Source: Turicibacter sp.
Lineage (GTDB): Bacteria > Bacillota_I > Bacilli_A > MOL361 > Turicibacteraceae
NCBI GenBank assembly: GCA_009780245.1
Contig: WRAJ01000002.1
Coordinates: 50,988 to 114,987 of the forward strand
Reading direction: 5' to 3'
DNA length: 64,000 nt
In this document: one piece after another, positions 1-64,000 of the stretch
Layout of the letters: the number at the start of each line of letters is the position of its first letter
Position numbering within the stretch: position 1 is the first letter of the stretch
Translations under genes and position numbers: made by a program
Notes under the pieces: generated by a model
The model's database searches: none
What the model saw: only the letters and a program-made list of their open reading frames with translations
Told to the model about the DNA's origin: nothing

Positions 1-835
1 CTTCACAATTAAGGGTCGTTGTTAAGATATAAGGCGTAAATCCTAATTCCATTGCAGCTTTTGATGCAGATTCACACAACGCGCGAACTGATCCTGTGAT
101 CACTGTTTTTACATTATCAAGTGCTTTAGGTGTTTCTTGTGAAAGGTATGTTTTTTGTGCTGCACTCAACGCGAGGTTGTATTTCGCTACCACTGTCATT
201 GCGTCCTCGACTGTAGACTCATCAGGTGCAGCAGGTCCAGAGGCAATCGTATCTAATCGATCCCCTAATACATCAGACAAGACAACCGCGAAAACACTAG
301 CTGGTTGACATAACCCTGCAAAACGACCTGCTTTTACTTTGGAAAGTCTTTTGCGAATCATATTGATCTCAACAATATCTGCCCCACTGGCTAACATGTC
401 ATTATTCAATTTTGCTAATTCTTCCAAGGTAATGCCATCTTGCGGCGCCTCAAAGAGTGCAGAACCGCCACCCGAGACAAGGAATAGCACTTCATCGCGA
501 TCAGTGAGGTCACTGATGAGCTCGATCACTTTTTGAGTGGCTAAAACAGTAGCTTCATCCGGTGTTGGATGACCCGCTTCAAAGATGTCTAAGTTAGGTA
601 GGTCTCCCATCGCATGTTCATATTTCGTAATCACAACCCCTTTTTCTATTTTTTCTCCCAGATAATCAGTTGCTGCTTTTGCCATGGTCCATGCTGCCTT
701 CGCAATGGCAACAAGGTAAACCTTTTTTGACCCAAAGTCATGATTTTTTAGTGCCTGAATCACTGACTCCTCTGGCATGTTCTCAGCGATGATCTTTTGA
801 ATCATCAGTTGGGCAGATGCTTTAATTGCATTCAT
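1..835 (-). CDS. Glycerate 2-kinase (DUF4147/MOFRL, TtuD/GckA type); C-terminus cut by window edge
   Basis: Hand translation of the minus strand from ATG (complement of 833-835, GGAGG RBS upstream) gives MNAIKASAQLMIQKIIAENMPEE...DEVLFLVSGGGSALFE...IRKRLSKVKAGRFA... and stays open to position 1. It is absent from the ORF track because it has no stop inside the window. Sits next to a GntP permease and CdaR regulator. Confidence 0.7.
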   Translation of the reverse strand, partial: MNAIKASAQLMIQKIIAENMPEESVIQALKNHDFGSKKVYLVAIAKAAWTMAKAATDYLGEKIEKGVVITKYEHAMGDLPNLDIFEAGHPTPDEATVLATQKVIELISDLTDRDEVLFLVSGGGSALFEAPQDGITLEELAKLNNDMLASGADIVEINMIRKRLSKVKAGRFAGLCQPASVFAVVLSDVLGDRLDTIASGPAAPDESTVEDAMTVVAKYNLALSAAQKTYLSQETPKALDNVKTVITGSVRALCESASKAAMELGFTPYILTTTLNCE

Positions 836-869
836 TCTGAATACCTCCGATTTTTAGTTTTTTAACGCT

Positions 870-2267
870 CTAACTGACAAATAATGAAATGATAAAGATG
901 GTAACCATACAAGCAACACCTTGGACCACTGTCATGGTTGTCCAATTTTTGTAGCCTTCTTCAGGGGACATATCTGAAAGGTTGTTAACAACCCAGAAAT
1001 AAGAGTCATTAGCGTGCGATGCCATCATTGACCCAGCACCAATCGCCATCACTGTCAAAGTCGACATCATCGGTGAATCCATGCCAAGTGTGTACATCAA
1101 CGGTGCCATGATACCAGCCGTTGTGATCATCGCAACGGTTGAAGAACCTTGTGCTGTTTTAATAACGGCTGAAACTAGGAAGGGGAAGAATAAACCTAGT
1201 CCTGCTAAAATTTCAGAATGTTCACTAATGAAAGGTACCATGTCTGAAACGGCAATGACGCGTCCAAGAACACTACCAGCACCTGTGATGAATAAAATAG
1301 GTCCTAATGCTTTCAAAGTGTCATTTGTTAACGTGTTAAACTGATCCATTTTCTTTGAAACAACAAGAAGGAGGACAGCAAAAAGTAAGCCAATTCCTAA
1401 GGCAATAACAGGCGTTCCGATAAAACGCATGATATCTCCAAAGGTTCCACCCCAATCAGCGACATTCGCAATGGTTCCAAGCGCCATACAAACAATCGGA
1501 ATCAAAATCGGTGCTAAAGACAATAAACCATTTGGAAGTCCGCCAAATTCTTTTACAAGTTCTTCGTAAGTTTTCACAGTGCTGCTGTTTCCAAGTTCTA
1601 AATCTTCTTTAGATTTTGTCTTTTTACCGCATCGTGTTGCCCACCAATATGCGGCAATAAGTGCAGGAATAGAAACAATCACTGAGACGATCATCACCAA
1701 TAGTAATTGATCGCCTAATTCTAGCATTTCAGAGGCAGCAAGAGGTCCTGGTGTTAAGGGCACTAAAACGTGTGAGGTATATAAACCAGCCCCTAGCCCT
1801 ACTGCAGTTGCGACAGCACTGGTTCCAGTTTTCTTAACAATCGAACGCCTGACCGGGTTTAAAATAACGAACCCACTGTCGCAAAAAACAGGAACTGAAA
1901 CAATCCATCCCATGATTAACATGGACAAAGACGGACTTGTTTTTCCTAAAAGCTTAACCACTAAATCAGCTATTTTAAAAGCGCCACCGGTTACTTCTAA
2001 AATGGAACCAATGATCGCACCAAAAATAATAACCAAGCCAATTCCTGTGAAGATTGCCGAGAAGCCTTCCCCCATAATACCGGCAATACTCGTGATAGTA
2101 TTCCCATCAGCATCCACTTGATTGACAATGGGAATACCTGCAATCAATCCTAAAATGATCGCAACACCCATAATAGCTAAAAATGGATGGACTTTCCATT
2201 TTGCAATGGCCAAAACCATCACAACAATGGAAATGAAGAATACGAAAATTAATGCTAAACCTGTCAT
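870..2267 (-). CDS. GntP-family permease (gluconate/glycerate:H+ symporter family)
   Basis: 465-aa polytopic membrane protein with typical GntP length and hydrophobic pattern. Lies downstream of the glycerate kinase gene on the same strand and is divergent from cdaR. Confidence 0.8.
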   Translation of the reverse strand: MTGLALIFVFFISIVVMVLAIAKWKVHPFLAIMGVAIILGLIAGIPIVNQVDADGNTITSIAGIMGEGFSAIFTGIGLVIIFGAIIGSILEVTGGAFKIADLVVKLLGKTSPSLSMLIMGWIVSVPVFCDSGFVILNPVRRSIVKKTGTSAVATAVGLGAGLYTSHVLVPLTPGPLAASEMLELGDQLLLVMIVSVIVSIPALIAAYWWATRCGKKTKSKEDLELGNSSTVKTYEELVKEFGGLPNGLLSLAPILIPIVCMALGTIANVADWGGTFGDIMRFIGTPVIALGIGLLFAVLLLVVSKKMDQFNTLTNDTLKALGPILFITGAGSVLGRVIAVSDMVPFISEHSEILAGLGLFFPFLVSAVIKTAQGSSTVAMITTAGIMAPLMYTLGMDSPMMSTLTVMAIGAGSMMASHANDSYFWVVNNLSDMSPEEGYKNWTTMTVVQGVACMVTIFIISLFVS

Positions 2268-2540
2268 AATAACTCCAACTCCTTTTTCTATATAATGTCG
2301 CCTCTATATAGGCACTGCCAGTTCTTTTGCAATGCTTTTAGTCGAAATTATACCTGAATTCATCTGCATTTGAAAATGTTCTGAATAACCAAAAAATCCG
2401 ACACAATCCCCCCTTGACTTGTTTTCTATGACAAAGTTTTCTTTAATTTCAACTCATTCGACATTCAAGCTTGATTTATAGTTACTGTTTGCGATAAAAT
2501 AGAAAAAAACAATGTATCATCCAATCCAGGAGGCCTACAG

Positions 2541-3617
2541 ATGAAAATTTCATCAAGTTTAGCTCAAAACATCGTTGATAATATGCGGATGGTGTTAAAT
2601 CACCAAGTTAACTTCATGGATATGAATGGTTTCATTATTGCCAGTTCAGATCCAGAACGAATTAATACCTTTCACGGCGGTGCTGCCGTTGTCTTAAAGC
2701 GAAAAACACCTTTATTTATCGCATACGACGGTCAGTATGAAGGTGCACGAAAAGGCATCAATATGCCTATCTTTTTTGATCGTCAAGTGATTGGCGTCAT
2801 TGGTGTAAGCGGTGATTCAGAAGTTGAGAAGTACACGGAAATTGTCAAAGCAATGACTGAAATTCTTATTAAAGAAGCTTATTTAAATGTGATGTCTTTT
2901 CAAAATCGTGAAAAACACCGACTCATTATTGAAACATTGCTTCTTGATGCTGGTAATCTGACTTATGATACCTTGTTTGGCATTGATTTTTCAGATGAAT
3001 ATCACGTTGCAGTAGGTAGTCCCCCTACCACCGACTATGATCTAAGTTATTTGCACCAACTCCTAGAATCTGTCTTCGCCAATCATTCAAAAATTTTTTT
3101 TACCATTAGCCACTCATTAATCATTATTTTAGCGCCAAGGATACACTTAAATGAATTACTAATCAACATTCAAAATAAAGCCAATGACCGCTATGAGATG
3201 AATCTGAATTTTGGTATTGGGTTGGCTAGCTTGCAGCGCATTGATATGAAAAAATCTTTTGAAACTGCAAAACAAGGTTTAAACTGGGCCATTTCACAAG
3301 GTTTTGAGCGACAACTTATTTATTTTGAAGATTTAGACTTAGGGATGATCGTTGCTACAACGTCAGAGGACGTCAGAAGGTTATTTCAAATGAAAATTTT
3401 CCATGCCTTTGAAGAAAAAGATTGGCAACAATTTCGTAAAATTATGAAATCTTTCGCCAAGCATAATGGGAGTTTAAATGCGTGCGCTGACGAGCTTTTC
3501 ATTCATAAAAACACCCTACAGTATCAACTTAATAAAATTAAAATTTTAACCAGTTATGACCCACGAAATTATCGAGATTTCTCTGTTTTATATATGGCTT
3601 TGTTATTGCATGAGTAG
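2541..3617 (+). CDS. cdaR: CdaR/PucR-family sugar-diacid (carbohydrate diacid) regulator
   Basis: 358 aa. N-terminal diacid-recognition-like region (MKISSSLAQNIVDNM...FMDMNGFIIASSDPERI) and C-terminal PucR-type HTH (LFIHKNTLQYQLNKIK). AGGAGG RBS upstream. Confidence 0.8.
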   Translation: MKISSSLAQNIVDNMRMVLNHQVNFMDMNGFIIASSDPERINTFHGGAAVVLKRKTPLFIAYDGQYEGARKGINMPIFFDRQVIGVIGVSGDSEVEKYTEIVKAMTEILIKEAYLNVMSFQNREKHRLIIETLLLDAGNLTYDTLFGIDFSDEYHVAVGSPPTTDYDLSYLHQLLESVFANHSKIFFTISHSLIIILAPRIHLNELLINIQNKANDRYEMNLNFGIGLASLQRIDMKKSFETAKQGLNWAISQGFERQLIYFEDLDLGMIVATTSEDVRRLFQMKIFHAFEEKDWQQFRKIMKSFAKHNGSLNACADELFIHKNTLQYQLNKIKILTSYDPRNYRDFSVLYMALLLHE

Positions 3618-3630
3618 AAAGTAAAAAATA

Positions 3631-4758
3631 TTAATCCCAGAAAGTAACGTCTTCTTGGAAAAATTCATTCATGAAAAACCCGCCATAATCGGTTGGGCTT
3701 TCATTGAAAGTGAAAAATCGCCTTACACCCGCTTCATCTATAAACGTAAAACCACTTGCTGGGAAGGTTCCCATGCCAAAATATTCTCGAATTAATAGTG
3801 GTTGATGAGGGTGTAAATACCCAACAAAAAATAAAACATCAACTGCCTCGAAAGCATTGAGCATCATATCAAGATAAACGCTAATAACAGCAAATTCTCG
3901 CAACACGGTCGCCGGAGCAATTAGTAAAGTGTCAGTATGATACGCTCTCACACCGCGAGCGTCTGCATAGTTAAACTCCACGACATCATGGCGTGTTTCG
4001 CGCAGCCATTCAATTCTGATGTCTGGTGTGGTAATAGGGGCAACTTCTGGCGTCATCCCTGCTACGTTTCCGGTATCTGGTGAGGTTGGGTTGACAGGAA
4101 TTCTTAACAATTGTCCAACGGTTATGTCAGTTGATGTCCCTAACCCATTTAACTGTTGTAAGACTTCCACTGTTGTGCCGTGTTGCTGTGAAAGTGAAAA
4201 TAATGTGTTGCCTGCTACCACTTCGTGATAGAAATAATCTAACAGATCGTAATCATGACTCCAATCAAACGGTCGCCAGTGGATATTACCGTCCATTTGA
4301 CTCTGCTGGAAAACATACCAGTTACTTTCACCGTCAGGATCGACAAAGTAAAAACCACTTGTCGGCAATGTTCCCATGACAAAATAATCGGTTAACACAA
4401 GGGGTGCGTTCAAAGCAATGTCCCCAACCTCGTTTAAAATACCCGTCTTTACTGCCGAGCCATCTTCTACAACGGTTACGCCGATGAATGTGAAGTCGGT
4501 TACGGGATGGCTAAAGTTAAAGAGTAAGTTCAGACCATCTTCGAATGTGCCATCGCGATAAGCAACGCTCGTCACATGTTCTAATTCAGCAAGCTCATCT
4601 TCGGTTAGAATTTCAATGAAGAATGTGAACGCTTCTTCTGGCTCAGTTGTTGGTTCGGTCTCTTCTTCGACAGGTGGAGTTTCATCTGCATCATCGGTAC
4701 ACGCGACTAGTGCGAACAAATTAAAGAGCATTAAAAATAACATCAGTTTTTTTGACAT
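3631..4758 (-). CDS. Lipoprotein with a central LysM domain flanked by two homologous domains
   Basis: Signal peptide with lipobox (LFALVAC). LysM motif HEVVAGNTLFSLSQQHGTTVEVLQQLNGL...GQLLRIPV. Both flanking halves share a Y/F-x-MGT-x-P-x-SGF-x-F-x-D motif. Confidence 0.7.
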   Translation of the reverse strand: MSKKLMLFLMLFNLFALVACTDDADETPPVEEETEPTTEPEEAFTFFIEILTEDELAELEHVTSVAYRDGTFEDGLNLLFNFSHPVTDFTFIGVTVVEDGSAVKTGILNEVGDIALNAPLVLTDYFVMGTLPTSGFYFVDPDGESNWYVFQQSQMDGNIHWRPFDWSHDYDLLDYFYHEVVAGNTLFSLSQQHGTTVEVLQQLNGLGTSTDITVGQLLRIPVNPTSPDTGNVAGMTPEVAPITTPDIRIEWLRETRHDVVEFNYADARGVRAYHTDTLLIAPATVLREFAVISVYLDMMLNAFEAVDVLFFVGYLHPHQPLLIREYFGMGTFPASGFTFIDEAGVRRFFTFNESPTDYGGFFMNEFFQEDVTFWD

Positions 4759-4979
4759 ATAAAATCACCTCTCTGCATTATATCATGAAACGCTAACTTT
4801 GCACAAAAGAAAAAGGCTATTTCGTTCAAGAAAGATTGACAAAATAACCTAGTCTCAACATTGATAATGCAGTAAATTTTTATTTTTTCTTATTTTACTG
4901 GATGATTGCAATGAAACAGCGATATCTTAGCGTTAACCATACAGGGAATCCTCGTTTTTATTTATTTTACTGGACTTTG

Positions 4980-5417
4980 TTAGAAGATCTTCCAGAAGTT
5001 CTTCTGATCCTTGCGATTTTTATAACCGCAGCTAATATAAAACTTGTGGGCATTCAAGCGATTGAAGCCCGAGACCAATCGAACACCTTCACTACCGTCG
5101 TCTTTAGCCCATTGCTCTAATCTTTCAAGCAATTTTCTGCCAATGCCACACCCCTGATATTCATCTAACACCGCGAGTCCGATAACGTCTTTGAGTGGTG
5201 GCGTGTAAGTGGTATGATAGTCGCTACCATGAATGTAACCAACAGCATGATCTTCCACAATCGCAACAAAGATTTTAGCCGTTTCACTCTCAAGTATACC
5301 TAGCAATTGTGACGTTGTTGATGCGATATCATAGTCGTATCCAAGGGCTAAATTGATTTTCTGGATGCTTATCGCATCTTCATTTCTGGCTTCACGAATC
5401 ACAATTTTATTGGTCAT
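4980..5417 (-). CDS. GNAT-family N-acetyltransferase
   Basis: 145 aa with acetyl-CoA binding motif (YQGCGIGRKLLERLEQWA). Confidence 0.8.
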   Translation of the reverse strand: MTNKIVIREARNEDAISIQKINLALGYDYDIASTTSQLLGILESETAKIFVAIVEDHAVGYIHGSDYHTTYTPPLKDVIGLAVLDEYQGCGIGRKLLERLEQWAKDDGSEGVRLVSGFNRLNAHKFYISCGYKNRKDQKNFWKIF

Positions 5418-5435
5418 AACAATCCTCCAATTTAT

Positions 5436-6218
5436 TTAATCATTTTGTTTTTTTGCTTTCACCTTCCCCAAAGTCAACACGTAAACCGTGTATTCATCAA
5501 TTCCGTTAAACCCAAACACTTCGTCGCATAGCTTTTGGTCGTAAGCGGCTAAACAACAGCTTCCTAATCCTAAAGCCGTAGCACTAAGCATCATATTTTG
5601 TCCAACGTGACCCAAGTCAATCAGCATGGCACGGTGTGCAGCATCGTTGTAACGCCACTCTGAGCGATACGGAATACAACTAACAAATAACATCACTGGT
5701 GCCTTCGTTACCCACTTCTGCCCCACTAGCAGGTCATTCATCTTCGTTTCGTAATCATCAAATAATGGCCCAAGGCGTTCGATGGTGACTTTCTTTTCAC
5801 CGATATGTTCAGTTGGCACATAATGATACAGTCCTGGTTCTAATCCGGAGACATTTTTAACCGCTATGTACAGTTCAAACGGATGCCTAGCTCCCCCACT
5901 TGGCACAGGTCGCAAGTAAGCGACCCCACTTTTTCCTCGCATTTGTTGCATGCCTTGTGTACTCCACAACATAAAGGCTAGTTGCTCTTGCGTTAGCGCC
6001 TCATCCGTGTAAACACGTTCGCTTCGCCTTGTGTCAAGTAAATCCAAATAAGACGAACAAGTGACGGTATCATCAAAGGCAGGCAAGGTGATAAATTCAC
6101 CCGTTCGGTGATGTTCGTAACTAGGTGCTTCTACCCCGTTTTTTTGATCGCTTTTTTCCATGCTCGCTGTGAAAGACGGACACTGCATAAACGTTCTATT
6201 TTTTATTATTTCATTCAT
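5436..6218 (-). CDS. SagB/ThcOx-type nitroreductase-fold dehydrogenase
   Basis: Motifs RRSERVY...LAFMLWSTQG...GGARHPFELY...GLGSCCL. Start moved to MNEIIKN (AGGAG 10 nt upstream) rather than the ORF-track start at 6239. Confidence 0.6.
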   Translation of the reverse strand: MNEIIKNRTFMQCPSFTASMEKSDQKNGVEAPSYEHHRTGEFITLPAFDDTVTCSSYLDLLDTRRSERVYTDEALTQEQLAFMLWSTQGMQQMRGKSGVAYLRPVPSGGARHPFELYIAVKNVSGLEPGLYHYVPTEHIGEKKVTIERLGPLFDDYETKMNDLLVGQKWVTKAPVMLFVSCIPYRSEWRYNDAAHRAMLIDLGHVGQNMMLSATALGLGSCCLAAYDQKLCDEVFGFNGIDEYTVYVLTLGKVKAKKQND

Positions 6219-6244
6219 CAGATAACAACTCCTGTTCATTTTAT

Positions 6245-7000
6245 TTAAAAGCGTGAAAAATATAAAGGATCCTTTTTTAAGTGCGATGCCACCATGTTTC
6301 TTAATTTTTTAGCCGACATCAGTAGCGTTGTTGCAGCACCAAATTTTCCTAACGTCATAACGCCTTCTTCTATCGCTTGCGGCTCGATCTTACTAAAAGC
6401 TTCCGATCCGACTCTACCAGTATGATGATACTGCGGCGTATGAAGTCGCTTGCCTTCATGATTAATCACATAAAAATCCTTTCTATGCGGAGATAGATCA
6501 CTTTGTGCTCCGTCCCATTCTTCGATGCCGTGAATAAATGTATTTCGGGTCGAGTTCACACCAATGAGTAAAATTTGTGCGTCTTTTTCCCATAGTTTAT
6601 AATAGGCGCCGCCTTTGCCACAAGGCGTTTCTAACTTTTCTTCTCCTGCGACAAACTCAGCAGCAGCTTTTCCCAGTGCAACGACCGAATGAGCAGGATG
6701 CAAAGAACGGTGCACTTCTGGTCGTTTACGAAACAGTTCCGTTAACGCACCGACACAGCTAGGGGTGTGAATCACATCCATCACGGGATTTTTTTCAGTT
6801 ACATTCCCCCAAGTGTGACTTGGTAGTACAAGCAGACCTGGTTTCATGTAGGTTGCTAAGGCATCTAAAACCGTGTCGCCGCGCCCTTCTACTTCTCCAA
6901 TGGCTTTGTAAGAGACATGGATCTTTAACGTGCCGCTTGGATCAATGTTTAATGCCGACAACTGATTCAGTAAATCTTGCTTGGTATACAATTTAAACAC
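6245..7000 (-). CDS. AAC(3)-family aminoglycoside N3-acetyltransferase-like protein (YokD-like)
   Basis: 251 aa, GTG start. LKIHVSYKAIGEVEGRGDTVLDAL and NTFIHGIEEW resemble conserved AAC(3) blocks. Confidence 0.65.
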   Translation of the reverse strand: MFKLYTKQDLLNQLSALNIDPSGTLKIHVSYKAIGEVEGRGDTVLDALATYMKPGLLVLPSHTWGNVTEKNPVMDVIHTPSCVGALTELFRKRPEVHRSLHPAHSVVALGKAAAEFVAGEEKLETPCGKGGAYYKLWEKDAQILLIGVNSTRNTFIHGIEEWDGAQSDLSPHRKDFYVINHEGKRLHTPQYHHTGRVGSEAFSKIEPQAIEEGVMTLGKFGAATTLLMSAKKLRNMVASHLKKDPLYFSRF

Positions 7001-7170
7001 GTCCTTTCTTTTTTCTAACGCTTCCTATATCTTATCACACTTCTATCAATCTGCCACTAGTCAAAACGTTTTGGATGAGGATTTTCCTACTTTATCCCAC
7101 TAGATATTCGAAATTCCCGTTTAGAACGCTATTTTTCTTGCTTTTTCTGTCGATTAGTACACATTATTGC

Positions 7171-7199
7171 TTGCAAACAATCTTTAAATTAGGTATAAT
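7171..7199 (+). promoter_or_regulatory. Sigma-A type promoter for the AgrC-like kinase (TTGCAA-17-TATAAT)
   Basis: TTGCAA at 7171-7176, 17-nt spacer, TATAAT at 7194-7199, about 40 nt upstream of the kinase start. Confidence 0.5.
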
Positions 7200-7237
7200 T
7201 CAGCTAAATGATGTTGCGATTTAGTGAGGAGAAACAG

Positions 7238-8497
7238 ATGATTACAAATTATTATTGGTTTATTATTTCGATCGTTATGTGTTTTTGTGACACAGTCATT
7301 CTTTATGTGGTGGCGCACCGTGTTGGTGGGCATAAGTTTAATTTGTCTAGAAAAAAACTAACGCTTGAACTGATCATTGGTGTCATTTATGGGATAGTGA
7401 TGGGTTCTATTTTTTATTTTAATGCAGGGAATGCAACTTATCGTGTATTGGGTTACACCATTTTGACTACTTTTGTCATGTTCTTAACAAAGCGAAAAAT
7501 TGTTGAAGCGGTTATTTTGTTTTCTTTCTTCTTTTTAGTTGTATCAGTTATACAAATTGCATTCTTTTTCCCCTTCTTGTTGTTATTAGATTTAAATCAA
7601 GATATACTGAGTTTTATTGTTTATCTCATTTCAATGGTAGTAACAATTTCTTTATGCCTCGCTGTAAAATTTCATCCGATATTTTTATTATTCCAACAAA
7701 AGCTGTATTTGAAGATCGGTGCTTTTTTATTGTTTATTGTATCGAATCTAATCCTGGTCATCGCAGATTTTGATCGCGCACATATGTTAGAACAAGTCAT
7801 TATCATTAGCATCTTTGCCTTTATTACCTTTTTTGGAATCATCATGACTTTCGTTACCGCTCAGGAAAAGATTGATCAATCAAGTGATAAATACCACGAT
7901 GTTGTTAATATGTTTAACGGACTTTATGTTTCTATAAAAGCTGGTGATGATTTTCATGAAATTGAACGCCAAGTGGATGAAATTAAAAAACACCTAAGTG
8001 GAGAAGAAACAACCGCTCATAATTCCGGTGATGATCATGTTGAAAATCTTGAAGCACTTCTTTACGAAAAGCTAGCAGAGAAAAACAAAACGAACAAGCT
8101 TATTCTCGATCTTGGTTATTTTGCCCCTCATAAAGAAGTATCGTTTGCCAATCTGATGGTGATGTTAGGAATTTTATTTGATAATGCTCTAGATCATGGT
8201 AAAGATAAACCTATTTTTGTCGATCTCAACGTTTCAAGTTCTATTCTTGAATTAACCGTCAAAAATTCATCCGAAAAAAAATCAGAAAAAGCGATGCAAA
8301 AAATATTTAAAAAAGGCTATTCAACAAAAGAGAACTTGGGACATGGAAAAGGCCTTTATAACCTCGAGCAACTAGTAAGAGAACACCATACTGAACAATT
8401 TAATGCGACGCTCTCATCGGAATGCTACTACGATGAAGCGTATGAAAACTATTATTTTGCTATTACAATTGACATCACAGATAAAAACTTTCTATAA
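7238..8497 (+). CDS. AgrC-like (HPK10, LytTR-associated type) membrane sensor histidine kinase; no cognate regulator adjacent
   Basis: N-terminal half has about 6-7 hydrophobic helices. H-box KYHDVVNMFNGL, N-box LGILFDNALDH, G-box GYSTKENLGHGKGLYNLEQL. Start set at MITNYYW (GAGGAG RBS 6 nt upstream) instead of 7208. Visibly AT-rich. Confidence 0.75.
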   Translation: MITNYYWFIISIVMCFCDTVILYVVAHRVGGHKFNLSRKKLTLELIIGVIYGIVMGSIFYFNAGNATYRVLGYTILTTFVMFLTKRKIVEAVILFSFFFLVVSVIQIAFFFPFLLLLDLNQDILSFIVYLISMVVTISLCLAVKFHPIFLLFQQKLYLKIGAFLLFIVSNLILVIADFDRAHMLEQVIIISIFAFITFFGIIMTFVTAQEKIDQSSDKYHDVVNMFNGLYVSIKAGDDFHEIERQVDEIKKHLSGEETTAHNSGDDHVENLEALLYEKLAEKNKTNKLILDLGYFAPHKEVSFANLMVMLGILFDNALDHGKDKPIFVDLNVSSSILELTVKNSSEKKSEKAMQKIFKKGYSTKENLGHGKGLYNLEQLVREHHTEQFNATLSSECYYDEAYENYYFAITIDITDKNFL

Positions 8498-8506
8498 GCA
8501 CAAAAT

Positions 8507-8537
8507 AAAAAGATACCGTCACAGAGTATCTTTTTTT
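8507..8537. terminator. Bidirectional intrinsic terminator shared by the kinase gene and the AgrD-like gene
   Basis: AAAAGATAC-cgtcacaga-GTATCTTTT, a 9-bp stem flanked by an A-run and a T-run. Confidence 0.6.
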
Positions 8538-8674
8538 GATAATAATTTTGCTGGAAATTCAGGCTCTCCGATAATCATAAATATACATCTCGTATTTCCT
8601 GCTGCAATCGGAGCAAGCGCGAGCAAAAATGCTGATAGTTTAAGCAAAGCTGACCTTCTTCTAGATTTATCCAT
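8519..8674 (-). CDS. AgrD-like autoinducing-peptide precursor (51 aa), not in ORF track
   Basis: Hand translation: MDKSRRRSALLKLSAFLLALAPIAAGNTRCIFMIIGEPEFPAKLLSKKDTL. AGGAG RBS 8 nt upstream and its own consensus promoter. The layout (basic/hydrophobic N-terminal helix, Cys+4 ring candidate CIFMI, then acidic E-P-E-F-P-A-K-L tail) parallels S. aureus AgrD ...YSTCDFIM-DEVEVPKEL. Confidence 0.5.
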   Translation of the reverse strand: MDKSRRRSALLKLSAFLLALAPIAAGNTRCIFMIIGEPEFPAKLLSKKDTL

Positions 8675-8733
8675 GATAAAAACTCCTTTCATTCGCATTG
8701 CTCCCTCTCATGCAAGACTTTCTTTTATAGTTA

Positions 8734-8762
8734 ATTATACCCCCATTAACGACAAATTGCAA
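8734..8762 (-). promoter_or_regulatory. Sigma-A type promoter for the AgrD-like ORF (TTGCAA-17-TATAAT)
   Basis: Minus-strand read: TTGCAAtttgtcgttaatgggggTATAAT. Lies just downstream of the galT stop. Confidence 0.55.
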
Positions 8763-8786
8763 GACTTTTTTGAAAATTTCACCCAC

Positions 8787-10280
8787 TTATAACCGTTCCA
8801 TAAACCGTTCTACACCTGCAAGCCCCGCGTCATCCAATTTATAAACCCCGCAACACGCTAGTATTTCAGCAAATTTCAATCCAACGTCTTGCTCAATCAA
8901 GGTTTCAATTTCTTTCTCGCTCAACCCAGCGCTTCGTTCCATTAATTCGAAAAACCACGGTTGATGCTTTTTTAAATCGGCACGTACTAAAATCTCAACG
9001 TCCGCGACCACTAATGCTTGTTTCAGCGTTTCAAGCTCCGAAACTAATCGCCCCGGCAAAATGGCAAGCCCCATCACTTCAATCAGACCGATGTTTTCTT
9101 TTTTCAAATGGTGATAGTGTTGATGGGGATGAAACATCCCATCTGGGTGCTCATCCGATGTTCGATTATTCCGCAACACAAGGTCGAGCTCATAATAGCC
9201 GTCTCGCAACCGAGCAATCGGTGTAAGCGTGTTATGCGGCTGTTCGTTTGTCATCGCATAAATACCACACAACGGATCACTATAACCACGCCAAGCCACC
9301 AAAATATGCGTCGCTAAATCAACCAATTGCACAACCTCTTTGCCCCTCAACCGCAACGTCGTCAGCGGCCAATGAAGCAACTGGGCAGCCACCTCATCAA
9401 ACTTCGGAATCGTAAACGTCCGTAAAACTGCCGCCCGCGCCATCGCAAATTCATAATCCCCACCTTGAAAATGCTCATGAACTAAAATGGACCCTCCCAC
9501 AATCGGCAAATCGGCATTTGACCCGACAAAATAATGATTAAACCGATCGACAAAGGCAAATAACCGCTCAAAAGTCAACCGTGAAATGGCCATCGGCTCG
9601 TGCTCTGCTTTCAACACGATGCAATGCTCGTTGTAATACACGTAAGGTGAATATTGCAAATACCATTGCTCCTCTACCAAAGTAACAGGTACAACGCGGT
9701 GATTTTGTCTAGCTGGCCGGTTCAAATTGCCAGCATAGCCAACGTTTTCTTTACATAGTACACACTTCGGATAACCGCTACTTGGTAGTGATTTCGCCAG
9801 CGCAATGGTTTTCGGATCTTTTTCCGGCTTTGATAAATTAATCGTTAAATCAAGCTCACCGTAAGCCGTCATCACTTTCCAACGGCGATCTTTTTTAATG
9901 CGCGCAGTCCGAATATAATGCGATGCCTGACTCAACTGATAAAAATAGTCCGTTGCTTTTCTCGGGGCTTGCGCGTAACGTGCCTCAAATTCCGCATTGA
10001 CTTCTGATGGTCGCGGCATGAGCAACCCCATCACCTTGGCATCAAAAAGGTCCCGTTCATCTACCGTGTCGTGTTTTACGATGTTTTTACGAACGGCCTC
10101 ATTCAAAATTACCCCTAATATTTCCTCAATCCCTTGATCATCCCTAGTCGCTTCACGCTCAAACGTCTCAACCTCTAATAATGCCAGCAATTGATTTACC
10201 ACAAAATCAGTATCAGCCGGTTGTAACAAACCTTGTTTTAATCCATAATCTACCAACTCGTTTATGGCTTGATTAATCAT
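8787..10280 (-). CDS. galT: Galactose-1-phosphate uridylyltransferase (family 2, long Firmicutes type)
   Basis: 497 aa with a family-2 GalT sequence (…LVHEHFQGG…). Immediately downstream of galK. Confidence 0.9.
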   Translation of the reverse strand: MINQAINELVDYGLKQGLLQPADTDFVVNQLLALLEVETFEREATRDDQGIEEILGVILNEAVRKNIVKHDTVDERDLFDAKVMGLLMPRPSEVNAEFEARYAQAPRKATDYFYQLSQASHYIRTARIKKDRRWKVMTAYGELDLTINLSKPEKDPKTIALAKSLPSSGYPKCVLCKENVGYAGNLNRPARQNHRVVPVTLVEEQWYLQYSPYVYYNEHCIVLKAEHEPMAISRLTFERLFAFVDRFNHYFVGSNADLPIVGGSILVHEHFQGGDYEFAMARAAVLRTFTIPKFDEVAAQLLHWPLTTLRLRGKEVVQLVDLATHILVAWRGYSDPLCGIYAMTNEQPHNTLTPIARLRDGYYELDLVLRNNRTSDEHPDGMFHPHQHYHHLKKENIGLIEVMGLAILPGRLVSELETLKQALVVADVEILVRADLKKHQPWFFELMERSAGLSEKEIETLIEQDVGLKFAEILACCGVYKLDDAGLAGVERFMERL

Positions 10281-10286
10281 TGACGC

Positions 10287-11468
10287 CTACACCACCTCTA
10301 ATTTTTTCGCGCCGTCACCAATGGCAGCCACGTAGAAGTCAGCTTCGTACCCGACTTTTTCCACGTAACCTTTCGCAACGGCTGCTTTTACCGCTTCCAA
10401 CTGATCCTGATGAACAAGAGCGATGGCACAACCCCCAAATCCCGCGCCCGTCATCCTAGCACCGAGCACACCTTCTTGTTGTCTGGTAAGCATCACAATG
10501 GTATCCAATTCAGCACCGGTGACCTCGTAATCATCGCGCAAAGAAAGATGCGATTGATCGAGCAAGTCACCAAATGCGACTAAATCACGGTTTGCCAGTG
10601 CTTGAATCGCTAATTTCACACGCTCGTTTTCAGTGATCGCATGTTTGGCACGTTTATACAAGTTCTCTTTGACCAGCACCTCTGAAACCCGATCAAATTC
10701 AGCAACGGTTAACTCACACAAGGCATTCAGGTTCGACGTGCCCTGTAAGAGCGCAAGGGCAGCTTCACATTCGGCACGACGTTCGTTGTATTTTGAATCA
10801 GCAAGCTCGCGTTGTTTGTTCGTGTTCATAATTAAAATGCGGTAGTCCTGTAGGTCACAATCCGCGTACGCGTAGCTTAAATCGTTGGTGTTAAGTTTAA
10901 TGGCTTGATCTTTCTTCCCCATGGCAATGGCAAACTGATCCATGATGCCGCAATTCACACCGACATAGTCATTTTCAGCTTTTTGACCGAGCTTCGCGTT
11001 TGTTATCCCATCGATTTCGAAGCCATTTAAGTCGCTCAGGATGAGCCCGATCAATACTTCTAATGAGGCAGAGGATGACAAGCCGGCACCGCTTGGAATA
11101 TTACCCGCGATATAAGCATTAAATCCCTGTTTCATTTCGTATCCTGCTTCCATGAACACAGCGATCACCCCTTTGACGTATACGCTCCAAGGTTCATCCG
11201 TTTTCCGAGCAAGGTCGGTTACCTCACATTCAATCACACCTTCTTTTGCGAAATTCTCGGAATATAACACCACTTTGCTATCCTCACGAGGGGTAACGGC
11301 TGCGTAGGTGCCGAACGTAATGGCCGCTGGAAAAACGAAGCCACCGTTGTAGTCAATGTGTTCTCCAATTAAGTTGATCCGCCCGGGCGCGAAGAACAAC
11401 TGCACTTCTTTGCTTGTCTCTGTTTTGAATACGTTGAAAAAGCGTGATTTTAATTCATTTAGCTCCAT
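10287..11468 (-). CDS. galK: Galactokinase
   Basis: 393 aa. GHMP kinase motifs GRINLIGEHIDYNGG and PSGAGLSSSASL. Confidence 0.9.
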   Translation of the reverse strand: MELNELKSRFFNVFKTETSKEVQLFFAPGRINLIGEHIDYNGGFVFPAAITFGTYAAVTPREDSKVVLYSENFAKEGVIECEVTDLARKTDEPWSVYVKGVIAVFMEAGYEMKQGFNAYIAGNIPSGAGLSSSASLEVLIGLILSDLNGFEIDGITNAKLGQKAENDYVGVNCGIMDQFAIAMGKKDQAIKLNTNDLSYAYADCDLQDYRILIMNTNKQRELADSKYNERRAECEAALALLQGTSNLNALCELTVAEFDRVSEVLVKENLYKRAKHAITENERVKLAIQALANRDLVAFGDLLDQSHLSLRDDYEVTGAELDTIVMLTRQQEGVLGARMTGAGFGGCAIALVHQDQLEAVKAAVAKGYVEKVGYEADFYVAAIGDGAKKLEVV

Positions 11469-11606
11469 TTAAATCCACTCCACTCTTGTACTTACTGTTT
11501 CCCCTATTATACCATCAGTCGAAATTTTTTGCACGCAGATCTTGTTAATCCCGTCCGTTCCGAGTATAATGATGCTAATAGTTTTTACAAAGGATGGTAT
11601 GAAACA

Positions 11607-12395
11607 ATGAAATTATTCGGTTCAGATTATGATGGGACGTTTTACAAACATGAAAATCGCGGTGAAAATGAATTAGCAGAAAACATCGCAGCAGTAGAAA
11701 AATGGCGTGAAGCTGGTCATCTTTTTGCCTTTGCAACTGGTCGCTCAATCGGAGAAATGGCCTACGATCGCATCATCAACCACATCACATTCGATTACCT
11801 CGTCGGTTTAAACGGCGGTATCATTATTAATCACAAAGACGAAGTGATGTTCAGAGCACTTATTGAGCCAAGCGTTGCCAGTGAAATCGTGGACCTTATT
11901 CAAGCGCGAAACTTCGGACGCTTATCTGTGACAGACGGTTTTAAAGGTCACTACCCCATTGCCCTTTTTGAAGGTGAATACGCAGAAAGCTTAGCTCAAT
12001 ACCCAGAAATTGTTGCCAACTTCTCCTTGACCTTAGAAGAAGCATTGGCAAATCCCGTCGCCATGATCGCACTTTCAACCGCAAACACAGAAGAAGCCGT
12101 TGCTTTTGCGACCCTAGTGAACGAGACTTTCGCTGGCCAAGTCACCGCTTTTGCAAACTTGCAACACGTTGATATCGCTGCTGCTGGGACTTCGAAAGCA
12201 ACTGGGCTTGAATACGTTGCGAAGCGTTATAGCATCGATAAAAATAACGTTTTTGGCATGGGTGACAGTTACAATGACGTGCCGATGCTTGAAAATTTCA
12301 ATGGCTTCACCCTTCCAGAAGCAAACGATGAAATAAAGTCATTCGCTGATAACGTTTATGAAACGGTGGCGGCTGCCATCAAGGATGTCATTTAA
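11607..12395 (+). CDS. Cof-type HAD-IIB phosphatase
   Basis: MKLFGSDYDGTF (DxDGT motif) and a C-terminal GDSYNDVPML motif. Start moved to ATG 11607 (AAAGGATGG RBS upstream). Confidence 0.8.
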   Translation: MKLFGSDYDGTFYKHENRGENELAENIAAVEKWREAGHLFAFATGRSIGEMAYDRIINHITFDYLVGLNGGIIINHKDEVMFRALIEPSVASEIVDLIQARNFGRLSVTDGFKGHYPIALFEGEYAESLAQYPEIVANFSLTLEEALANPVAMIALSTANTEEAVAFATLVNETFAGQVTAFANLQHVDIAAAGTSKATGLEYVAKRYSIDKNNVFGMGDSYNDVPMLENFNGFTLPEANDEIKSFADNVYETVAAAIKDVI

Positions 12396-12403
12396 ATATC
12401 AGC

Positions 12404-12455
12404 AAAAAGCCAAGAAGTTGAAGTGCATGACGTGCCTCTCATTTCTTGGCTTTTC
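12404..12455. terminator. Stem-loop between convergent genes (AAGCCAAGAA ... TTCTTGGCTT)
   Basis: 10-bp stem with a long loop, flanked by an A-run and a T-run. Confidence 0.45.
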
Positions 12456-12462
12456 TATTTAA

Positions 12463-15400
12463 CTAAAACCAGCAAGACTGATCAGAGTATCTATTCTCTT
12501 GCACCCAATTGCAGCAAATGTTGCATTGGCGATATTGGCGCTTTTTTACGGGAGGCTGGCACCAAGAAGGTGACACATGGTGACAACTGCAGCAATCACA
12601 TTGGCATGGCTGAGATGGTCTTGGAGGTTTAGGTGGTCGCGGCTTCGGGTGTGGCCGAGGTACTTTGACGATTGGTGGGTTCGGTTCAATCACTTCTACT
12701 TCGTTTCCGCCGTTTCCAGGGTTAACTACCGCAACATTCGGCTGCAATTGTCCAGCCGGGACGCGGTCGCTTAAAGTAACTGGCAAATAGACATGAGCCG
12801 TTTCACCCGGCGCAAGTGCAAATTCAGCCGAGAGCTTCAAGTTTTGATTATCACCTAAATTAACCAATCTTCCGCGGTCGCTGGCTGGCACGCCTGTCAA
12901 CCTAATGTATCTTGGTAAGACATCCTCAATCGTAAATGGATTGGCTGTTGGGACAGATCCTGTATTAGTAATGGTTAATGTGTAGTAGAAGGAATCACCT
13001 GGCATGAGCTCTTTGTCAGAGGCTTGCTTAGTAACTTCTAATTCTGGGACTCGAATCGCAACGATTGGTGGTACCAGTTCGATGACAAGATTCGGAGTTC
13101 CACTACCACCTGGATCAACCACGACGGTGTTTGGTGTCAACTGCCCTTCTGGGGCACTCGTAGAGGCGATAACAGGTAAGGTGATGGTGATGCTTTCACC
13201 AGCTGCGATGTGGTTGGCTACTGAAAGATTCAAGTCGGTATTCGTTCCGTTGTTCGTGACGATACTGCCATCTGACGCCGTTGGTGTGCCATTTAAAGAG
13301 ACGTACTGTGGTAGCGTATCAGTGATAGTAAACGGACTAGCGGTTGAAATGCTGCCGCGATTAGTAATCGTAATGATGTAGTTGAACGTTTCACCTGGTG
13401 AGATGGTATTAGAAGTATCGTTAACTTTGTTTACTTCTATTTTCGGATTAGCCACGATCGGTGGTGTGATTTCTACGCCTGGTGTTGGCGTATCGCCACC
13501 TCCTGGGTCTACCACAATCGTGTTTGCTGCTAGTTGTCCGGTCGGTGCATTGGTTGCTGCGACAACTGGAATGATCACCGTGATCGTCTCACCTGCTGGA
13601 ATGCTAGTTGCAACTGACAGGTTGAGGTTAGTATTCGTTCCCGAGTTAGTCACCGCACCTGCTGTTGAAGTCGGTGTGCCATTCAACGTCACATATGGTG
13701 GCAACGTATCGGTGATCGTAATCGGATTGCCCGTTGCAGCGCTTCCTGTGTTTTGAATGGTCACGATGTAATCAAAGGCATCGCCTGGTGCAATCGTGCT
13801 AGTGGTATCATTGGTTTTGGTGACGCTTAAGCCTGAGATAATAACGGTTGGTGGTGTAATTTCTATGCCTGTTGTTGGCGTATCGCCGCCTCCTGGGTCT
13901 ACCACAGCCGTATTTGACGCAAGTTGCCCCGCTGGTGCCGTGGTTGAGACCGTCACTGGTAACGTGATCGTGATCGTGCTACCTGCTGGAATCGCAGTTG
14001 CTACCGAGAGGTTGAGATTAGTATTCGTACCAGTGTTGGTCACTGTACCAGCGGTGGATGAAGGTGCGCCAGTTAAAGTGACATACTGAGGCAGTATATC
14101 GGTGATGGTGATTGGATTTTCTGTTGAAACAGAGCTAGTATTAGTAATCGTGATGATGTAGTTATAAGAAGTGCCCGGTGGAATTGGTGCCGTTGTATCG
14201 TTGGTTTTCGATACGGTTAATTCAGCTCTCACATCAGGATCAGGTCCCGTGACAATCGGTGGATTTGGATCCACACCTGTCCCTGTTCCGCCATTATCAC
14301 CTGGATCTGCGACAGCGGTATTAGCAGCTAATTGTCCCGCTGGTGCTGTGGTTGAGACGGTCACTGGTAAGGCGATGATAATGCTACCGTTTGGTGCCAA
14401 GCTCGTTGCTACCGAGAGATTAAGTGCCGTGTTCGTGCCTGAATTTGTTACTGCCGCCCCGTCTGATGAGGTTGGTGTGCCGGTTAACGTGACAGATGGT
14501 GGTAAGTTGTCGGTAATCGTAACTGGATTGGCCGTTGGAAGGGTCCCGATATTGGTGATGACCAAGGTATAGTTAAAAGTTGTCCCAGGTGGTATTGGCG
14601 CTGTTGTATCGTTGGTTTTTGTGACTGTGAGTAATGGGTCGGCGATGGTTGGTGGATTTGGTTCGATACCCGTTTCTGGATCACCACCGCCACCTGGATC
14701 AACGATTGCCGTGTTGGTCGTTAATTGTCCGGTTGGCGCATTTGTTGCTGCGGTAACCGGCAGTGTGATGGTGATGCTGCCGTTTGGCGCAAGGCTTGTT
14801 GCCACCGAGAGATTCAGCGCAGTATTAGTTCCTGAATTCGTCACCGCTGCGCCATCGGATGAAGTTGGCGTGCCGGTTAAGGTGACAGATGGCGGTAAGT
14901 TGTCCGTGATGGTAATGGGGTTCGCCGTTGCTAGTCCACCTGTGTTCGTAATGGTGATGATGTAGTTAAAGTTGGCGCCTGGTGGAATCAGAGTTGGTGC
15001 ATCGTTGGTCTTTTCCACGAGCAGTTGTGGTAAGGCAACGACAGGTGGATGTGGCTCGACCGCTGTCACTGGTGGACCATCACCACCAGGGTCTACCGTT
15101 GCTGCGTTTGCTGCTAGCTCACCAACAGGCGCTGTACTTGATACCGTTACTGGCAAGGTCACCGTGATACTACCGTTTGGTGCCAGACTGGTTGCTACGG
15201 CGAGGTTCAGCGCGGTATTAGTTCCTGAATTCGTCACTGCTGCGCCATCGGATGAAGTTGGCGTACCGGTTAAGGTGACAGATGGTGGTAAGTTGTCGGT
15301 AATCGTAATCGGATTCGCTGTTGCCGTGCTACCTATGTTTTGAATGGTCAACAAATAGTCAAAGGTCGTTCCCGGTGGTATTGGGCTTGCTGCATTGTTG

Positions 15401-16284
15401 CTCTTTGTCACCGTTATCCCATTGGTAGCTACTGTAGGTGGTGTGATCTCAGTGCCCGTTGCTGGTGGGTTGTTATTACCTGGATCCACGGTTGCGGCAT
15501 TGGCTAATAGCTGACCGGCTGGTGCAGTCGTTGATACCGTTACTGGCAGGGTCACTGTCGTTGTGCCACCTGGTGGAACACTGCCAGCTACTGACAAGTT
15601 CAAATTCGTTGCTGTGCCTGAATTCGTCACTGTTCCTGCTGGTGACGTCGGTGTACCAGTCAAAGTGAGATACTGAGGCAATGCATCCGTAATGGTAAAC
15701 GGATTTGCCGTTGCTTGATTCCCGTTGTTAGTAATGGTGATTGTATAGTTAAACGTTGCTCCTGGTGGAATTGATCCGACTACATCGCTGACTTTTGTCA
15801 CCGCCACCGGATTGGCACGGTAGTTGATATCGTAATTGTTTAAGACGTTATTGCCAATGGAAATGGCTGCTGGATCGGCAATGCTTGGCGTGCCGGTTAA
15901 GCTTGGCGCAGGTCCTGTGTAAGCAACGCTCGCCGTGTTCCCCTGAAATGAATCAGTCGGATCAATGACCAGATTCGGATAATTGGTCGGTGATACTGGT
16001 GGAAACGAGTAAGGTGGTGCCGTGGCATCGAAGATCGCACCGCCATCTCCCGTTGTTGCCGCGTTGCTTGTATAGGTTGTACCGGTTGAAGCGTACATCG
16101 GTGTTGTTTGTCCGGTTGCAGGTTTTTCTAAATAGACACCTCCCCCGTTATTGGTTGCCGTATTTGTGTTATAGGTACTTCCTGTATCCGTTACAGCACC
16201 GCCAGCCGCCACATAACCACCGCCCCCATTAGCAGCCGAGTTATTACTGATGGTATTGGCAGAATTAAAAATTAAAGTTGCCAT
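12463..16284 (-). CDS. 1273-aa leaderless repeat protein: N-terminal Pmp-like GGG beta-helix repeats, 8 DUF11 (conserved repeat domain) units, Pro/Lys-rich linker and Cys-cluster C-terminal tail
   Basis: GGAG RBS 8 nt before ATG. N-terminus MATLIFNSANTISNNSAANGGGGY has no signal peptide. Eight units of about 125-130 aa of the type VTKTND..PPG..F.Y...I.N.G...A.NP.TITD.LP..V.L.G.P....G.V.N.G..T.LNL. C-terminus PRPHPKPRPPKPPRPSQPCQCDCCSCHH...QCNICCNW...SCWF. Confidence 0.85.
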   Translation of the reverse strand: MATLIFNSANTISNNSAANGGGGYVAAGGAVTDTGSTYNTNTATNNGGGVYLEKPATGQTTPMYASTGTTYTSNAATTGDGGAIFDATAPPYSFPPVSPTNYPNLVIDPTDSFQGNTASVAYTGPAPSLTGTPSIADPAAISIGNNVLNNYDINYRANPVAVTKVSDVVGSIPPGATFNYTITITNNGNQATANPFTITDALPQYLTLTGTPTSPAGTVTNSGTATNLNLSVAGSVPPGGTTTVTLPVTVSTTAPAGQLLANAATVDPGNNNPPATGTEITPPTVATNGITVTKSNNAASPIPPGTTFDYLLTIQNIGSTATANPITITDNLPPSVTLTGTPTSSDGAAVTNSGTNTALNLAVATSLAPNGSITVTLPVTVSSTAPVGELAANAATVDPGGDGPPVTAVEPHPPVVALPQLLVEKTNDAPTLIPPGANFNYIITITNTGGLATANPITITDNLPPSVTLTGTPTSSDGAAVTNSGTNTALNLSVATSLAPNGSITITLPVTAATNAPTGQLTTNTAIVDPGGGGDPETGIEPNPPTIADPLLTVTKTNDTTAPIPPGTTFNYTLVITNIGTLPTANPVTITDNLPPSVTLTGTPTSSDGAAVTNSGTNTALNLSVATSLAPNGSIIIALPVTVSTTAPAGQLAANTAVADPGDNGGTGTGVDPNPPIVTGPDPDVRAELTVSKTNDTTAPIPPGTSYNYIITITNTSSVSTENPITITDILPQYVTLTGAPSSTAGTVTNTGTNTNLNLSVATAIPAGSTITITLPVTVSTTAPAGQLASNTAVVDPGGGDTPTTGIEITPPTVIISGLSVTKTNDTTSTIAPGDAFDYIVTIQNTGSAATGNPITITDTLPPYVTLNGTPTSTAGAVTNSGTNTNLNLSVATSIPAGETITVIIPVVAATNAPTGQLAANTIVVDPGGGDTPTPGVEITPPIVANPKIEVNKVNDTSNTISPGETFNYIITITNRGSISTASPFTITDTLPQYVSLNGTPTASDGSIVTNNGTNTDLNLSVANHIAAGESITITLPVIASTSAPEGQLTPNTVVVDPGGSGTPNLVIELVPPIVAIRVPELEVTKQASDKELMPGDSFYYTLTITNTGSVPTANPFTIEDVLPRYIRLTGVPASDRGRLVNLGDNQNLKLSAEFALAPGETAHVYLPVTLSDRVPAGQLQPNVAVVNPGNGGNEVEVIEPNPPIVKVPRPHPKPRPPKPPRPSQPCQCDCCSCHHVSPSWCQPPVKKRQYRQCNICCNWVQENRYSDQSCWF
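12714..15790 (-). repeat. Tandem coding repeats (8 x about 380 bp DUF11 units)
   Basis: Periodic protein repeats. The antisense frames also stay open (ORF-track entries 13004..15343), as expected for repetitive, compositionally biased DNA. Confidence 0.85.
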
Positions 16285-16431
16285 TGTTCATACTCCTTTC
16301 TTTAATCAGTTTTATAGGCAATGGCGAAAAGCTATTCAGTGAATGCGGAATATCACGTGTTTTCTGAAAATCTATTAATACGTGATAGTTTTTACTTTTC
16401 GCAATTGTCTAATCGGTTTTTAGTGGATGAC

Positions 16432-17694
16432 TTACGCTGTGATGTAATAGCCACCACCGTTGTTATCGGCGATATTACCATCAATTAGGCTGCCGTTTAC
16501 TGTGGCTGCTGCAGCATTACAAATGTGAAGGCCGCCACCATCAGCATGTGCCGTATTGCTAAAGATAGCCGCTTTGGTAATGGTTGCTGTTGCCGTTGCA
16601 GGCGTTGCCGCTCCTAGATAAGGAGAGCCATCCGATTGCGTACCCATGGAAATTCCGCCACCGTTAACCGCTGCTGTGTTATAGGCAATGCACGGCTCAC
16701 CGGATGTTGGCGGAGCAGGTAAGGTGGCAGATGGTGTCCAAGTGCCATTAATCGTTAGGTTAGCATTGAGCATCGTAGAAATTCCGCCGCCATCAAGCGT
16801 CGCTGTGTTGCCTTGAATGGTGCCGCCGTTCATCGTGAAATTGTTGTATTCCTCTACGGCGATGCCACCACCAGAGCCGCCAGGGCTTGAACTAGGATTC
16901 GTAACACCATCAACCGTCGCACCTGCTTCATTATCAAGAATAAGAGCATTGTTCATAATCACCGTCGCCGGGGGTGAAGTTGTTAATGCACCGTTAAACG
17001 TATCGATGCCACCACCATGAAGGGCAGCTTTGTTGTTAGAAATAGTCCCGTTATTAATGGTTAAGATAGAGCCAGAATTGACTACTATCCCACCGCCTGA
17101 CCATTGAGAAGTATTGCCGTCAATAAGGGTTTCACCGTTGGTATTATCCATCGTAGCTGTCACGTTTTGTCCTGATAGCCAAACCCCACCGCCAGCTACT
17201 GTCGGTGTTCTTTGATGATTGTTTTGAATGGTACACCCGTCTAAAGTAACATTAGCAGTACTACCGTTGTAACCATTGTTAATGGCATCGGCTGTCAGAA
17301 TACTAACCCCAGCGCCACCAATGTTAGTCGTGACACAATTTTGTACCACACAACCTGCACCGAGATAAGTGTCCGTTATTCTCGCCGTTGAATAAACTTG
17401 AACCCCACCTCCCGAGTCACCACCATCAAGAACGATGTTTTGTAAAGTAAGACCACCAGAATTATTAAAATGTCTTTGATTGACCGTATTAGATGAAATC
17501 GTATAAGGACCACCAGAGCTCTGGATGGTTATATTAGCTACGCCTGGAATTTCTGGTACTGCGATCGTACCTTGGAAGCCACTGCCGTCCCCATCTAAAG
17601 AGATGTTGTTCATCACGTTGATGACATCACCGCTTGCTGCTGCTTGAACAGCATTGTTTAGTGAATTTGCATTTGTTGCTGTTAATGTCGCCAT
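16432..17694 (-). CDS. 420-aa leaderless right-handed beta-helix protein with Pmp-like GGG[IV] repeats
   Basis: Strong RBS (TAGGAGG). MATLTATNANSLNNAVQAAASGD... has no signal peptide. Repeated ...N.A...GGGI/V... turns (GGGVWLS, GGGIVVNS, HGGGIDT, GGGIAVE, DGGGIST, NGGGISM, DGGGLHI, NGGGYYI). Confidence 0.8.
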   Translation of the reverse strand: MATLTATNANSLNNAVQAAASGDVINVMNNISLDGDGSGFQGTIAVPEIPGVANITIQSSGGPYTISSNTVNQRHFNNSGGLTLQNIVLDGGDSGGGVQVYSTARITDTYLGAGCVVQNCVTTNIGGAGVSILTADAINNGYNGSTANVTLDGCTIQNNHQRTPTVAGGGVWLSGQNVTATMDNTNGETLIDGNTSQWSGGGIVVNSGSILTINNGTISNNKAALHGGGIDTFNGALTTSPPATVIMNNALILDNEAGATVDGVTNPSSSPGGSGGGIAVEEYNNFTMNGGTIQGNTATLDGGGISTMLNANLTINGTWTPSATLPAPPTSGEPCIAYNTAAVNGGGISMGTQSDGSPYLGAATPATATATITKAAIFSNTAHADGGGLHICNAAAATVNGSLIDGNIADNNGGGYYITA

Positions 17695-17837
17695 TTTAAA
17701 CCTCCTAAAAATTTTTCATATTGATTAACCTATCTATCGCTACATTTCCTAGTATATTCCGAAGCCATTACGATAGAGTGGGTCTTTTTATTAGGAGAAC
17801 GGACAATTATCTGTTAGGTCATTGTTTTACAAAATGA

Positions 17838-17880
17838 AAACGGCAAACACAAAGGCGAAATGCCATTGTGTTTGCCGTTT
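17838..17880. terminator. Strong hairpin terminator downstream of truA
   Basis: AAACGGCAAACACAA-13 nt-TTGTGTTTGCCGTTT, a perfect 15-bp stem. Confidence 0.7.
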
Positions 17881-17892
17881 CGAATTGTTCTG

Positions 17893-18705
17893 CTAGTTGT
17901 AATTAACTGCCATCAAACACAATCCCCTAGCTGGTGCTGATGCCAAATTATCTGGCTTACTCTGCGCTTCTAACAATTGCCTTACGTAAGTTACCTCTTG
18001 CTTTCCTATCCCGACATCTACAAGAGCTTTTACGATCAACCTCACCATGTTGTAAAGAAATCCATCGGCATTGATCCGAATCACTACTTTGTCAGCTTCC
18101 TCATGAATCTCCACAAAGTGAATCGTCCGAACACTTGTATCCGTCGTTGCTTTCGCTGATTTAAACGTGCTGAAATCATGCTTACCGATTAAGCACCTGC
18201 TGGCTTCGTGCATGTTTTGAATGTTTAGCTTTTGATTAATGTACCAGGAATAATGGTTCAGCCGGGGATCGATCGCAGAATGAATCCTGTATTCATACGT
18301 CTTATCCACGACTTCATAACGACAATGAAAATCTCGATGGACTTGTTTTAAATCGACGATCACAATGTCGTGGGGGAGGAGCTCGTTTAATTGCGCCCTT
18401 GCTTTTTCGACGGCAATTTTCACGGGTTGTTCAAACATTACCATTTGATTTAACGCGTGTACTTTGGCATCGGTTCTTGAGCTTTCTGTTGTTTTGATGT
18501 TGTCGCCGAAATGCTTTTTTAGTGTGTCTTCTAGCACGTTTTGGATTGTGTTGCGATGTTTCTGTTTCGCATAGCCGCCATAATCTGAACCGTCGTATGC
18601 CAGTGTGATGAGGTATTTGAATGGTTCTTTTGGCTTGGGTTTGTTTTGGCGAATGGCTCTTTTTGCTTCCAATGATTTTTGACGTTTTTGTTTGGCTACT
18701 TTCAT
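17893..18705 (-). CDS. truA: tRNA pseudouridine(38-40) synthase TruA with a Lys-rich N-terminal extension
   Basis: LITLAYDGSDYGGYAKQ and SRTDAKVHALNQ catalytic motif. About 28 extra basic residues at the N-terminus. Confidence 0.8.
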   Translation of the reverse strand: MKVAKQKRQKSLEAKRAIRQNKPKPKEPFKYLITLAYDGSDYGGYAKQKHRNTIQNVLEDTLKKHFGDNIKTTESSRTDAKVHALNQMVMFEQPVKIAVEKARAQLNELLPHDIVIVDLKQVHRDFHCRYEVVDKTYEYRIHSAIDPRLNHYSWYINQKLNIQNMHEASRCLIGKHDFSTFKSAKATTDTSVRTIHFVEIHEEADKVVIRINADGFLYNMVRLIVKALVDVGIGKQEVTYVRQLLEAQSKPDNLASAPARGLCLMAVNYN

Positions 18706-18947
18706 TTTGATCTTCCTTTTTATCGCGTTTCATCTTTCATTCTATCACATTTTCGAATTTTTTAAAAGGAAGTTCCGGTCGTTTTATGGTTCTGGGTCCG
18801 GTTCTGGAGCTGGTGTTGCGACACTTAAGGCGGCAGGTGATCAGCTGTTGAGCTTTGAATGATAGGCAAAGGCAGTGACCAACTGGTGAATTCTGAATAA
18901 AATAGCCGTGATAAAAAATATGATACGACTAAAACGGAGGTTATCTT

Positions 18948-21900
18948 ATGCCAGCTACTATTCCTTTAACTTGTAATGCTACTTTCATTCAGTTTGTTGG
19001 TCAGCCGACCGAGTGGGTTAACATTAATCTTGTGACGGGAAAGCCAGTTTCACAAGGTTTTCTCAATCCAGCTGATTATGTTAACGCAATTGGTTACAAC
19101 ATTCTTGACAATTTTTTATACGGCTATGATTTGACAGTGAATCAAATTGTCCGCATTGATGCAGGCGGTAATCTGACGATGCTTGGACTTCCAACTGGGT
19201 TAACAGCAACGACAAATGGTTATAACACGGGTTGTTTTGATGATAGAGGTTATTTTTATCTTTATTTTTCTCAAATAGCGAGAATGTACGTGGTTGATTT
19301 GCGACCAGGCTCTGCCAGTTACATGCGACTTGTTGATCCAACAAACGGTTATGCTGTGCAGACTTCCTCGTATGGCGTTGCCCTTGTTAACGGCACACCG
19401 AATATTGCCGACTGGGTTTGGCTACCATCAACGGCAACAACGGGTAGTAACACCAATGGTTTTCTGTATGGCATTGTTAATGGTGGCGCGATGGCACGGG
19501 TTAATATTGATAACGCCCATGTCATCAATATGACAACTACCGGTCCAGCTTATGCGAGTTCTTACGGGGCAATGTCGGTGGATGTGGATTTAAACGTTTA
19601 CGCAGTTGCGAATGAAAATGGCAATGTGTATCGCTATACGATTAACGGTACCACCGCAACAGGGCTGTATTTTTCTAACACTTATTTTGATTCACACAAC
19701 GACGGGGCAATGTGCCGCATCGCGAAAGTTTTAGTTGATTTCGGTGATGCGCCTGATACGGGTATCGGCAATGGTGCTGGTAATTACAGTACCCTTCTTG
19801 CAAAAAATGGACCACGCCATCAGGTCATCGATGGGTTAATGCTCGGAACAACAATCACCGCTGAAGACGATGCTTATCAAAACACAACCGCAACTGGTGA
19901 TGATTTATTACAAGGCATTCAAGATGATGGACTCGCAACACCGTTGCCAATTCTTTCACCGAGTGCTACTTCTTACCAATTGAATGTCACAGCAACAAAT
20001 AACTTAGCAGCACCAGCAAATCTATACGCCTGGGTTGATTTTAACCAAAACGGCTTGTTTGAAGTCACAGAATCGACGGTTATTACCGTGCCAGCAAATA
20101 GTGGGACAGCGACTTATCCGCTGGATTTTACAGTCCCAAGCGGGACTAAACTCACCGCCGGTAATACTTTCGTACGCCTTCGTTTAACAACGGACACGTT
20201 AACTCAAGCTTCTGATAGTCTCGGACAAGATAACGCCAGCCTTGGACCAGCAGGCGACGGTGAAGTTGAAGACTACCTGTTGCAAATTAGCCCACTTGCT
20301 GATCTGCAAGTGACTAAAATAGCGGACGTCGATGCGATTCAAGTTGCCGATGAAATCACCTATACCATTACCATCACCAACAACGGTCCCGACACTGCTA
20401 CTAGCCCATTGCTAGTTGATGCCATCCCAGCCGAACTTAAAAGTCCGACCTACTCCATTGATAATGGCATCACTTGGCAAGATGTTCAACTCGGCTCAAT
20501 GACCCTACCTGATTTGACCGTTGGCAGTAGTTTTAACGTTTTAGTAAAAGGAATCGTTGTTAAATCAGCCACCGGTCAAATCGAGAACATCGCCACGGTT
20601 ACCGCAACGACACCCGATCCGGACATGAGCAATAACACGGCAACCGTCACAACAACCATTACCCCAACCGCGGACGTTGGCATCGTTAAAATCAACACGC
20701 CACCAAACGTTGCACCTGGCGATACGCTCACCTACAATCTCATTATTAGCAACGCCGGGCCAGTGGATGCGACTAATACCACAATCACTGATGTCGAAAC
20801 CAAAGCCCTGCTCAATCCTGAATTTTCATTCGACGGTTTCACTTGGAGTCCTTGGTCCGGCAACATCAATTACGGGACACTAGTAGCAGGAACTAGTACG
20901 ACCGTTTATCTGCGTGGAACAGTCGATGCAACAGGCGCTTCTTCTTTGATTAACGTTGCCAGCATTACCAGCGACATTCTTGATCCGAATCCCGATAATA
21001 ACACGTCATCAGCAACCACCACGATTACGGATGTGCCAATACCCACTGAAGCCGATCTTGACATTGAGAAAAGCTTAATCGTTCCGGATCTAGTTCCCGG
21101 CACGAACGCTAGTTACCAATTGGTCGTAACAAATCATGGCCCCTCAGCAGCTGAAAACATTGTCTTGATTGATCCCTTACCAAATGGTTTTGTTAGTCCG
21201 CAGTATTCAATTGATAATGGCACCACTTGGCAAGCTTGGACTGGAAGCCTCTCGCTCGACACAATGGCGGCGGACGAGGTGAAAACGGTGCTAATCGACG
21301 CTCTCCTATCACCAGCCACGCTGGATGCCATCACCAACACGGCGACGGTTTACGCCTCAACCCCAGATCCCGACATGACCAACAACACTTCCACCACCGA
21401 AACGGCCATCGACCGCCAAGCAACCATCAACATTACCAAAACCGCCAGCCCGAACCCAGTGAACGTCGGTAACGATTTAACTTACACCGTCTACGTTCAA
21501 AACGAAGGACCATCTTACGCACAACATGTCGTTGTCAAAGATGTCGTTCCAACCGCTGTAACAAACCCTGTTTTTTCAACCGATGGCATTAGTTGGTCAC
21601 CTTGGACCGGGGCATATACAATCGATAGCCTACCCTCTGGCGGCGCCCGCACCCTGTTAATCCGTGGGACAGTCTCAAGCAGCGATGATGAAGTTTTGAC
21701 TAATAGTGCTAGCGTTACCAGTGACATTACACCAGAAACACGTGCAACAACTGATACGCGGGTGAGGAATCAAGCAGACCTCGGAATTGTAAAATGGACA
21801 ACTACGAATAGCGTTGTCGTGGGTGATACACTTGCTTTCACCTTAACCGTCACGAATAATGGCCCTTCGCCAGCAACCGATGTGCTAGTCACCGATCCTG

Positions 21901-22910
21901 TACCATCAGGGCTCGCTGATGTCACGTATTCGCTTGATCAGCTTGATTGGCAACCATGGGACGGATCGTATTTACTTGGTACGCTTAATAATGGCGATGT
22001 TGCTGTGGTTTATCTACGTGGTGTCGTAAAGGCAGCAGCTGCGAATCAACTGATTAACACTGCGGTTGTGACTTCATCTACCGATGATCCGAATTTAAAC
22101 AACAACTCGAATAGCTTTGAAGTCAATGTTCAACAATCGGCTGATTTAGCCATTACAAAAATTGCTGATAAAGCGACACTTGCGAGTGGCGATACCGTGA
22201 CCTATACCTTAGCAGTAACCAATAACGGTCCAAGTGACGTTGCAACTGCGACCTTAGCCGATGAAATCCCAATCGGTTTAACCGCCGTCGAATTCAGCAC
22301 GAACGGAACCGATTGGCAGCCGTGGGTGAGCCCGTATCAGATCACTGCCCTTGCAAGTGGCGAAACGACCAGCATCCAAATCCGTGGCACTGTCACGAGT
22401 GATGCAATCAACTTTATCAGTAACCTTGCGACGATCAGCAGTAGCATTCCCGATCCGAACCCAACCAATAATACCGCCGTCAACACCGTCCCAGTTCCAA
22501 TAGTATGTCCGGAGTGTCCTGACCCGCCAACGCCAGACCCTACGGGTGCCGATTTATCCATTACCAAAACAACTAATAAGTCACACGCCCATCGCTGTAA
22601 ACACATCCAGTACATCATTGCCGTTACCAACAACGGACCAGAAATTGCGGATGCAGTTGTTTTAATCGATGAAGTGACTGATTTACTAAAGCCAATGTAT
22701 TCCATTAACCGCGGTCGTTCATGGTTACCGTGGCAAGATAAACTCGCCCTCGGTGACATGCCTGCAAATCAAATAAAAATCATCCATATTGCCGGGAAAA
22801 TTTCAAATTGGGCCGAATGTCCCTTAACGAACACCGCGACCGTTTATAGCCAAACGACTGACCCAAATCCTATTAATAATTCGGCAACCGTGAAAACTAG
22901 GTTGTGTTGA
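18948..22910 (+). CDS. 1320-aa leaderless protein: about 260-aa N-terminal domain of unknown function, GEVED domain, about 7 DUF11 repeats
   Basis: Strong RBS (ACGGAGG). MPATIPLTCNATFIQF has no signal peptide. DFGDAPD...GDGEVEDY (GEVED domain). Repeats of the type L.ITK.A......GD..TYT..V.NNGPS.A.......P.GL....S.DG..W..W. CPECPDPPTPDP linker before the last repeat. Confidence 0.85.
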   Translation: MPATIPLTCNATFIQFVGQPTEWVNINLVTGKPVSQGFLNPADYVNAIGYNILDNFLYGYDLTVNQIVRIDAGGNLTMLGLPTGLTATTNGYNTGCFDDRGYFYLYFSQIARMYVVDLRPGSASYMRLVDPTNGYAVQTSSYGVALVNGTPNIADWVWLPSTATTGSNTNGFLYGIVNGGAMARVNIDNAHVINMTTTGPAYASSYGAMSVDVDLNVYAVANENGNVYRYTINGTTATGLYFSNTYFDSHNDGAMCRIAKVLVDFGDAPDTGIGNGAGNYSTLLAKNGPRHQVIDGLMLGTTITAEDDAYQNTTATGDDLLQGIQDDGLATPLPILSPSATSYQLNVTATNNLAAPANLYAWVDFNQNGLFEVTESTVITVPANSGTATYPLDFTVPSGTKLTAGNTFVRLRLTTDTLTQASDSLGQDNASLGPAGDGEVEDYLLQISPLADLQVTKIADVDAIQVADEITYTITITNNGPDTATSPLLVDAIPAELKSPTYSIDNGITWQDVQLGSMTLPDLTVGSSFNVLVKGIVVKSATGQIENIATVTATTPDPDMSNNTATVTTTITPTADVGIVKINTPPNVAPGDTLTYNLIISNAGPVDATNTTITDVETKALLNPEFSFDGFTWSPWSGNINYGTLVAGTSTTVYLRGTVDATGASSLINVASITSDILDPNPDNNTSSATTTITDVPIPTEADLDIEKSLIVPDLVPGTNASYQLVVTNHGPSAAENIVLIDPLPNGFVSPQYSIDNGTTWQAWTGSLSLDTMAADEVKTVLIDALLSPATLDAITNTATVYASTPDPDMTNNTSTTETAIDRQATINITKTASPNPVNVGNDLTYTVYVQNEGPSYAQHVVVKDVVPTAVTNPVFSTDGISWSPWTGAYTIDSLPSGGARTLLIRGTVSSSDDEVLTNSASVTSDITPETRATTDTRVRNQADLGIVKWTTTNSVVVGDTLAFTLTVTNNGPSPATDVLVTDPVPSGLADVTYSLDQLDWQPWDGSYLLGTLNNGDVAVVYLRGVVKAAAANQLINTAVVTSSTDDPNLNNNSNSFEVNVQQSADLAITKIADKATLASGDTVTYTLAVTNNGPSDVATATLADEIPIGLTAVEFSTNGTDWQPWVSPYQITALASGETTSIQIRGTVTSDAINFISNLATISSSIPDPNPTNNTAVNTVPVPIVCPECPDPPTPDPTGADLSITKTTNKSHAHRCKHIQYIIAVTNNGPEIADAVVLIDEVTDLLKPMYSINRGRSWLPWQDKLALGDMPANQIKIIHIAGKISNWAECPLTNTATVYSQTTDPNPINNSATVKTRLC

Positions 22911-23116
22911 TAAAATAAAATGGACTTCTAGAGAGCGTCATTTCGAAATATTGGCAGTTTGCCAGTTTTTCTTCTGTCACTCTAATAGGTCCATTTTTAT
23001 ATACTTTGTTTTGAATCACACGCCCGTTACCAATTGGAGCGCCTTAATTGTTAATCATCAACCACGTAAATTCCTGGCGTTTAAAGTCAGCGACGATGTG
23101 ATCATTTATCGTCCTA

Positions 23117-23779
23117 CTAGCGCATTAAAAACACGGCAATGGCAATCGAATGTAAGATGGATGCGACGTTGACGAACAGGTGAAACACGCCGTGCATGTA
23201 TTTTTTGCGTCTGCCCCATACGTAAAACAAAACACCTATTGTATAAACAATCCCACCAGCTAAGATTAAGGCGAAAAAAGTTGAGCCGTGGACGTTGAGC
23301 AGCTGGTTAATTCTAAAAACAGCGATCCAGCCCATACCGACGTAGCAAACTAATGAGAAGGTCAGGAATTTCTTTAAGTCAATGGCGTTCAGCGTAATAC
23401 CTAAAATAGCGAGTCCCCAAATAATCGCGAGCATCGACCACGCTTCTGTCGGGTATGCTTCTCGAAAGCCAATGAGTAAAACGGGCGTATAGGTGCCTGC
23501 AATGAGAATAAAAATGGTGCAATGGTCAAGCACTCGGAAGACCTTTTTGGCCGTGCCCACTCTCAATCCGTGATAAATGCTAGACATGGTAAACAATAAG
23601 ATGACGGAGAAACCGTAAATAAAAGCACTCACGACCCCCCAGATGTTTTGGGCAAAAGCTGCCATTGTCACACAGACTAACAGCGCGACTAAGCCCAAAG
23701 CGCCTCCGACAATGTGTGTGATCATATTAAAAAGTTCTTCGCCTTTTGTGTAACGTGGTTTTTCTACTGTGTTCGTCAT
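23117..23779 (-). CDS. Hemolysin III / PAQR family membrane protein
   Basis: 220 aa, 7 TM. Motifs NMITHIVG, SSIYHG, LDHCTIF, HGVFHLFV. Confidence 0.85.
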   Translation of the reverse strand: MTNTVEKPRYTKGEELFNMITHIVGGALGLVALLVCVTMAAFAQNIWGVVSAFIYGFSVILLFTMSSIYHGLRVGTAKKVFRVLDHCTIFILIAGTYTPVLLIGFREAYPTEAWSMLAIIWGLAILGITLNAIDLKKFLTFSLVCYVGMGWIAVFRINQLLNVHGSTFFALILAGGIVYTIGVLFYVWGRRKKYMHGVFHLFVNVASILHSIAIAVFLMR

Positions 23780-23794
23780 GTTTTACCCTCCTGC

Positions 23795-24328
23795 TTATTC
23801 GCTTTTTTGAAACCCGTTAAACCAGGCGCGTTCTGCAAACGGCTTCTTCTCTGGGAATTTCACTGGCTTTTCTGCGATGCCAATTGGTGAATAGCTGATT
23901 AAGTTATAATCGGCTGGCACACCTAAAATGTCGGCCATTTGCTTGCCTTGGTCGTCATCGTCTTTCACGGTGCCCTCGTACCAGCAGCTCTCATAGCCAA
24001 GTGACACGGCTGCAACGAGAATGTTTTGAATCGCTGCCGAGTAGTCTTGCACGTTGAAATGCCTCCCTTTGTATGCCGGGATTTTTTGCGTCAGGATACA
24101 AATAATGGCTGGTGCTGGTTGGTACTTAAGCGGTCCTGTTACTTCAGCAAGGCGTGCTAAGATTTCAGGATCATCAACGGCGATTAAACTAACCGTTTGT
24201 TTATTACTTCCCGATGGTGCTGCAAGTCCTGCTTCCATGATTTTCACTAAATCCCCGCGTGGAACCGGTGTGTCTTTGTAGCTGCTGCGATAACTGGTTC
24301 GGTTGATCATTGCTTCAATGGCGTTCAT
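23795..24328 (-). CDS. Nitroreductase family protein
   Basis: MNAIEAMINRTSYRSSY... Start moved to the ATG preceded by GAGGAGG. Confidence 0.8.
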   Translation of the reverse strand: MNAIEAMINRTSYRSSYKDTPVPRGDLVKIMEAGLAAPSGSNKQTVSLIAVDDPEILARLAEVTGPLKYQPAPAIICILTQKIPAYKGRHFNVQDYSAAIQNILVAAVSLGYESCWYEGTVKDDDDQGKQMADILGVPADYNLISYSPIGIAEKPVKFPEKKPFAERAWFNGFQKSE

Positions 24329-24498
24329 ACATTTAGCCTCCTCTAGTGTTTTAAGATTTGCAATAATTATACCGTACTTCCTCGGACAATACAACGATTT
24401 TAAATGGATTGCCATGAAAAATGCGACCTGATATCTCTTGTAATTTCAACACAAAAAGGTTATATTAAACAGATAGGTTTTGGTTGGAGGAGATTTAC

Positions 24499-25182
24499 AT
24501 GATTTCGCCGGTTGTTAATGCACTAGCTGTTGTTATGGGGAGTTTAATTGGATTAGGGTTAAAAAAAGGAATCCCAGAGCGTCTCACAGATTCGACGATG
24601 AAAGCTTTGGGACTTTGTACCATCTTTATTGGTATTCGCGGTATACTAGTAGGTGAAAACACGTTAGTACTGATCATTTCCATGGTTTTGGGTGTGCTTA
24701 TCGGAGAAAGTCTGGATTTGGATTTGCGTATTTCTCGCTTAGGTGAGTGGGTAGAACGTAAATTTAAAAAAGAAGATGGCGAAAACCTTGGCATTGCTGA
24801 AGGTTTTGTAACGGCAACCCTCCTGTTTTGTGTGGGCGCCATGGCCATTGTTGGTTCTTTGCAGAGTGGTTTAACAGGCGATCATGAAACGATTTTCACG
24901 AAATCAGTCCTCGACTTCGTCGCTGCCATTGTGTTTGCTTCAACGAAAGGTGTTGGTGTGATCTTCTCTGCTGTTGCGATTTTACTTTACCAAGGCAGTA
25001 TCGTGATCTTGGCCAGTTGGGTTTCCCCTTTTTTAACCACGGTGGTCATTCAAGAAATGACGGCCATTGGCTCGCTGATCATCTTTGCATTAGGGTTGAA
25101 CATGTTGGGTATCACTAAAATCAAAGTGATGAACTTAGTACCTGCGATTTTTCTCCCGATTTTGCTGCTGTTATTTTTATAA
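24499..25182 (+). CDS. DUF554 family membrane protein (YdfK/YqgA-like)
   Basis: MISPVVNALAVVMGSLIGLGLKKGIPERL..., a typical DUF554 N-terminus. GGAGGAG RBS upstream. Confidence 0.8.
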   Translation: MISPVVNALAVVMGSLIGLGLKKGIPERLTDSTMKALGLCTIFIGIRGILVGENTLVLIISMVLGVLIGESLDLDLRISRLGEWVERKFKKEDGENLGIAEGFVTATLLFCVGAMAIVGSLQSGLTGDHETIFTKSVLDFVAAIVFASTKGVGVIFSAVAILLYQGSIVILASWVSPFLTTVVIQEMTAIGSLIIFALGLNMLGITKIKVMNLVPAIFLPILLLLFL

Positions 25183-25186
25183 ATTT

Positions 25187-25231
25187 AAAAGTATCCCATA
25201 GCACTCTGATTTCGTGACTATGGGATACTTT
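25187..25231. terminator. Bidirectional hairpin terminator
   Basis: AAAAGTATCCCATAG-16 nt-CTATGGGATACTTTT, a 15-bp stem. Confidence 0.7.
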
Positions 25232-25371
25232 TATGGATTTATCGTTTCAGGTGTTACTCGTTCCGTCGGTTCGTGATCATCGGGGTGACCTCGCCACGGC
25301 TTTTCTTGCTGCTCGTTCGCTTTGGACGGTACATCGCGCTCAACTTTTTGCTTCATTTTATTCTTATCCAT
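25231..25371 (-). CDS. Possible small hydrophilic protein (46 aa)
   Basis: Hand translation: MDKNKMKQKVERDVPSKANEQQEKPWRGHPDDHEPTERVTPETINP. Weak RBS. Stop abuts the terminator hairpin. No recognisable family. Confidence 0.25.
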   Translation of the reverse strand: MDKNKMKQKVERDVPSKANEQQEKPWRGHPDDHEPTERVTPETINP

Positions 25372-25429
25372 CTGCCACACTCACTTTCTAAAACGTTCTT
25401 TCCTGTTAGTATGAGCAATTAAAAATAAA

Positions 25430-25744
25430 TTAAGCGCCCCATTGATAATTCTTTAAATCCACGTGCCCGTTTTCCTTAAATGCAACCCCTTCTTCTTTCA
25501 ACAGTGCCTCTTGCGCATCAAATCCTGGTGCTAATCGTCCCGAACTATTGACAACCCGATAGCACGGATAACCGTCTGCGTAAAGCCCAGAAATCTGTAG
25601 GGCCTTCCCAACCAGGCGCGCATTTCTTTCCTTTCCAATCAACGTCGCAATTTGACCATAAGTGGCCACTTTGCCGTAAGGAATTTCTGCGATTGCTTCT
25701 AAGACAGCGAATAAAAAATCTTCGTCTAACTTTGCCATCTTCAC
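25430..25744 (-). CDS. MGMT-family protein (O6-alkylguanine transferase DNA-binding domain only, Cys retained: PCYRVV)
   Basis: 104 aa. YGQIA...PCYRVV motif. Start overlaps the stop of the upstream nitroreductase gene. Confidence 0.75.
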   Translation of the reverse strand: MKMAKLDEDFLFAVLEAIAEIPYGKVATYGQIATLIGKERNARLVGKALQISGLYADGYPCYRVVNSSGRLAPGFDAQEALLKEEGVAFKENGHVDLKNYQWGA

Positions 25745-26511
25745 GCCCCCTCCCGAGGCTCAAACTCGCCGCCACTCCCCCACTGCCACGCACCCCCACC
25801 AGCAGCAAGTTCAAAGTGCAGCTTAGCAATCCCTAAATCAAAGGCCGCTAAATATTTCGTTCTAACCGAGGCGCGAACACGACCGGCTTCATAAGTAAAC
25901 ATCACCGGTTGTTTATTCATCGCCGACGGTGCTTTCACGACGGCAGCCATGCCTTGCAAAAACCAAGCCGGTACTGACGATGCATCATTGGTAAACATAT
26001 CTTCCGCCAATTTTGTCTTCCGGTGTGTCAGTTTATAAATAAACTTCTCCTTAGAACTAGGCGCATCTGCTACGTTTCCCACGGTGATTAAACAAGCAAG
26101 CCGTTCGTTACCCGTCAAATCAAACGGTATTTTGGACTTGCTAAACGTTCCACCAATCCAACACGTTCCTAGCCCCATCGCCGTCGCATGTAACACCAAC
26201 AGCTCCCCGTAATAGCCAATTTTCTCATCGGCATGCGGATCATCAACGTCCGCAATAAAACCAAAATAGTGCTGCACACCTGTTAACATGCCATAACTAC
26301 GTGTGAACCCTTTAAAGGCTTCGCCGTTATTCATTACCAGCTCTACCCGAAAGCCACCGATTTGATGATACTCAGCCATCAGTTTTTGCAAATTTTCAAT
26401 GTGCTCGACCGCCAACGCTGTTTCCAGATACTTGCGCCGAGACGTTCTGATATCAATCGCCTCTAGTAAAGTCATGATTTTTTCGCTCCTTTCATATCTA
26501 CTTGTAATCAC
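25741..26511 (-). CDS. Nitroreductase family protein
   Basis: 256 aa. IRTSRRKY...GLGTCWIGGTF motifs. Confidence 0.7.
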   Translation of the reverse strand: MITSRYERSEKIMTLLEAIDIRTSRRKYLETALAVEHIENLQKLMAEYHQIGGFRVELVMNNGEAFKGFTRSYGMLTGVQHYFGFIADVDDPHADEKIGYYGELLVLHATAMGLGTCWIGGTFSKSKIPFDLTGNERLACLITVGNVADAPSSKEKFIYKLTHRKTKLAEDMFTNDASSVPAWFLQGMAAVVKAPSAMNKQPVMFTYEAGRVRASVRTKYLAAFDLGIAKLHFELAAGGGAWQWGSGGEFEPREGA

Positions 26512-26565
26512 TCTTGAAAACTGTCGCTTTTCATTCTAAATTCAAGTTTAGCGACACTTTTATCA

Positions 26566-27309
26566 TCATCGCACGTGACGTTGAGGCCTTCGGTTTGCTC
26601 TACGTGCGGCGCCTCTGCTGCGTGTCGCATCTTTCCATGTTTTCCACGGAATTCTTTTCTTATTAATTTCATCGGTGATTTCATCGCTGCGCCCCATAAT
26701 GTTCTCATGAATCAAAAACATCCGGTGATCCAGTTCCGCAATTTTATCCGCGCAAATCACGAGCTCATCGCTTAAGTGTTGTGGCACATCACTTTCGTAT
26801 TTGTAACGGGCTTCGTGTTCTAGCGTGGCCCAGAAATTCATCGCTTCGGTACGGATTTGCACTTCGATGATCACGTCTTTGATTTTACCAGAATGAAACA
26901 CCGGCACCTCAATGATTAAATGATAGCTTCTGTAACCACTCGTCTTGGGCCTGCTCACATAATCACGTTCTTCTCTAATCTTAACCCCCGGCATTGACTT
27001 GAGCAAATCAATCATCTGGTAAATGTCTTTCGCGAAGGGGCAAATGATGCGAACACCCGCGATATCCACAATATGATTTCTGGCGTTTTCTGCTGTGATT
27101 GCAAGGCCAAGGCGATGTAGTTTTTCAGCAATGCTTTCCGGTGCTTTAATCCGCCCGCGGATGTGATCAATGGGATTGTCTTCTTGGAAGTTTTCAAAAT
27201 CTTCGTGCACAATGGCCAGCTTTGTTAAAAGGGTGCGGTGTCCCCACTCGTAAATCAATAATAATTCCTTTAACTTTGCAAACTCTTCGGTACTAAAACG
27301 AATCGACAT
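26566..27309 (-). CDS. Small alarmone synthetase (RelQ/RelP, YjbM/YwaC-like GTP pyrophosphokinase)
   Basis: RelA/SpoT synthetase motifs DIAGVRIICPF, SGYRSYHLI, EVQIRT..MNFWATLEH. Confidence 0.85.
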   Translation of the reverse strand: MSIRFSTEEFAKLKELLLIYEWGHRTLLTKLAIVHEDFENFQEDNPIDHIRGRIKAPESIAEKLHRLGLAITAENARNHIVDIAGVRIICPFAKDIYQMIDLLKSMPGVKIREERDYVSRPKTSGYRSYHLIIEVPVFHSGKIKDVIIEVQIRTEAMNFWATLEHEARYKYESDVPQHLSDELVICADKIAELDHRMFLIHENIMGRSDEITDEINKKRIPWKTWKDATRSRGAARRANRRPQRHVR

Positions 27310-27370
27310 GGCTTTTGTCCTCCTATAAAAACACTCCTTCTATTATATCATTTATTTTGATTCCGTCCAC

Positions 27371-27400
27371 AAAAAAAGTGCTAGACAAGCTAACACTTTT
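27371..27400 (-). terminator. Intrinsic terminator after the S8 protease gene
   Basis: Minus-strand read: AAAGTGTTAG-cttgt-CTAGCACTTT followed by a T-run. Confidence 0.6.
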
Positions 27401-27419
27401 AGTTAATTTTTAAGTTGTC

Positions 27420-30400
27420 TTAAGAATCGAATAATCGAAGTAACATTCTAGTCAACGGAGCGCTTAAAAAAGGAGGTAATGGCGGTAGCGGTGGAATCGG
27501 TGGAACGCCTGGGATTGGTGGCCCTGGAATCGGAGGAATGCCCGGTATGTCTGGCAGTCCTGGTAAGCCTGGGATCCCAGGAATTCCCGGTACTCCTGGC
27601 ACACCTGGAATCTCAGGTAAACTCGGAATCTCAGGGATGCCTGGTAAACCTGGTCTTTCTGGTACCTCTTGCTCTGTGGCGACCACAAATGACAATTCAC
27701 TCACGTTTAGTCCTGACCAAACGTGCTGATTTCTTGTTTCTGCATAAGCGTCACCTAATAAGCCAGGTGCATAAGCCAGACGAGCTGCTAGGTTCAAATA
27801 CGCGTTAAGTGCTTCATCTGCTGTTAGGAAACCATTAACCGCAAACACAGGGCTATGCGCTAATGTTCTTGGCTCAACACCTGCAGCGTCCTCTACCGCA
27901 TCTACGACACCTGGGAGGTTACGGAATGGCAAGTTGCGTACAGGAATACTACTGAATAGTCGATCTGTCGCCGGCACAACACTGTAATTGTCAATGGCGA
28001 AAATCGTTACTTCTGTTTCACCATCTAAATCGGTTAATTCAATTTCGAAATAACCGTCAGCATCGATCGTGATACGAGTAGCCTCTTCATCACCAATTTG
28101 CGCAAACACAGCAAGGTTATGTTGTGTACTGACAGCTCTTTGTGGTGCCTCTGCACGCCAAATATCAAATGTCACATTAGCTTCTTCAGCCGTTGCTACC
28201 CACTCATCAAAGGCATTTCCTACTAGTGTGACGTCTGAGTCTGTGACAACAATTGTCGCACCGTTTTCAACGATCTGGTCATCAATTGAAACGTGAAGCT
28301 CAGGTGCTGTGTTATCGACAGAGAACTCAAACAGCGTATCAAATGTCCATACCCAGTCATTGTGGAACTCGGCTTGGTACACTTCTAAAATGATAACAAA
28401 ATCACCTTCGTCAAGTGTTCGCCAATCAGCACCTTCTGTCCCACGATGAACAAAGTTTCCTTCGCCGATAAGGGCATGGCTAGTTAAATCTCCTCTTTCG
28501 TCTTCACAATGCAGCGGGAAGAACCCTACTGGTAAGTAAAGCCCGTCGAAGATAACCGCACGATGTTGTTGACCTAGTGTCAAACGTGCGCCAGGATTAT
28601 AAGCTGCACCTCCAAAAATCTGATTAGGTCCCGCACCTGCAGGAACTTCATTGCTACCAGCAAATCCAACAAGTGCATCTGCAAACTCATCACTCATCCA
28701 ATTGTTTCGGTTTAAACCTTCAACATCTTCAAAGATCCATGCTCTTGTTGCAAAACTATTATTTGGCGTAAAGAGCAGTCCAAGTTCACTACTTGTGACA
28801 TTTTGTGCCTCATCTCCTGTTGAAATAACAGGTCGGTATAAACTCATATTAGTTAAAACTGGTGCACGTTCTCCCACAACAGCGGCAAATGGTAACACAG
28901 CGACCGTTTCACTACCAGCGGATACATTGATGAATCCTTCGTAGTGTCCAACTGCTGCCGTTACTGGCACCGTCATGGTGACATTAAAGTCTACAGACGA
29001 GTTTGCAGGAACTGTGATTTGACCAACGCTTGTCGGTCCAACACTGGTCACGATAAACACACCGTTGTCCGCAGCTGATTGATTGACTGGGTGATCATAA
29101 TCAATAAACTCAGTTTCAAGTGTATAAGTAATCGCTGCATTGCTATTGTTCACAATCGTTGCCGTTAACGTTCGGTCAATGGTTGTTTCTCGTTGATCTG
29201 GTAAATATCTGTTCACACCACCAAAGCTAAACGAACCTGTTCTGGTTGAGGCAAAGTCAGTCGGCGTTTGATCAAATGGATCTAAGAATGACGCCACACG
29301 TGGATCTAAAAGAACGCGATCATAAGTGACGTAGATAACACTATTGGCGTGAGCAGCTGCATACACATCGGCTTGTCCAGCTCCCGTGTCAAACACACTA
29401 CCGCGGATATTGGCTTGTGTTTGTGCGGCTGCTGTGAAGTGCGGCACATCTAGCCTAATCGCCGTGTTCATTAAACGCACTTTGATTTCTTCATTGCGCC
29501 ACTGTCCACCATTTTCACGGCTGTATTCCACAAGTAAAGCCACAGCACCTGCGATATGCGGTGCAGACATCGACGTTCCACTTGAGCTGGCATAGCCGGT
29601 GCCATGCCAGCGTGGATTAGCTGACCAAACGTTCACACCGTGAGCGCCAATATCTGGCTTGATTTCATAACTCATGCCAATTGGACCACGAGATGAAAAG
29701 TTTGCCAGTCTAACAGCTGGGACAACGATATAAGTACCTGTTAAGTAAAACGTACCATAATCGACATCTGATGCTGCAATTTCTTCTGCTAATGCGAGCC
29801 CTGCAGGGTTCTCAATGTTAAACATTGGCACCCATGCCGCATTTACCCCTTGAGCCGCAGGTGGCGCCTGTCCCGGACCGTTAATGGTTAATACACCAGC
29901 AAGTCCTAAGTGACGAGCTTGAGCTGAAACGTCAACAAAAGGCGATCCACGACGAACTAAGACAAAGGCACCTGCTAACTCATCTAAACCGTAGGCATCA
30001 ACTAATAATTCAAAGTCATTTGCTGTACCAGAACCTGGCTCATCTACTGGACTGCCACTTCCTTCATGGCGCGGCATCACAAAAATACGATTGGTGCCAT
30101 CTTGTGGGAATCCATCCATGTCACTAATTAAGCGTCCATTTTCTACACGAAGAGGTGCCGTGTTATTCGTAACCGGCAGTAGTGGTGCATTTAATTCAGT
30201 GCTCAATCCATTAAAGGTAGCACCAATTGCCTCATAAGCATCGCTCATGGTATCCTGGAACGCAGCAACCGTAATCGCCTTTGTTGCAGGAGCTGGGTCA
30301 GTTGTCGTATAGAAGCCATTCAAACCAGCACCAGAGTTACCAGCCGAAAGGACGAATGTAATTTGATGATCCTCAGAAAGCATCAAGTTATTGATTGCAG

Positions 30401-31757
30401 TCCCTGATACGGCATTGGTGGTCGCTGAGCCACCACCAAGTGACATGTTAACAACATCTGCGCGATCGATATAACTCCACTCAATACCACGCATGATCGT
30501 GGTGACACTGCCGCCACCAGGTCCTAACACGCGGTAAGCGATCATTTGTGCCTCAGGGGCAACACCAAGAATACTGTTGTTACGACCTGTGTCACGACCG
30601 ACAATAGTTCCAGCAACGTGCGTACCATGAGAAGTCGCACCAGCAAGTCCTGATGCCGCATTATGCAGGGGAACAGGTGTCCCAGGGAACGTCTCCATTG
30701 GGTAGTAATGTGGGAAATCGTGCTCAGGAATAATGGTATGGAACCCTTCCATCAAGTTACGCCCGAGGAAACGATAGCCACCGTACCAAATTGGCTCATC
30801 GTCATACTGGAATCCGCGGAAATTATTTGCAGGAGGTGTCACACCAGCTGGCACGCCAGGGAATGGTCCATCAAAGTTTGGATCAAGCGGGTAGCGATCA
30901 TCCGCACTACCTGGTGCTCCAAGCCAACCGATCCATGTTAATGAATCATTCGTCAGGTGATTAGCCCCTCTCGCATGCATCTCTGCTAGCGTTGGGAATG
31001 CCCCTTCAAACGCAGGGTGACGATAGTCAATCCCTGTATCAATGACGGCAACTAGTACACCAGCACCTCTGTAACCAGCATCGTGCATGGCATCAGCGTT
31101 CATTCTCGCACGACCAGGCAACATACCAGGAGGGTTTCTATCTGCTTCGTCTGTTGCGATATGATGCGCAACAGCCTCTTCAAGAACATCCATATCCACT
31201 GGATCTAACTGAATGGTTTCATCAGGAAAAACGGCTCTAACGCTATCAAAAGCCACAAGTGCTTCAACCTGATCAGCAGGCACAACTAGGGATACCCCGT
31301 TAATGGCATAACGGTATTCTTCCTGAATCGTATAAGCCGTCGTTCTTGCACGAGCGCCACCGAATAAATCATCTAGCTCATCTGTAAATAGATCATGTGC
31401 CGTTTCCACATTATTGACAGCTTCATTATAGCTTAAAGCAAGACCTTCATCCATTGCTTCTGCTAGCTGAACTTGAGCAGGTGGTGTTTCAAAAACAACG
31501 ATGACACTAACAGGACTATCGTCATCAGGTAATGCATAATCACCATTAAAACCAATAAGACCTTGATTCAACTCTCTTTCCAAGCGTACTTCATCAAGAA
31601 TATCTGATCTAGCTTCGTCTTCAGCAATGATTGATGCGACATCTTGCTCTTGCACATCGGCATCATTTGCTAATACGCGAACAAATCCGATATCAAGAAT
31701 AAGTATGAAAGCCAAAACGAGTGCTAAAACTTTTTGAAACTTTTTTGCATGGTTCAT
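27420..31757 (-). CDS. Large secreted subtilisin-family (S8) serine protease, lactocepin/C5a-peptidase-like, with Pro-rich C-terminal tail
   Basis: Signal peptide [30 protein letters not shown]. Catalytic triad blocks [29 protein letters not shown]. Start set at ATG 31757 (GGAG 9 nt upstream). No LPXTG motif. Confidence 0.9.
27470..27665 (-). repeat. Low-complexity (P-G-[IVL]-P)n coding repeat at the protease C-terminus
   Basis: [60 protein letters not shown]. All alternative frames stay open (ORF-track artefacts 27464..27808). Confidence 0.8.
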
Positions 31758-32041
31758 TCGTAACATCTCCTTTTTGTTATCCGACAATATTATCAAATCT
31801 CATCTAATATAATCAATGGTTTCTACATTTTTTTTAAGGATGATAACGTTCCCAAAGTCGAAATCACCTCAGAGATACACATTCTATTTCTATCGAATGT
31901 CTCTTGCTATTCTGATAGAATTGTTGATTTTAGTCAGAACTAAAGCACTACCTCACATCATTTGAGCACACTTTCTCTATTAAATGCGAATTTATTCGCA
32001 AACTTGTGGTAGATTATTTTCACTTTTTTATCGTTCCACAT

Positions 32042-32072
32042 AAAAAAGTGCCAGTTCTCACCAGCACTTTTC
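32042..32072 (-). terminator. Intrinsic terminator after the aldo/keto reductase gene
   Basis: Minus-strand read: AAAAGTGCTGG-tgagaa-CTGGCACTTTTTT. Confidence 0.6.
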
Positions 32073-32077
32073 AAATT

Positions 32078-32932
32078 TTAAAATTCCACTTCATCTGGAT
32101 TTGAAGCGACTTTCCCCGATCCCTTCAAACCGTCAATCACTGCCATGTCGGCTGCACTCAATTCAAAATCGAATAAATCAATGTTTTCGATGATACGACT
32201 TGTCGTCACGGACTTCGGTAACGGGTTGAACCCTTTTTGCAAGCTCCAACGAATCGCCACCTGCGCCACGCTCTTCCTATACTTCGCCGCCATTTCTTTT
32301 AACGCTGGCACTTCTAACATCGTACCCGTTCCAAGCGGTGAATAAGCTTGCGTTAAAATACCATGCTTTTCGTTATGTGCCACCACGTCTTCTTGGATAT
32401 CGCTCGGGCTTAAATAAATTTGATTCACGTGTGGCTTCACTTTCGCTGTTTCCAATAACGAATCAATGTGATGCGTTCTAAAATTAGAGATCCCGATCGC
32501 ACGCACTAACCCTTGCTCAAGCGCCTCTTCCATGTACTTCCACGCTGCTTGGTTTTTTTCTTGCCAAGAGTCGCGAATCGCGAATGGATTTGGCCAGTGA
32601 ATCAAATAGAGGTCCACGTAATCGAGACCCAATTTTTCTAACGAATCGGCCAGCGCTGCTTTGGCCTCCTCGTACCCATGCGCATCGTTCCATAATTTGG
32701 TTGTCACAAAAAGGTCTTCACGTGGCACACCCGAATTGGCAATGCCGTGTCCAACACCCTCTTCGTTTTTATAAACCGCTGCGGTGTCGATGTGACGGTA
32801 TCCCGCTTTGATCGCATCTAGCACCGCATTTTCAGCTACGTCACCGTCCGGCGTTTGCCACGTTCCGAATCCCACAACCGGAATTTCCACGCCGTTTGCT
32901 AATGTGTAAGTCGAATTAATCGTTAAAGCCAT
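32078..32932 (-). CDS. Aldo/keto reductase (2,5-diketo-D-gluconate reductase / YtbE-YvgN-like)
   Basis: MALTINSTYTLANGVEIPVVGFGTWQ... and LDYVDLYLIHWP motifs. Start moved to ATG 32932 (GGGAG RBS upstream). Confidence 0.9.
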   Translation of the reverse strand: MALTINSTYTLANGVEIPVVGFGTWQTPDGDVAENAVLDAIKAGYRHIDTAAVYKNEEGVGHGIANSGVPREDLFVTTKLWNDAHGYEEAKAALADSLEKLGLDYVDLYLIHWPNPFAIRDSWQEKNQAAWKYMEEALEQGLVRAIGISNFRTHHIDSLLETAKVKPHVNQIYLSPSDIQEDVVAHNEKHGILTQAYSPLGTGTMLEVPALKEMAAKYRKSVAQVAIRWSLQKGFNPLPKSVTTSRIIENIDLFDFELSAADMAVIDGLKGSGKVASNPDEVEF

Positions 32933-33074
32933 CTGAAACACTCCCTTTTCTGTTTTCATCAGTATAGCACACTTTTTTTTACTTAGCCAGAAAAAATTGC
33001 TCACACTTAATCTTAGGTTCACATTTATATATTATGATGGGCAATAATAAAGAGTTGGGAGATTAGGTGTTAAT

Positions 33075-34613
33075 ATGAGGGTAATAAAATTTTTAGTCAC
33101 GCGCTTAAACATTACAATTTTTTTGCTACTACTACAAATCATCGCTCTTTTGTCACTCACGGCGTTTGTTTTTATTAGATGGCCGATTGTTTCCACACTG
33201 GGGACGCTGCTTAGCTTCGTCGTCTTTTTAAACTTGGTCAAAAAAGACAAGCCGTCAGCGTTTAAGTTGACTTGGGTCATTGTCGTCCTCACCTTCTGGC
33301 AAATCGGCGGGATTGTCTACTTGCTTTTCGGGGATAAACGCCCCACGCGCAAAGTTGCCAGTTACGTGGACGAACACGCGTTAATCGCTAAATATTTAGA
33401 CAAGGACGATAACTTGCCCCAGATCGCCTCTGAGAATAACAAGCGCATGTCAAGTATTTTCCAATACATCAAAAACGCCTCTTCTTACCACGCGTATAAA
33501 AAAACGAACACCTCTTACTACGCGTTCGGCGAAGACATGTTTGCGGACATGCTGGCTGATTTGAGAAAAGCTGAAAAATACATTTTCATTGAATATTTCA
33601 TTATTAAAGAGAGTTCGATGTGGGATCAAATTTTAGAAATAATCGTCGCGAAAGTGGCGGACGGTGTGGACGTTCGGTTGATCGTTGATGACTTTGGCTC
33701 GATGAAATTATTTACCAATCGTTACATTCGCGAGCTGCGCGCTAAGGGGATTAAAATCGTTCGGTTTAACCCGCTTAGACCGCAGTTGTTAATGTTTATG
33801 AACAACCGTGACCACCGCAAAATCATTGTGATCGACGGTCACACGGCTTATAACGGCGGTACGAACATTGCCGATGAATACATTAACCTGAAATCGCGCT
33901 TCGGGGTTTGGAAAGACACGGGGATCAGGTTGCGCGGTGAAGCGGTTTGGAGCTTTACCTTGATGTTCATTGAAATGTGGGATTTGTTCTGCGCTGAAAA
34001 AGAGCGCATCAACGACTACGAAGCTTATCGTTATCAAAACGGCCTTGACATTGAGACAGGTTCGGATAATGGTATTGTCATCCCGTTTGGCGACTCACCG
34101 CTTGATAACGAGCAACTGGGCGAGAACGTGTATATTGATATGTTAAACCAAGCGGTCGATTACGTTTATATTTTCACCCCGTATTTAATCATTAGCGAAA
34201 GCATGATTTACGCCCTACAGATGGCGGCCAAACGAGGCGTTGATGTGCGGATCGTGACACCGGGAATTCCAGATAAAAAACTAGTCTTTCGTTTAACCCG
34301 TTCGTACTACCGTTTCTTGCTTGAATCCGGTGTTAAAATTTACGAATACACCCCGGGGTTCATGCACGCCAAGAGCTTCGTTTGCGACGATAAAATTGCC
34401 GTTGTTGGAACCATCAACTTAGACTATCGGAGCTTATACTTGCACTTTGAATGCGCGACTTTGCTGTATGATGCCGCGGTAATTGATGAGATTAAACTAG
34501 ACTGCTTGCGTTCCATTGGGGTAAGTGAGGAAGTGACAGTCAGAGAAACACGCATGCCATTGCTGGGCCGTTTTGTCGATGCCGTCCTTCATTTATTTGC
34601 GCCGTTGATGTAA
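33075..34613 (+). CDS. cls: Cardiolipin synthase (PLD superfamily, two HKD motifs)
   Basis: HRKIIVIDG...N and HAKSFVCDD...N motifs, two N-terminal TM helices. Confidence 0.9.
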   Translation: MRVIKFLVTRLNITIFLLLLQIIALLSLTAFVFIRWPIVSTLGTLLSFVVFLNLVKKDKPSAFKLTWVIVVLTFWQIGGIVYLLFGDKRPTRKVASYVDEHALIAKYLDKDDNLPQIASENNKRMSSIFQYIKNASSYHAYKKTNTSYYAFGEDMFADMLADLRKAEKYIFIEYFIIKESSMWDQILEIIVAKVADGVDVRLIVDDFGSMKLFTNRYIRELRAKGIKIVRFNPLRPQLLMFMNNRDHRKIIVIDGHTAYNGGTNIADEYINLKSRFGVWKDTGIRLRGEAVWSFTLMFIEMWDLFCAEKERINDYEAYRYQNGLDIETGSDNGIVIPFGDSPLDNEQLGENVYIDMLNQAVDYVYIFTPYLIISESMIYALQMAAKRGVDVRIVTPGIPDKKLVFRLTRSYYRFLLESGVKIYEYTPGFMHAKSFVCDDKIAVVGTINLDYRSLYLHFECATLLYDAAVIDEIKLDCLRSIGVSEEVTVRETRMPLLGRFVDAVLHLFAPLM

Positions 34614-34649
34614 AAACCGGAAGCTACTTTGCGTATGCTCCCGGTTTTT
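34613..34649 (+). terminator. Intrinsic terminator after cls
   Basis: AAAACCGGAAGC-12 nt-GCTCCCGGTTTTT. Confidence 0.6.
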
Positions 34650-34661
34650 AATAAGCTGTGA

Positions 34662-34784
34662 TCATGACTTTTCTTTTTCTACTGTAGTTTTTTCAAATTG
34701 ATCAATACTTCCACCCATACCGCCAATAATACCAATCAATATCAGAGCTGACCACATTAATAATTTACGCATTTTTTTGTTCAT
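34662..34784 (-). CDS. Possible 40-aa single-pass membrane peptide
   Basis: Hand translation: MNKKMRKLLMWSALILIGIIGGMGGSIDQFEKTTVEKEKS. Weak RBS (AGGG). Not in the ORF track. Confidence 0.3.
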   Translation of the reverse strand: MNKKMRKLLMWSALILIGIIGGMGGSIDQFEKTTVEKEKS

Positions 34785-34856
34785 TGAATTTCCAACCCTT
34801 TCTAGAATTTTTCAGCCAGATGTGAAAATTACACTAATTGCCCGTAGATTGACGAA

Positions 34857-35127
34857 TCATCTATAGAAATTTATTACCCTTGATACTACTTGAACATTAA
34901 CTATGCTTCCCATACAGCTTGTGGCAGTACAAGATACTCTATTAGTCCATCTAACTGTATAACGATTATTATCTCCTGCAGAACCCCACCAATTAATAAC
35001 AGCCCTTCTGGCAGCAGCCTCTAAATTTTGAGATGGTGGAAATGTTCTTGCCACAAACCCATTTAATGTAGAGCCTCTAAAGCTAGACGTAAAGGTAGTA
35101 TTGGTAATAGTATAGCTAGTTGAAAAC
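34857..35127 (-). pseudogene. Start-less C-terminal gene remnant in an AT-rich spacer
   Basis: The frame is open from an upstream stop: FSTSYTITNTTFTSSFRGSTLNGFVARTFPPSQNLEAAARRAVINWWGSAGDNNRYTVRWTNRVSCTATSCMGSIVNVQVVSRVINFYR. No ATG or RBS upstream; the ORF-track call begins at an internal GTG. Family not recognised. Confidence 0.25.
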
Positions 35128-35395
35128 TAGCTCAAATTATAGAATGTTAATTTCTATGATATTTCTCTTAGAATACAATGGAATTCAATGAATTGCTAAG
35201 AGAGTGGAGATAGCTAACAAAAAATGTATCCAATTGTTTGATAATTTAATTATATCGCATCTTTTAATTAGTTGTCAATCACTATTGATATTTTTTTAAC
35301 TTTAATCTAATAAAAAGTTGATTTGGCATTAACGAGAAAAATCAGTTGGCATCCTGATTAATGTTTTATAACAGGATGTAATGAATTTATCATTG

Positions 35396-35434
35396 AAAAA
35401 TGAGAGCCATCTTTAATAGATGGGTTCTCATTTT
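35396..35434 (-). terminator. Intrinsic terminator at the end of the his operon
   Basis: Minus-strand read: AAAATGAGAACCCATCT-attaa-AGATGGCTCTCATTTTT. The hisC stop lies inside the stem. Confidence 0.65.
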
Positions 35435-36473
35435 AATAGGTCAAGATTTTTCTTCAAGCAGGCGATCACGGTAGTGTTGTCCGCTGTTGTTCCGATGGTA
35501 ATGCGAATACCAAATGGGAACGAGCGGATGATATAGCCTGAATCTAGCACCTTTGCCCCGATCTCCATCCCAAGATTTCGCTTGCTTGGAATAAAGATGA
35601 AATTCGCTTGCGACTCGTAGTAAGGGATGTTATTGGCTTCGAGGAATGCTACATATTGCGCTATCCCTTTGGCATTTTCAGTCAGCGACTTTGCGACAAA
35701 TTTTTGATCATCAAGTGCGGCAATGGCAGCTTCTTGTGCCAGTGTCCCGGTATTAAACGGCAACCGTCCTACTTCTAAATCTTGGATAAAATCGGGATTC
35801 CCGACACCAAAGCCAATACGGAATGAAGCCAGGCCGTAGACTTTGGAGAACGTCCTTAGCACAACTAGGTTCGGGTACTGGCTGATCAGTTTTAATGTCT
35901 CCGGGAAATCTTTAGCTGTCACATATTCCACGTAAGCTTCGTCGACGGCTACCAGCACTTCTTTTGGCGTGCGATCGAGGAAGCTTTTTAAATCCGCTCC
36001 GCCTACGTAAGTGCCAGTCGGGTTGTTAGGGTTGCAAATCCAAATGATTTTGGTTTTGTCGTTGACCGCTTTTAGCATCGCCTCTAATCGTGGGTGCCGT
36101 TTTGTAGCGGGATGTTTTGGATGTCGGCGCCTTCGATGATGGCGTGGTGTTCGTATTGCGGAAACGTCGGATGAGCTTGGATGATGTTGTCACCGGGCAT
36201 GAGGACACTGCGGCTAATCATTTGGATCACTTCATCGCCGCCGGCTCCGAAAATGAGCTGCTTTTGGTCGACTTGCAAAAATTCGGCAACCTTTTCTTTG
36301 AGTTTTGTCGATCCGCCATCCGGGTAGCGGGCAAACGCTGTGAAATTCGTTAACACCTCATTCACCTTCGGCGAGGCACCAAACGGATTCTCATTGGACG
36401 ATAATTTCACACCCCCTTTGGATTTTCCTGGTACATACATCTGTAACTTCTTCATTTGCGGTTTTACGTACAT
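35428..36473 (-). pseudogene. hisC: Histidinol-phosphate aminotransferase, interrupted by a 1-nt frameshift (or a sequencing error)
   Basis: Two abutting ORFs, 36084..36524 (N-terminal part, ...IPLQNGTHD*) and 35428..36078 (MLKAVNDKTKIIWICNPNNPTGT...). The DNA reads CAC GAT TAG AGG CGA TGC; one extra T would give H-D-L-E-A-M-L-K-A-V and a continuous HisC. Start at MYVKPQ (AAAGGAGG RBS upstream). Confidence 0.8.
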
Positions 36474-36567
36474 CGTTGTGGACCTCCTTTTATTAATAGC
36501 AATTATGAAAGTGTCGTTTATCATGTGTTTTTCTCAAAAAAATGACACTTTACTCTGTTCACTTTCT

Positions 36568-37179
36568 TTAATACTTGCCTTCGGTGCGACCTTTTAGCGC
36601 CTCGCGAATCTCATCAACCGTTACGCCCTTCTCCGCCATTAAAACTAGCGTGTGATACACCAGGTCGCTAATCTCATACACCAGCTCGGACGTATCCTCG
36701 TTTTTCGCCGCGATAATAATCTCCGCCGATTCCTCCCCGACCTTCTTCAAAATTTTATCGATGCCTTCGTTAAATAAATACGTCGTATACGAACCTTCTT
36801 TCGGCTCGGCTTTCCTCGCAGCAATCGTGTCCACCAGCTGATCCACAATCGACCCACCAGCTTCCGCCCCCTCAAAGCACGACCAACTCCCCGTGTGACA
36901 AGCCACGCCCGCCTGCTCCACCATCACGAGCAACGCATCCTTATCACAATCAAACGTCAGCGACTTCACCTTCTGCACATGCCCCGACGTCGCCCCTTTC
37001 TGCCACAACTCTTGCCGCGACCGGCTATAATAAGTCGCAAATCCCGTTTCCATCGTCGCTGCAATCGAATCCGCATTCATATAAGCCAACATCAAAACAT
37101 CTTTCGTAAAAACATCTTGCACAACCGCCGGTATCAGACCGTCAGCATTAAATTTAAGTTCCTCTATCTTCAATTTCAC
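36568..37179 (-). CDS. hisIE: Bifunctional phosphoribosyl-AMP cyclohydrolase / phosphoribosyl-ATP pyrophosphatase
   Basis: 203 aa. ...GLIPAVVQD...[16 protein letters not shown] plus a C-terminal HisE helix bundle. Position in the his operon. Confidence 0.9.
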
Positions 37180-37934
37180 GTTCGGATCACTACTCCTTTT
37201 TCAGCTAAATACGCCTTCAATTCAGCGATGGGGATGTCACCAAAATGAAACACACTCGCCGCTAAAACCCCGTCGACATTCGCATCACGAATTGCTTCGT
37301 AAAAATGTTCCTTAGTCCCCGCACCGCCCGATGCAATGACCGGCACATTGACGGCATCGGTAATCATTTTTAATAAGACCGTGTCATACCCGTTTTTCAT
37401 GCCGTCCTCGTCAATGCTATTCACCACAATCTCACCAGCGCCCAAACAGACACCTTCCTGAGCCCACGAGACTGCCTCAAGGTCTGTCTCCGTCCGACCC
37501 CCGTTAATGTAAATCTTATAAATACCTTGCTCGTTTTTCTTCGCATCCAGCGATAGCACCACGCACTGTGAACCGAATTTCTCCGCTGCTTCTTTGATTA
37601 ATTGCGGATTGGTTACCGCGGCGGAATTGACCGAGACTTTATCGGCCCCTTTGTTCAGCACGGTTGTGAAATCAGCGATGGTTCTGATGCCACCACCGAC
37701 GCAAAACGGGATGCGCAATTTTGCCGCAACCTTCTCAACGAAGCCGAGGGAAATGTCGCGCGCTTCGTTAGAGGCCGTGATGTCATAGAAAACTAATTCA
37801 TCCGCGCCGTTGTTACTATAAAATTCACCGAGATCCTCCGGTGAATCAACGTCCACGATGTCCTTGAATTTCTTACCCTTAACAACGCGACCGTTGCGCA
37901 CATCTAAACAGGGGATTATTCGTCTTGCAAGCAT
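37176..37934 (-). CDS. hisF: Imidazole glycerol phosphate synthase cyclase subunit
   Basis: [20 protein letters not shown]... Start moved from 38036 to 37934. Confidence 0.9.
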
Positions 37935-38635
37935 AATAGGGCCTCCTCTAATGTAAACGCGCCTTCGTATAAAGACTTTCCTAAAATAGCACCGTGCACC
38001 CCGATCGCGGCTAGTCGTTTCACGTCTTCTAAACAACTGACCCCACCGGAAGCGATGATGTGCAGTTTCGTGTCTTGGACGAGCTTTTCGTAAGCTTCAA
38101 AGTTCGGGCCTTGCATCATCCCGTCTTTCGCGATGTCCGTATAGACGATCGTTTGCACGCCGATTTCTGCCAGCTCTTGGCAAAATTCAAACGAGTCAAC
38201 GCCTGAGTCAGTTAGCCAACCGTGCGTCGCAACTTTCCCGTTTTTCGCATCCACCCCAATACAGATTTTCTCACCGTAAGTCGCAACCAACTCAGCAACA
38301 AAATCAGGGTTCCCGACAGCAGCACTTCCGATGATTACACGGTCCAATCCGGCATCAAGCCATGATTTTACGTTCTGTACGGTTCGAATCCCTCCGCCTA
38401 ATTGCACGTTAAGACTTGTTTTTGTAATAATCTCACGGATAATCCCCACATTTTCCGATACTCCGTCCTTCGCCCCATCAAGGTCAACCACGTGTAACCA
38501 CGCGCTACCTGCTGCTTGAAACTGCTGCGCCACCTCAAGCGGATTGTTGTGATAAATCGTTTGCTGATTAAAATCCCCTTGCGACAAACGCACCGCCTGT
38601 TTATCTTTAATGTCTATTGCTGGGAAAAGTTTCAT
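37916..38635 (-). CDS. hisA: ProFAR isomerase
   Basis: [22 protein letters not shown]... Confidence 0.9.
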
Positions 38636-39237
38636 ATCGCCAACTCCTTAAATGCTCTCAGTAAATTCAGGCCCGCCTCGCTGCTTTTTTCGGGATGAAA
38701 TTGCATGCCAATGATGTTGTCACGACGAATAATCCCTGGAATTTCAATCCCATAAAGGCTCGTTGCGACAATGTTTTCCGGCTTTGTTTCAACATAGTAA
38801 GAATGCACGTAGTAAACATAATCACCCGGGTTATTGTAGGTCACGATACCGTCTTCTTTTTTAACATCCAAACTGTTCCACCCCATGTGCGGAATTTTCA
38901 CGGTAGCGGGAATGGGTTTCACCGTTCCTTTTATCAATCCTAGCCCGGCACAATAGCCGTTTTCAACACTTTCATCAAATAGCAATTGCATCCCGAGACA
39001 AATCCCAATAAACGGCACCCCTTCCGCTGCTTTCTGCTTCAACAGGTCAACTAAATCACGTTTTTCCAATTCCGCCATCGCCGCCGCAAAAGCACCAACC
39101 CCTGGCAGTACAATCTTCGTTGCCGCCGCAATCACTTTTTTGTCGCCGCTAAACGTATAAGCCATCCCAATCGCATCAAACGCCGAAGTCAACGAGCCGA
39201 TATTACCAACGCCATAATCAATGATCACCGTACTCAT
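38632..39237 (-). CDS. hisH: Imidazole glycerol phosphate synthase glutaminase subunit
   Basis: IIDYGVGNIGSL, PGVGAF, GICLGMQLL (catalytic Cys), FHPEKS. Confidence 0.9.
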   Translation of the reverse strand: MSTVIIDYGVGNIGSLTSAFDAIGMAYTFSGDKKVIAAATKIVLPGVGAFAAAMAELEKRDLVDLLKQKAAEGVPFIGICLGMQLLFDESVENGYCAGLGLIKGTVKPIPATVKIPHMGWNSLDVKKEDGIVTYNNPGDYVYYVHSYYVETKPENIVATSLYGIEIPGIIRRDNIIGMQFHPEKSSEAGLNLLRAFKELAI

Positions 39238-39816
39238 CTACAAAACCCCTTTCGTCGAAGGCAGGCGCTCATCAACCACCTTCACCGCTTCCCGCACCGC
39301 ACGACCGAACGCTTTAAACAAAGCTTCCACTTTATGATGATCGTTATCGCCGTACAAGACTGCCATATGCAAATTCATCTTCGCTTCGTTGCTAATCGAT
39401 TTAAAAAATTCTTGCACGTTCTGCGTATCAAGTGTCCCTAACCGATCGCGTTGCAAATCGACTTGATAAACAAAAGCCGGTCGGCCGCTAAAATCAATGA
39501 CAACTCGGGCCAACGTTTCATCCATGGGCACATACGAAGTCCCGTAACGATTGATTCCTACTTTGTCCCCAAGCGCCTCAAGCAGTGCCGCCGCTAACGC
39601 CAAGCCAACGTCTTCGACCGTGTGATGACAGTCCACTTCCAAGTCCCCTCGGCACGTCACCTCCAAGTCAATCCCACTATGAAACGAAAACGCCGTGAGC
39701 ATGTGGTCGAAAAAACCAACACCCGTGTTTATCTTACTTTGACCCGTCCCGTCTAAATTCAACGTTAAGGCGATATCTGTTTCCTTCGTTTTTCTGTTAA
39801 TCGTTGCACATCTCAT
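39238..39816 (-). CDS. hisB: Imidazoleglycerol-phosphate dehydratase
   Basis: RKTKETDI...DCHHTVEDVGLAL...NDHHKVEALFKAFGRA. Start moved to MRCATINRKT (AAAGGTGG RBS upstream). Confidence 0.9.
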   Translation of the reverse strand: MRCATINRKTKETDIALTLNLDGTGQSKINTGVGFFDHMLTAFSFHSGIDLEVTCRGDLEVDCHHTVEDVGLALAAALLEALGDKVGINRYGTSYVPMDETLARVVIDFSGRPAFVYQVDLQRDRLGTLDTQNVQEFFKSISNEAKMNLHMAVLYGDNDHHKVEALFKAFGRAVREAVKVVDERLPSTKGVL

Positions 39817-39853
39817 CAAACAACCACCTTTCATTCTTCATCTGCATCGAGCA

Positions 39854-39953
39854 TTTCCCTATGCCCCTCCTTAAATACGGGGCTATAGGGAATTTTTTCC
39901 CTACACACCCCCTGAAAATCAAGGTCGTAGGGAAATTTTTCCCTATACCCCCC
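39854..39953 (-). repeat. 42-bp tandem repeat (2.4 copies), each unit carrying a TAGGGAA/TTCCCTA hairpin, in the hisD-hisB intercistronic gap
   Basis: TTTCCCTA[TC][GA]C.CC motif at 39854, 39896 and 39938, an exact 42-nt period. Hairpins TAGGGAAttttTTCCCTA (39885-39902) and TAGGGAAattTTTCCCTA (39928-39945). Confidence 0.75.
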
Positions 39954-39954
39954 A

Positions 39955-41259
39955 TTATTTCGTACACAATAGGGAATCCTCCTCTTCAAATCTAATACTA
40001 ACCGCGTCGCGGTGGGCGTACAACCCTTCGGCATCGGCGATCAACTCAATATGGGGGCGCGCTGCTGCCAATGCCTCCCGGCTGTAATACACCACCGACG
40101 TTTTCTTCTGAAAGTCGTTCACATTAAGCGGGGAAGAAAATCGCGCTGTTGCATTGGTTGGCAACGTGTGATTCGTCCCGGCATAGTAATCCCCGACCGA
40201 CTCCGGCGTGTATGCACCTAAGAAAATCGCCCCCGCGTGCCTGATCTGCGGGTAAATATCCAAAGCGTCAGCGGTAAAAATCTCCAAATGCTCAGGCGCA
40301 ATTGTATTGACTAACGCAATCCCAGCTTCCATCGTATCCACCACAATAATCGCCCCATAATCTTTAAAAGCAGCTGTGATAATATCTCGGCGCGGTTGGG
40401 CAGCGACCATTTCTGGCGCAAGCCTAGCGACCTCTTTCGCGATTTTTTCTGAAGTGGTAATCACAATCCCGGATGCCATTTCATCGTGCTCCGCTTGCGC
40501 CATCAAATCAGCTACGATATACGCTGGTGTAGCCGTCTCGTCGGCTAAAACAACCACTTCCGACGGCCCTGCAATCATATCAATGCCGACAACCCCCGAT
40601 ACCAAGTTCTTCGCCATCGCGACGTACGCATTACCCGGGCCGACAATCTTATCAACCTTTACCACCGTCTCAGTCCCATAAGCTAAAGCCGCAATCGATT
40701 GTGCCCCACCCATTTTCAGCACCCGCGTCACACCTGCAAGCTTTGCCGCGACCAGCAAGCTACTCTGAATGTTCCCATTCGCATCAGGGGGCGTGACCAT
40801 CGTAATATCTGCCACCCCCGCAATTTTAGCTGGCACAACGTTCATCAACACCGTTGACGGATAAGCCGCCTTACCGCCGGGCACGTAAACCCCGGCGCGT
40901 TCAATGGGACTGACAATTTGCTTCAGCATCTTTTCCTCATCCTGAATCGCGTAGCCTTCTTGCAGCTGTAACCGATGATAAGCCTCAATGTTCGCTTTCG
41001 CTGCTTCTAAAGCCGCGACTAGCTGTTCGTCGATGTCGGCAAAAGCGGCATCAAACTCGCTTTGGGTTACTTCAAAATCAGTGATAGCGACCTTATCGAA
41101 CCGTTCTGTGTAACGCTTAACCGCAGCATCACCTTCCGCTCTAACAGCAGCTAAAATACCTTTCGTCTGCTGTTCAATCTCACTCGTCTCCGAAATCGCA
41201 CGATTCAAAATACGCGTTAACTCGGCACTCGCTTTATTCCCATGAATAATCTGTAGCAT
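39955..41259 (-). CDS. hisD: Histidinol dehydrogenase
   Basis: 434 aa, typical HisD sequence. Start set at MLQIIHG (GTGAGG 9 nt upstream); overlaps the hisG end. Confidence 0.9.
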   Translation of the reverse strand: MLQIIHGNKASAELTRILNRAISETSEIEQQTKGILAAVRAEGDAAVKRYTERFDKVAITDFEVTQSEFDAAFADIDEQLVAALEAAKANIEAYHRLQLQEGYAIQDEEKMLKQIVSPIERAGVYVPGGKAAYPSTVLMNVVPAKIAGVADITMVTPPDANGNIQSSLLVAAKLAGVTRVLKMGGAQSIAALAYGTETVVKVDKIVGPGNAYVAMAKNLVSGVVGIDMIAGPSEVVVLADETATPAYIVADLMAQAEHDEMASGIVITTSEKIAKEVARLAPEMVAAQPRRDIITAAFKDYGAIIVVDTMEAGIALVNTIAPEHLEIFTADALDIYPQIRHAGAIFLGAYTPESVGDYYAGTNHTLPTNATARFSSPLNVNDFQKKTSVVYYSREALAAARPHIELIADAEGLYAHRDAVSIRFEEEDSLLCTK

Positions 41260-41884
41260 TATCATCAACCTCACTTTCTACGGCAGCTAAGAACGTCTGA
41301 ATTTTCTCGTGGCAAAACTGATAACTCGTCCGATTCCCAATGATTTTCGCTTGGATATCAAACATTTTTTCCAGTACGACCAAGCCATTTTCCTTCAACG
41401 TACCACCGGTTTCAACTAAATCGACGATGCAGTCGGACATGTTCATCAGCGGTGCCAATTCAACCGATCCATTCAAATACGTCGTTTCTATCTCGCGTTT
41501 CCCTGCAAAATACTTCTTCGTAATATTCGGAAACTTCGTAGCAATTTTCAACACCTTCTCCGGGCCGTAAAGCTCCGTCCCAGGAAAACCTGCCACCGCA
41601 AACGCACAAATCCCAAACTGCAAATCAAGCAGCTCATACACGTCCAAATCTTGCTCAAGGATAATATCCTTCCCGACCACCCCAATATCAGCGACCCCTT
41701 TATCCACATAAGTCACCACGTCAACGGGTTTCACAAGCAAATACTCAATCCCGTCTTTTTCATCGCGAAACACAAGCTTGCGACTATTCATGTCCACCGC
41801 TTCTGCCATGCCCGCTTGTCGTAGCCTTGCCAAGGTGTCTTTTGCTAAACGCCCTTTCGCTAAGGCGACCGTTAAATATGCCAT
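41234..41884 (-). CDS. hisG: ATP phosphoribosyltransferase, short (HisZ-dependent) form
   Basis: MAYLTVALAKGRLAKDT..., about 216 aa. Start moved from 41917. Confidence 0.9.
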   Translation of the reverse strand: MAYLTVALAKGRLAKDTLARLRQAGMAEAVDMNSRKLVFRDEKDGIEYLLVKPVDVVTYVDKGVADIGVVGKDIILEQDLDVYELLDLQFGICAFAVAGFPGTELYGPEKVLKIATKFPNITKKYFAGKREIETTYLNGSVELAPLMNMSDCIVDLVETGGTLKENGLVVLEKMFDIQAKIIGNRTSYQFCHEKIQTFLAAVESEVDDNATDYSWE

Positions 41885-42762
41885 GCTGAACCCTCCTCTT
41901 TTTGCGCGGTTAACCACTGATCAACGTCGATGGAAAACCCGATGGCATTGCCTGCATACCGCCCACCCGAAAGCACAGCATGCGGAACGTTGCGGTAATA
42001 CCCTTTAAAGATGATCCCATCGTAATAAGTCAACTCACTCGCCATCGAAGGATCAAAAATCACCACTTGATCAAAATCATTCAAATAAGCCAGCTCTGCC
42101 AACGTCTCAATCAACAAATCACCAATAGCAAAGCGTTGCAGCCGCGTCACCACTTCTTTGTACGACCCACGCAGATTAAACAACTGCGGCAAAATAGCTT
42201 GCACCCCCTCAGGCAGATCATGAAGCTTTCCGAATTTTACCAGCTCTTCCCGATTTTTAATGTAAACGAGCTTCCGAAACACCTTCTCTTTCTGAGGATC
42301 GAGTGCGCAAAGCTGTAAAATCTGATTGAGAAACTGCGTTGTCCCAACCTCAAATACCGTGGGAACGTCTTGTAAATAAGCAATCGCTAAGCTAAGCACA
42401 TCCCTTTCGCACTGACCATCGATCACACCAAGGTATTCCATCCCAAACTGGTTAATGGCCTTAATGTCCCCATCGAGTAGCCGATAAACCGTCGATTGAT
42501 AGAACACTTTCAAGACATCTTTCGCCGGCACATTCGGTCGAACCTGATTCATAATGATGGTGGTGATATCGGGTCGCAGCAAATTAAATTTTTGTCCATT
42601 AATGACCGTCACTAATTGCTCTCGCTTCACTTCACTGCTCATCGCGTCAAAGTCGTCGTAATGTTCAAACAACGACGGCTCATACGGGAGATACCCAGCA
42701 GCAAGGGCAAAGTCCTCCATCTTCCTTTTCATTTGGTAATCCTTTAATACACGGTTGTTCAT
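41872..42762 (-). CDS. hisZ: ATP phosphoribosyltransferase regulatory subunit (HisRS paralog)
   Basis: 296 aa. First gene of the operon, overlaps the hisG start. Class-II aaRS-like core without an anticodon domain. Confidence 0.8.
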   Translation of the reverse strand: MNNRVLKDYQMKRKMEDFALAAGYLPYEPSLFEHYDDFDAMSSEVKREQLVTVINGQKFNLLRPDITTIIMNQVRPNVPAKDVLKVFYQSTVYRLLDGDIKAINQFGMEYLGVIDGQCERDVLSLAIAYLQDVPTVFEVGTTQFLNQILQLCALDPQKEKVFRKLVYIKNREELVKFGKLHDLPEGVQAILPQLFNLRGSYKEVVTRLQRFAIGDLLIETLAELAYLNDFDQVVIFDPSMASELTYYDGIIFKGYYRNVPHAVLSGGRYAGNAIGFSIDVDQWLTAQKEEGSAWHI

Positions 42763-42795
42763 CGCTGACCAACTCCCTTTTGTAAATTCTAGATA

Positions 42796-42832
42796 TAGAA
42801 AAAGCCAGACAAACTGCGGTGCTTGTCTGGCT
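42796..42832 (-). terminator. Attenuator terminator in the his leader
   Basis: Minus-strand read: AGCCAGACAAgcaccgcagTTTGTCTGGCTTTTTCTATAT, ending about 35 nt before the hisZ start. Confidence 0.7.
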
Positions 42833-42907
42833 TAGAAATCATCAGCTAACACAGTCACCTTTTTCATTTATGAGAAAATAGGCTTGCATTAGTAAACTAA
42901 TTCAAAC

Positions 42908-42955
42908 CTAGCATAAATGATGGTGATGTGTGGTTGTTAGCAGAAATGATTTCAT
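42908..42955 (-). CDS. his operon leader peptide (15 aa, 4 consecutive His codons)
   Basis: ATG AAA TCA TTT CTG CTA ACA ACC ACA CAT CAC CAT CAT TTA TGC TAG = MKSFLLTTTHHHHLC. GAAGGAG RBS 10 nt upstream. Lies between the promoter and the terminator. Confidence 0.65.
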   Translation of the reverse strand: MKSFLLTTTHHHHLC

Positions 42956-42991
42956 TATTAATGAGCTCCTTCAAAAAAGTTATTTCTAAGT

Positions 42992-43019
42992 ATTATACAG
43001 GTTTTGTTGCAAAATGCAA
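42992..43019 (-). promoter_or_regulatory. Sigma-A type promoter of the his operon (TTGCAT-16-TATAAT)
   Basis: Minus-strand read: TTGCATtttgcaacaaaacctgTATAAT, about 35 nt upstream of the leader ORF. Confidence 0.55.
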
Positions 43020-43132
43020 CCTTAAATTTGAAATTTTATTGAAATAATCACACTAAAAGCTCGGCGAAACTCATTTCGCTCTTTGAAGAACGTGCATATA
43101 CTAAAGCAATAAGACATTGAAATAATGGGGGA

Positions 43133-43549
43133 ATGATGATGGCTGGGTTTTTAATCATGTTAAAAATTTTATCTGCAGGCATCGGTGTTTTTTTTAGCTG
43201 GTTTTTTGGTAGTGTGGATATGATGATTTACGTACTTGTCGTGTTAATCGTGGTGGATTACATCAGCGATGTGATGAAAGGTGTCATTACCAAACAGTTA
43301 AGCAGCGCCGCTGGGACACAGGCAATTTTTCAGAAGATTTTGATTATTTTGCTAGTCGGTGTTTCGAATATCATTGATATTTATCTGATTCGCAGCGAAA
43401 ACGCGCCTTTAAGAACCGCCGTCACGTTCTTTTACATCGCCAATCAGGGCTTGTCGTTGATTGAAAACGCAGCGATCATCGGGTTGCCGGTACCCGAATC
43501 GTTGAAAGAATCTTTATTGAAACTGCAGAAGGGGAAAAAGGATGCTTAA
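43133..43549 (+). CDS. Phage-holin family protein (Holin_4 / LL-H / TcdE-like), standalone
   Basis: 138 aa, 3-4 TM. ...VLIVVDYISDVMKGVITKQLSS..G.QAIFQKILI...FYIANQGLSLIENAAIIGLPVP..L, typical of this holin family. No endolysin or other phage gene nearby. Confidence 0.7.
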   Translation: MMMAGFLIMLKILSAGIGVFFSWFFGSVDMMIYVLVVLIVVDYISDVMKGVITKQLSSAAGTQAIFQKILIILLVGVSNIIDIYLIRSENAPLRTAVTFFYIANQGLSLIENAAIIGLPVPESLKESLLKLQKGKKDA

Positions 43550-43559
43550 AGGTATCACA

Positions 43560-43588
43560 CTGTCTAGAACTCTCTCTAGGCAGTTTTT
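43560..43588 (+). terminator. Intrinsic terminator after the holin gene
   Basis: CTGTCTAGA-actc-TCTAGGCAG followed by TTTTTT. Confidence 0.6.
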
Positions 43589-43604
43589 TATTGCTTGCTT
43601 TACC

Positions 43605-44765
43605 CTATTCGCCCCAAAACGCTTGGGCAATTTTTTGACCTTGGGCAATTTTTTTCCACTGCTCGTCTTCGGTCAGCTCGTTACCATGGTCCGTCGAAGC
43701 AAAGCCACATTGATGAGAAAGCAGCAGGCGTTCTTTCGGAATGAGGGTTGCTGCTTCGTTCAACGCGTTCAACACACGTTCTTCATCGTCTAACGTATTT
43801 GTTTTACTTGATAACAGTCCCAATACGACTTCCGCTTCCTTATCTTTGAATACCTCCAGTGCCTTTAACGACCCTGCTCGCTCATCATCCCATTCCAAGA
43901 AGAAACGATCGTAATTCTGCTGCCCTAAGAATAGATCGGAAATTTTTTCATACGACCCGGTTGACATGTGGCGCGAACGGTAGTTACCGCGGCAGTTATG
44001 GGTCCATACTTTTAAGCCTTGCGCTTTCGCAAACGCGATCAGTTCATTGTTATAAGCGATAAACTCCTCCGCAAGTGCTAGCGTGTTTATGTCCGCGTTT
44101 TCGTGAAAAGGTGAAGCCGGGTTATCGTCTGCAAACATCGCCCAACGACAATCGTCTAATTGTAAAATCTGACCGCCAGCTTGGGCATATTCTAGCACAA
44201 AATCTTTGTAGGCTGAGATTAAATCCTCTTTTAACGTTTGCTCGATGTCATACGCTGCCTCATAGTTGAAGTTAGGGTGCCAAATGAAATCAAAATAAAC
44301 GTGTGACGGCGATGGAATGCAGATTTTGATGGCCTGGTCATCCCCTGCCGCTGCTTTGATTTTTTTGAAAATTTCCACAAAATGGTGGTGATGGCCATTC
44401 AATTTGCCAATCACTTTAATCCCCATATCGCGCCTTGTTTCAAAGGCTTTCTGACCGTCTTTTTCTTTGAAAATCATCCCTTTATCCGCAATGTAGCGCT
44501 GAATGCCGGTTAACCCCCACAAAAAATCTAAATGCCAGATGGACTTTGAAAATTCACCGTCAGAGATCACGGCTAATTCGGCAGCTATTTGCTTTTTCAC
44601 CACGTCGTTAATCGCTTCGTGTTCCACGGTTTCGTAGCCTTCGAAATCCGTGTAAAAAGGGTAGATAATGTCTTCTCTTTCCTCGATTTTTCTTTTATAC
44701 GTCAACAATTCATCTGGTCTTAATAAACTCCCCACAATGTCGAATCTTTTACTCATTTTGATCAC
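43605..44765 (-). CDS. MetE C-terminal-domain-like methyltransferase (YxjG/YxjH-type cobalamin-independent methionine synthase family)
   Basis: 386 aa. FDIVGSLLRP N-terminus, C-terminal ...SHQCGFAS. Last gene of the S-box operon. Confidence 0.75.
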   Translation of the reverse strand: MIKMSKRFDIVGSLLRPDELLTYKRKIEEREDIIYPFYTDFEGYETVEHEAINDVVKKQIAAELAVISDGEFSKSIWHLDFLWGLTGIQRYIADKGMIFKEKDGQKAFETRRDMGIKVIGKLNGHHHHFVEIFKKIKAAAGDDQAIKICIPSPSHVYFDFIWHPNFNYEAAYDIEQTLKEDLISAYKDFVLEYAQAGGQILQLDDCRWAMFADDNPASPFHENADINTLALAEEFIAYNNELIAFAKAQGLKVWTHNCRGNYRSRHMSTGSYEKISDLFLGQQNYDRFFLEWDDERAGSLKALEVFKDKEAEVVLGLLSSKTNTLDDEERVLNALNEAATLIPKERLLLSHQCGFASTDHGNELTEDEQWKKIAQGQKIAQAFWGE

Positions 44766-44773
44766 TCCTAGTA

Positions 44774-46249
44774 TTAATCGATAACCGCCATTACAAGCGG
44801 GATCATGGCAAACAAGACGATGCTAGCCAAGGTGATAAACAACAAATTAATTTTAGCTACTTCTCTTACTTTAATGTGGTTAGGCCCGTAAAAGATAGGC
44901 GCTGTAATCGTTGCAGCGGGGGTTAAAGCGGTAATCCCGGCGGCAAATGACACCAACACGGAATACACCACAGGGCTAATGGCATGGTCTGAAAAAATGG
45001 CCACGCCGAGCGAAACAAAGACGGTGATCACAACCGTGGTGGAGATGAAGTTCGTGATTATTACGGCAATGATTAACAAGGCACTTAATAACAGAAAAGG
45101 CGTTAAGCCATCGGTTAGAGGCGACAATAAATGTTGCATCCACGGGATGATGCCCGTTTCATCAGCCGACAGTGGAACCCCCATGATGACGACCACCGAA
45201 ACAAACAACAACAGGTTAATCGGAATTTTTTTAGCCACTTGCGCGAATGCCATGACGGGTACCCATTGTTCTTTTTCTTTATCCTTTACTTGGATGATGC
45301 AAAGAGCCACTATCGTTACAATCGCTGGTACGATCACGCCTAATTGCACCAAATAAGTGGAAACACCTGTGAATAGATGCAAGATCAGAAAGATTTCAGG
45401 TAAGAGAATGAATAAGATTAACCCAATCATGGCGCATAGCGAGACTCGTCCTGCTGTGCTTAACGGAAGTTCAGCTTGCTGGCTGTTTAACACGTCCAAA
45501 TTTTTGAGCGCCTCTGTATTCGGATTGGCAATTCTAATGCAAAGCATGATAATAACAAACATCCCTGCTTTGAACGGCATCCCCACCATTAACCATTGCG
45601 CATACGTGATTTGAATGCCGAAATTGGCGTAAACGAGTCCGATAAGAATGTTTGGTAACGATTTGGCGATGGGCGAAGAAATGCTTAGCACAACGTTGCC
45701 CCAAAAGGTTCCCAGCATCAAGCACGTGTAAAGGCTATCGCCTTTTTTGACCCCAAGGCGCTCACAAATTTGCCTAGTTAGGGCGACAAAGATCACAGCT
45801 AGCGCTAAGTTTTGCATGAAAATCCCAATGATCAAATTGGAAGCCACGTACATCCCGATAAACGCATAAGGCCTACCTTGCACAAATTTTCTTGTGATAA
45901 ACCAGTTGGCGATTTTCTCAATCACCCCGTTTTCGTTTAAGCATTCACTGATAATGGAAAAAGTGAGCACCAACATGATAGAAAAATGTCCCAGTGAACC
46001 TGCCCATACTTGATTCGGGGACATGATGCCCGTCATCACTAGTAAAGCTAAGAATAGCAAGGACACCCAGTGCGTGTTGACAAATAGCCACATGTAAATA
46101 GTCGGTGCTACAATGGCGAGGAGCATCACACCTTCCCTCGTTAACCCGTTAGCGGGTGCAAGGCCTAGCAGGATGGTGAAGCCAATGCCCGCTGCGATTA
46201 AAAGGTGTCCGTATTCTTTGAAATGAGGTGATAGCTTCGACTTATTCAT
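44774..46249 (-). CDS. Polytopic anion-permease-type transporter (SLC13/DASS or related ArsB/NhaD superfamily)
   Basis: 491 aa, more than 10 TM. Embedded in the methionine operon. Family assignment is tentative. Confidence 0.5.
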   Translation of the reverse strand: MNKSKLSPHFKEYGHLLIAAGIGFTILLGLAPANGLTREGVMLLAIVAPTIYMWLFVNTHWVSLLFLALLVMTGIMSPNQVWAGSLGHFSIMLVLTFSIISECLNENGVIEKIANWFITRKFVQGRPYAFIGMYVASNLIIGIFMQNLALAVIFVALTRQICERLGVKKGDSLYTCLMLGTFWGNVVLSISSPIAKSLPNILIGLVYANFGIQITYAQWLMVGMPFKAGMFVIIMLCIRIANPNTEALKNLDVLNSQQAELPLSTAGRVSLCAMIGLILFILLPEIFLILHLFTGVSTYLVQLGVIVPAIVTIVALCIIQVKDKEKEQWVPVMAFAQVAKKIPINLLLFVSVVVIMGVPLSADETGIIPWMQHLLSPLTDGLTPFLLLSALLIIAVIITNFISTTVVITVFVSLGVAIFSDHAISPVVYSVLVSFAAGITALTPAATITAPIFYGPNHIKVREVAKINLLFITLASIVLFAMIPLVMAVID

Positions 46250-46280
46250 GGTAAGCCTCCTTTTGGTTGATTTGACTATC

Positions 46281-47390
46281 CTATTTTATTTGTTCCAACG
46301 CTTGCGCGAGGTCCGCGATGAGATCATCCGGGTTTTCAAGCCCGACGGATAACCTTAGCAAGCTATCGCTAATGCCTCGTTTATCGCGTTCCTCTTTAGG
46401 CATGGAAGCATGGGACATTTTGGCAGGGTACGACAAAATAGATTCCACCCCGCCTAAACTCACCGCAAAGGCCGGAATTTGCAAGTGTTCGTGACAAATT
46501 TTCAAAGCGGCGACGTCTGCCAATTCAAACGACAAAACGGCACCCATTCCCGGATAATAAACCTGCTTAACCTCCGGATGACCACTTAAATAATCAGCAA
46601 TTTTCGCAGCAGAACGACTCGAAGCTTCCAATCTCACATGCAACGTCTTGATTCCCCTCATCACCAACCAGCAATCATGAGGCCCCAGAACCGCGCCGAA
46701 GGCATTTTGCAAAACGTACAACCGCTCTGCTAAAGCCTCGTCCTTAACAACGGCAAGACCGGCTACGACATCGCTATGTCCACCTAAAAACTTGGTTGCA
46801 CTATGAAGAATAACGTCTGCCCCAAGCGCTAACGGTTGTTGCAGGGCGGGGGTTAAAAACGTGTTATCAACAAACGTGATGGCACCAACTTCTTTGGCAA
46901 TCGCCGTCACAGCTTGAATATCGGTCACTTTTAACGTTGGATTGGAAGGTGTTTCTAAATAAAAGGCTTTGGTATTCGGTCGAGCGGCTGATTTAACCTG
47001 CTCCAAATTCGTCATATCAACAAACGTATGCGCAATACCTAAGCGGTTTAGCACTTTAGTCAGGATCCGGTACGTCCCTCCGTAAACGTCTTCTGTCACA
47101 AGGATATGATCGCCCGCTGACAAGAGCAAAAGCGCCGTTGAAATCGCCGCCATACCGGATGAGAAAGCAAAGCCACGAGTGCCGCCTTCCAGTTCAGCGA
47201 TGATCTCTTCTAAAGCACGACGCGTTGGGTTATCGCTACGTGCATAATCGTATTCGCCAAAGCTGTCGATGTCACATTGATGAAACGTTGAAGCGTTTTG
47301 AATCGGAACGGATACCCCACCGGTTGTAGCGTCCCATTTATACTTGTTATGAAGTAATTTCGTTTGAAACGTGTAGTTATCCGTAGACAT
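46281..47390 (-). CDS. metC: Cystathionine beta-lyase (Cys/Met-metabolism PLP enzyme)
   Basis: 369 aa. ...HSATKFLGGHSDV... PLP-lysine motif. Second of two tandem paralogs, as in the B. subtilis metI-metC pair. Confidence 0.75.
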   Translation of the reverse strand: MSTDNYTFQTKLLHNKYKWDATTGGVSVPIQNASTFHQCDIDSFGEYDYARSDNPTRRALEEIIAELEGGTRGFAFSSGMAAISTALLLLSAGDHILVTEDVYGGTYRILTKVLNRLGIAHTFVDMTNLEQVKSAARPNTKAFYLETPSNPTLKVTDIQAVTAIAKEVGAITFVDNTFLTPALQQPLALGADVILHSATKFLGGHSDVVAGLAVVKDEALAERLYVLQNAFGAVLGPHDCWLVMRGIKTLHVRLEASSRSAAKIADYLSGHPEVKQVYYPGMGAVLSFELADVAALKICHEHLQIPAFAVSLGGVESILSYPAKMSHASMPKEERDKRGISDSLLRLSVGLENPDDLIADLAQALEQIK

Positions 47391-48502
47391 TACCCTTCAC
47401 CTCCTGCTTTTTGAAACGCTTGTTCTAAATCGGCGATTAAATCATCCGTATCTTCAATGCCGACCGAAAATCTAAGGAGCCGGTCACAAATACCAATGGC
47501 TAATCGAATCTCTTCTGGAATGTCCGCGTGAGTTTGGGTAGCGGGATAAGTAATGAAGCTTTCGGTTCCCCCTAGACTTTCAGCAAACGTGATGAGGCCC
47601 AGGCTTTTTAAGAAGCCGTCAACCCCCTTGGCATCCGCGATTTTAAACGAAACCATCGCCCCTTTCTCAGGATAAAACACATCGGTGATAAACGGGTGTT
47701 CTCGCAAATAAGCGACCAATTTTTTAGCATTCGCACTTTGCTGCGTCAACCTGAGCGCCAACGTCTTCATCCCGCGCATTAACAGCCACGAATCAAAAGG
47801 CGAAAGCACAGCACCCGCCCCATTGTGAAACTGAGAAATCGCCTCGCCCAACGCCTCCCCCTTCGTCACGATCAGCCCAGCTAACACATCGTTATGACCA
47901 CCTAAATATTTGGTCGCACTATGAATGACAACGTCCGCCCCTTCTTCAATCGGACGCTGAAAAAAAGGCGTATAAAACGTGTTGTCAACCATTAAGATCA
48001 GATTCCGCTCTTTCGTCAGGTTCGCAATCGCAGCGATGTCCGATTCAATCATCATCGGATTGGTCGGCGTTTCCACGAAGACCCCCTTAGTCTCTGGGGT
48101 AAGCGCCGCTTTGATTTGCGATAAATCACTCGTATCCACATAGGTTGCCGTCATGTGCCAACGCTTAAACGTGGTCTCAAGCAGCCGATAAGTCCCGCCA
48201 TATAAATCATTACTCACGATAAGGTGATCGCCCGATGAAAAAAGAGAGAGTACCGTTTGAATCGCTGCCATGCCACTGCTACACGCAAACCCCCTATCGC
48301 CGCCTTCCAAGTCAGCAATGGTCGCTTCTAATAAAGCTCTTGTGGGGTTTTTCGTTCTCGTGTAATCGTAGCCGGTGGAATGACCCAGCTCGTTGTGGCT
48401 ATACGCCGTTGAAAAATAAACGGGGGGATTGACAGCGCCAGTAGTTTGACAGCTACGATTGCCGATTTGTGCTAATTTTGATGCGAATGCTAATTTTGCC
48501 AT
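47390..48502 (-). CDS. metI: Cystathionine gamma-synthase / O-acetylhomoserine thiolyase
   Basis: 370 aa. ...HSATKYLGGHNDV... motif. Stop overlaps the metC start. Confidence 0.75.
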   Translation of the reverse strand: MAKLAFASKLAQIGNRSCQTTGAVNPPVYFSTAYSHNELGHSTGYDYTRTKNPTRALLEATIADLEGGDRGFACSSGMAAIQTVLSLFSSGDHLIVSNDLYGGTYRLLETTFKRWHMTATYVDTSDLSQIKAALTPETKGVFVETPTNPMMIESDIAAIANLTKERNLILMVDNTFYTPFFQRPIEEGADVVIHSATKYLGGHNDVLAGLIVTKGEALGEAISQFHNGAGAVLSPFDSWLLMRGMKTLALRLTQQSANAKKLVAYLREHPFITDVFYPEKGAMVSFKIADAKGVDGFLKSLGLITFAESLGGTESFITYPATQTHADIPEEIRLAIGICDRLLRFSVGIEDTDDLIADLEQAFQKAGGEG

Positions 48503-48512
48503 GTTGCTTCAC

Positions 48513-49439
48513 CTACAATTCTTTAATTTTTTCAATCTCATACGGGACTTCCTGATAAACGTGGTTAAGCCAATTGCCAAACAACAAATAAGCATGCCCG
48601 CGCCAGTTGTTTTGAACGCTATTTTGCGGGTCATCTCCCAAGAAGTAATTCACGGGGATATCTGGATGAATCCCCTTTTTCACATCACGAAGGTACTCCA
48701 GTTGCAAGGTATCTGCATCGTATTCGGGGTGCCCCGTCACATAGACTTGGCGTAAATCTTTTGTTGCTATTAGATAGACACCAGCTTCCTCAGAAGTGGA
48801 AAGAATATCTAGTTGGTCGTTTTGTTCAATATCTGTGGCTAGGACCTCGGTGTATCTAGAGTGTGGCACTTTGTATACCTCGTCGAAGCCACGCAGGATC
48901 GGGTGGTTAAGATTGAGGTTATTTAATTTGTGACCGTAAATGCCTGATAGTTTTTCTGATAACGCGTGTTTTTGAATACGGTGATGATAATACAAGCCTG
49001 CTTGTGCGCCCCAGCAAATGTGCATCGTAGAGAAAACGTGCTTTTTTACCCATGCCAAGATCTGGCACAACTCTGGCCAATAGTCCACTTCCTCAAAGGG
49101 CAAATTCTCAACGGGTGCCCCTGTGATAATCAACCCATCAAAGCATTCGTCTTTAATGTCATCGAAGGCTTTGTAAAAACTGACAAGATGCTCTGAAGTA
49201 GCATTTTTTGATTCATGTGTTGCCGTTTGCAAAAAGGTCGCTTCTACTTGGAGAGGCGTGTGAGACAAGAGCCGGATGAGTTGGTTTTCAGTCGCAATTT
49301 TCATCGGCATCAGGTTAAGGATTAAAACTTTTAACGGTCGAATGTCTTGGCTTTTCCCTCTGGATGTTGACATTACCGTGATGTTTTCGTCAGCGAGAAT
49401 GTCAATCGCTGGTAAGTTGTCTGGTACAATAACAGGCAT
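48513..49439 (-). CDS. metA: Homoserine O-acyltransferase (MetA family)
   Basis: MPVIVPDNLPAIDILADENI...ILNLMP.K..TE.Q. Start moved from 49511 to 49439. Confidence 0.9.
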   Translation of the reverse strand: MPVIVPDNLPAIDILADENITVMSTSRGKSQDIRPLKVLILNLMPMKIATENQLIRLLSHTPLQVEATFLQTATHESKNATSEHLVSFYKAFDDIKDECFDGLIITGAPVENLPFEEVDYWPELCQILAWVKKHVFSTMHICWGAQAGLYYHHRIQKHALSEKLSGIYGHKLNNLNLNHPILRGFDEVYKVPHSRYTEVLATDIEQNDQLDILSTSEEAGVYLIATKDLRQVYVTGHPEYDADTLQLEYLRDVKKGIHPDIPVNYFLGDDPQNSVQNNWRGHAYLLFGNWLNHVYQEVPYEIEKIKEL

Positions 49440-49440
49440 A

Positions 49441-50379
49441 CTAGGACACCTCCCTGACGACTTCGAGAATATCGGCAAGAATGGCACTTGCCGTCGGGAA
49501 TTTTCCTGCACCTCGTCCGTAAAACATCACTTCACCAATAGGCTCCGCTAGTACGTGCACGCCATTAAAGACATCTTCAATGCCGTATAGCGGGTTTTCT
49601 TTGGGAATAGCTTGAGGCTTGACGGTACAGGTGACTTCGCCGTTTGCTAGCTGTTTGGCGTGTCCGATGAGTTTTAAGGCGCAACCTGCTGCCTCTGCTT
49701 GGTAGATATCTGCTAAGCTGATATCAGCGATGCCTGTCGTTTGGATCTCATCAAGTGGCACGTCTTTACCAAAAGCGAGCTGGGCTAGAATTTTTATTTT
49801 CCGCTTGGTGTCGTAACCTTCAATGTCGTTGGTTGGGTCAAGCTCGGCATAACCTTTTGTTTGCGCATCCGCTAAGGCTTTTTCAAACGTTTCCCCGTTT
49901 CTTTTCATTTGGGTGAGGATGTAATTGGTCGTACCATTTAAAATCCCAAATATTTCAGAGATCTTTTCTCCAGCTAGTGACTGGTTAAGAGGGCGAACGA
50001 TGGGAATGCCGCCACCAACACTCGCCTCGTATAAATAGTTCACACCGTGACACTCAGCGATCTTTGTTAATTCATTGCCGCACTCTGAGACAAGTTCTTT
50101 ATTGCTAGTAATGACGTACTTTCCAGCTTCAAGTGCTCGCTTCGTGTACTCATAAGCGGGGTGTAAGCCGCCCATCGTCTCCACCACAATTTGAATTTCT
50201 TTATCTGCGAGGATGTGATCAAAATGATCGACAAATAAGGTTTGGTCCTCGTGGTTTGGAAAATCTTTAATATCAAGAATCGCCTTGACTTGCACAGCCA
50301 CCGTACGCTCCTTTTCTTTTAAAACCTCATGCACCCCGCTTCCTACTGTTCCTAAGCCTAAAATGGCAAGATAAATCAT
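49441..50379 (-). CDS. hom: Homoserine dehydrogenase (short form, no ACT domain)
   Basis: ILGLGTVGSGV Rossmann motif. 312 aa. Confidence 0.85.
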   Translation of the reverse strand: MIYLAILGLGTVGSGVHEVLKEKERTVAVQVKAILDIKDFPNHEDQTLFVDHFDHILADKEIQIVVETMGGLHPAYEYTKRALEAGKYVITSNKELVSECGNELTKIAECHGVNYLYEASVGGGIPIVRPLNQSLAGEKISEIFGILNGTTNYILTQMKRNGETFEKALADAQTKGYAELDPTNDIEGYDTKRKIKILAQLAFGKDVPLDEIQTTGIADISLADIYQAEAAGCALKLIGHAKQLANGEVTCTVKPQAIPKENPLYGIEDVFNGVHVLAEPIGEVMFYGRGAGKFPTASAILADILEVVREVS

Positions 50380-50407
50380 CCTATAACACCGCCTTTATGT
50401 TTGAAAA

Positions 50408-50568
50408 CAAAAAATCTTCCTACTCTTGATAAGTAGAAAGATACAAGGTTGCCTTTAAAAGCAGCTGCGTTATTTCTTCTCATCAATCAGGTATTGGCAC
50501 CGTTCCTTGTAAAAGGCGGTTGCCGTGACGTCATAGGGCCTGTCCCTCGATCACTCGCGATAAGATAT
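50408..50568 (-). promoter_or_regulatory. SAM-I (S-box) riboswitch with terminator expression platform
   Basis: Minus-strand read: CTTATCgcgagtgatcGAGGGAcaGGCCCtatGAcgtcacGGCAACCgcc...acGGTGCCAAtaCCtgattGATGAG. Followed by TCTTTCTACTtatcaagAGTAGGAAGATTTTTT. Confidence 0.85.
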
Positions 50569-50589
50569 TTTTTGTTTTTATTGTCGGCT

Positions 50590-50618
50590 ATTCTAACATG
50601 AAAAATTTTCCATGTCAA
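50590..50618 (-). promoter_or_regulatory. Sigma-A type promoter of the S-box operon (TTGACA-17-TAGAAT)
   Basis: Minus-strand read: TTGACAtggaaaatttttcatgtTAGAAT. Confidence 0.6.
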
Positions 50619-50934
50619 CTGTTTTTTGAAAATTTTTCATTTTTATGTCAAAAACATTTTGACTTTCTCTTTTAGACTTGCAAATCAAAAAGGTGATTTT
50701 CTGATAGGCTCACAATCACAACTTTTAATATCAAAACTTAATCCTTAATCATATCTTACAATAGTAGACATAATAAACAATTGCGAAACACTTATTACTG
50801 CACCTTTTTGCTTGTGTAAGAGCCATTAAGGTGCACAGTTGCACCCTTTTGATAGCATTTGAAGCTTTGAGGTGCACATCGATTGCTTCATCACACAGTT
50901 TCGCCATATAAGTCCAGAAAGGAGACATTTTAGT

Positions 50935-52269
50935 ATGAATCGAAACAGAAGAGAGTGTGGTTACTATTCACCTTGTATTTGTCAATGTGAGACGATTGTT
51001 TGTTGTCCACCCAGCCATGGTTGTCAAGGTGAGCGTGGACCAACCGGTGCTAGAGGACCACAAGGACCGATAGGGCCAGCAGGAAGTGGTACCACAGGAC
51101 CAGCTGGCCCACAAGGATTTCCAGGTGAGCGCGGACCAACCGGTTCTCAAGGACCTCAGGGACTTCAAGGGATGCAGGGTGAACCAGGATCGCAAGGCCC
51201 ACAAGGACCTCAAGGTATCCAAGGTGAAGCAGGACCTCAGGGAGAACAAGGTTCTCAAGGTATCCAAGGCGAGCAAGGTCTTCAAGGCATTCAGGGTGAA
51301 CCGGGATTGCAAGGACCGCAAGGATCTCAAGGCATTCAAGGTGAAATAGGCCTACAAGGGGTGCAAGGTGATCAAGGTGAGACTGGTCCACAAGGACCTC
51401 GTGGACCGCAAGGTCTTCAAGGTGAGCAAGGATTACAAGGGATTCAAGGTGAAGCAGGTGAGCAAGGATTAGAGGGTCCTCAAGGTGAGCGAGGCCCACA
51501 AGGAATCCAAGGATCAACTGGTCCTCAAGGGCCACAAGGTGCGCCAGGCACGCCCGGTACTCAAGGCATTCAAGGGGAACAAGGCGTAACTGGACCGCAA
51601 GGACCTCAAGGTGAAGAAGGTGCGCCAGGTTCAACTGGGCCACAGGGACCTCAAGGTCTGCAAGGCCTTCAAGGAGAACCGGGTGAGCAAGGGTTACAAG
51701 GAATCCAGGGGATCCAGGGAATCCAAGGCGAAATAGGGCCAACTGGTCCACAAGGAGCAATAGGCATTCCAGGAAACACAGGCCTAACAGGTGCCACTGG
51801 TACTGACGGATTGCAAGGCCCAACCGGTCCAACAGGAGCACCAGGAGCAGGATTAACCTCAACGGCACTAAGTGCAGCGAACACATCAGCACCAACCATT
51901 GTGGTGGGAACTGCGGCCAATGGTGGAACAGGCATACCACTCCCTACCTTCACTTATGGACCGGGGCCTGGCTTTGTACCAGATGCCACAAACACGAATT
52001 TCACCGTCACAACCACTGGCGATTATTTAGCAACCTATAACGTCAACTTAACCACCCCTGTTAACGATAATACAGCTATTTACGTTAATAATGTTGCTGC
52101 CGTTGGTACGATTCAAAGTTCGGCAACGCCAACAGATCAGTATAGTAATACCAGCATTTTACACCTAAATGCCGGTGATGTCGTGCGACTAACCATATTT
52201 GGTGGTAATACACCCGTCACATTAACACCAGGAACAGGCGCCATTATGACATTAACACAAATTGCATAA
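50935..52269 (+). CDS. BclA-like collagen-repeat protein: Cys-cluster N-terminus, about 90 G-X-Y triplets, C1q/TNF-like (BclA C-terminal type) domain
   Basis: [31 protein letters not shown], then [19 protein letters not shown]...GAPGAG, then a roughly 135-aa C-terminal domain ([32 protein letters not shown]) with the same block pattern as the B. anthracis BclA C-terminal domain (TGFYKITVIAN..IQVNGVPVPGT..ASIIIEKVA). GGAG RBS upstream. No signal peptide. Confidence 0.85.
51020..51860 (+). repeat. Collagen-like G-X-Y coding repeat
   Basis: Uninterrupted triplet periodicity ([12 protein letters not shown]). Antisense and shifted frames remain open (ORF-track artefacts). Confidence 0.9.
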
Positions 52270-52272
52270 ATG

Positions 52273-52305
52273 AGGAAGCTTATCTGACTAAGCTTCCTTG
52301 TTTTA
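52273..52305 (+). terminator. Intrinsic terminator after the collagen-like gene
   Basis: AGGAAGCTTA-tctgac-TAAGCTTCCT followed by TGTTTT. Confidence 0.65.
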
Positions 52306-52525
52306 GGTGATCACCGAAACGATAGCCTCGATAGCAGAGACGAGCGGGTAGAATTAATGAAAAATAAAATCATCGGGCGAGTTTGGTTTAAGATTCGCAA
52401 GCAAAAAAACACCCTTGATCTTTGACTGAGCGCTAGAAAGTTACACGCATTTTCGAGGCCATCCCTAACCTTGCGCCACATAGCTATATTCAATATAATC
52501 ATAATTGGGCTCTCATTCTTTCAAG

Positions 52526-53809
52526 CTAGCCATGACCGCTGCTTTTAATGCGCTCACTTTTATCTGCTCTTGATAGGGAACTTCTAATCATTTTAGCGCC
52601 CAAAACAGCAATCATTGATAGCCCAGCTAATATTAACAATGCCACTCCAGGAATTTCAATAAAACGTCCCCATAAAAAGCCGTGCAAATACCCACCAAGC
52701 GAAGTCCCTAAAATCACCAGCGACCAGTTCAACGCCATCACCTTCCCCACCATGCCCTCGGGCGCCTTCTCTCCAAAATAAGAACGACAAATAATTCCCA
52801 TCATCATGCTAAGGCCTTGAACGATAAACAAGGATAATACCAGAATAAAATAAATTATCGCATCGTTCGTACGCCAGATAAAAGCCAAACAAACAGGAAG
52901 CAGAGCCAAGGTCGACGCAAGTAACAGCAGCCGAATATGGCTCATGTTTATTTTCTGATACAACCTATTCATCAAAAGAACACCGGCAATACCACCAAGC
53001 CCGATGATCGCTTGCGTTACCCCTAATACCGTTTCACTTTTCTCGAAAAACAAGGTGACCAGGACGGGCAAGGCAATCGTGATAAGCGGCATCAAGGTGA
53101 TGCACGTTAGCATGTTTATCCAAACAATCGCTCTACCAACCTCAGGCTTTTCCTTGGTTATAAAACGGATACCTGCTTTCATATCACCCACGATGATGTT
53201 TGACCAGCTTTCTACTTTTTCTTGTTTGGCACCTGGTATTTCGGTGAGGATGTTCATCACGATTGCCATGAGATAAAGCGAAATACTAGTTATTAGGGTT
53301 GCAAATAAACCAAACGTTGTTAGGATGAAGCCACCAATGATAGGGATGATGATTGAAGAGCACGTTGCTAGAAGGAAGGTGAAAGAGTTGGCTTTGATGA
53401 GCGCATTTTTTGGAACAAGTGCTGGCACACTGGCTTTTGCTGTTAGTGAAACCAGGCTGCCAAGTGTGAGGAGGACGGTCATGAGCATGACAGTTGCGGG
53501 AACAATTTCCAGCGTTTGCAAGAGGCCGAGATAAGCGATCAGTGACAGGGCTGTTGTGCTGTTTAGGAGAAGTAGCAATTTTCGCTTGTCCAAGCGATCT
53601 ACCATGACGCCACCTATCGGTGAAACGAGAATAGCGGGTAACGCCGAGGTTGCCAAAACTGAACCCATCGTGAGTGGGTCACCAGTTTCTAGTAAGATAT
53701 AAAGAGGGAGTGCAAACAGTAATAAAGCCCTACCACCTAAAGAAAATTCCTTTCCTAATGCAAAGAGAGTGAAATGTTTATCCCAATGTTTTGTTGATTC
53801 TGTGTGCAT
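52526..53809 (-). CDS. MFS transporter (efflux-type, 12 TM)
   Basis: 427-aa polytopic protein. GGVMVDRLDKRKLL loop motif between TM2 and TM3. Confidence 0.8.
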   Translation of the reverse strand: MHTESTKHWDKHFTLFALGKEFSLGGRALLLFALPLYILLETGDPLTMGSVLATSALPAILVSPIGGVMVDRLDKRKLLLLLNSTTALSLIAYLGLLQTLEIVPATVMLMTVLLTLGSLVSLTAKASVPALVPKNALIKANSFTFLLATCSSIIIPIIGGFILTTFGLFATLITSISLYLMAIVMNILTEIPGAKQEKVESWSNIIVGDMKAGIRFITKEKPEVGRAIVWINMLTCITLMPLITIALPVLVTLFFEKSETVLGVTQAIIGLGGIAGVLLMNRLYQKINMSHIRLLLLASTLALLPVCLAFIWRTNDAIIYFILVLSLFIVQGLSMMMGIICRSYFGEKAPEGMVGKVMALNWSLVILGTSLGGYLHGFLWGRFIEIPGVALLILAGLSMIAVLGAKMIRSSLSRADKSERIKSSGHG

Positions 53810-53849
53810 GTTAAATTTCCGTCCTGTTTAAGTTTTATGTTGATTGCTT

Positions 53850-54374
53850 TCAAACAGCTACCCAATAGCGTTGTGTCATGCGGTCGTTTTCTGGAATCTC
53901 ATTCTCTAAAATGCCACCGTTTGCTTGGATGGTTTTTGCCGATGCGATGTTTGCTTTATCGCAGGTAATCAAAACCTTAGATAATGCCAATTCCTCGCGA
54001 CATTTAATTAACGCTAAACGTACCATTTCTTTGGCATACCCTTTGCGTCGCTCAGCCGGATGTACGCTATAGCCAATGTGCCCGCCGGACTTGAGCAGGA
54101 AATCGTTCAAACGATGCCGAATGTCAATCATCCCGACAATTTGACGATCAGCATTGCGAATGGCTAAGTAAGTCGTTGCTGGGACTAAGCCTTCTGTGAC
54201 CGTTTCTTCACAGCTATTCTTTTTGAGGTTTGCTAACCATTCTGCTACGTTTGCTACCTCTTTCAACCCAGCACATCCAGCTAAATCATCGCTGCGATTC
54301 AGAAATTCTGCTCGATAATCCCAGATTTGCTTTGCGTAAGCTTCTGTCGGGTTTACTAGTCTTAATTCACTCAT
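53850..54374 (-). CDS. GNAT-family N-acetyltransferase
   Basis: 174 aa. ...RRKGYAKEMVRLAL... acetyl-CoA motif. Confidence 0.8.
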   Translation of the reverse strand: MSELRLVNPTEAYAKQIWDYRAEFLNRSDDLAGCAGLKEVANVAEWLANLKKNSCEETVTEGLVPATTYLAIRNADRQIVGMIDIRHRLNDFLLKSGGHIGYSVHPAERRKGYAKEMVRLALIKCREELALSKVLITCDKANIASAKTIQANGGILENEIPENDRMTQRYWVAV

Positions 54375-54483
54375 TTTTGATGCCTCCTAAAACGCTGTAT
54401 GTGTTCAAATAATGTTGGAATCTCTAGGTAAGTGTTATACCACGCTCACATTTCGATATTTTCAAACAACCCAGCCATCACCC

Positions 54484-54524
54484 GTGCCACTAAAACTCAA
54501 TTTTGAAAGGAAAAGTGGCATAAC
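54484..54524. repeat. 41-nt hairpin repeat, copy 1 (TGCCACT-N22-AGTGGCA)
   Basis: gTGCCACTaaaactcaattttgaaaggaaaAGTGGCAtaac. About 75% identical to copy 2 at the same length, with conserved arms. Confidence 0.6.
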
Positions 54525-54607
54525 GACAGTGTTTTGTCGCTGAATATGGAGATAATTTAATTTACAACCCTATTTTCAAGCGTTTAACATTAGCCTAGGG
54601 TCAAAAA

Positions 54608-54648
54608 ATGCCACTAAGCCCCGTTTTTAAAAGAGAAAGTGGCATAAC
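54608..54648. repeat. 41-nt hairpin repeat, copy 2
   Basis: aTGCCACTaagccccgtttttaaaagagaaAGTGGCAtaac. Confidence 0.6.
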
Positions 54649-54736
54649 ATCGTTCAGCAGATAAGATTCGAAATAGTCGGAACACAGTCACACCATCACT
54701 TATTGATAAAGCTTTTGTCATTACCGCGTTATTCGC

Positions 54737-56227
54737 TTACTTTGCAATACCAAACGAGCGCTTCACCGCGCCGTCCCATCCTTCAAGCAGCTCTGCTCTT
54801 TTATCAGCAGCCATATTCGGCTCATACTTCCGCACCGCTCTCACCTGAGCCACAATATCAGCCTTATCCTGGTAAATCCCCATCGCAAGGCCCGCTAAAA
54901 ATACCGCTCCGAGGGCCGTGCTTTCCGTGATTACGGGTTTCAACACATCAACATTAGCGATGTCTGCTTGAAATTGCATCAAAAAGTCGTTATCAGAGGC
55001 ACCGCCATCAGCACGCACCTCTTTCAACGGCGTACCCGTATCGCGCACCATCGCTTTAATCACATCGTAACTTTGATAAGCAATCGACTCCAGCGTCGCC
55101 CGGACAAAATGTTCTTGCGTCACACCGCGCGTCAAGCCGACCACCACCCCACGGGCATACTGATCCCAGTAAGGCGCACCAAGCCCTACAAACGCTGGCA
55201 CGACATACACCCCCTCAGTATCAGCCACTTTTTTCGCATGGTATTCCGTGGCATGCGCGTGATCAATCAACCGCAACCCATCGCGCAACCACTGCACCGC
55301 CGCTCCCGCAACAAAAACAGCTCCCTCAAGCGCGTATTCCACCTTCCCCTCTGCCCCCCAAGCGATCGTGGTCAAAAGCCCGTTTTTAGAGGAAATGGCA
55401 TCCTCACCGGTGTGCATTAAGGTGAAACAACCCGTACCATAAGTATTCTTTACCATCCCAGGCTCGAAACAACACTGCCCAAACAGTGCTGCTTGTTGAT
55501 CGCCAGCAATACCCGCAATCGGTATCGCACCGCCAAGTAAGCTCGGGTGAGTCTTTCCAAACAAATGACTTGACGGTAAAACCTCAGGAAGCATCGAGCG
55601 CGGAATGCCGAATTTTTCTAAAAGTTCTTCATCCCAAGCTAACGTATGAATATTAAACATCATCGTCCGCGAGGCATTGGAAACATCCGTTGCGAACACC
55701 TCTCCCCTAGTCAAGTTCCACAACAACCACGTATCCACCGTTCCAAAACATAAATGCCCTTTTTCCGCTTCAGCTCGCGCGCCCTCAACGTGATCGAGCA
55801 CCCACTTCACTTTCGTCGCTGAAAAATAAGCATCAATACGAAGCCCTGTTTTTGATGCGATCAACTCGTCGTAACCTTCCTCTTTTAACTGCTCACAATA
55901 ATCCGATGTCCTTCGACATTGCCAAACAATCGCATTAAAAATTGGCTTCCCAGTTCGTCTGTCCCAAACAACCGTCGTTTCACGTTGATTCGTAATGCCA
56001 ATCACCGAAATATCCGCGGCTGTCGCTCCCACTTTCGCCATCGCGGCCGTCGCAACCGCTAACTGACTTGACCAGATTTCCATTGGATCGTGTTCCACCC
56101 ATCCTGCCTCCGGGAAAATCTGCGGAAATTCCTTCTGCGCCATCGAATGAATGTCACCTGTTTCCGTAAATAAAATTGCGCGTGAACTCGTTGTTCCTTG
56201 ATCTAATGCCATTAAAAATTTACTCAT
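54737..56227 (-). CDS. glpK: Glycerol kinase
   Basis: [20 protein letters not shown]... FGGY-family motifs. Start moved from 56290 to 56227. Confidence 0.92.
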
Positions 56228-56382
56228 TTTCCTAACCTCTTTTATCATTCTTTTACGGTAAATTATAGCGTTTACCGACAGAGAAAGCAATATTTATTTT
56301 GATTTCGTTCTTATTTTATCACCAATAAATGGGCTTATGCATAAGATAACAACAAATGCGAAAAACAGGAGTGATGAGCGTG

Positions 56383-56907
56383 ATGTGTTGTTGTAGAGAT
56401 CAAAGAAATAATAGAGATTGTGGTGACATTGTTTGGAGAAAGCGTTGCGTTTGTTGGTGTGAACCAGTCTGCGTAAGGCGAAGAAGCAATCGATGCGACA
56501 ATCACATAGAAGGGATGAGTCTGCAATTAACAACTAGTGGTTGCCACCCACTCCCAACCGGATGCCCGATTGTCTTCGATGAAATACTAACTAAAAATAG
56601 CCGTGCCATGTGCTGCCACGAAGATACCGGCGTGATTGAAGTTCGTCGATGTGGCACCTACGCGATCGACTGGGACGTTGTCGTCGAAAACTCTGAAAAA
56701 GCTTGTATTTGTTTTTCACTAGAAATCAATGGAAAAATTACTTCTAGCTCAACCCTACCAGCAACATCTGGACAGCTAACCGGAAGTGCGTTAATCGAGG
56801 TAGACACCCTCCCAACCACCATCCGGTTAATCAATAACACCGGTTGTGCCGTGGAACTTTCAGATTTTTCACCTGTTGCACACTTAAGGATTATGACCGT
56901 GAAGTAG
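56383..56907 (+). CDS. Cys-cluster N-terminus + C1q/BclA-CTD-like domain protein (about 174 aa), no collagen stalk, no signal peptide
   Basis: MCCCRDQRNNRDCGDIVWRKRCVCWCEPVCVRRRSNRCDNH..., then a domain with the same block pattern as the collagen protein C-terminal domain (CGTYAIDWDVVVEN / LEINGKITSSS / AHLRIMTVK). AGGAG at 56367-56371. The start could be GTG 56380 or ATG 56383; the ORF-track start at 56356 lies upstream of the RBS. Confidence 0.6.
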   Translation: MCCCRDQRNNRDCGDIVWRKRCVCWCEPVCVRRRSNRCDNHIEGMSLQLTTSGCHPLPTGCPIVFDEILTKNSRAMCCHEDTGVIEVRRCGTYAIDWDVVVENSEKACICFSLEINGKITSSSTLPATSGQLTGSALIEVDTLPTTIRLINNTGCAVELSDFSPVAHLRIMTVK

Positions 56908-56972
56908 AAAACTGATACGCTAGGCAAGAATGACCAAAGCGAATCAGTTTTTTGATGTTTATCTTGCATCCA

Positions 56973-57341
56973 CTAATCTATCTTACCCGAAACATGACTA
57001 AAAATGACTCTTCGCTTCTTCTTTCGTTTGATTAATTCCTCTTGAACAGCTTCAGATAAATTCTTATCCAAATATAAATCTCGATATTGATGATACAGAC
57101 TCTCAGTCACATCGTCATAACGTTCCTCATCTAAGCCTGCCAACTTACTCTTCACAAAAATTTTCACTTTTTGACGATTATCAAAAATACTAAAATCATT
57201 CAATTCGACCACAATTTCTAAAGAAATTCTAGCGGTCTCACGTCTATAGTCAGTTCCACCAGATGATATGAAAGCTAAATTATCTTCCATTCGCTTCACA
57301 AACTCATCTTTTGAGACCTCCTGTAAATCATCACGGTACAT
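56973..57341 (-). CDS. Hypothetical 122-aa acidic/basic protein, translationally coupled to the upstream NTase-fold gene
   Basis: TAA-T-ATG junction with the upstream gene. No recognisable motif. AT-rich. Confidence 0.55.
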   Translation of the reverse strand: MYRDDLQEVSKDEFVKRMEDNLAFISSGGTDYRRETARISLEIVVELNDFSIFDNRQKVKIFVKSKLAGLDEERYDDVTESLYHQYRDLYLDKNLSEAVQEELIKRKKKRRVIFSHVSGKID

Positions 57342-57342
57342 A

Positions 57343-57882
57343 TTAATCCACCAGCCTTTCTTTTAAATGATGTAAGTTCAGATTCGGATCATCAGGATTA
57401 ATCAAATAACTTTTATACTCTTTAACCATTCTACGCAACTTTTTTAAATCACATAATTCTAGAATGGAGCTCATTTCAAGATCTGTTAAATCTTTTTGTC
57501 GTTTAGAAAAGAGTTTTGTACAAGCTAATAGCTCTATCTCGGGAACATAAACTGTAATAGCTTGAAAATCAGATTCAATTTTCATTTTATCTCCCGTCTT
57601 AAAATCTTCTGGTGGAGGAAAATCAACAATGCCAGTTATTTCATCAATGCTTAGTTCTTCAAATATTTCAAGTAAGCCAGTTTTATTATTAGATGATAAT
57701 AATTGAACATCGATATCAATAGTAGGACGAAAATCACGCCCACTCATTTCCATGGCCACAATCATACCGGCACCACCAAGCAAAATTAAGTTCACCTCAA
57801 TACCTTGTAGCTTACATAAAATATCCAATCGATCTAAACGTGCTAGCACATCTTCAATTGTTGTCATAAAATCCACATTCAT
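57343..57882 (-). CDS. Nucleotidyltransferase-fold protein (AbiEii / DUF6036-like)
   Basis: LILLGGAGMIV...RPTIDIDV (G-G/S...D-x-D NTase signature) and a C-terminal ...ACTKLFSKRQKDLTDLE block resembling AbiEii-type toxins. AT-rich. Confidence 0.55.
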   Translation of the reverse strand: MNVDFMTTIEDVLARLDRLDILCKLQGIEVNLILLGGAGMIVAMEMSGRDFRPTIDIDVQLLSSNNKTGLLEIFEELSIDEITGIVDFPPPEDFKTGDKMKIESDFQAITVYVPEIELLACTKLFSKRQKDLTDLEMSSILELCDLKKLRRMVKEYKSYLINPDDPNLNLHHLKERLVD

Positions 57883-57946
57883 AAAATCACCACCGCTAAT
57901 ATGTTGTGTAACATTTTCTTATTCAATTCGTATTCTCATAAAGAGA

Positions 57947-58555
57947 TTAATTCTCATTCGCTAAATGCCATAAATACAGCGACGCTGTACTCCCATACGG
58001 AGAATACAACTTTCGATACACCTCAAATTCTTTCTTAGAAATACGCTCAAGGCCATGCAATTTCATCACGCCTTTGCGAATAACCAAGTCCCCGTAGCTT
58101 AGAATATCCGGCCGATGCAAGGAAAAAATCAAGAACATTTCCGCGCTCCAAACGCCAATGCCATTTAACTTCACCAACTTAGCAATCACGTCTTCGTCAC
58201 TCAAGGCGGTCAACTCACTTAAATCCAACTCACCTGATTTAATCGCTTCACAAATCCCCTTGATATAGCCGACTTTCCGATAAGACAAGCCACACGCTCT
58301 GATTTCATCGTCCGACTTCGCCAAAATGGCATCAGGCGTCATCTTTTCCACCAGCTCGTTTAAACGTCCAAAAATAGTGTTCGCCGCTTTCGTGCTAATC
58401 AGTTGACTAACAATGGTCGAAATCAAAGCTTCAAACAAATCAGCATCAATTTTACGATTGATCTTACCCGCCCGCTTAATTGCCTCTGCCATCTTTGGGC
58501 AAGCCGCGGATAAGTACGCTATCTCAGTGTCTCCATACTCAAAAAATGTCATCAC
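57947..58555 (-). CDS. DNA-3-methyladenine glycosylase II-like (HhH-GPD, AlkA family)
   Basis: LVKLNGIGVWSAEMFLIFSLHRPDILSYGDLVIRKG, an HhH-GPD motif with the catalytic Asp. Confidence 0.8.
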   Translation of the reverse strand: MMTFFEYGDTEIAYLSAACPKMAEAIKRAGKINRKIDADLFEALISTIVSQLISTKAANTIFGRLNELVEKMTPDAILAKSDDEIRACGLSYRKVGYIKGICEAIKSGELDLSELTALSDEDVIAKLVKLNGIGVWSAEMFLIFSLHRPDILSYGDLVIRKGVMKLHGLERISKKEFEVYRKLYSPYGSTASLYLWHLANEN

Positions 58556-58627
58556 AAAGCTCCTTTGAACAAACCGTTATCTTATCTCTCTATCTTACCG
58601 CCACTGCCGTCGTTTGTCAAACTAATT

Positions 58628-59452
58628 TTAAGCAGACCTCAACAATTTAATGACGACATCTCTGACATACTGATCATACGTTTCTTTCAAATCATCCTTT
58701 AACATAAATCGCATGCTCCACAAAAAATTCGCCGTGTTATAATGCACAGTATTTAGCTCATTTTCAGCACTCAAAAAACCACCAAGCCAATGAGAAAATT
58801 CATCTTCACTAATAAGACCACGCTCTAAAACCTTTGTAACAACCCCCGCTAACCGCCGATCTTCACCGGCACGATACTGGTGAACACTGATCCCTATTTT
58901 GTCACGAATCGCAGTCAGTATCGCCATTAAATGCGTATGCTCCAAAGCACCATCCTCCGCAAAGACACCCAGATTATCCCCGTAATGAGCAACCGCATGC
59001 GCCCAACCTTGAGGCGAGACATAATCACGCAAATCAATCTCACCATTAAAGCAGGTCAACACAGCTTCAAACGCTGCTAAAATTTCATCCTTAGTAAAAA
59101 TCCGTTTAGTCACTTGCTTATTATAATCAATCAAACTCCCCACAGCATAAACATAAAACGCCCGGGCAAAGACAGAGTCATCATCTATTTTGCCAAGCCC
59201 TTTTAACAGTCGCTTTTCGCTAATCAACTCTGGTAAAAGCAACCGACACTTTGCATCACTGACTAACCCTTGCTCTTCAATCAGGTAATAAGATGCCGTC
59301 AAAGCCAGTTCACGCAAATCACTATCAACCGATGCTAAAGCATCAATCACTTCATCGACAAAACGATCAGCATCAACACCTTCTGGAAACTGCCACCCTT
59401 GCTTTTCTATCTCATTTAACCTAGCCTTTAAATCTTGTTTGTGTTTCATCAT
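58628..59452 (-). CDS. DUF2785-like helical-repeat protein
   Basis: 274 aa. The DUF2785 assignment is from memory of the family pattern only. Confidence 0.55.
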   Translation of the reverse strand: MMKHKQDLKARLNEIEKQGWQFPEGVDADRFVDEVIDALASVDSDLRELALTASYYLIEEQGLVSDAKCRLLLPELISEKRLLKGLGKIDDDSVFARAFYVYAVGSLIDYNKQVTKRIFTKDEILAAFEAVLTCFNGEIDLRDYVSPQGWAHAVAHYGDNLGVFAEDGALEHTHLMAILTAIRDKIGISVHQYRAGEDRRLAGVVTKVLERGLISEDEFSHWLGGFLSAENELNTVHYNTANFLWSMRFMLKDDLKETYDQYVRDVVIKLLRSA

Positions 59453-59467
59453 TCATTCTCCTTTATC

Positions 59468-59582
59468 TCAGCCAATGCCTCTTCCCCCGACGTCATATTA
59501 TATACCAATACACAAAACTTAACATCCCATTGTTTGTAAAGCTGCAATGACTTCCGATACACACAAGTCGATATCTGAGTCT
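59468..59582 (-). pseudogene. Degenerate duplicate of the 3-prime end of the MBL-fold hydrolase gene
   Basis: cctcttcccccgacgtcatattatataccaatacacaaaacttaacatcccattgtttgtaaagctgcaatgacttccgataca... aligns at roughly 80% identity with 59925..60030 inside the intact gene 59898..60560. Confidence 0.7.
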
Positions 59583-59591
59583 ATCGTTTCC

Positions 59592-59620
59592 TTGACAGTC
59601 ACATAAAGTTATGTTAGAAT
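59592..59620 (+). promoter_or_regulatory. Near-consensus sigma-A promoter (TTGACA-17-TAGAAT)
   Basis: TTGACA at 59592-59597, 17-nt spacer, TAGAAT at 59615-59620. Confidence 0.6.
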
Positions 59621-59681
59621 AACCATTGAAAAAATTATCAACAATAGCAAGTATTGATGCTATGACGGAGGAGAATGGACA

Positions 59682-59744
59682 ATGATAAATACTTTACGTG
59701 CAATATTCGCAGCACTTTTTAATGCTGGACCTATCACTTTTTAG
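59682..59744 (+). CDS. Possible 20-aa hydrophobic peptide
   Basis: GGAGGAG RBS upstream. ATG...TAG = MINTLRAIFAALFNAGPITF. Lies between a consensus promoter and a strong terminator. Not in the ORF track. Confidence 0.35.
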   Translation: MINTLRAIFAALFNAGPITF

Positions 59745-59815
59745 TAGCACGCTGTGCACCTGTGCGGACTTCATAGATTCAATTATGAATAGCAATTACA
59801 TCAAGAAAATCAAAA

Positions 59816-59852
59816 GTACGTGACTTAACCAAAGTTAAGTTGCGTGCTTTTT
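59816..59852. terminator. Hairpin terminator (14-bp stem + T-run), usable from both strands
   Basis: GTACGTGACTTAAC-caaa-GTTAAGTTGCGTGC followed by TTTTT. Confidence 0.6.
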
Positions 59853-59897
59853 CAATGTAAACGAACGAATGGTGCTTTCATCAGCCATCTACTCCTT

Positions 59898-60560
59898 CTA
59901 CTGACCCAACTCTGCTTCTATTCTCTCAAACACCTCTTCCCCCAACGTCCCATTATGCCCCGACACACAAAACTTAACATCCAATTGTTTATAAAGCTGC
60001 AACGACTTCCGATACAATTCAATATCTGAATATAAGGTTGGCACAATCTCCTCATCTGTATCACCAATATTATCACCAGCATTAAGCACACCGTCCACCT
60101 CATCAAACACACTAATCCCATCAATCGTATGACCCGGTGTATAAAATAACTTGATTTTATCATCTGGGAAATACAGTTCATCCTCAAAAACTAAATTCGG
60201 CAACTTCAACTTAGCCTCCCCCTTGATAAAGTGTTTGTTTTTTTGTAACTCATCATCCCAAGTTTCTTCGATAATTTCCCGACATTTGTAATGCGAGATA
60301 ATCAATTCATCGTCAAAACAATGGTTACCCCAAATATGATCCCAATGAAAATGGGTATTAATGACAACCAGTGGCTTCTGACAATCCCCAAGATACGCCT
60401 TAATCTCATCCATATCCTTTGATCCAAAGCCCGTATCAATTAAATAATTCCGATGCTCACCTAAAATCAAATGAATATTCAACCCACATCCCCACGCCTC
60501 AACAAATTGCGTAAAGACAACACTTCGCGTTCCAACTTTTTCTACTTTCATTTTTTTCAC
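59898..60560 (-). CDS. MBL-fold metallo-hydrolase
   Basis: HFHWDHIWG (HxHxDH) motif. 220 aa. Confidence 0.85.
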   Translation of the reverse strand: MKKMKVEKVGTRSVVFTQFVEAWGCGLNIHLILGEHRNYLIDTGFGSKDMDEIKAYLGDCQKPLVVINTHFHWDHIWGNHCFDDELIISHYKCREIIEETWDDELQKNKHFIKGEAKLKLPNLVFEDELYFPDDKIKLFYTPGHTIDGISVFDEVDGVLNAGDNIGDTDEEIVPTLYSDIELYRKSLQLYKQLDVKFCVSGHNGTLGEEVFERIEAELGQ

Positions 60561-60666
60561 TTCCTTGCTTTCTATTTCATATCACTACTTCACACAAGCG
60601 TGCTATTAGTAATGTAACACAAAAAACCTGACAACTCGTGTCAGGTTAAAAATATTTTCCATTTAT

Positions 60667-61359
60667 TTAAGGATGAACTTCTCCACCAATATAGTTCAAT
60701 TCATAGATTAATTCTTCCTCGTAATAGATTCTCTCACTACCTTGAAACCAAGAAAAATCACCACTAGAAGTATTCGTATATGTCAATTTTCCATTACGAT
60801 AAACAGCTGGGCCGCGATAAGGTAAGCTTATTTCTACTTTTGAAAGTACTTCCATTAGAAAATCCATCATCTGCTCGCTGTTTTCTTCAGTGATCGTGCG
60901 ACCAAAATAATTCATAGACCATATTGCGACTTCATTTTTCCAAACAACTTCTGTTCCAGAGAAATTAGTCCCACCTACATAAGAATCCCAATATTTATAA
61001 TCTCCCTTTTCATAGCATAAATCTTTAGAAGCTAATCTAGTAGATTCTCTTTTTGAATCCGAAAATGCATTCAGACTCGCATAGGTGCTTTTCTTGGCTT
61101 CCACAACAAAATTTCGTAAATCATCGCTATCATACTTCGTTTCATGATCATTGACATAGGCCGTGTTCTTGATTAGAGAATCAACTGTAACTTGAAAAAA
61201 GTTACTAATTCTAATTAAATGATCAATACCTGGCATTCCCCCACCACTTTCCCATTTTGCGACTGCTTGCCGAGAAACACCTAAAACTTCAGCTAGCTTT
61301 TCTTGCGTAACTGCTGCATCAGTTCTAATCTTCCACAATTTTCTTTGAAATTCCATCAT
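60667..61359 (-). CDS. XRE-family HTH protein with a C-terminal domain of unknown function
   Basis: MMEFQRKLWKIRTDAAVTQEKLAEVLGVSRQAVAKWESG. Start moved to the ATG after AGAGGAG. Confidence 0.75.
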   Translation of the reverse strand: MMEFQRKLWKIRTDAAVTQEKLAEVLGVSRQAVAKWESGGGMPGIDHLIRISNFFQVTVDSLIKNTAYVNDHETKYDSDDLRNFVVEAKKSTYASLNAFSDSKRESTRLASKDLCYEKGDYKYWDSYVGGTNFSGTEVVWKNEVAIWSMNYFGRTITEENSEQMMDFLMEVLSKVEISLPYRGPAVYRNGKLTYTNTSSGDFSWFQGSERIYYEEELIYELNYIGGEVHP

Positions 61360-61497
61360 CACAACTCCTCTTTGCTTTGTGATTTTATTATATCCAAAAA
61401 CTAACTTTGGTACTATCAACCAAAAGTTGTCAAAAAAGCAACTTCTAGTTACAGGCTCTTTTCCAAAATGATACGGAAGGGGGAGTGGGTGTCAAGC

Positions 61498-62388
61498 TTA
61501 ATATTTATCAACCACCATCTGTGCACGTTTTTTAATCAATGCTCTTACTGATGATGGTGCTAACACTTCGATATATTCCCCAAACGATAAAATAAATCCG
61601 TATAAGATTTCATTATCTTTCCATGTTGTTGAAACAATGAAATAGCCGTTTTGTTCTTCAACTTCCTCTTCAAAGTCAAACTCATCCAAAACACGATGTG
61701 CCATTTCAGGTGCAATTTTCAAACGCAATCTGACATCATGCTCCTCATCTTCTCTCGAACTAACTTCTTTTAAATCGCAGGCCCGATAACGTTCCTCAAA
61801 TAATTGCTCCGTCACCTTTAAATCCTTCATTCTTATCAATTTAAACAATCGAACCCCTTGGCGCATCAAACAATACCCGCGTAAATACCACGCACGGTGT
61901 TTAAACCATAATTGAATCGGTTCTACACATCGATTGGTTTTTTCATTGTGTGAACTGAAATAATCGAATCGGATCACGCGACGCTCTAAAATACCCGCTT
62001 TCAAATCACGAAAATAATTTTTCTGATCCTCGTTCCAAGAAAAATCAACCTCTAACCAATTGATGGCCGTTTTATTAAACGTGGCCGAAAGCTTCTGCAA
62101 AGCCGTTTCATCTGAACTTAACTGAAACAACCCTTGCAAATTTGCTAACACATCGTGTTGTTCCTTTTCACTTAAAATCGATTTGTCCATAACAAAGTCC
62201 GGTAGCAAACTAATCCCACCTGTTCGTCCTTGTTCGGTATAAATCGGAATGCCCGCTAAGCTGATCGCATCAATGTCCCGATAAATCGTACGCACCGAAA
62301 CCTCAAATCGCTTTGCTAATTCATCCGCTGTCACAACTTTCTTGTTAAGTAAATAGTACACAATTTCAAATAACCGATTCGCCTTCAC
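61498..62388 (-). CDS. YafY-family transcriptional regulator (HTH + WYL domain)
   Basis: RLFEIVYYLLNKKVVTADELAKRFEVSVRTIYRDIDAISLAGIPI... followed by a WYL-type region. Overlaps the end of the upstream MFS gene. Confidence 0.8.
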   Translation of the reverse strand: MKANRLFEIVYYLLNKKVVTADELAKRFEVSVRTIYRDIDAISLAGIPIYTEQGRTGGISLLPDFVMDKSILSEKEQHDVLANLQGLFQLSSDETALQKLSATFNKTAINWLEVDFSWNEDQKNYFRDLKAGILERRVIRFDYFSSHNEKTNRCVEPIQLWFKHRAWYLRGYCLMRQGVRLFKLIRMKDLKVTEQLFEERYRACDLKEVSSREDEEHDVRLRLKIAPEMAHRVLDEFDFEEEVEEQNGYFIVSTTWKDNEILYGFILSFGEYIEVLAPSSVRALIKKRAQMVVDKY

Positions 62389-63628
62389 ACGATCTCCTCC
62401 TTCCCCAAAAAACTTTCACCACTCCCACACAAAACACAAAGAATGTCAGCGCAAAAAAGATCATCGCCAACCCTGAAAAATTGCCGCCAACCAAATCCAA
62501 TACTTCTCCCATCAGCCTTTGCATAATCGGGATCGGAATAACGGTAATCGACATCGTAATGGCTGTGGCCTTTCCGACCATATCAGCTGGGGCATTCTTT
62601 TGAATTGCTGCCATTTTAATAATGTTAAAAATCGTAAACGTCGCCATAGTGAAGAATAAACCCACCGTAAAGAGAACGAATCTTCCTATATTAGGCAACC
62701 CTAACGTAGGTAGCATGGAAAGACTGATCGGAATGCTAACCAATACGGAAACAAATGTCCAATGATTGACATACTTCGGTTGCAAAAAGCGCCGGACTTG
62801 CTTCTGCCCAGCAAAAATTGCGCCAAACAAAGCGGCGGTTCCCGTCACCGCTTGTGCAATCCCAAATTGAAACTCTGTCACCTCAAGCACCACCCGCCCA
62901 ATAAACGGCAGAGCAACCGTCAAAATAGAGAAAAACGCCATCGCAATCAGCCCAACCGTCAATGCCAACTCAAATATTCTCGGGTCTGTTTTCAAAATAT
63001 AAGTAAACCCTACACCCAAATCATCTTTAATTGCTTTAAAGATGCCACCCTCAAACCCTTTCTCATTCTCAGGCAACCTCAAAAAGAAATTCGTCATCGC
63101 CGAAATAATATAAAGAACGGCCACTCCAATAACGAGTTGATAAATACCGACAAGGCCAAATAAAATACCACCAACAGCAGGAGCTGCAAAACGTGATAAC
63201 GACTTAACCGATTGAACAAGACTATTCGCTTTCACCAAGTCTTCTTTATCCACAATACTCGGCACAATCGCCGCAACAATCGGAAGATACACCGTTGTAA
63301 ATGTGATCATCACCGTTAAAATAACCCCAATTAAAACGATTGTTTCAATGCCTAAAAACAAAGCTGTAGCAAGGACAATCACAAGGCAAGCCTTCACCGT
63401 ATCCGCAATCATCAACAACTTCTTCTTTGGCAAGCGATCCGCTAAAATACCGCCAATCGGACCAACAATAATCGTCGGAATAAAACTAATCGAAACGATC
63501 GTTGAAAAAATCGTCGCTGACCCGGTCAAATCTAACACATGCAGCGCCATGGCAAAGTTAAGCAGACCGCTACATAAAATGCCAACGATTTGAGTAAACA
63601 AAATAATTCGAAAATCTTTACTTTTCAT
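62366..63628 (-). CDS. MFS transporter
   Basis: 420-aa polytopic protein. GGILADRLPKKKLL loop motif. Confidence 0.8.
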   Translation of the reverse strand: MKSKDFRIILFTQIVGILCSGLLNFAMALHVLDLTGSATIFSTIVSISFIPTIIVGPIGGILADRLPKKKLLMIADTVKACLVIVLATALFLGIETIVLIGVILTVMITFTTVYLPIVAAIVPSIVDKEDLVKANSLVQSVKSLSRFAAPAVGGILFGLVGIYQLVIGVAVLYIISAMTNFFLRLPENEKGFEGGIFKAIKDDLGVGFTYILKTDPRIFELALTVGLIAMAFFSILTVALPFIGRVVLEVTEFQFGIAQAVTGTAALFGAIFAGQKQVRRFLQPKYVNHWTFVSVLVSIPISLSMLPTLGLPNIGRFVLFTVGLFFTMATFTIFNIIKMAAIQKNAPADMVGKATAITMSITVIPIPIMQRLMGEVLDLVGGNFSGLAMIFFALTFFVFCVGVVKVFWGRRRSCEGESVI

Positions 63629-63721
63629 AAATGCCTCCTGAACAGATCGTCGCCATAAAGTATCGCTTATTTCAGCAATAAAACATAGAAATTACAAACT
63701 TGTTCTAACCTTGTTCTCAAC

Positions 63722-63893
63722 AAAATGCAGTGAAATTGAAAAAATCCTCAATTTACTGCATTTTCTTTCATTTCCGACACCTAGCGAATGTCGAAAACAT
63801 TAAAAATCAAAAAGTATCCGCTTTCAAGTTTGTTTCGACACGCTGTGGATGTCAAAAAATGCAGTAAATTTCAAAAATCTTCGAATTTACTGC
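63722..63893. repeat. Composite inverted-repeat region: hairpin A1 + hairpin B1 ... hairpin B2 + hairpin A2
   Basis: A1 AAAATGCAGTgAAATTG-loop-CAATTTACTGCATTTT (63722-63764). B1 TTCCGACA-cctagcgaa-TGTCGAAA. B2 TTTCGACA-cgctgtgga-TGTCAAAA. A2 AATGCAGTAAATT-loop-GAATTTACTGCA (63858-63893). The B2-A2 half reads as an inverted copy of the A1-B1 half. Confidence 0.65.
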
Positions 63894-64000
63894 ACTTCTC
63901 CGTAAAACCATGAAATTAATGGTGTGTTCACTTGCCTTTTCTTAAAGACGGCTCATAATAAGCCGCCTTCCTTTTTATTTCTCACGCTTCTTAAAATCCT

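Follow-up and report, generated by a model that had tools for sequence, protein, structure and literature searches.

Split and incomplete agr loci have already been described, and the locus analysed here does not overturn the agr model. In Clostridium autoethanogenum, as also in C. ljungdahlii and relatives, Agr system 2 comprises agrD2C2 without agrB and agrA (PMC8748961). C. difficile possesses an orphan AgrC-like kinase, RgaS, and an orphan VirR/AgrA-like regulator, RgaR (PMC10602386). Autoinducing peptides (AIPs) closed by a serine lactone are known, for example from Hungateiclostridium thermocellum, and have been described as rare (PMC8251862). Large surveys of autoinducing peptides have searched for AgrB (PF04647) first and then for TIGR04223-type ORFs beside it (PMC8251862, PMC12180512), and a Pro-x-x-Pro motif has been proposed as the AgrB recognition site (PMC8748961).

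Here we analysed a stretch of 64,000 nucleotides (hereafter the window) from a MAG named 'Turicibacter sp.' at NCBI (locus-tag prefix FWE07). An earlier note had read a 51-codon ORF on the minus strand (8519..8674) as an agrD gene, by resemblance alone; this reading is now supported by several lines of evidence. We consider it probable that the ORF is an agrD-type gene and that, together with a gene for an AgrC-type kinase, it forms a signal-receptor cassette whose other two agr parts are encoded elsewhere. The ORF is present with exactly the translation originally given, comprising the leader MDKSRRRSALLKLSAFLLALAPIAAGNTR, the core C-IFMI(I) and the tail GEPEFPAKLLSKKDTL. It ends 21 nt from the convergent gene for the 419-aa kinase.

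A Shine-Dalgarno sequence, AAAGGAG (8683..8689, minus strand), lies 8 nt before the ATG as the earlier note had claimed, and GGAG(G) is kept 7-10 nt 5' of the start codon in 11 of 11 homologous loci examined. The sigma-A-type promoter TTGCAA-17-TATAAT is likewise found where it had been placed (8734..8762, minus strand); it matches 10 of 12 consensus positions, and 25 nt separate it from the stop codon of galT. Matches of this kind are no rarity, with nine found in the 2-kb region against 8.3 expected; nonetheless, relatives keep a promoter at the equivalent position before the peptide gene. The reading frame is under purifying selection, with dN/dS values of 0.15, 0.26 and 0.20 for three close pairs of peptide genes, and in 5 of 11 loci the antisense frame contains stop codons. 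When 1.84 billion proteins were searched exhaustively with the 51-aa peptide (phmmer), matches within the family had E-values of 8.5e-7 to 5e-4. The small ORF is a real gene, and more than a product of chance.

At least 13 distinct homologues of the peptide were identified, 36-53% identical to it. Every homologue with readable flanking DNA is convergent with, and just 3' of, a homologue of the window kinase. Seen from the kinase side, 11 of 12 loci with a readable 3' flank carry a family peptide gene in convergent orientation, 14-64 nt past the kinase stop codon; the sole exception, L007, has no recognisable peptide ORF downstream of its kinase gene. Except at L007, the peptide gene is maintained in those relatives that keep the kinase, a point that the earlier note had raised. 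The layout is not unique, agrC and agrD being always convergent in this clade.

The predicted product is built like AgrD, whose precursors measure 40-60 aa and begin with a leader that targets the membrane: it has 51 aa and a basic N-terminus followed by a hydrophobic stretch (residues 9-26), as do 13 of 13 homologues. At position 30 the window peptide and P0010 have Cys, ten homologues have Ser and one has Thr, giving the column of cyclisation nucleophiles found in AgrD (2 Cys, 10 Ser, 1 Thr). In family alignments, this column is followed by five hypervariable residues and then by a tail, G-E-P-x-x-P-x-K, that is invariant across the family and has the charge, the Glu and Pro residues and the P-x-x-P of AgrD follower peptides. 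Separately, a lipoprotein signal peptide with a lipobox Cys was considered and rejected: 11 of the 13 homologues have Ser or Thr in place of the Cys, and an L-x-x-C lipobox is lacking.

The family tail aligns with EVEVPKEL of S. aureus AgrD. A profile-profile comparison (hhalign) with canonical AgrDs gave E = 1.6e-4 with the tails aligned, bearing out the likeness noticed earlier. In this alignment the window Cys lies 11 residues before the second tail Pro, rather than 10, rendering the ring size uncertain. Thus, while Cys30 does occupy the nucleophile column, the five-membered ring proposed in the earlier note may instead have six members.

Curated AgrD models did not reach threshold on the peptide. 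Against TIGR04223 (quorum_AgrD; cutoff 19 bits) the window peptide scored 13.5 bits (E = 0.064), near but below the threshold, and the L002 homologue 18.8 bits. A search with the Pfam AgrD model PF05931, which had been suggested as a check, returned no match at E <= 1 on the window peptide and none on three homologues. An agrB gene, beside which agrD is typically encoded, does not accompany the peptide gene in the 64-kb window. It does so only at the orthologous loci L002/L003, one lineage of about ten in the family, where the peptide gene has as its neighbour, at a distance of 180 bp, a gene with a significant Pfam match to AgrB (PF04647, E = 4e-25) and the catalytic pair GGxH...C. At more distant Lachnospiraceae loci, AgrB is directly followed by small ORFs ending ..SMVLFGEPPFP and ..SSIVLFGEYPFP, the former of which, out of 5,853 ORFs, gave the family profile its best match outside the family. 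The conserved position, orientation and sequence in 13 distinct homologues, the Cys/Ser/Thr column between leader and tail, the AgrB-linked orthologous locus and the near-threshold TIGR04223 match together support an AgrD layout, and we regard the peptide as a predicted agrD-type precursor.

The kinase gene (7238..8497, plus strand) has a ribosome-binding site, GAGGAG, 6 nt before its ATG, and the chosen start is supported by homologues that likewise begin MI(D/E/N)NY. It carries its own sigma-A-type promoter, TTGCAA-17-TATAAT (7171..7199, plus strand; 10 of 12 consensus positions), whereas in relatives the kinase gene lies 3-25 nt behind a regulator gene and lacks a promoter of its own. Pfam assigned HATPase_c (31.6 bits) and HATPase_c_5 (PF14501; 24.7 bits against a cutoff of 22). 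HPK10 kinases are defined by the motifs of the Grebe and Stock classification, and the H-, N- and G-boxes that the earlier note had reported are all present: KYHDVVN (H220), LFDNALDHG and KKGYSTKE..GHGKGL. Their core residues, including H220, D221 and N224, are invariant among five family kinases. The protein thus combines the HDxxN H-box with the HATPase_c_5-type GHKL domain of AgrC/HPK10 kinases. Its six to seven hydrophobic helices within residues 4-210 agree with a polytopic sensor of 5-8 TM segments and no large extracellular domain.

Full-length kinase homologues were found at 35-55% identity. AlphaFold2, run on a five-sequence alignment, produced a low-confidence model (pLDDT 58), with which Foldseek retrieved a generic DHp+CA kinase core, AgrC chimeras appearing only at ranks 35 and 40; these matches confirm the kinase core and do not separate AgrC from other kinases. 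A PDB sequence search with the kinase family profile gave no AgrC at E <= 1 and only weak, generic matches to kinase ATPase domains. On its motifs, Pfam domains and membrane topology, we predict that the kinase is AgrC-like.

Between the converging genes lies a perfect 10-bp hairpin (8507..8535), A/T-rich and flanked by A and T runs, which overlaps the final five codons of the peptide ORF together with its stop. It folds with -9.1 to -9.7 kcal/mol (z = -2.8 and -1.9); having only two G-C pairs, it went uncalled in the terminator scan. The bidirectional terminator of the earlier note is thus confirmed in part, as a hairpin that may act as a weak bidirectional terminator. The kinase and peptide promoters form a 31-nt inverted pair, 71% complementary; beyond this imperfect pairing of two facing promoters, no insertion scars were found around the cassette. 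A k-mer comparison with relatives found no convincing shared LytTR-type direct repeats in the window promoters. Repeats with a period of 21-22 nt occur upstream of the peptide promoters in L026/L028 and in L001. The 25 nt that separate the near-consensus peptide promoter from the galT stop codon leave no room for LytTR boxes outside galT, and from its sequence the expression of the peptide gene looks constitutive or driven by read-through, rather than autoinduced.

The window cassette is one of three paralogous cassettes, since the MAG holds two further complete regulator-kinase-peptide loci. The three differ in ring sequence: CIFMI, SFAFW and SFLMF. The accessions MCL2558988/8990 (genes adjoining the window), MCL2559331/9332 (an orphan regulator and its neighbour, locus tag FWE07_02485) and MCL2559949/9950 (locus tag FWE07_05630) fall in one numbering series, and the contigs of the putative genome have a GC content of 0.436-0.442 and tetranucleotide correlations of 0.945-0.951. 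The assignment of the window, L024, L026 and L028 to a single genome rests on MAG binning, this accession numbering and composition, and is probable on that footing. NCBI annotation appears to skip the paralogous peptide P0013 of this MAG, which has no accession although its neighbours do.

Neither agrB nor a LytTR or receiver gene was detected in the 64-kb window and 2.7 kb upstream, using tblastn with cognate regulators and AgrB, a custom AgrB profile and Pfam on about 50 ORFs; the reported absence of agrB and agrA nearby thus holds over this whole span. At E <= 10, tblastn revealed no regulator remnants in 7001-7237 and no AgrB remnants across the window. The AgrB profile search that had been proposed was negative in the window, and AgrB was not found in the approximately 125 kb inspected around the three cassettes and the orphan regulator of the MAG.

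With respect to the regulator, the description of the kinase as an orphan holds for the window genome and not for its family, as every relative with a readable 5' flank carries a regulator gene directly upstream of the kinase gene. At L001, L002, L004, L007, L010, L016, L026 and L028, this encodes a REC domain and a weak LytTR domain (20.7 bits against a cutoff of 22.6); precomputed PF04397 hits exist for P0019, P0027 and P0033, and NCBI names them 'LytTR family'. P0033 (MCL2559332.1) is the orphan regulator of the MAG, standing alone on another contig; the two samples in which it occurs are also those of the window. The L001 pair is the nearest match to the window kinase and to P0033 (55% and 56%), and the identity profiles of these two proteins over eight loci correlate at r = 0.87, as compared with r = 0.96 for paired kinases and regulators. 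P0033 is intact, and about 30 of 35 nt of its promoter are identical to the L001 operon promoter. The suggestion that the regulator would lie elsewhere is borne out by this protein, which has co-diverged with the window kinase and is a candidate for its partner.

The loci L001 and L033 have a regulator gene and nagB in common at 83-85% DNA identity. A 2,155-bp segment of L001 that carries the kinase and peptide genes corresponds in L033 to 346 bp of unrelated sequence. In this comparison the kinase-peptide cassette behaves as a unit, readily gained or lost. No kinase or peptide-gene remnants were found beside the orphan regulators of L024, L030 and L033. Orphan regulators without a kinase also occur in other organisms.

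We propose the following scheme. The precursor would enter the membrane via its basic, hydrophobic leader. An AgrB-type peptidase encoded elsewhere would recognise and cut off the GEP-x-x-P-x-K tail and link the new C-terminus to the thiol of Cys30, giving a thiolactone ring C-I-F-M-I, or C-I-F-M-I-I if cut one residue later. Once the leader had been trimmed and the peptide released, it would bind from outside to the sensor domain of about seven TM segments, whereupon the kinase would autophosphorylate on H220 and the phosphate would pass to P0033. Such an arrangement departs from canonical agrBDCA, four co-directional genes under one autoinduced promoter: the window has C and D only, convergent and with separate promoters, the candidate A is on another contig, and B was not found in the DNA inspected. 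Against the scheme stand the approximately 125 kb without AgrB, the scores below threshold for the curated AgrD models, an AgrB neighbour in just one of about ten lineages, and a near-consensus promoter with no space for LytTR boxes outside galT.

Several other readings were weighed against this one. That the small frame is non-coding intergenic sequence might be argued from the abundance of fifty-codon ORFs and the lack of a Pfam match to the peptide. There is practically no chance of this, the idea being refuted by the conservation data, namely the motifs shared by 13 distinct homologues, the dN/dS values of 0.15-0.26, and ribosome-binding sites and promoters that are likewise conserved. A more substantial alternative is that the adjacent kinase senses the peptide as a secreted pheromone matured without AgrB, for example through Sec export, signal-peptidase cleavage and another tail protease, to yield a linear or differently modified product; in that case AgrD-like precursors would have become independent of AgrB in this clade. 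AgrB is missing near the peptide gene in some nine lineages out of ten, none lies beside any of the three cassettes of the MAG, the leader resembles a signal peptide (basic N-terminus, hydrophobic core, conserved A-P), and the linkage is to the receptor gene, not to an enzyme gene. We nevertheless judge this unlikely. A canonical AgrB does adjoin the peptide gene in L002/L003, the Cys/Ser/Thr column and P-x-x-P tail are what AgrB chemistry and recognition need (PMC8748961), an unlinked, shared AgrB has already been proposed for C. autoethanogenum agrD2 (PMC8748961), and our AgrB search reached just a fraction of the MAG. A bolder reading, likewise improbable, is that the clade has made agrD-agrC a self-contained movable cassette uncoupled from agrB and agrA, three of which are carried by one genome. 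In its strongest form these genomes would lack any AgrB, and the precursors, switching between Cys, Ser and Thr, would owe their maturation to an enzyme that has yet to be connected with agr.

The cassette might also be a decaying remnant of a rearranged regulator-kinase-peptide(-AgrB) locus that no longer signals. The window is indeed the sole family locus with readable 5' sequence that lacks an upstream regulator, the cassette is easily gained or lost, and regulators stranded without a kinase are known in other organisms. Decay is nonetheless quite unlikely. Neither ORF is truncated, the kinase retains every residue that is invariant in the family, and each gene has a near-consensus promoter and a strong ribosome-binding site; the orphan regulator of the MAG is itself intact, retains the ancestral promoter and has co-diverged with the kinase. 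Less probable still, indeed hardly credible, is a product that remains in the membrane and modulates the adjacent kinase in cis without any diffusible signal, in the manner of small kinase-regulating membrane proteins. Its small size, hydrophobicity, strict co-location with the kinase gene and want of an adjacent processing enzyme would fit such a role. However, five hypervariable residues set between conserved flanks are the mark of a ligand that determines specificity, and the conservation of the nucleophile, the AgrB gene beside the peptide gene in L002 and the resemblance to AgrD models also argue against it.

If the preferred reading of a signal-receptor cassette is correct, the locus indicates that it can be the signal and its receptor, and not the enzyme and the signal, that stay together and are duplicated, lost or moved as one. 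The family, found so far in termite-gut Firmicutes, would offer naturally occurring variants with Cys, Ser or Thr, and one gut bacterium would have three channels in parallel. As its peptides fall below the TIGR04223 threshold and do not lie beside agrB, surveys that begin with AgrB would miss them.

Compared by described layout, the locus is akin to agrD2-agrC2 of C. autoethanogenum, which is also a two-gene locus for an AIP precursor and an AgrC-type kinase. There too AgrB is proposed to be encoded elsewhere, as is the regulator, and several AgrD paralogues occur per genome (PMC8748961). The two differ in that agrD2C2 is described as an operon, whereas the window pair is convergent with a promoter for each gene, an orientation conserved clade-wide; furthermore, the ancestral state of the window clade has a regulator upstream of the kinase. 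C. difficile RgaS/RgaR provides a precedent for an AgrC/VirS-like kinase and a cognate LytTR-type regulator working as a pair from separate loci (PMC10602386). RgaS has no peptide gene beside it and does not respond to AgrD1, while the window kinase keeps its peptide gene. The Ser of most family members and the Thr of one imply lactone rather than thiolactone rings, as in serine-lactone AIPs; unlike those, the window peptide and P0010 have the usual Cys, and the family switches between Cys and Ser among close relatives. With S. aureus agrBDCA the system shares the same four roles, an AgrD built of a leader, a Cys followed by four residues and an acidic tail containing Pro, a polytopic AgrC with an HDxxN H-box, a REC+LytTR AgrA, and hypervariable signal and receptor parts. 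Gene order and linkage are wholly different. The S. aureus AgrD leader is an amphipathic helix whereas that of the window peptide is signal-peptide-like, the window peptide has one extra residue between Cys and tail, and the activator-dependent promoters of S. aureus agr contrast with the near-consensus promoters of the window.

The kinase family is rare: the window kinase (AgrC-like, 419 aa; 7238..8497, +) has only five relatives among 5.8 billion clustered proteins, all 35-55% identical over their full length. Further kinase loci were taken from metagenome and genome scans, and the surrounding DNA was fetched. In 11 of the 12 loci with a readable 3' flank (L007 being the exception), a small ORF homologous to the window peptide lies 14-64 nt past the kinase stop and is convergent on the kinase gene. 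An exhaustive phmmer search of the 51-aa peptide against 1.84 billion representative proteins revealed further members (E = 8.5e-7 to 5e-4); both of those with retrievable context converge on a kinase gene or kinase-gene fragment. The family comprises 13 distinct peptides with 36-53% identity to the window peptide. In 11/11 loci examined, the ATG is preceded by GGAG(G) at 7-10 nt and by a -35/-10 pair at approximately 45-50 nt, and Nei-Gojobori dN/dS for the three closest peptide pairs was 0.15, 0.26 and 0.20. The peptide ORF is a real, conserved gene, retained in relatives of the kinase. Higher-termite gut metagenomes are the source of the relatives, and the MAG of locus L010 belongs to the Th196 series of PMC7024585. 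That MAG is labelled 'Defluviitaleaceae bacterium' (Clostridia) and that of the window 'Turicibacter sp.' (Bacilli/Erysipelotrichales), a conflict at class level.

The ORF (8519..8674, -; product MDKSRRRSALLKLSAFLLALAPIAAGNTRCIFMIIGEPEFPAKLLSKKDTL) carries the signals that the earlier note had described, with AAAGGAG 8 nt before the ATG and a TTGCAA-17-TATAAT promoter (8762..8734, -; 10/12 consensus positions). The kinase gene is preceded by GAGGAG at 6 nt and by a TTGCAA-17-TATAAT promoter of its own (7171..7199, +). Promoter-like matches around the cassette formed by the two genes occur at chance frequency (9 observed, 8.3 expected), so the hexamers by themselves prove nothing. The two promoters (7170-7200 and 8733-8763) form a 31-nt, 71%-complementary inverted pair bracketing the cassette; the peptide promoter -35 region AAAGTCTTGCA recurs 47 nt downstream in the 5' UTR (8711-8724 and 8758-8771), and a near-palindrome ATTGCTTGCAAACAAT contains the kinase -35. 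The stop codons of the two genes are 21 nt apart, and an A/T-rich, 10-bp perfect hairpin (8507-8535; ~-9.5 kcal/mol; z = -2.8 and -1.9) covers the last five codons of the peptide ORF. A shared bidirectional terminator had been proposed here. The hairpin is indeed present between the convergent genes, but it was not called in the terminator scan because it contains only two G-C pairs, and it would therefore be, at most, a weak terminator. A 129-codon antisense ORF (8403..8792, +) overlaps the peptide gene, and in two relatives (L018/L028) the equivalent frame was annotated as a gene of 144-146 aa. Stop codons break this frame in 5/11 loci, identifying it as a shadow of the peptide frame and its annotation as probably an artefact.

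Alignment of the family revealed a basic, K/R-rich N-terminus, a hydrophobic stretch closed by a conserved A-P, a nucleophile column occupied by Ser in ten sequences, by Cys in two (the window peptide and its homologue P0010) and by Thr in one, five hypervariable residues (IFMII, ILVLV, ALMFI, AFFLL, LFILI, QLAWV, FLMFT, FAFWI, MLLII etc.) and, directly thereafter, an invariant G-E-P-x-x-P-x-K tail. By sequence, this is the AgrD layout previously proposed for the window peptide: the nucleophile is conserved, the core varies while its flanks are maintained, and a Pro-x-x-Pro follower comes last. Pro-x-x-Pro is a proposed recognition site of AgrB (PMC8748961), and replacement of Cys by Ser is known, though termed rare (PMC8251862). 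The suggested check with Pfam PF05931 gave no match to the window peptide; against NCBIfam TIGR04223 (quorum_AgrD, cutoff 19) it scored 13.5 bits (E = 0.064) and its L002 homologue 18.8 bits, both below the cutoff. When profiles of nine family members and of seven canonical AgrDs were compared, the match had E = 1.6e-4 and 51% probability and paired EPEFPAKL with EVEVPKEL. In this alignment, one more residue separates Cys from tail in the window peptide than in S. aureus AgrD. Thus, the five-membered ring CIFMI envisaged earlier could be formed with an additional linker residue, or the ring could be CIFMII.

In Pfam analysis, the kinase matched HATPase_c (31.6 bits) and HATPase_c_5 (24.7 bits; cutoff 22); a HisKA domain was not detected. 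In a five-member alignment, K-Y-H-D-x-V-N (H220) is invariant, as are the core residues of the N-box (LFDNALDHG in the window) and G-box (KKGYSTKE..GHGKGL), bearing out the AgrC-type boxes first noticed. By hydropathy and AlphaFold2 secondary structure, residues 4-210 contain six to seven TM helices, of which the final one continues into the H-box helix. The AlphaFold2 model is of low confidence (pLDDT 58), and Foldseek retrieved generic DHp+CA kinase cores with it, AgrC chimeras appearing at ranks 35 and 40. The AgrC-like designation consequently draws its support from motifs, domain type, architecture and partners rather than from any specific resemblance in structure.

In every relative with an available 5' flank (L001, L002/3, L004/5/6, L007, L010, L016, L018/28 and L026), the kinase gene is preceded at 3-25 nt by the gene for a regulator of 243-249 aa, which has REC and, in addition, a LytTR match just under threshold. 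Searching with a profile of seven such regulators identified 19 family members, among them P0033 (247 aa), which shares 56% identity with the regulator of L001 and is encoded in both samples that contain the window (ENA ERZ27257297 and SRR5215140). Its gene lies on a 63.8-kb contig between the genes for a 177-aa membrane protein and pyruvate:ferredoxin oxidoreductase, with no kinase nearby. By exact-sequence look-up, the two genes just upstream of the window are MCL2558988/8990, P0033 and its neighbour MCL2559331/9332 (FWE07_02485), another family locus MCL2559949/9950 (FWE07_05630) and a third MCL2559488. All are named 'MAG: Turicibacter sp.', and their accession and locus-tag spacing is consistent with a single submission. 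The contigs have a GC content of 0.436-0.442 and a tetranucleotide correlation of 0.945-0.951, which also fits one genome. The window kinase and P0033 share their closest relatives, the L001 pair (55% and 56%) and then L002 (40% and 46%); across eight loci, the identity profiles of the two proteins correlate with r = 0.87 (r = 0.96 for kinases and regulators of paired loci), and the P0033 promoter retains ~30/35 nt of the L001 regulator-kinase operon promoter. On these grounds we take P0033 to be the putative relocated partner of the window kinase, in keeping with the expectation that the regulator would be encoded elsewhere.

The 64-kb window yielded no AgrB, LytTR or receiver domain by tblastn with four cognate regulators and the L002 AgrB, by a five-AgrB profile against all ORFs of at least 50 aa, or by Pfam on about 50 ORFs, upholding the reported absence of agrB and agrA nearby. 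In the same MAG, the AgrB profile found no match within ~10 kb of any of three cassettes or the orphan regulator. At L002/L003 (kinase 40% identical), a 202-aa protein with the GGxH...C pair (Pfam AgrB, E = 4e-25) is encoded divergently, 180 bp from the peptide gene. In distant Lachnospiraceae MAGs from the kinase scan, small ORFs directly follow AgrB genes and end in ..ISMVLFGEPPFP (L011) and ..SSIVLFGEYPFPEK (L013); the agrB-agrD pair of L011 is convergent on the kinase gene. When the 13-member profile was searched against 5,853 ORFs of unrelated or distant loci, this L011 ORF was the top non-family match (E = 0.25), a weak match, yet telling in its position.

The window MAG contains two further complete loci, paralogous to that of the window, each with regulator, kinase and convergent peptide: L026 (P0019; core SFAFW) and L028 (P0015; core SFLMF). 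The L028 cassette is followed by a second LytTR regulator (247 aa) and a second HATPase_c_5 kinase (400 aa) at 12446-14405, where no second peptide gene was recognised. Loci L001 and L033 have the regulator gene and downstream nagB in common (83-85% DNA identity). Between them, the kinase gene, peptide gene and a 55-codon ORF of L001 (852-3006; 2,155 bp) are replaced in L033 by 346 unrelated bp (9167-9512), a clean indel. The kinase-peptide pair thus behaves as a cassette open to insertion, loss or movement while the regulator remains. Regulators also occur as orphans at other loci: P0020 and P0021 (87% and 80% identical to that of L001) lie by themselves behind an Mrp antiporter operon. In L004/5/6, part of the locus is duplicated in tandem (10164-10656 in L004), which gives a 110-aa kinase C-terminal fragment and a second, diverged peptide gene that is convergent and 74% identical to the first (core SPFLI). 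A 53%-identical variant of the window peptide, P0009, on a short contig from the same sample, suggests co-existing pherotypes.

Just upstream of the peptide-promoter -35, L026 (~12230-12290) and L028 (~12250-12310) contain CGAATCCCCTAAAAAGA / CGAATTCCCTAAAAATGA as direct repeats of 21-nt period, and L001 contains ATATTGCCAT / ATATTGACAT with a 22-nt period; by sequence these resemble LytTR boxes. The window peptide promoter showed no counterpart; it starts 25 nt beyond the galT stop and leaves no space for regulator boxes outside galT. Expression of the window peptide may therefore be constitutive, or read-through from galKT, rather than autoinduced.

Elsewhere in the window, a hisC-like aminotransferase gene of the his operon (35428-36524, -) is split between frames into 146-aa N-terminal (36084..36524, -) and 216-aa C-terminal (35428..36078, -) parts, which may reflect a frameshift, pseudogene or assembly error. 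A SAM (S-box) riboswitch (50477-50566, -; 73.3 bits) precedes a homoserine dehydrogenase/methionine-biosynthesis cluster, and a lone phage holin family gene (43133-43549, +; Phage_holin_4_1, E = 4e-34) lies between the his operon and the methionine-biosynthesis genes. Another gene (50872-52269, +) encodes a BclA-like protein that combines collagen triple-helix repeats with a BclA C-terminal domain, a hint that the host forms spores and has an exosporium. Also encoded are two giant DUF11/CLIPPER-repeat surface proteins (12463-16284, -, 1273 aa, ending in a Cys-rich tail; 18948-22910, +, 1320 aa) and a 1458-aa S8 subtilase (27420..31796).

We consider it probable that the window belongs to an agr-type system split over three places, to which it would contribute the signal and receptor genes, P0033 the regulator, and an AgrB encoded elsewhere the enzyme making the Cys30 thiolactone. 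A single AgrB could possibly serve all three precursors of the MAG through their common GEP-x-x-P-x-K tail. Maturation of the peptide independently of AgrB would accord with the blank searches around the three cassettes, but the AgrB beside the L002/L003 peptide gene and the invariant tail speak for the enzyme, and we regard this reading as unlikely.

A decaying remnant that no longer signals would explain a cassette parted from its regulator; set against the intact invariant residues of the kinase and the P0033 promoter, it appears distinctly improbable. That the peptide modulates the adjacent kinase as a cis-acting membrane protein draws on its hydrophobic stretch and conserved pairing, but would leave aside the variable core between conserved flanks, and we give it very little credence. 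A chance ORF is scarcely credible beside homologues at 11 of 12 loci and the low dN/dS values.

The split system favoured here has precedents. Clostridium autoethanogenum and relatives possess an agrD2-agrC2 locus that, like the window cassette, is without agrB and agrA, its processing being assigned to the distant AgrB1 (PMC8748961). RgaS/RgaR of C. difficile is a split pair of AgrC-like kinase and regulator (PMC10602386), as the window kinase and P0033 would be. New here are the convergence of agrC and agrD as a conserved arrangement, its behaviour as a cassette, the presence of three cassettes within one genome and the Cys/Ser/Thr switching at the cyclisation column, as is a peptide family that scores too low for the curated AgrD models and that AgrB-anchored mining does not reach (PMC8251862, PMC12180512).

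Follow-up and report, generated by a model that had tools for sequence, protein, structure and literature searches.

Why do three otherwise different fiber-type proteins encoded in one stretch of DNA each carry a dense cysteine cluster at one terminus? The stretch of 64,000 nt that was analyzed (the window) belongs to an uncultured Turicibacter-like gut bacterium and is part of a metagenome contig whose proteins are labeled Turicibacter sp. MAG by NCBI. An initial annotation proposed that a CLIPPER/DUF11 giant, a collagen/BclA_C protein and a small BclA_C-like protein, here called the Cys-tag proteins, belong to one disulfide-crosslinked assembly made without Sec export. Their genes are dispersed across 44 kb amid housekeeping genes and form no single operon (Table 1).

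Cysteine clusters at the termini of three leaderless proteins

The three cluster sequences read as quoted in the initial annotation and are far from chance. A C-x-C-x-C motif is present in 3 of the 53 window proteins (18,848 aa), exactly the Cys-tag trio. The Cys frequency outside the trio is 0.9%, so that only ∼0.01 such motifs would be expected in the window proteome. Likewise, at least four Cys per 12 residues are found among real window proteins in the trio only; two further matches in a six-frame translation correspond to non-coding frames. All 10 Cys of the giant lie within its final 47 residues (positions 1227–1271), where the tail reads ...PRPSQPCQCDCCSCHHVSPSWCQPPVKKRQYRQCNICCNWVQENRYSDQSCWF. 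The RBS-defined starts held up as well: AGGAG is located 8–10 nt 5′ of each start, and independent gene callers picked identical starts for the 444-aa and 174-aa products.

That the clusters are of the same kind was borne out in composition and in the CxCxC motif, in which the tags appear alike, but homology between them is not demonstrable from their sequences. When scored against a profile built from the N-terminus of the small protein, the collagen tag beats composition-preserving shuffles at p ∼0.06 only, and the CLIPPER tail reaches a shuffle p of ∼0.07. Tags that are not significantly alike, dispersed genes and an orphan CLIPPER tail are in line with a coincidence, in which three unrelated proteins carry Cys-rich ends for separate reasons and have no common function. 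We consider this highly improbable, as the motifs, three instead of the ∼0.01 expected, are all terminal and all on leaderless fiber proteins, as a related CLIPPER protein encoded next to a BclA_C gene also ends in a Cys tail, and as both exact copies of an upstream 12-mer are confined to Cys-tag genes (see below).

Table 1. Positions of the Cys-tag proteins, their domains, neighboring proteins and upstream elements in the window.
Feature	Position	Strand	Remarks
CLIPPER/DUF11 giant	12463..16284	-	1273 aa; putative isopeptide-stalk protein
Cys-rich C-terminal tail of giant	12466..12606	-	aa 1227–1273, 10 Cys, terminates SCWF
Pro/Lys/Arg/His-rich spacer VKVPRPHPKPRPPKPPRPSQP	12607..12669	-	between last CLIPPER domain and Cys tail
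Eight tandem CLIPPER/DUF11 repeats	12670..15801	-	∼130 aa each; predicted rigid stalk
N-terminal region of giant	15802..16284	-	aa 1–161; GGG[VAI] repeats, polymorphic-membrane-protein (PMP) type; no signal peptide
Exact 12-mer ACAATTGCGAAA	16397..16408	-	113 nt upstream of giant's ATG
420-aa leaderless protein	16432..17694	-	GGG[IV] repeats; directly upstream of giant; presumed beta-helix
GEVED + 7x CLIPPER protein	18948..22910	+	1320 aa, leaderless, divergently transcribed; final residue Cys
Second exact copy of 12-mer	50777..50788	+	147 nt upstream of collagen-like gene's ATG
Collagen/BclA_C protein	50935..52269	+	444 aa; 7 Cys, all in residues 8–30
Cys-rich N-terminal tag of collagen-like protein	50935..51024	+	30 residues, 7 Cys; start also independently called
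Collagen-like G-X-Y region	51019..51852	+	92 triplets, one short interruption; Pfam Collagen 154.9 bits
BclA_C (C1q/TNF-like) C-terminal head	51871..52266	+	PF18573 82.5 bits (cut-off 38), residues 313–444
Sigma-K-type promoter CACC-N16-CATAAGATA	56320..56348	+	35 nt upstream of small gene
Small protein	56383..56907	+	174 aa; 9 Cys within first 38 residues, 8 more in body
Cys/Arg-rich N-terminal tag of small protein	56383..56511	+	9 Cys, predicted disordered
BclA_C-type jelly-roll head	56512..56904	+	collagen stalk absent; AF2 and Foldseek

The missing signal peptides were confirmed by hydropathy. The maximum 12-aa Kyte-Doolittle score at the N-termini of the Cys-tag proteins is at most 1.4, compared to 3.6 and 2.7 for secreted window proteins (n = 2), and no signal-peptide-like hydrophobic N-terminus was detected in any of them. 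They also lack LPxTG motifs and membrane segments (maximum 19-aa hydropathy 1.59), and Sec, sortase or membrane signals are wholly absent in five neighboring fiber proteins. A sortase-anchored Gram-positive fibrillar adhesin was rejected, since neither a Sec signal peptide nor an LPxTG with a membrane segment is present.

CxC, CC and CxCH(H) are typical layouts of metal ligands, and CSCHH in the CLIPPER tail as well as CHCH and CECH in homologs of the small protein follow this pattern. Instead of being covalent anchors, the clusters could hence bind metal (Zn, Cu or Fe-S type) or buffer redox state in the manner of metallothioneins or zinc knuckles, and free thiols would be able to bind metal in a reducing mother-cell cytoplasm. 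We regard this as rather improbable: the tags matched no known metal-binding family in Pfam, NCBIfam or PDB sequence searches (best PDB E-value 0.33), they are predicted to be disordered, and their strictly terminal position on three fiber-type proteins would be left without a reason.

A CLIPPER stalk with a C-terminal cysteine tail

Pfam backs the DUF11 call for the giant with 190.9 bits for DUF11 (PF01345; cut-off 24.6) in eight stretches, corresponding to eight CLIPPER/DUF11 domains, and 160 bits for DUF7927. The TIGR04226 isopeptide-forming domain (120.7 bits vs 30) and TIGR01451 (50 bits vs 24) match as well. A Lys/Asp/Asn triad is present in all eight repeats (K of V[TESN]K, D of TI[TE]D and N of ..N..V[VA][DN]P); its spacing resembles that of Lys715/Asp748/Asn806 of 9IFR (PMC12617251), and the trio is compatible with an intramolecular isopeptide bond. 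The N-terminal region, the presumed distal tip, is similar to the adjoining 420-aa protein (E 2e-5), and its Chlam_PMP match (E 0.006) is under threshold. No Pfam or NCBIfam family matched the 420-aa protein, whose AF2 single-sequence model reached a pLDDT of 39 only.

Gram-positive CLIPPER/DUF11 fibrillar adhesins have the same order of parts as the giant, with an N-terminal tip, an isopeptide-locked stalk and C-terminal attachment (PMC12617251). However, a signal peptide is present in these adhesins, as is a sorting domain (LPxTG or another type), whereas the giant carries the Pro/basic spacer and the Cys tail at the anchor position. The nonapeptide PRPHPKPRP of this spacer recurs in the N-terminal linker of P0004, a homolog of the small protein, again directly before a CxCH motif. 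The divergently transcribed GEVED protein (Pfam DUF11 429.5 bits, GEVED 51.4 bits) has no signal peptide, LPxTG or membrane segment according to hydropathy and motif scans, and is a candidate member of the same system.

Two BclA_C-type heads with cysteine-rich N-termini

The collagen plus BclA_C call was upheld by the Pfam matches (Table 1). In the small protein the head is BclA_C-like weakly by sequence, with a Pfam BclA_C (PF18573) score of 19.7 bits (E 8e-4) below the cut-off of 38, and clearly by predicted fold. The top Foldseek match of the modeled head is F-BclA 9h38 (E 1.8e-10, TM 0.84–0.86, rmsd 1.6 Å), and BclA 1wck/3tyj are matched with a TM of 0.85, so the C1q-like assignment of the initial annotation stands on the fold. 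The AF2 model has a pLDDT above 90 over the head domain and below 50 over model residues 1–49, which contain the ∼45-residue tag.

In Bacillus BclA proper, the exosporium leader is a Pro-rich segment of the LIGPTLPPIPP type that binds BxpB/ExsFA. Identity with BclA proper was rejected, as no such leader is found in the 30- and 43-residue N-termini, which carry Cys clusters instead.

Alignments of homologs of the small protein revealed a conserved tag pattern, MCxC...CG..IVW[RK][RK]RC[IV]CW[CYF]EPV...C.C[HNR][IF]EG. The tag is under selection, with the Cys positions in MCxC, RC[IV]CW and C.C kept across 5–6 diverged homologs. For the CLIPPER tail, a phmmer search of 1.84 billion representative proteins returned only the tail itself. 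NCBI places the start of the small protein at a downstream Met, so that the tag is missing from its annotation, and in three of six homologs the Cys-rich N-terminus is truncated or mis-started by gene callers or NCBI.

Cys-tailed CLIPPER, beta-helix and BclA_C proteins in related contigs

On related contig L097, a protein with a beta-helix and CLIPPER domains is encoded 218 nt downstream of a collagen/BclA_C gene and has a C-terminal KCRPKCCCIPCNCYYCCCCNACFRSCSSNSSTYCQS...YSCW; a module equivalent to the 420-aa protein is fused to CLIPPER and a Cys tail. This tail and that of the giant share a common SC-x3-S-x-[ST]-[WY]-CQ ... SCW pattern. Contig L099 harbors a gene pair orthologous to the 420-aa protein and the giant, 37 nt apart, and L100 encodes a 2873-aa homolog whose first 2041 residues are free of Cys and whose last 830 contain 35. 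Adjacency or fusion in related contigs supports a functional link between CLIPPER-Cys, beta-helix and BclA_C proteins. The single assembly of all three proteins proposed in the initial annotation stays hypothetical.

Promoters and a possible connection to sporulation

In the 128 kb that the two strands make up together, the sigma-K-type promoter of the small gene is the sole perfect match to AC-N16/17-CATAnnnTA at a promoter position. The promoter block is conserved in near-perfect form in homologs from four other contigs (48–60% protein identity), but the flanking DNA is not. Within its spacer lies TGGGC, which we take to resemble a GerE box by the B. subtilis consensus. The published consensus for sigma-K, the factor of late mother-cell genes, is [a/c]AC[a/c]-N16-CATA-N3-TA (PMC5749712). 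P0009, a collagen/BclA_C homolog with a Cys N-terminus, has AC-N17-CATAGTATG upstream, and spo0A is located 9 kb away from it.

No convincing sigma-K promoter precedes the giant or the collagen gene, where the best candidates have the wrong spacing or one mismatch. A search before the giant, beta-helix, GEVED and collagen genes gave 5/6 −10 matches or wrong spacing, for example AC-15-CATTGCCTA in the case of the giant. Sigma-70-like promoters were not found before the giant, beta-helix and collagen genes; the GEVED gene has a 9/12 match. When up to one mismatch was allowed, the 12-mer ACAATTGCGAAA was located at three window sites, and the genes downstream of these sites are the three Cys-tag genes. 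The orthologous intergenic region of L099 lacks the 12-mer. Moreover, TTTCGCCAT is present 30–40 nt upstream of the ATG in both the giant and the collagen-like gene.

The best GlpK match comes from a termite-gut Turicibacter MAG. Sporulation is known from cultured Turicibacter (PMC13492147, PMC11165905), and Turicibacter sanguinis encodes sigma-K (sigK), gerE and a CotY/CotZ homolog and forms spores with a crust-like outer layer of unexplained composition (PMC13492147). No sporulation gene was found in the 64-kb window or in a further 18 kb of flanking sequence, together 82 kb out of a contig of 273 kb, so that sporulation of the MAG rests on taxonomy and promoter motifs. A candidate receiving protein of the CotY/Z, ExsY or CsxA-like kind was not seen either. 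The small-protein family is absent from 185,579 GTDB species genomes, including cultured Turicibacter, in a scan with two peptide patterns, and the published T. sanguinis data are therefore not directly transferable. The spore connection suggested initially is thus favored by the conserved sigma-K promoter of the small gene and the Turicibacter label, but not by any sporulation gene in the 82 kb read.

The absence of nearby sporulation genes would also fit proteins with no relation to spores, either vegetative surface adhesins that leave the cell by release or non-classical export, or relics of phage tail-fiber genes. CLIPPER, GEVED and PMP-like modules are typical of vegetative fibrillar adhesins (PMC12617251). 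Collagen and C1q-like heads occur in phage tails, and the small protein weakly matches a family annotated in phages as 'collagen like minor tail' (PHROG; E 6e-4, 20 bits). However, the remaining PHROG scans were empty and the neighbors are housekeeping genes without phage context. A conserved sigma-K consensus promoter together with the missing Sec, sortase and membrane signals of five fiber proteins is also hard to reconcile with vegetative export. We attach very little probability to an origin unrelated to spores.

Terminal cysteines as putative connectors

We lean modestly towards the reading that the three fiber proteins are structural proteins of the outermost spore layer, fastened by disulfides of their terminal cysteines without Sec or sortase; here we infer that this organism sporulates and that the proteins localize to its spores, form disulfides and share one receiving layer. 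The Cys-tag proteins would reside in the crust, exosporium or appendages of a Turicibacter-like endospore former and would be synthesized late in sporulation in the mother-cell cytoplasm, so that no Sec signal or sortase motif would be needed. In each protein the display module would lie distally, and the opposite, spore-proximal end would be formed by a short Cys-rich segment that is disordered and mostly basic. The display module would be a PMP-like tip atop eight isopeptide-locked CLIPPER domains in the giant, a BclA_C/C1q head on a collagen stalk of ∼80 nm in the collagen protein, and a bare BclA_C head in the small protein. The Cys segment would act as a connector that docks onto a Cys-rich basal-layer protein, onto other fibers or onto both, and the docked segments would be locked by intermolecular disulfides once oxidizing conditions reach the spore surface. 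By analogy, this connector logic would be that of the N-terminal connectors of Ena subunits and L-BclA.

Oligomerization staples are known from the Cys knot of type III collagen and from C1q, collectins and adiponectin, where N-terminal Cys have this role. The clusters described here could similarly lock each protein's own trimer or bundle its own multimers instead of anchoring it to a common layer, in which case the three proteins need not share one assembly. C1q/BclA_C heads, present in two of the three proteins, are obligate trimers in known structures, and the final tag Cys of the collagen protein falls in the first G-X-Y triplet (GCQ), exactly the position expected for a trimer staple. 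A related collagen protein on contig L008 has Cys inside its triple helix (repeated GCTGERGP), which points to inter-chain bonds, and the lack of demonstrable homology between the tags agrees with separate staples. In contrast, it is not obvious why a monomeric CLIPPER stalk should need a trimer staple, 7–14 Cys are far above what a staple requires, and the conserved non-Cys residues of the small family (IVW, EPV, Arg runs) resemble a docking peptide. In addition, the cluster lies opposite to the display domain in all three proteins. We therefore judge staples alone unlikely as an account of the clusters; the staple and connector readings are mutually compatible.

An extension of the connector reading, which is conceivable and which we offer tentatively, is that sequence-degenerate terminal Cys clusters serve in a Turicibacter-like lineage as a modular 'address and rivet' that brings structurally unrelated fibers directly from the mother-cell cytoplasm onto one Cys-rich outer layer of the spore. 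Such a system would do what LPxTG anchoring does, but independently of Sec and sortase.

Comparison with known spore appendages and surface layers

The proteins of the L- and S-ENA of the B. cereus group (Ena1/Ena3A, L-BclA) have no signal peptide and are products of the mother cell, as we infer for the Cys-tag proteins. Their flexible terminal Cys/CC connectors, to which we liken the Cys tags, lock the subunits and a collagen plus C1q tip fiber together by intermolecular disulfides. The connectors of the different partners share Cys motifs yet have 'no particular sequence homology' (PMC11362473). Cys-motif N-termini on BclA-like fibers are known from L-BclA and AGE80398.1 (PMC11362473, PMC12357932), and in S-ENA a collagen/C1q protein with a Cys-rich N-terminus (5 Cys) was proposed as the tip (PMC12357932). 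CC and CxCxC motifs and a tag predicted to be disordered are found here, the motif being too loose to be diagnostic of an Ena connector. In contrast to ENA, the clusters are denser (7–14 Cys, CxCxC), one is C-terminal and on a putative isopeptide-stalk protein, one partner is a C1q head without collagen, and the lineage is Turicibacter-like, not Bacillus. A similarity of the protein bodies to Ena (DUF3992), F-ENA (DUF4183) or CotZ/ExsY was not recovered by Pfam or NCBIfam; no DUF3992 match was found in five proteins with Pfam, and no small Ena-like ORF in the intergenic gaps.

In the F-ENA system, the C-terminal domain of F-BclA (9h38) has the closest fold to the small protein's head. F-ENA docks via a hydrophobic hook M-P-psi-psi-x-P-psi (PMC12357932), not via cysteines as proposed here; this hook is absent from all three Cys-tag proteins, and no DUF4183 or CsxA-like domain was detected with Pfam and NCBIfam. 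The GEVED protein starts with MPATIPL, which weakly resembles the hook. F-Anchor-3 of Clostridium aceticum, which combines up to four DUF11 domains with an exosporium-lattice-integrating module (PMC12357932), sets a precedent for spore-borne DUF11 stalks. Among described systems, the domain combination is matched most closely by the ribbon appendages of Clostridium taeniosporum, with DUF11 (CRD1/2, P29a/b) and collagen-like (GP85/CL2) proteins and sigma-K promoters (PMC5749712). For these, however, no Cys-rich termini are reported, the paper making no use of the word cysteine, and no BclA_C head is mentioned (PMC5749712), both of which are present here, and their genes are clustered in 9.6 kb as opposed to the 44-kb spread in the window.

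CotY/ExsY/CotZ, CdeC/CdeM and CsxA are outer-layer spore proteins with many Cys that form disulfide-cross-linked lattices, and they are the likely type of receiver for the tags. Their Cys are distributed throughout a globular, lattice-forming body, whereas the fibers described here have them confined to a short tag at one terminus. No Pfam or NCBIfam match to CotY/CotZ/ExsY, CdeC/CdeM or CsxA was obtained at E ≤0.01 with libraries that may lack models for CdeC, CdeM and CsxA. In the chlamydial outer-membrane complex, OmcB with DUF11 repeats, PMPs with GGA[ILV] repeats and Cys-rich proteins are disulfide-linked in the dormant, resistant form. This complex is Sec-exported and Gram-negative, and its Cys are spread along the proteins instead of being gathered in terminal tags, so that the resemblance is an analogy only; the chlamydial DUF11 link is mentioned in PMC5749712.

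The view that the combination is undescribed therefore needs narrowing: DUF11 plus collagen appendages, F-Anchor-3 and Cys-tagged BclA-like fibers are known, but a C-terminal Cys tag on CLIPPER adhesins and a tagged collagen-less C1q head have not been described previously.

Implications for spore surfaces of Turicibacter-like bacteria

Spore surfaces govern adhesion, aggregation, persistence and transmission of gut spore formers, and to our knowledge almost nothing is known about them beyond Bacillus and Clostridium. The first ultrastructural study of Turicibacter spores (2026) reported the unexplained crust-like outer layer and named no fiber proteins. The loss of Cys-rich N-termini to gene callers and NCBI exposes an annotation problem. 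If true, the connector reading would provide a metagenome search rule, namely to look for spore-surface proteins among fiber proteins that are leaderless, carry a Cys cluster at one terminus and are preceded by a sigma-K promoter, and self-assembling, covalently locked fibers could potentially be of use as robust protein materials and spore-display anchors. It would further provide concrete candidate components of the spore surface for a Turicibacter-like lineage, and the principle of Ena-type disulfide connectors would then reach a new bacterial family, a C-terminal placement and adhesins with isopeptide stalks.

Three leaderless proteins carry a cysteine cluster at one end

All 10 cysteines of the giant CLIPPER/DUF11 protein lie within its final 47 residues, preceded by a Pro/Lys/Arg/His spacer, and comparable clusters stand at the N-terminus of a collagen protein with a BclA_C head and of a small, collagen-less BclA_C-like protein. 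In all three, the cluster and the presumed display domain occupy opposite ends. The motif C.C.C occurs in 3 of the 53 window proteins (18,848 aa), namely these three, with ~0.01 occurrences expected, and they are the only real window proteins with at least four Cys per 12 residues; background Cys content of the other proteins is 0.9%. The initial annotation had quoted the three Cys-rich termini correctly, and a coincidence of three such ends is, next to these counts, a less likely explanation.

An AGGAG sequence lies 8-10 nt 5′ of the start codon in each of the three genes, and independent gene callers made the same choice for the 444-aa and 174-aa products, in agreement with the RBS-defined starts proposed before. 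A hydrophobic N-terminus, a membrane segment and an LPxTG motif are absent from the three tagged proteins and from two neighbouring fibre proteins, whereas two secreted window proteins, used as controls for hydrophobic N-termini, scored clearly positive, so that the reported lack of a signal peptide holds for all three.

Features of the window and of loci carrying relatives (window positions unless a contig is named)
Feature	Position	Strand	Description
Giant	12463..16284	(-)	1273 aa; 12463..12660 is its 3′ end
Giant, N-terminal region			161 residues; GGG[VAI] repeats; sub-threshold Chlam_PMP match, E 0.006
Giant, stalk			eight tandem CLIPPER/DUF11 repeats of ~130 aa each; Pfam 190.9 bits; TIGR04226 isopeptide-forming domain 120.7 bits
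Giant, C-terminal parts			proline-rich basic spacer, then Cys tail
Repeat TTTCGCCAT	16321-16329	(-)	before giant gene
Repeat ACAATTGCGAAA	16397-16408	(-)	exact; 113 nt 5′ of giant
Beta-helix protein	16432..17694	(-)	420 aa
GEVED protein	18948..22910	(+)	1320 aa; MPATIPL at 18948-18968
S8 protease	27420-31796	(-)	1458 aa
Holin-like protein	43133-43549	(+)	138 aa
SAM (S-box) riboswitch	50477-50566	(-)	73.3 bits; gathering score 44.4
Sigma-70 promoter	50618-50590		near-consensus
Repeat ACAATTGCGAAA	50777-50788	(+)	exact; 147 nt 5′ of collagen gene
Hairpin GGTGCACAGTTGCACC	50830-50880	(+)	terminator-like
Repeat TTTCGCCAT	50899-50907	(+)	before collagen gene
Collagen protein	50935..52269		444 aa; 7 Cys, confined to residues 8-30; 92 G-X-Y triplets and BclA_C head, 82.5 bits (cut-off 38)
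Repeat ACAATTGCGAAA	56352-56363	(+)	one mismatch; leader of small gene
Small protein	56383..56907		174 aa; 9 Cys within first 38 residues
Tag of small protein	56383-56511		small-protein family
P0006	L004 9845-10396		small-protein family
P0002	L013 883		small-protein family; annotation error
Giant homologue	L100 607-9225	(+)	2873 aa
Collagen/BclA_C gene	L097 8850-10390	(+)	
Collagen-like protein	L008 2422-3576 and 472-1275	(+) and (-)	

Domains and folds

A Lys, an Asp and an Asn are kept in each repeat of the giant, with the spacing of the isopeptide triad seen in a solved CLIPPER domain (PMC12617251). The tip-stalk-anchor order of this protein is that of Gram-positive fibrillar adhesins; it differs in having no signal peptide and a Cys tail in the position of LPxTG. 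By sequence the small protein matches BclA_C weakly (19.7 bits), and its AlphaFold2 model, built on homologues, has a jelly roll of pLDDT >90 following a disordered N-terminus of 49 residues. In Foldseek, this head comes closest to that of the tip fibre F-BclA from Bacillus thuringiensis (9h38; E 2e-10, TM 0.84-0.86); BclA of B. anthracis was also found (TM 0.85), and both rank above C1q and TNF proteins. HMM and structure searches, as initially suggested, therefore assign BclA_C heads to the collagen protein and, by fold, to the small protein.

Searches of Pfam, NCBIfam and PDB sequences revealed no known domain in the tags, metal-binding families included, the PDB matches being noise; that the clusters bind metal is accordingly among the less likely explanations of such dense cysteines. 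None of the proteins is a member of the Ena, F-ENA or CotY/ExsY families. The label "beta-helix" of the 420-aa protein is taken only from its repeat pattern and sub-threshold Chlam_PMP matches; an AF2 single-sequence model (pLDDT 39) was unusable. The leaderless GEVED protein begins with MPATIPL, which is spaced like the F-ENA docking hook M-P-psi-psi-x-P-psi (PMC12357932), and it has Cys as its final residue. A DUF4183 partner was not observed, and the likeness may be a coincidence.

The tag of the small-protein family is conserved and preceded by a sigma-K-type promoter

Five homologues of the small protein (48-60% identity) were found, all in metagenomes, and a scan with its alignment, which used two peptide patterns, retrieved no relative from 185,579 GTDB species genomes. 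The Cys-rich N-terminus is present in the called product of four of them; in the fifth, P0006, it was removed by the gene caller, yet is encoded in-frame upstream. The consensus of the tag is MCxC...CG..IVW[RK][RK]RC[IV]CW[CYF]EPV..R.R...C.C[HNR][IF]EG, with the jelly roll after it. Annotation errors in the family involve the entries P0001, P0006 and P0002: in two members, the start was placed at a downstream Met by NCBI and by a gene caller, so that the whole tag is lost (130/131 aa instead of 174/183), and the called start codon of one falls inside the sigma-K −10 element.

An upstream block, cAC[c/a/g]-N16-CATAA[G/A]AT[A/G], is common to the window gene and to homologues from four other contigs, while DNA further upstream is unconserved. 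In the window it reads CACC-N16-CATAAGATA, a perfect match to the sigma-K consensus, printed as [a/c]AC[a/c]-N16-CATA-N3-TA (PMC5749712). Neither strand of the window has another perfect match in promoter position. Within the conserved spacer, TGGGC stands in surroundings that resemble the B. subtilis GerE box RWWTRGGY. No other single observation argues as strongly as this promoter for late mother-cell synthesis of at least one of the proteins. Neither the CLIPPER gene nor the collagen gene showed a convincing sigma-K or sigma-70 promoter.

The window belongs to a 273.7-kb contig (ENA assembly ERZ27257297), and the giant, beta-helix and GEVED proteins are identical to MCL2559003.1, MCL2559004.1 and MCL2559006.1 of an NCBI MAG labelled Turicibacter sp. 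The locus tag of MCL2559003.1 is FWE07_00830. A fourth protein of the same MAG, FWE07_01000, is identical to the small protein from the downstream Met on, the Cys-rich N-terminus missing from the NCBI model. Window GC is ~44%. The weakly informative GlpK had its best match among GTDB species genomes in a termite-gut Turicibacter MAG at only 68%, indicating that the source organism is a distant, uncultured relative. Judging by MAG names, the source community is probably that of a termite gut. Cultured Turicibacter form spores (PMC13492147, PMC11165905), and T. sanguinis possesses the full set of four sporulation sigma factors along with Spo0A, GerE and a CotY/CotZ homologue; its spore has a crust-like outer layer whose proteins are unknown, with no BclA-like or DUF11 protein mentioned (PMC13492147). 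No sporulation genes were found in the 64-kb window or in 18 kb of extra flank of the contig, nor did this flank contain further Cys-tag proteins; we infer that the source organism sporulates. A non-spore or phage origin of the proteins would be in keeping with this local lack of sporulation genes; the sigma-K-type promoter speaks for the spore, PHROG scans gave a single weak fold-level match, and such an origin is less likely.

Relatives of the giant and collagen proteins

Queried with the last CLIPPER domain and tail, a word-index search for homologues returned no match, not even the giant itself; the 68-aa tail, run with phmmer against 1.84 billion representatives, retrieved the query alone, and JGI metagenomes yielded no exact-peptide match to it. 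The phmmer search was too insensitive, since it missed an analogous tail on L097, the contig of the BclA_C homologue P0008. There, an 838-aa leaderless protein is encoded directly 3′ of this collagen/BclA_C gene. It is similar to the beta-helix protein in its N-terminal half (31% over 203 aa) and to the giant in its CLIPPER repeats (31-37%), and it ends with KCRPKCCCIPCNCYYCCCCNACFRSCSSNSSTYCQSIDLTEDSALYSCW, sharing SC-x3-S-x-[ST]-[WY]-CQ and a terminal SCW with the window tail. A metagenome scan with a narrow CLIPPER-repeat alignment added two loci. L099 carries a close orthologue of the beta-helix and giant gene pair, 37 nt apart, and stops before the tail. The giant homologue on L100 is Cys-free over its first 2041 residues and has 35 Cys in the last 830, another route to a Cys-rich proximal end. 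Relatives thus repeat a design in which a tip and stalk that lack Cys lead to a Cys-rich C-terminal end, and in them beta-helix, CLIPPER-Cys and BclA_C genes are connected, either as neighbours or by fusion.

The L100 protein continues through a serine-rich linker that carries repeated CxxC (CSSC, CTSC, CPSC, CSPC) into Cys-containing C-terminal domains. The collagen/BclA_C gene of L097 has no in-frame start or N-terminal domain before G-X-Y, its sole ATG being in another frame, which may come from a frameshift in the assembly, from a pseudogene or from the use of an unusual start. This contig also has LPMO/ricin-lectin/fn3 genes and a gene for an M60-like peptidase.

The tag and head of the collagen protein retrieved few relatives. 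P0009, from another Firmicutes MAG of the same sample, has the N-terminus MSNCNCCCLRGPRG followed by collagen and BclA_C; AC-N17-CATAGTATG lies upstream of its gene, 9 kb from spo0A. A second collagen protein on its contig, L008, begins with MTNHCDCGRCNICCMRGPRG; with these two proteins, N-terminal Cys clusters that run straight into collagen are seen again in neighbouring spore-forming lineages. In the main rival explanation, every protein would be stapled into its own oligomer through the cluster, the role that N-terminal Cys has in C1q, collectins and adiponectin. Such stapling is favoured by Cys at or inside the triple helix, but it fits the CLIPPER protein poorly, and we regard it as unlikely. 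The second, collagen-like protein of L008, with the N-terminus MTNHCDCGRCNICC, has a non-BclA_C C-terminal domain and Cys inside the triple helix (repeated GCTGERGP); spo0A and the Cys-tagged collagen/BclA_C gene of P0009 are on the same contig.

The tags are alike in kind

A profile of the small-protein tag scored the collagen tag and the CLIPPER tail below 0 after HMMER bias correction, i.e., as noise; with composition correction off, they reached p ~0.06 and ~0.07, respectively, against composition-preserving shuffles. Homology of the three tags was therefore dropped, and the "same kind" of cluster noted initially stands for kind and not for demonstrable descent. Both N-terminal tags share RN..CG...C[IV]C.CE.[IV], PRPHPKPRP precedes a Cys motif in the giant and in P0004 of the small-protein family, and CNICC occurs in the giant's tail and the L008 collagen tag; these fragments are suggestive and would not amount to homology. 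The Ena3A and L-BclA connectors of Bacillus likewise have a CC motif in common and "no particular sequence homology" (PMC11362473).

Upstream repeats and neighbouring features

The 12-mer ACAATTGCGAAA occurs upstream of the giant and collagen genes and, with one mismatch, in the leader of the small gene, and the window has no other site with at most one mismatch. It is absent from the orthologous L099 spacer and matched neither a promoter nor a known regulator; it may be a regulator site. A SpoIIID site was rejected: the consensus is too degenerate, the L099 spacer lacks the 12-mer and T. sanguinis has no SpoIIID (PMC13492147). In the giant and collagen genes, the 9-mer TTTCGCCAT lies near the RBS, 30-40 nt 5′ of the ATG (five window copies, 1.1 expected).

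Divergent from the collagen gene, a SAM riboswitch heads a homoserine dehydrogenase/methionine biosynthesis operon served by the sigma-70 promoter. The hairpin in the long collagen-gene leader is followed by CTTTTG and, 35 nt on, a second GGTGCAC; it could be an attenuator or merely the end of an upstream transcript. The subtilisin-like S8 protease, with a signal peptide and C-terminal PGIPG/PPIPP repeats, is a different, Sec-dependent surface protein. An isolated membrane protein between the histidine and methionine operons resembles a phage-type holin by eye, with no other phage genes nearby.

A model for Cys-tagged fibres on the spore surface

Leaderless spore fibres riveted by Cys connectors are known from Ena1/Ena3A, L-BclA and, as proposed, S-BclA (PMC11362473, PMC12357932). 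DUF11 domains occur on spores in F-Anchor-3, Clostridium taeniosporum appendage proteins and B. cereus CrdA-C (PMC12357932, PMC5749712), the C. taeniosporum proteins together with collagen-like proteins under sigma-K promoters (PMC5749712). The view that the combination is undescribed is thus only partly right, as the connector principle and spore DUF11 are already published. We found no description, for the Turicibacter lineage or elsewhere, of a CLIPPER protein built like a fibrillar adhesin in which a C-terminal Cys tail takes the place of the sortase signal, nor of a conserved family whose BclA_C heads lack collagen and carry a Cys/Arg tag of 45 residues.

We slightly favour spore-surface fibres fastened by Cys tags via disulfides, a coherent hypothesis built wholly on sequence from MAGs, in which we infer the localisation, the disulfide chemistry, a common receiver and the membership of the three proteins in one structure. 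The giant, collagen and small proteins would be late mother-cell products laid on the outermost spore layer. Their disordered, basic and Cys-dense tags would dock on a Cys-rich protein of the basal layer or on adjacent fibres, where intermolecular disulfides would lock them, and a CLIPPER stalk, a collagen stalk or a bare C1q head would then project outward from the spore.
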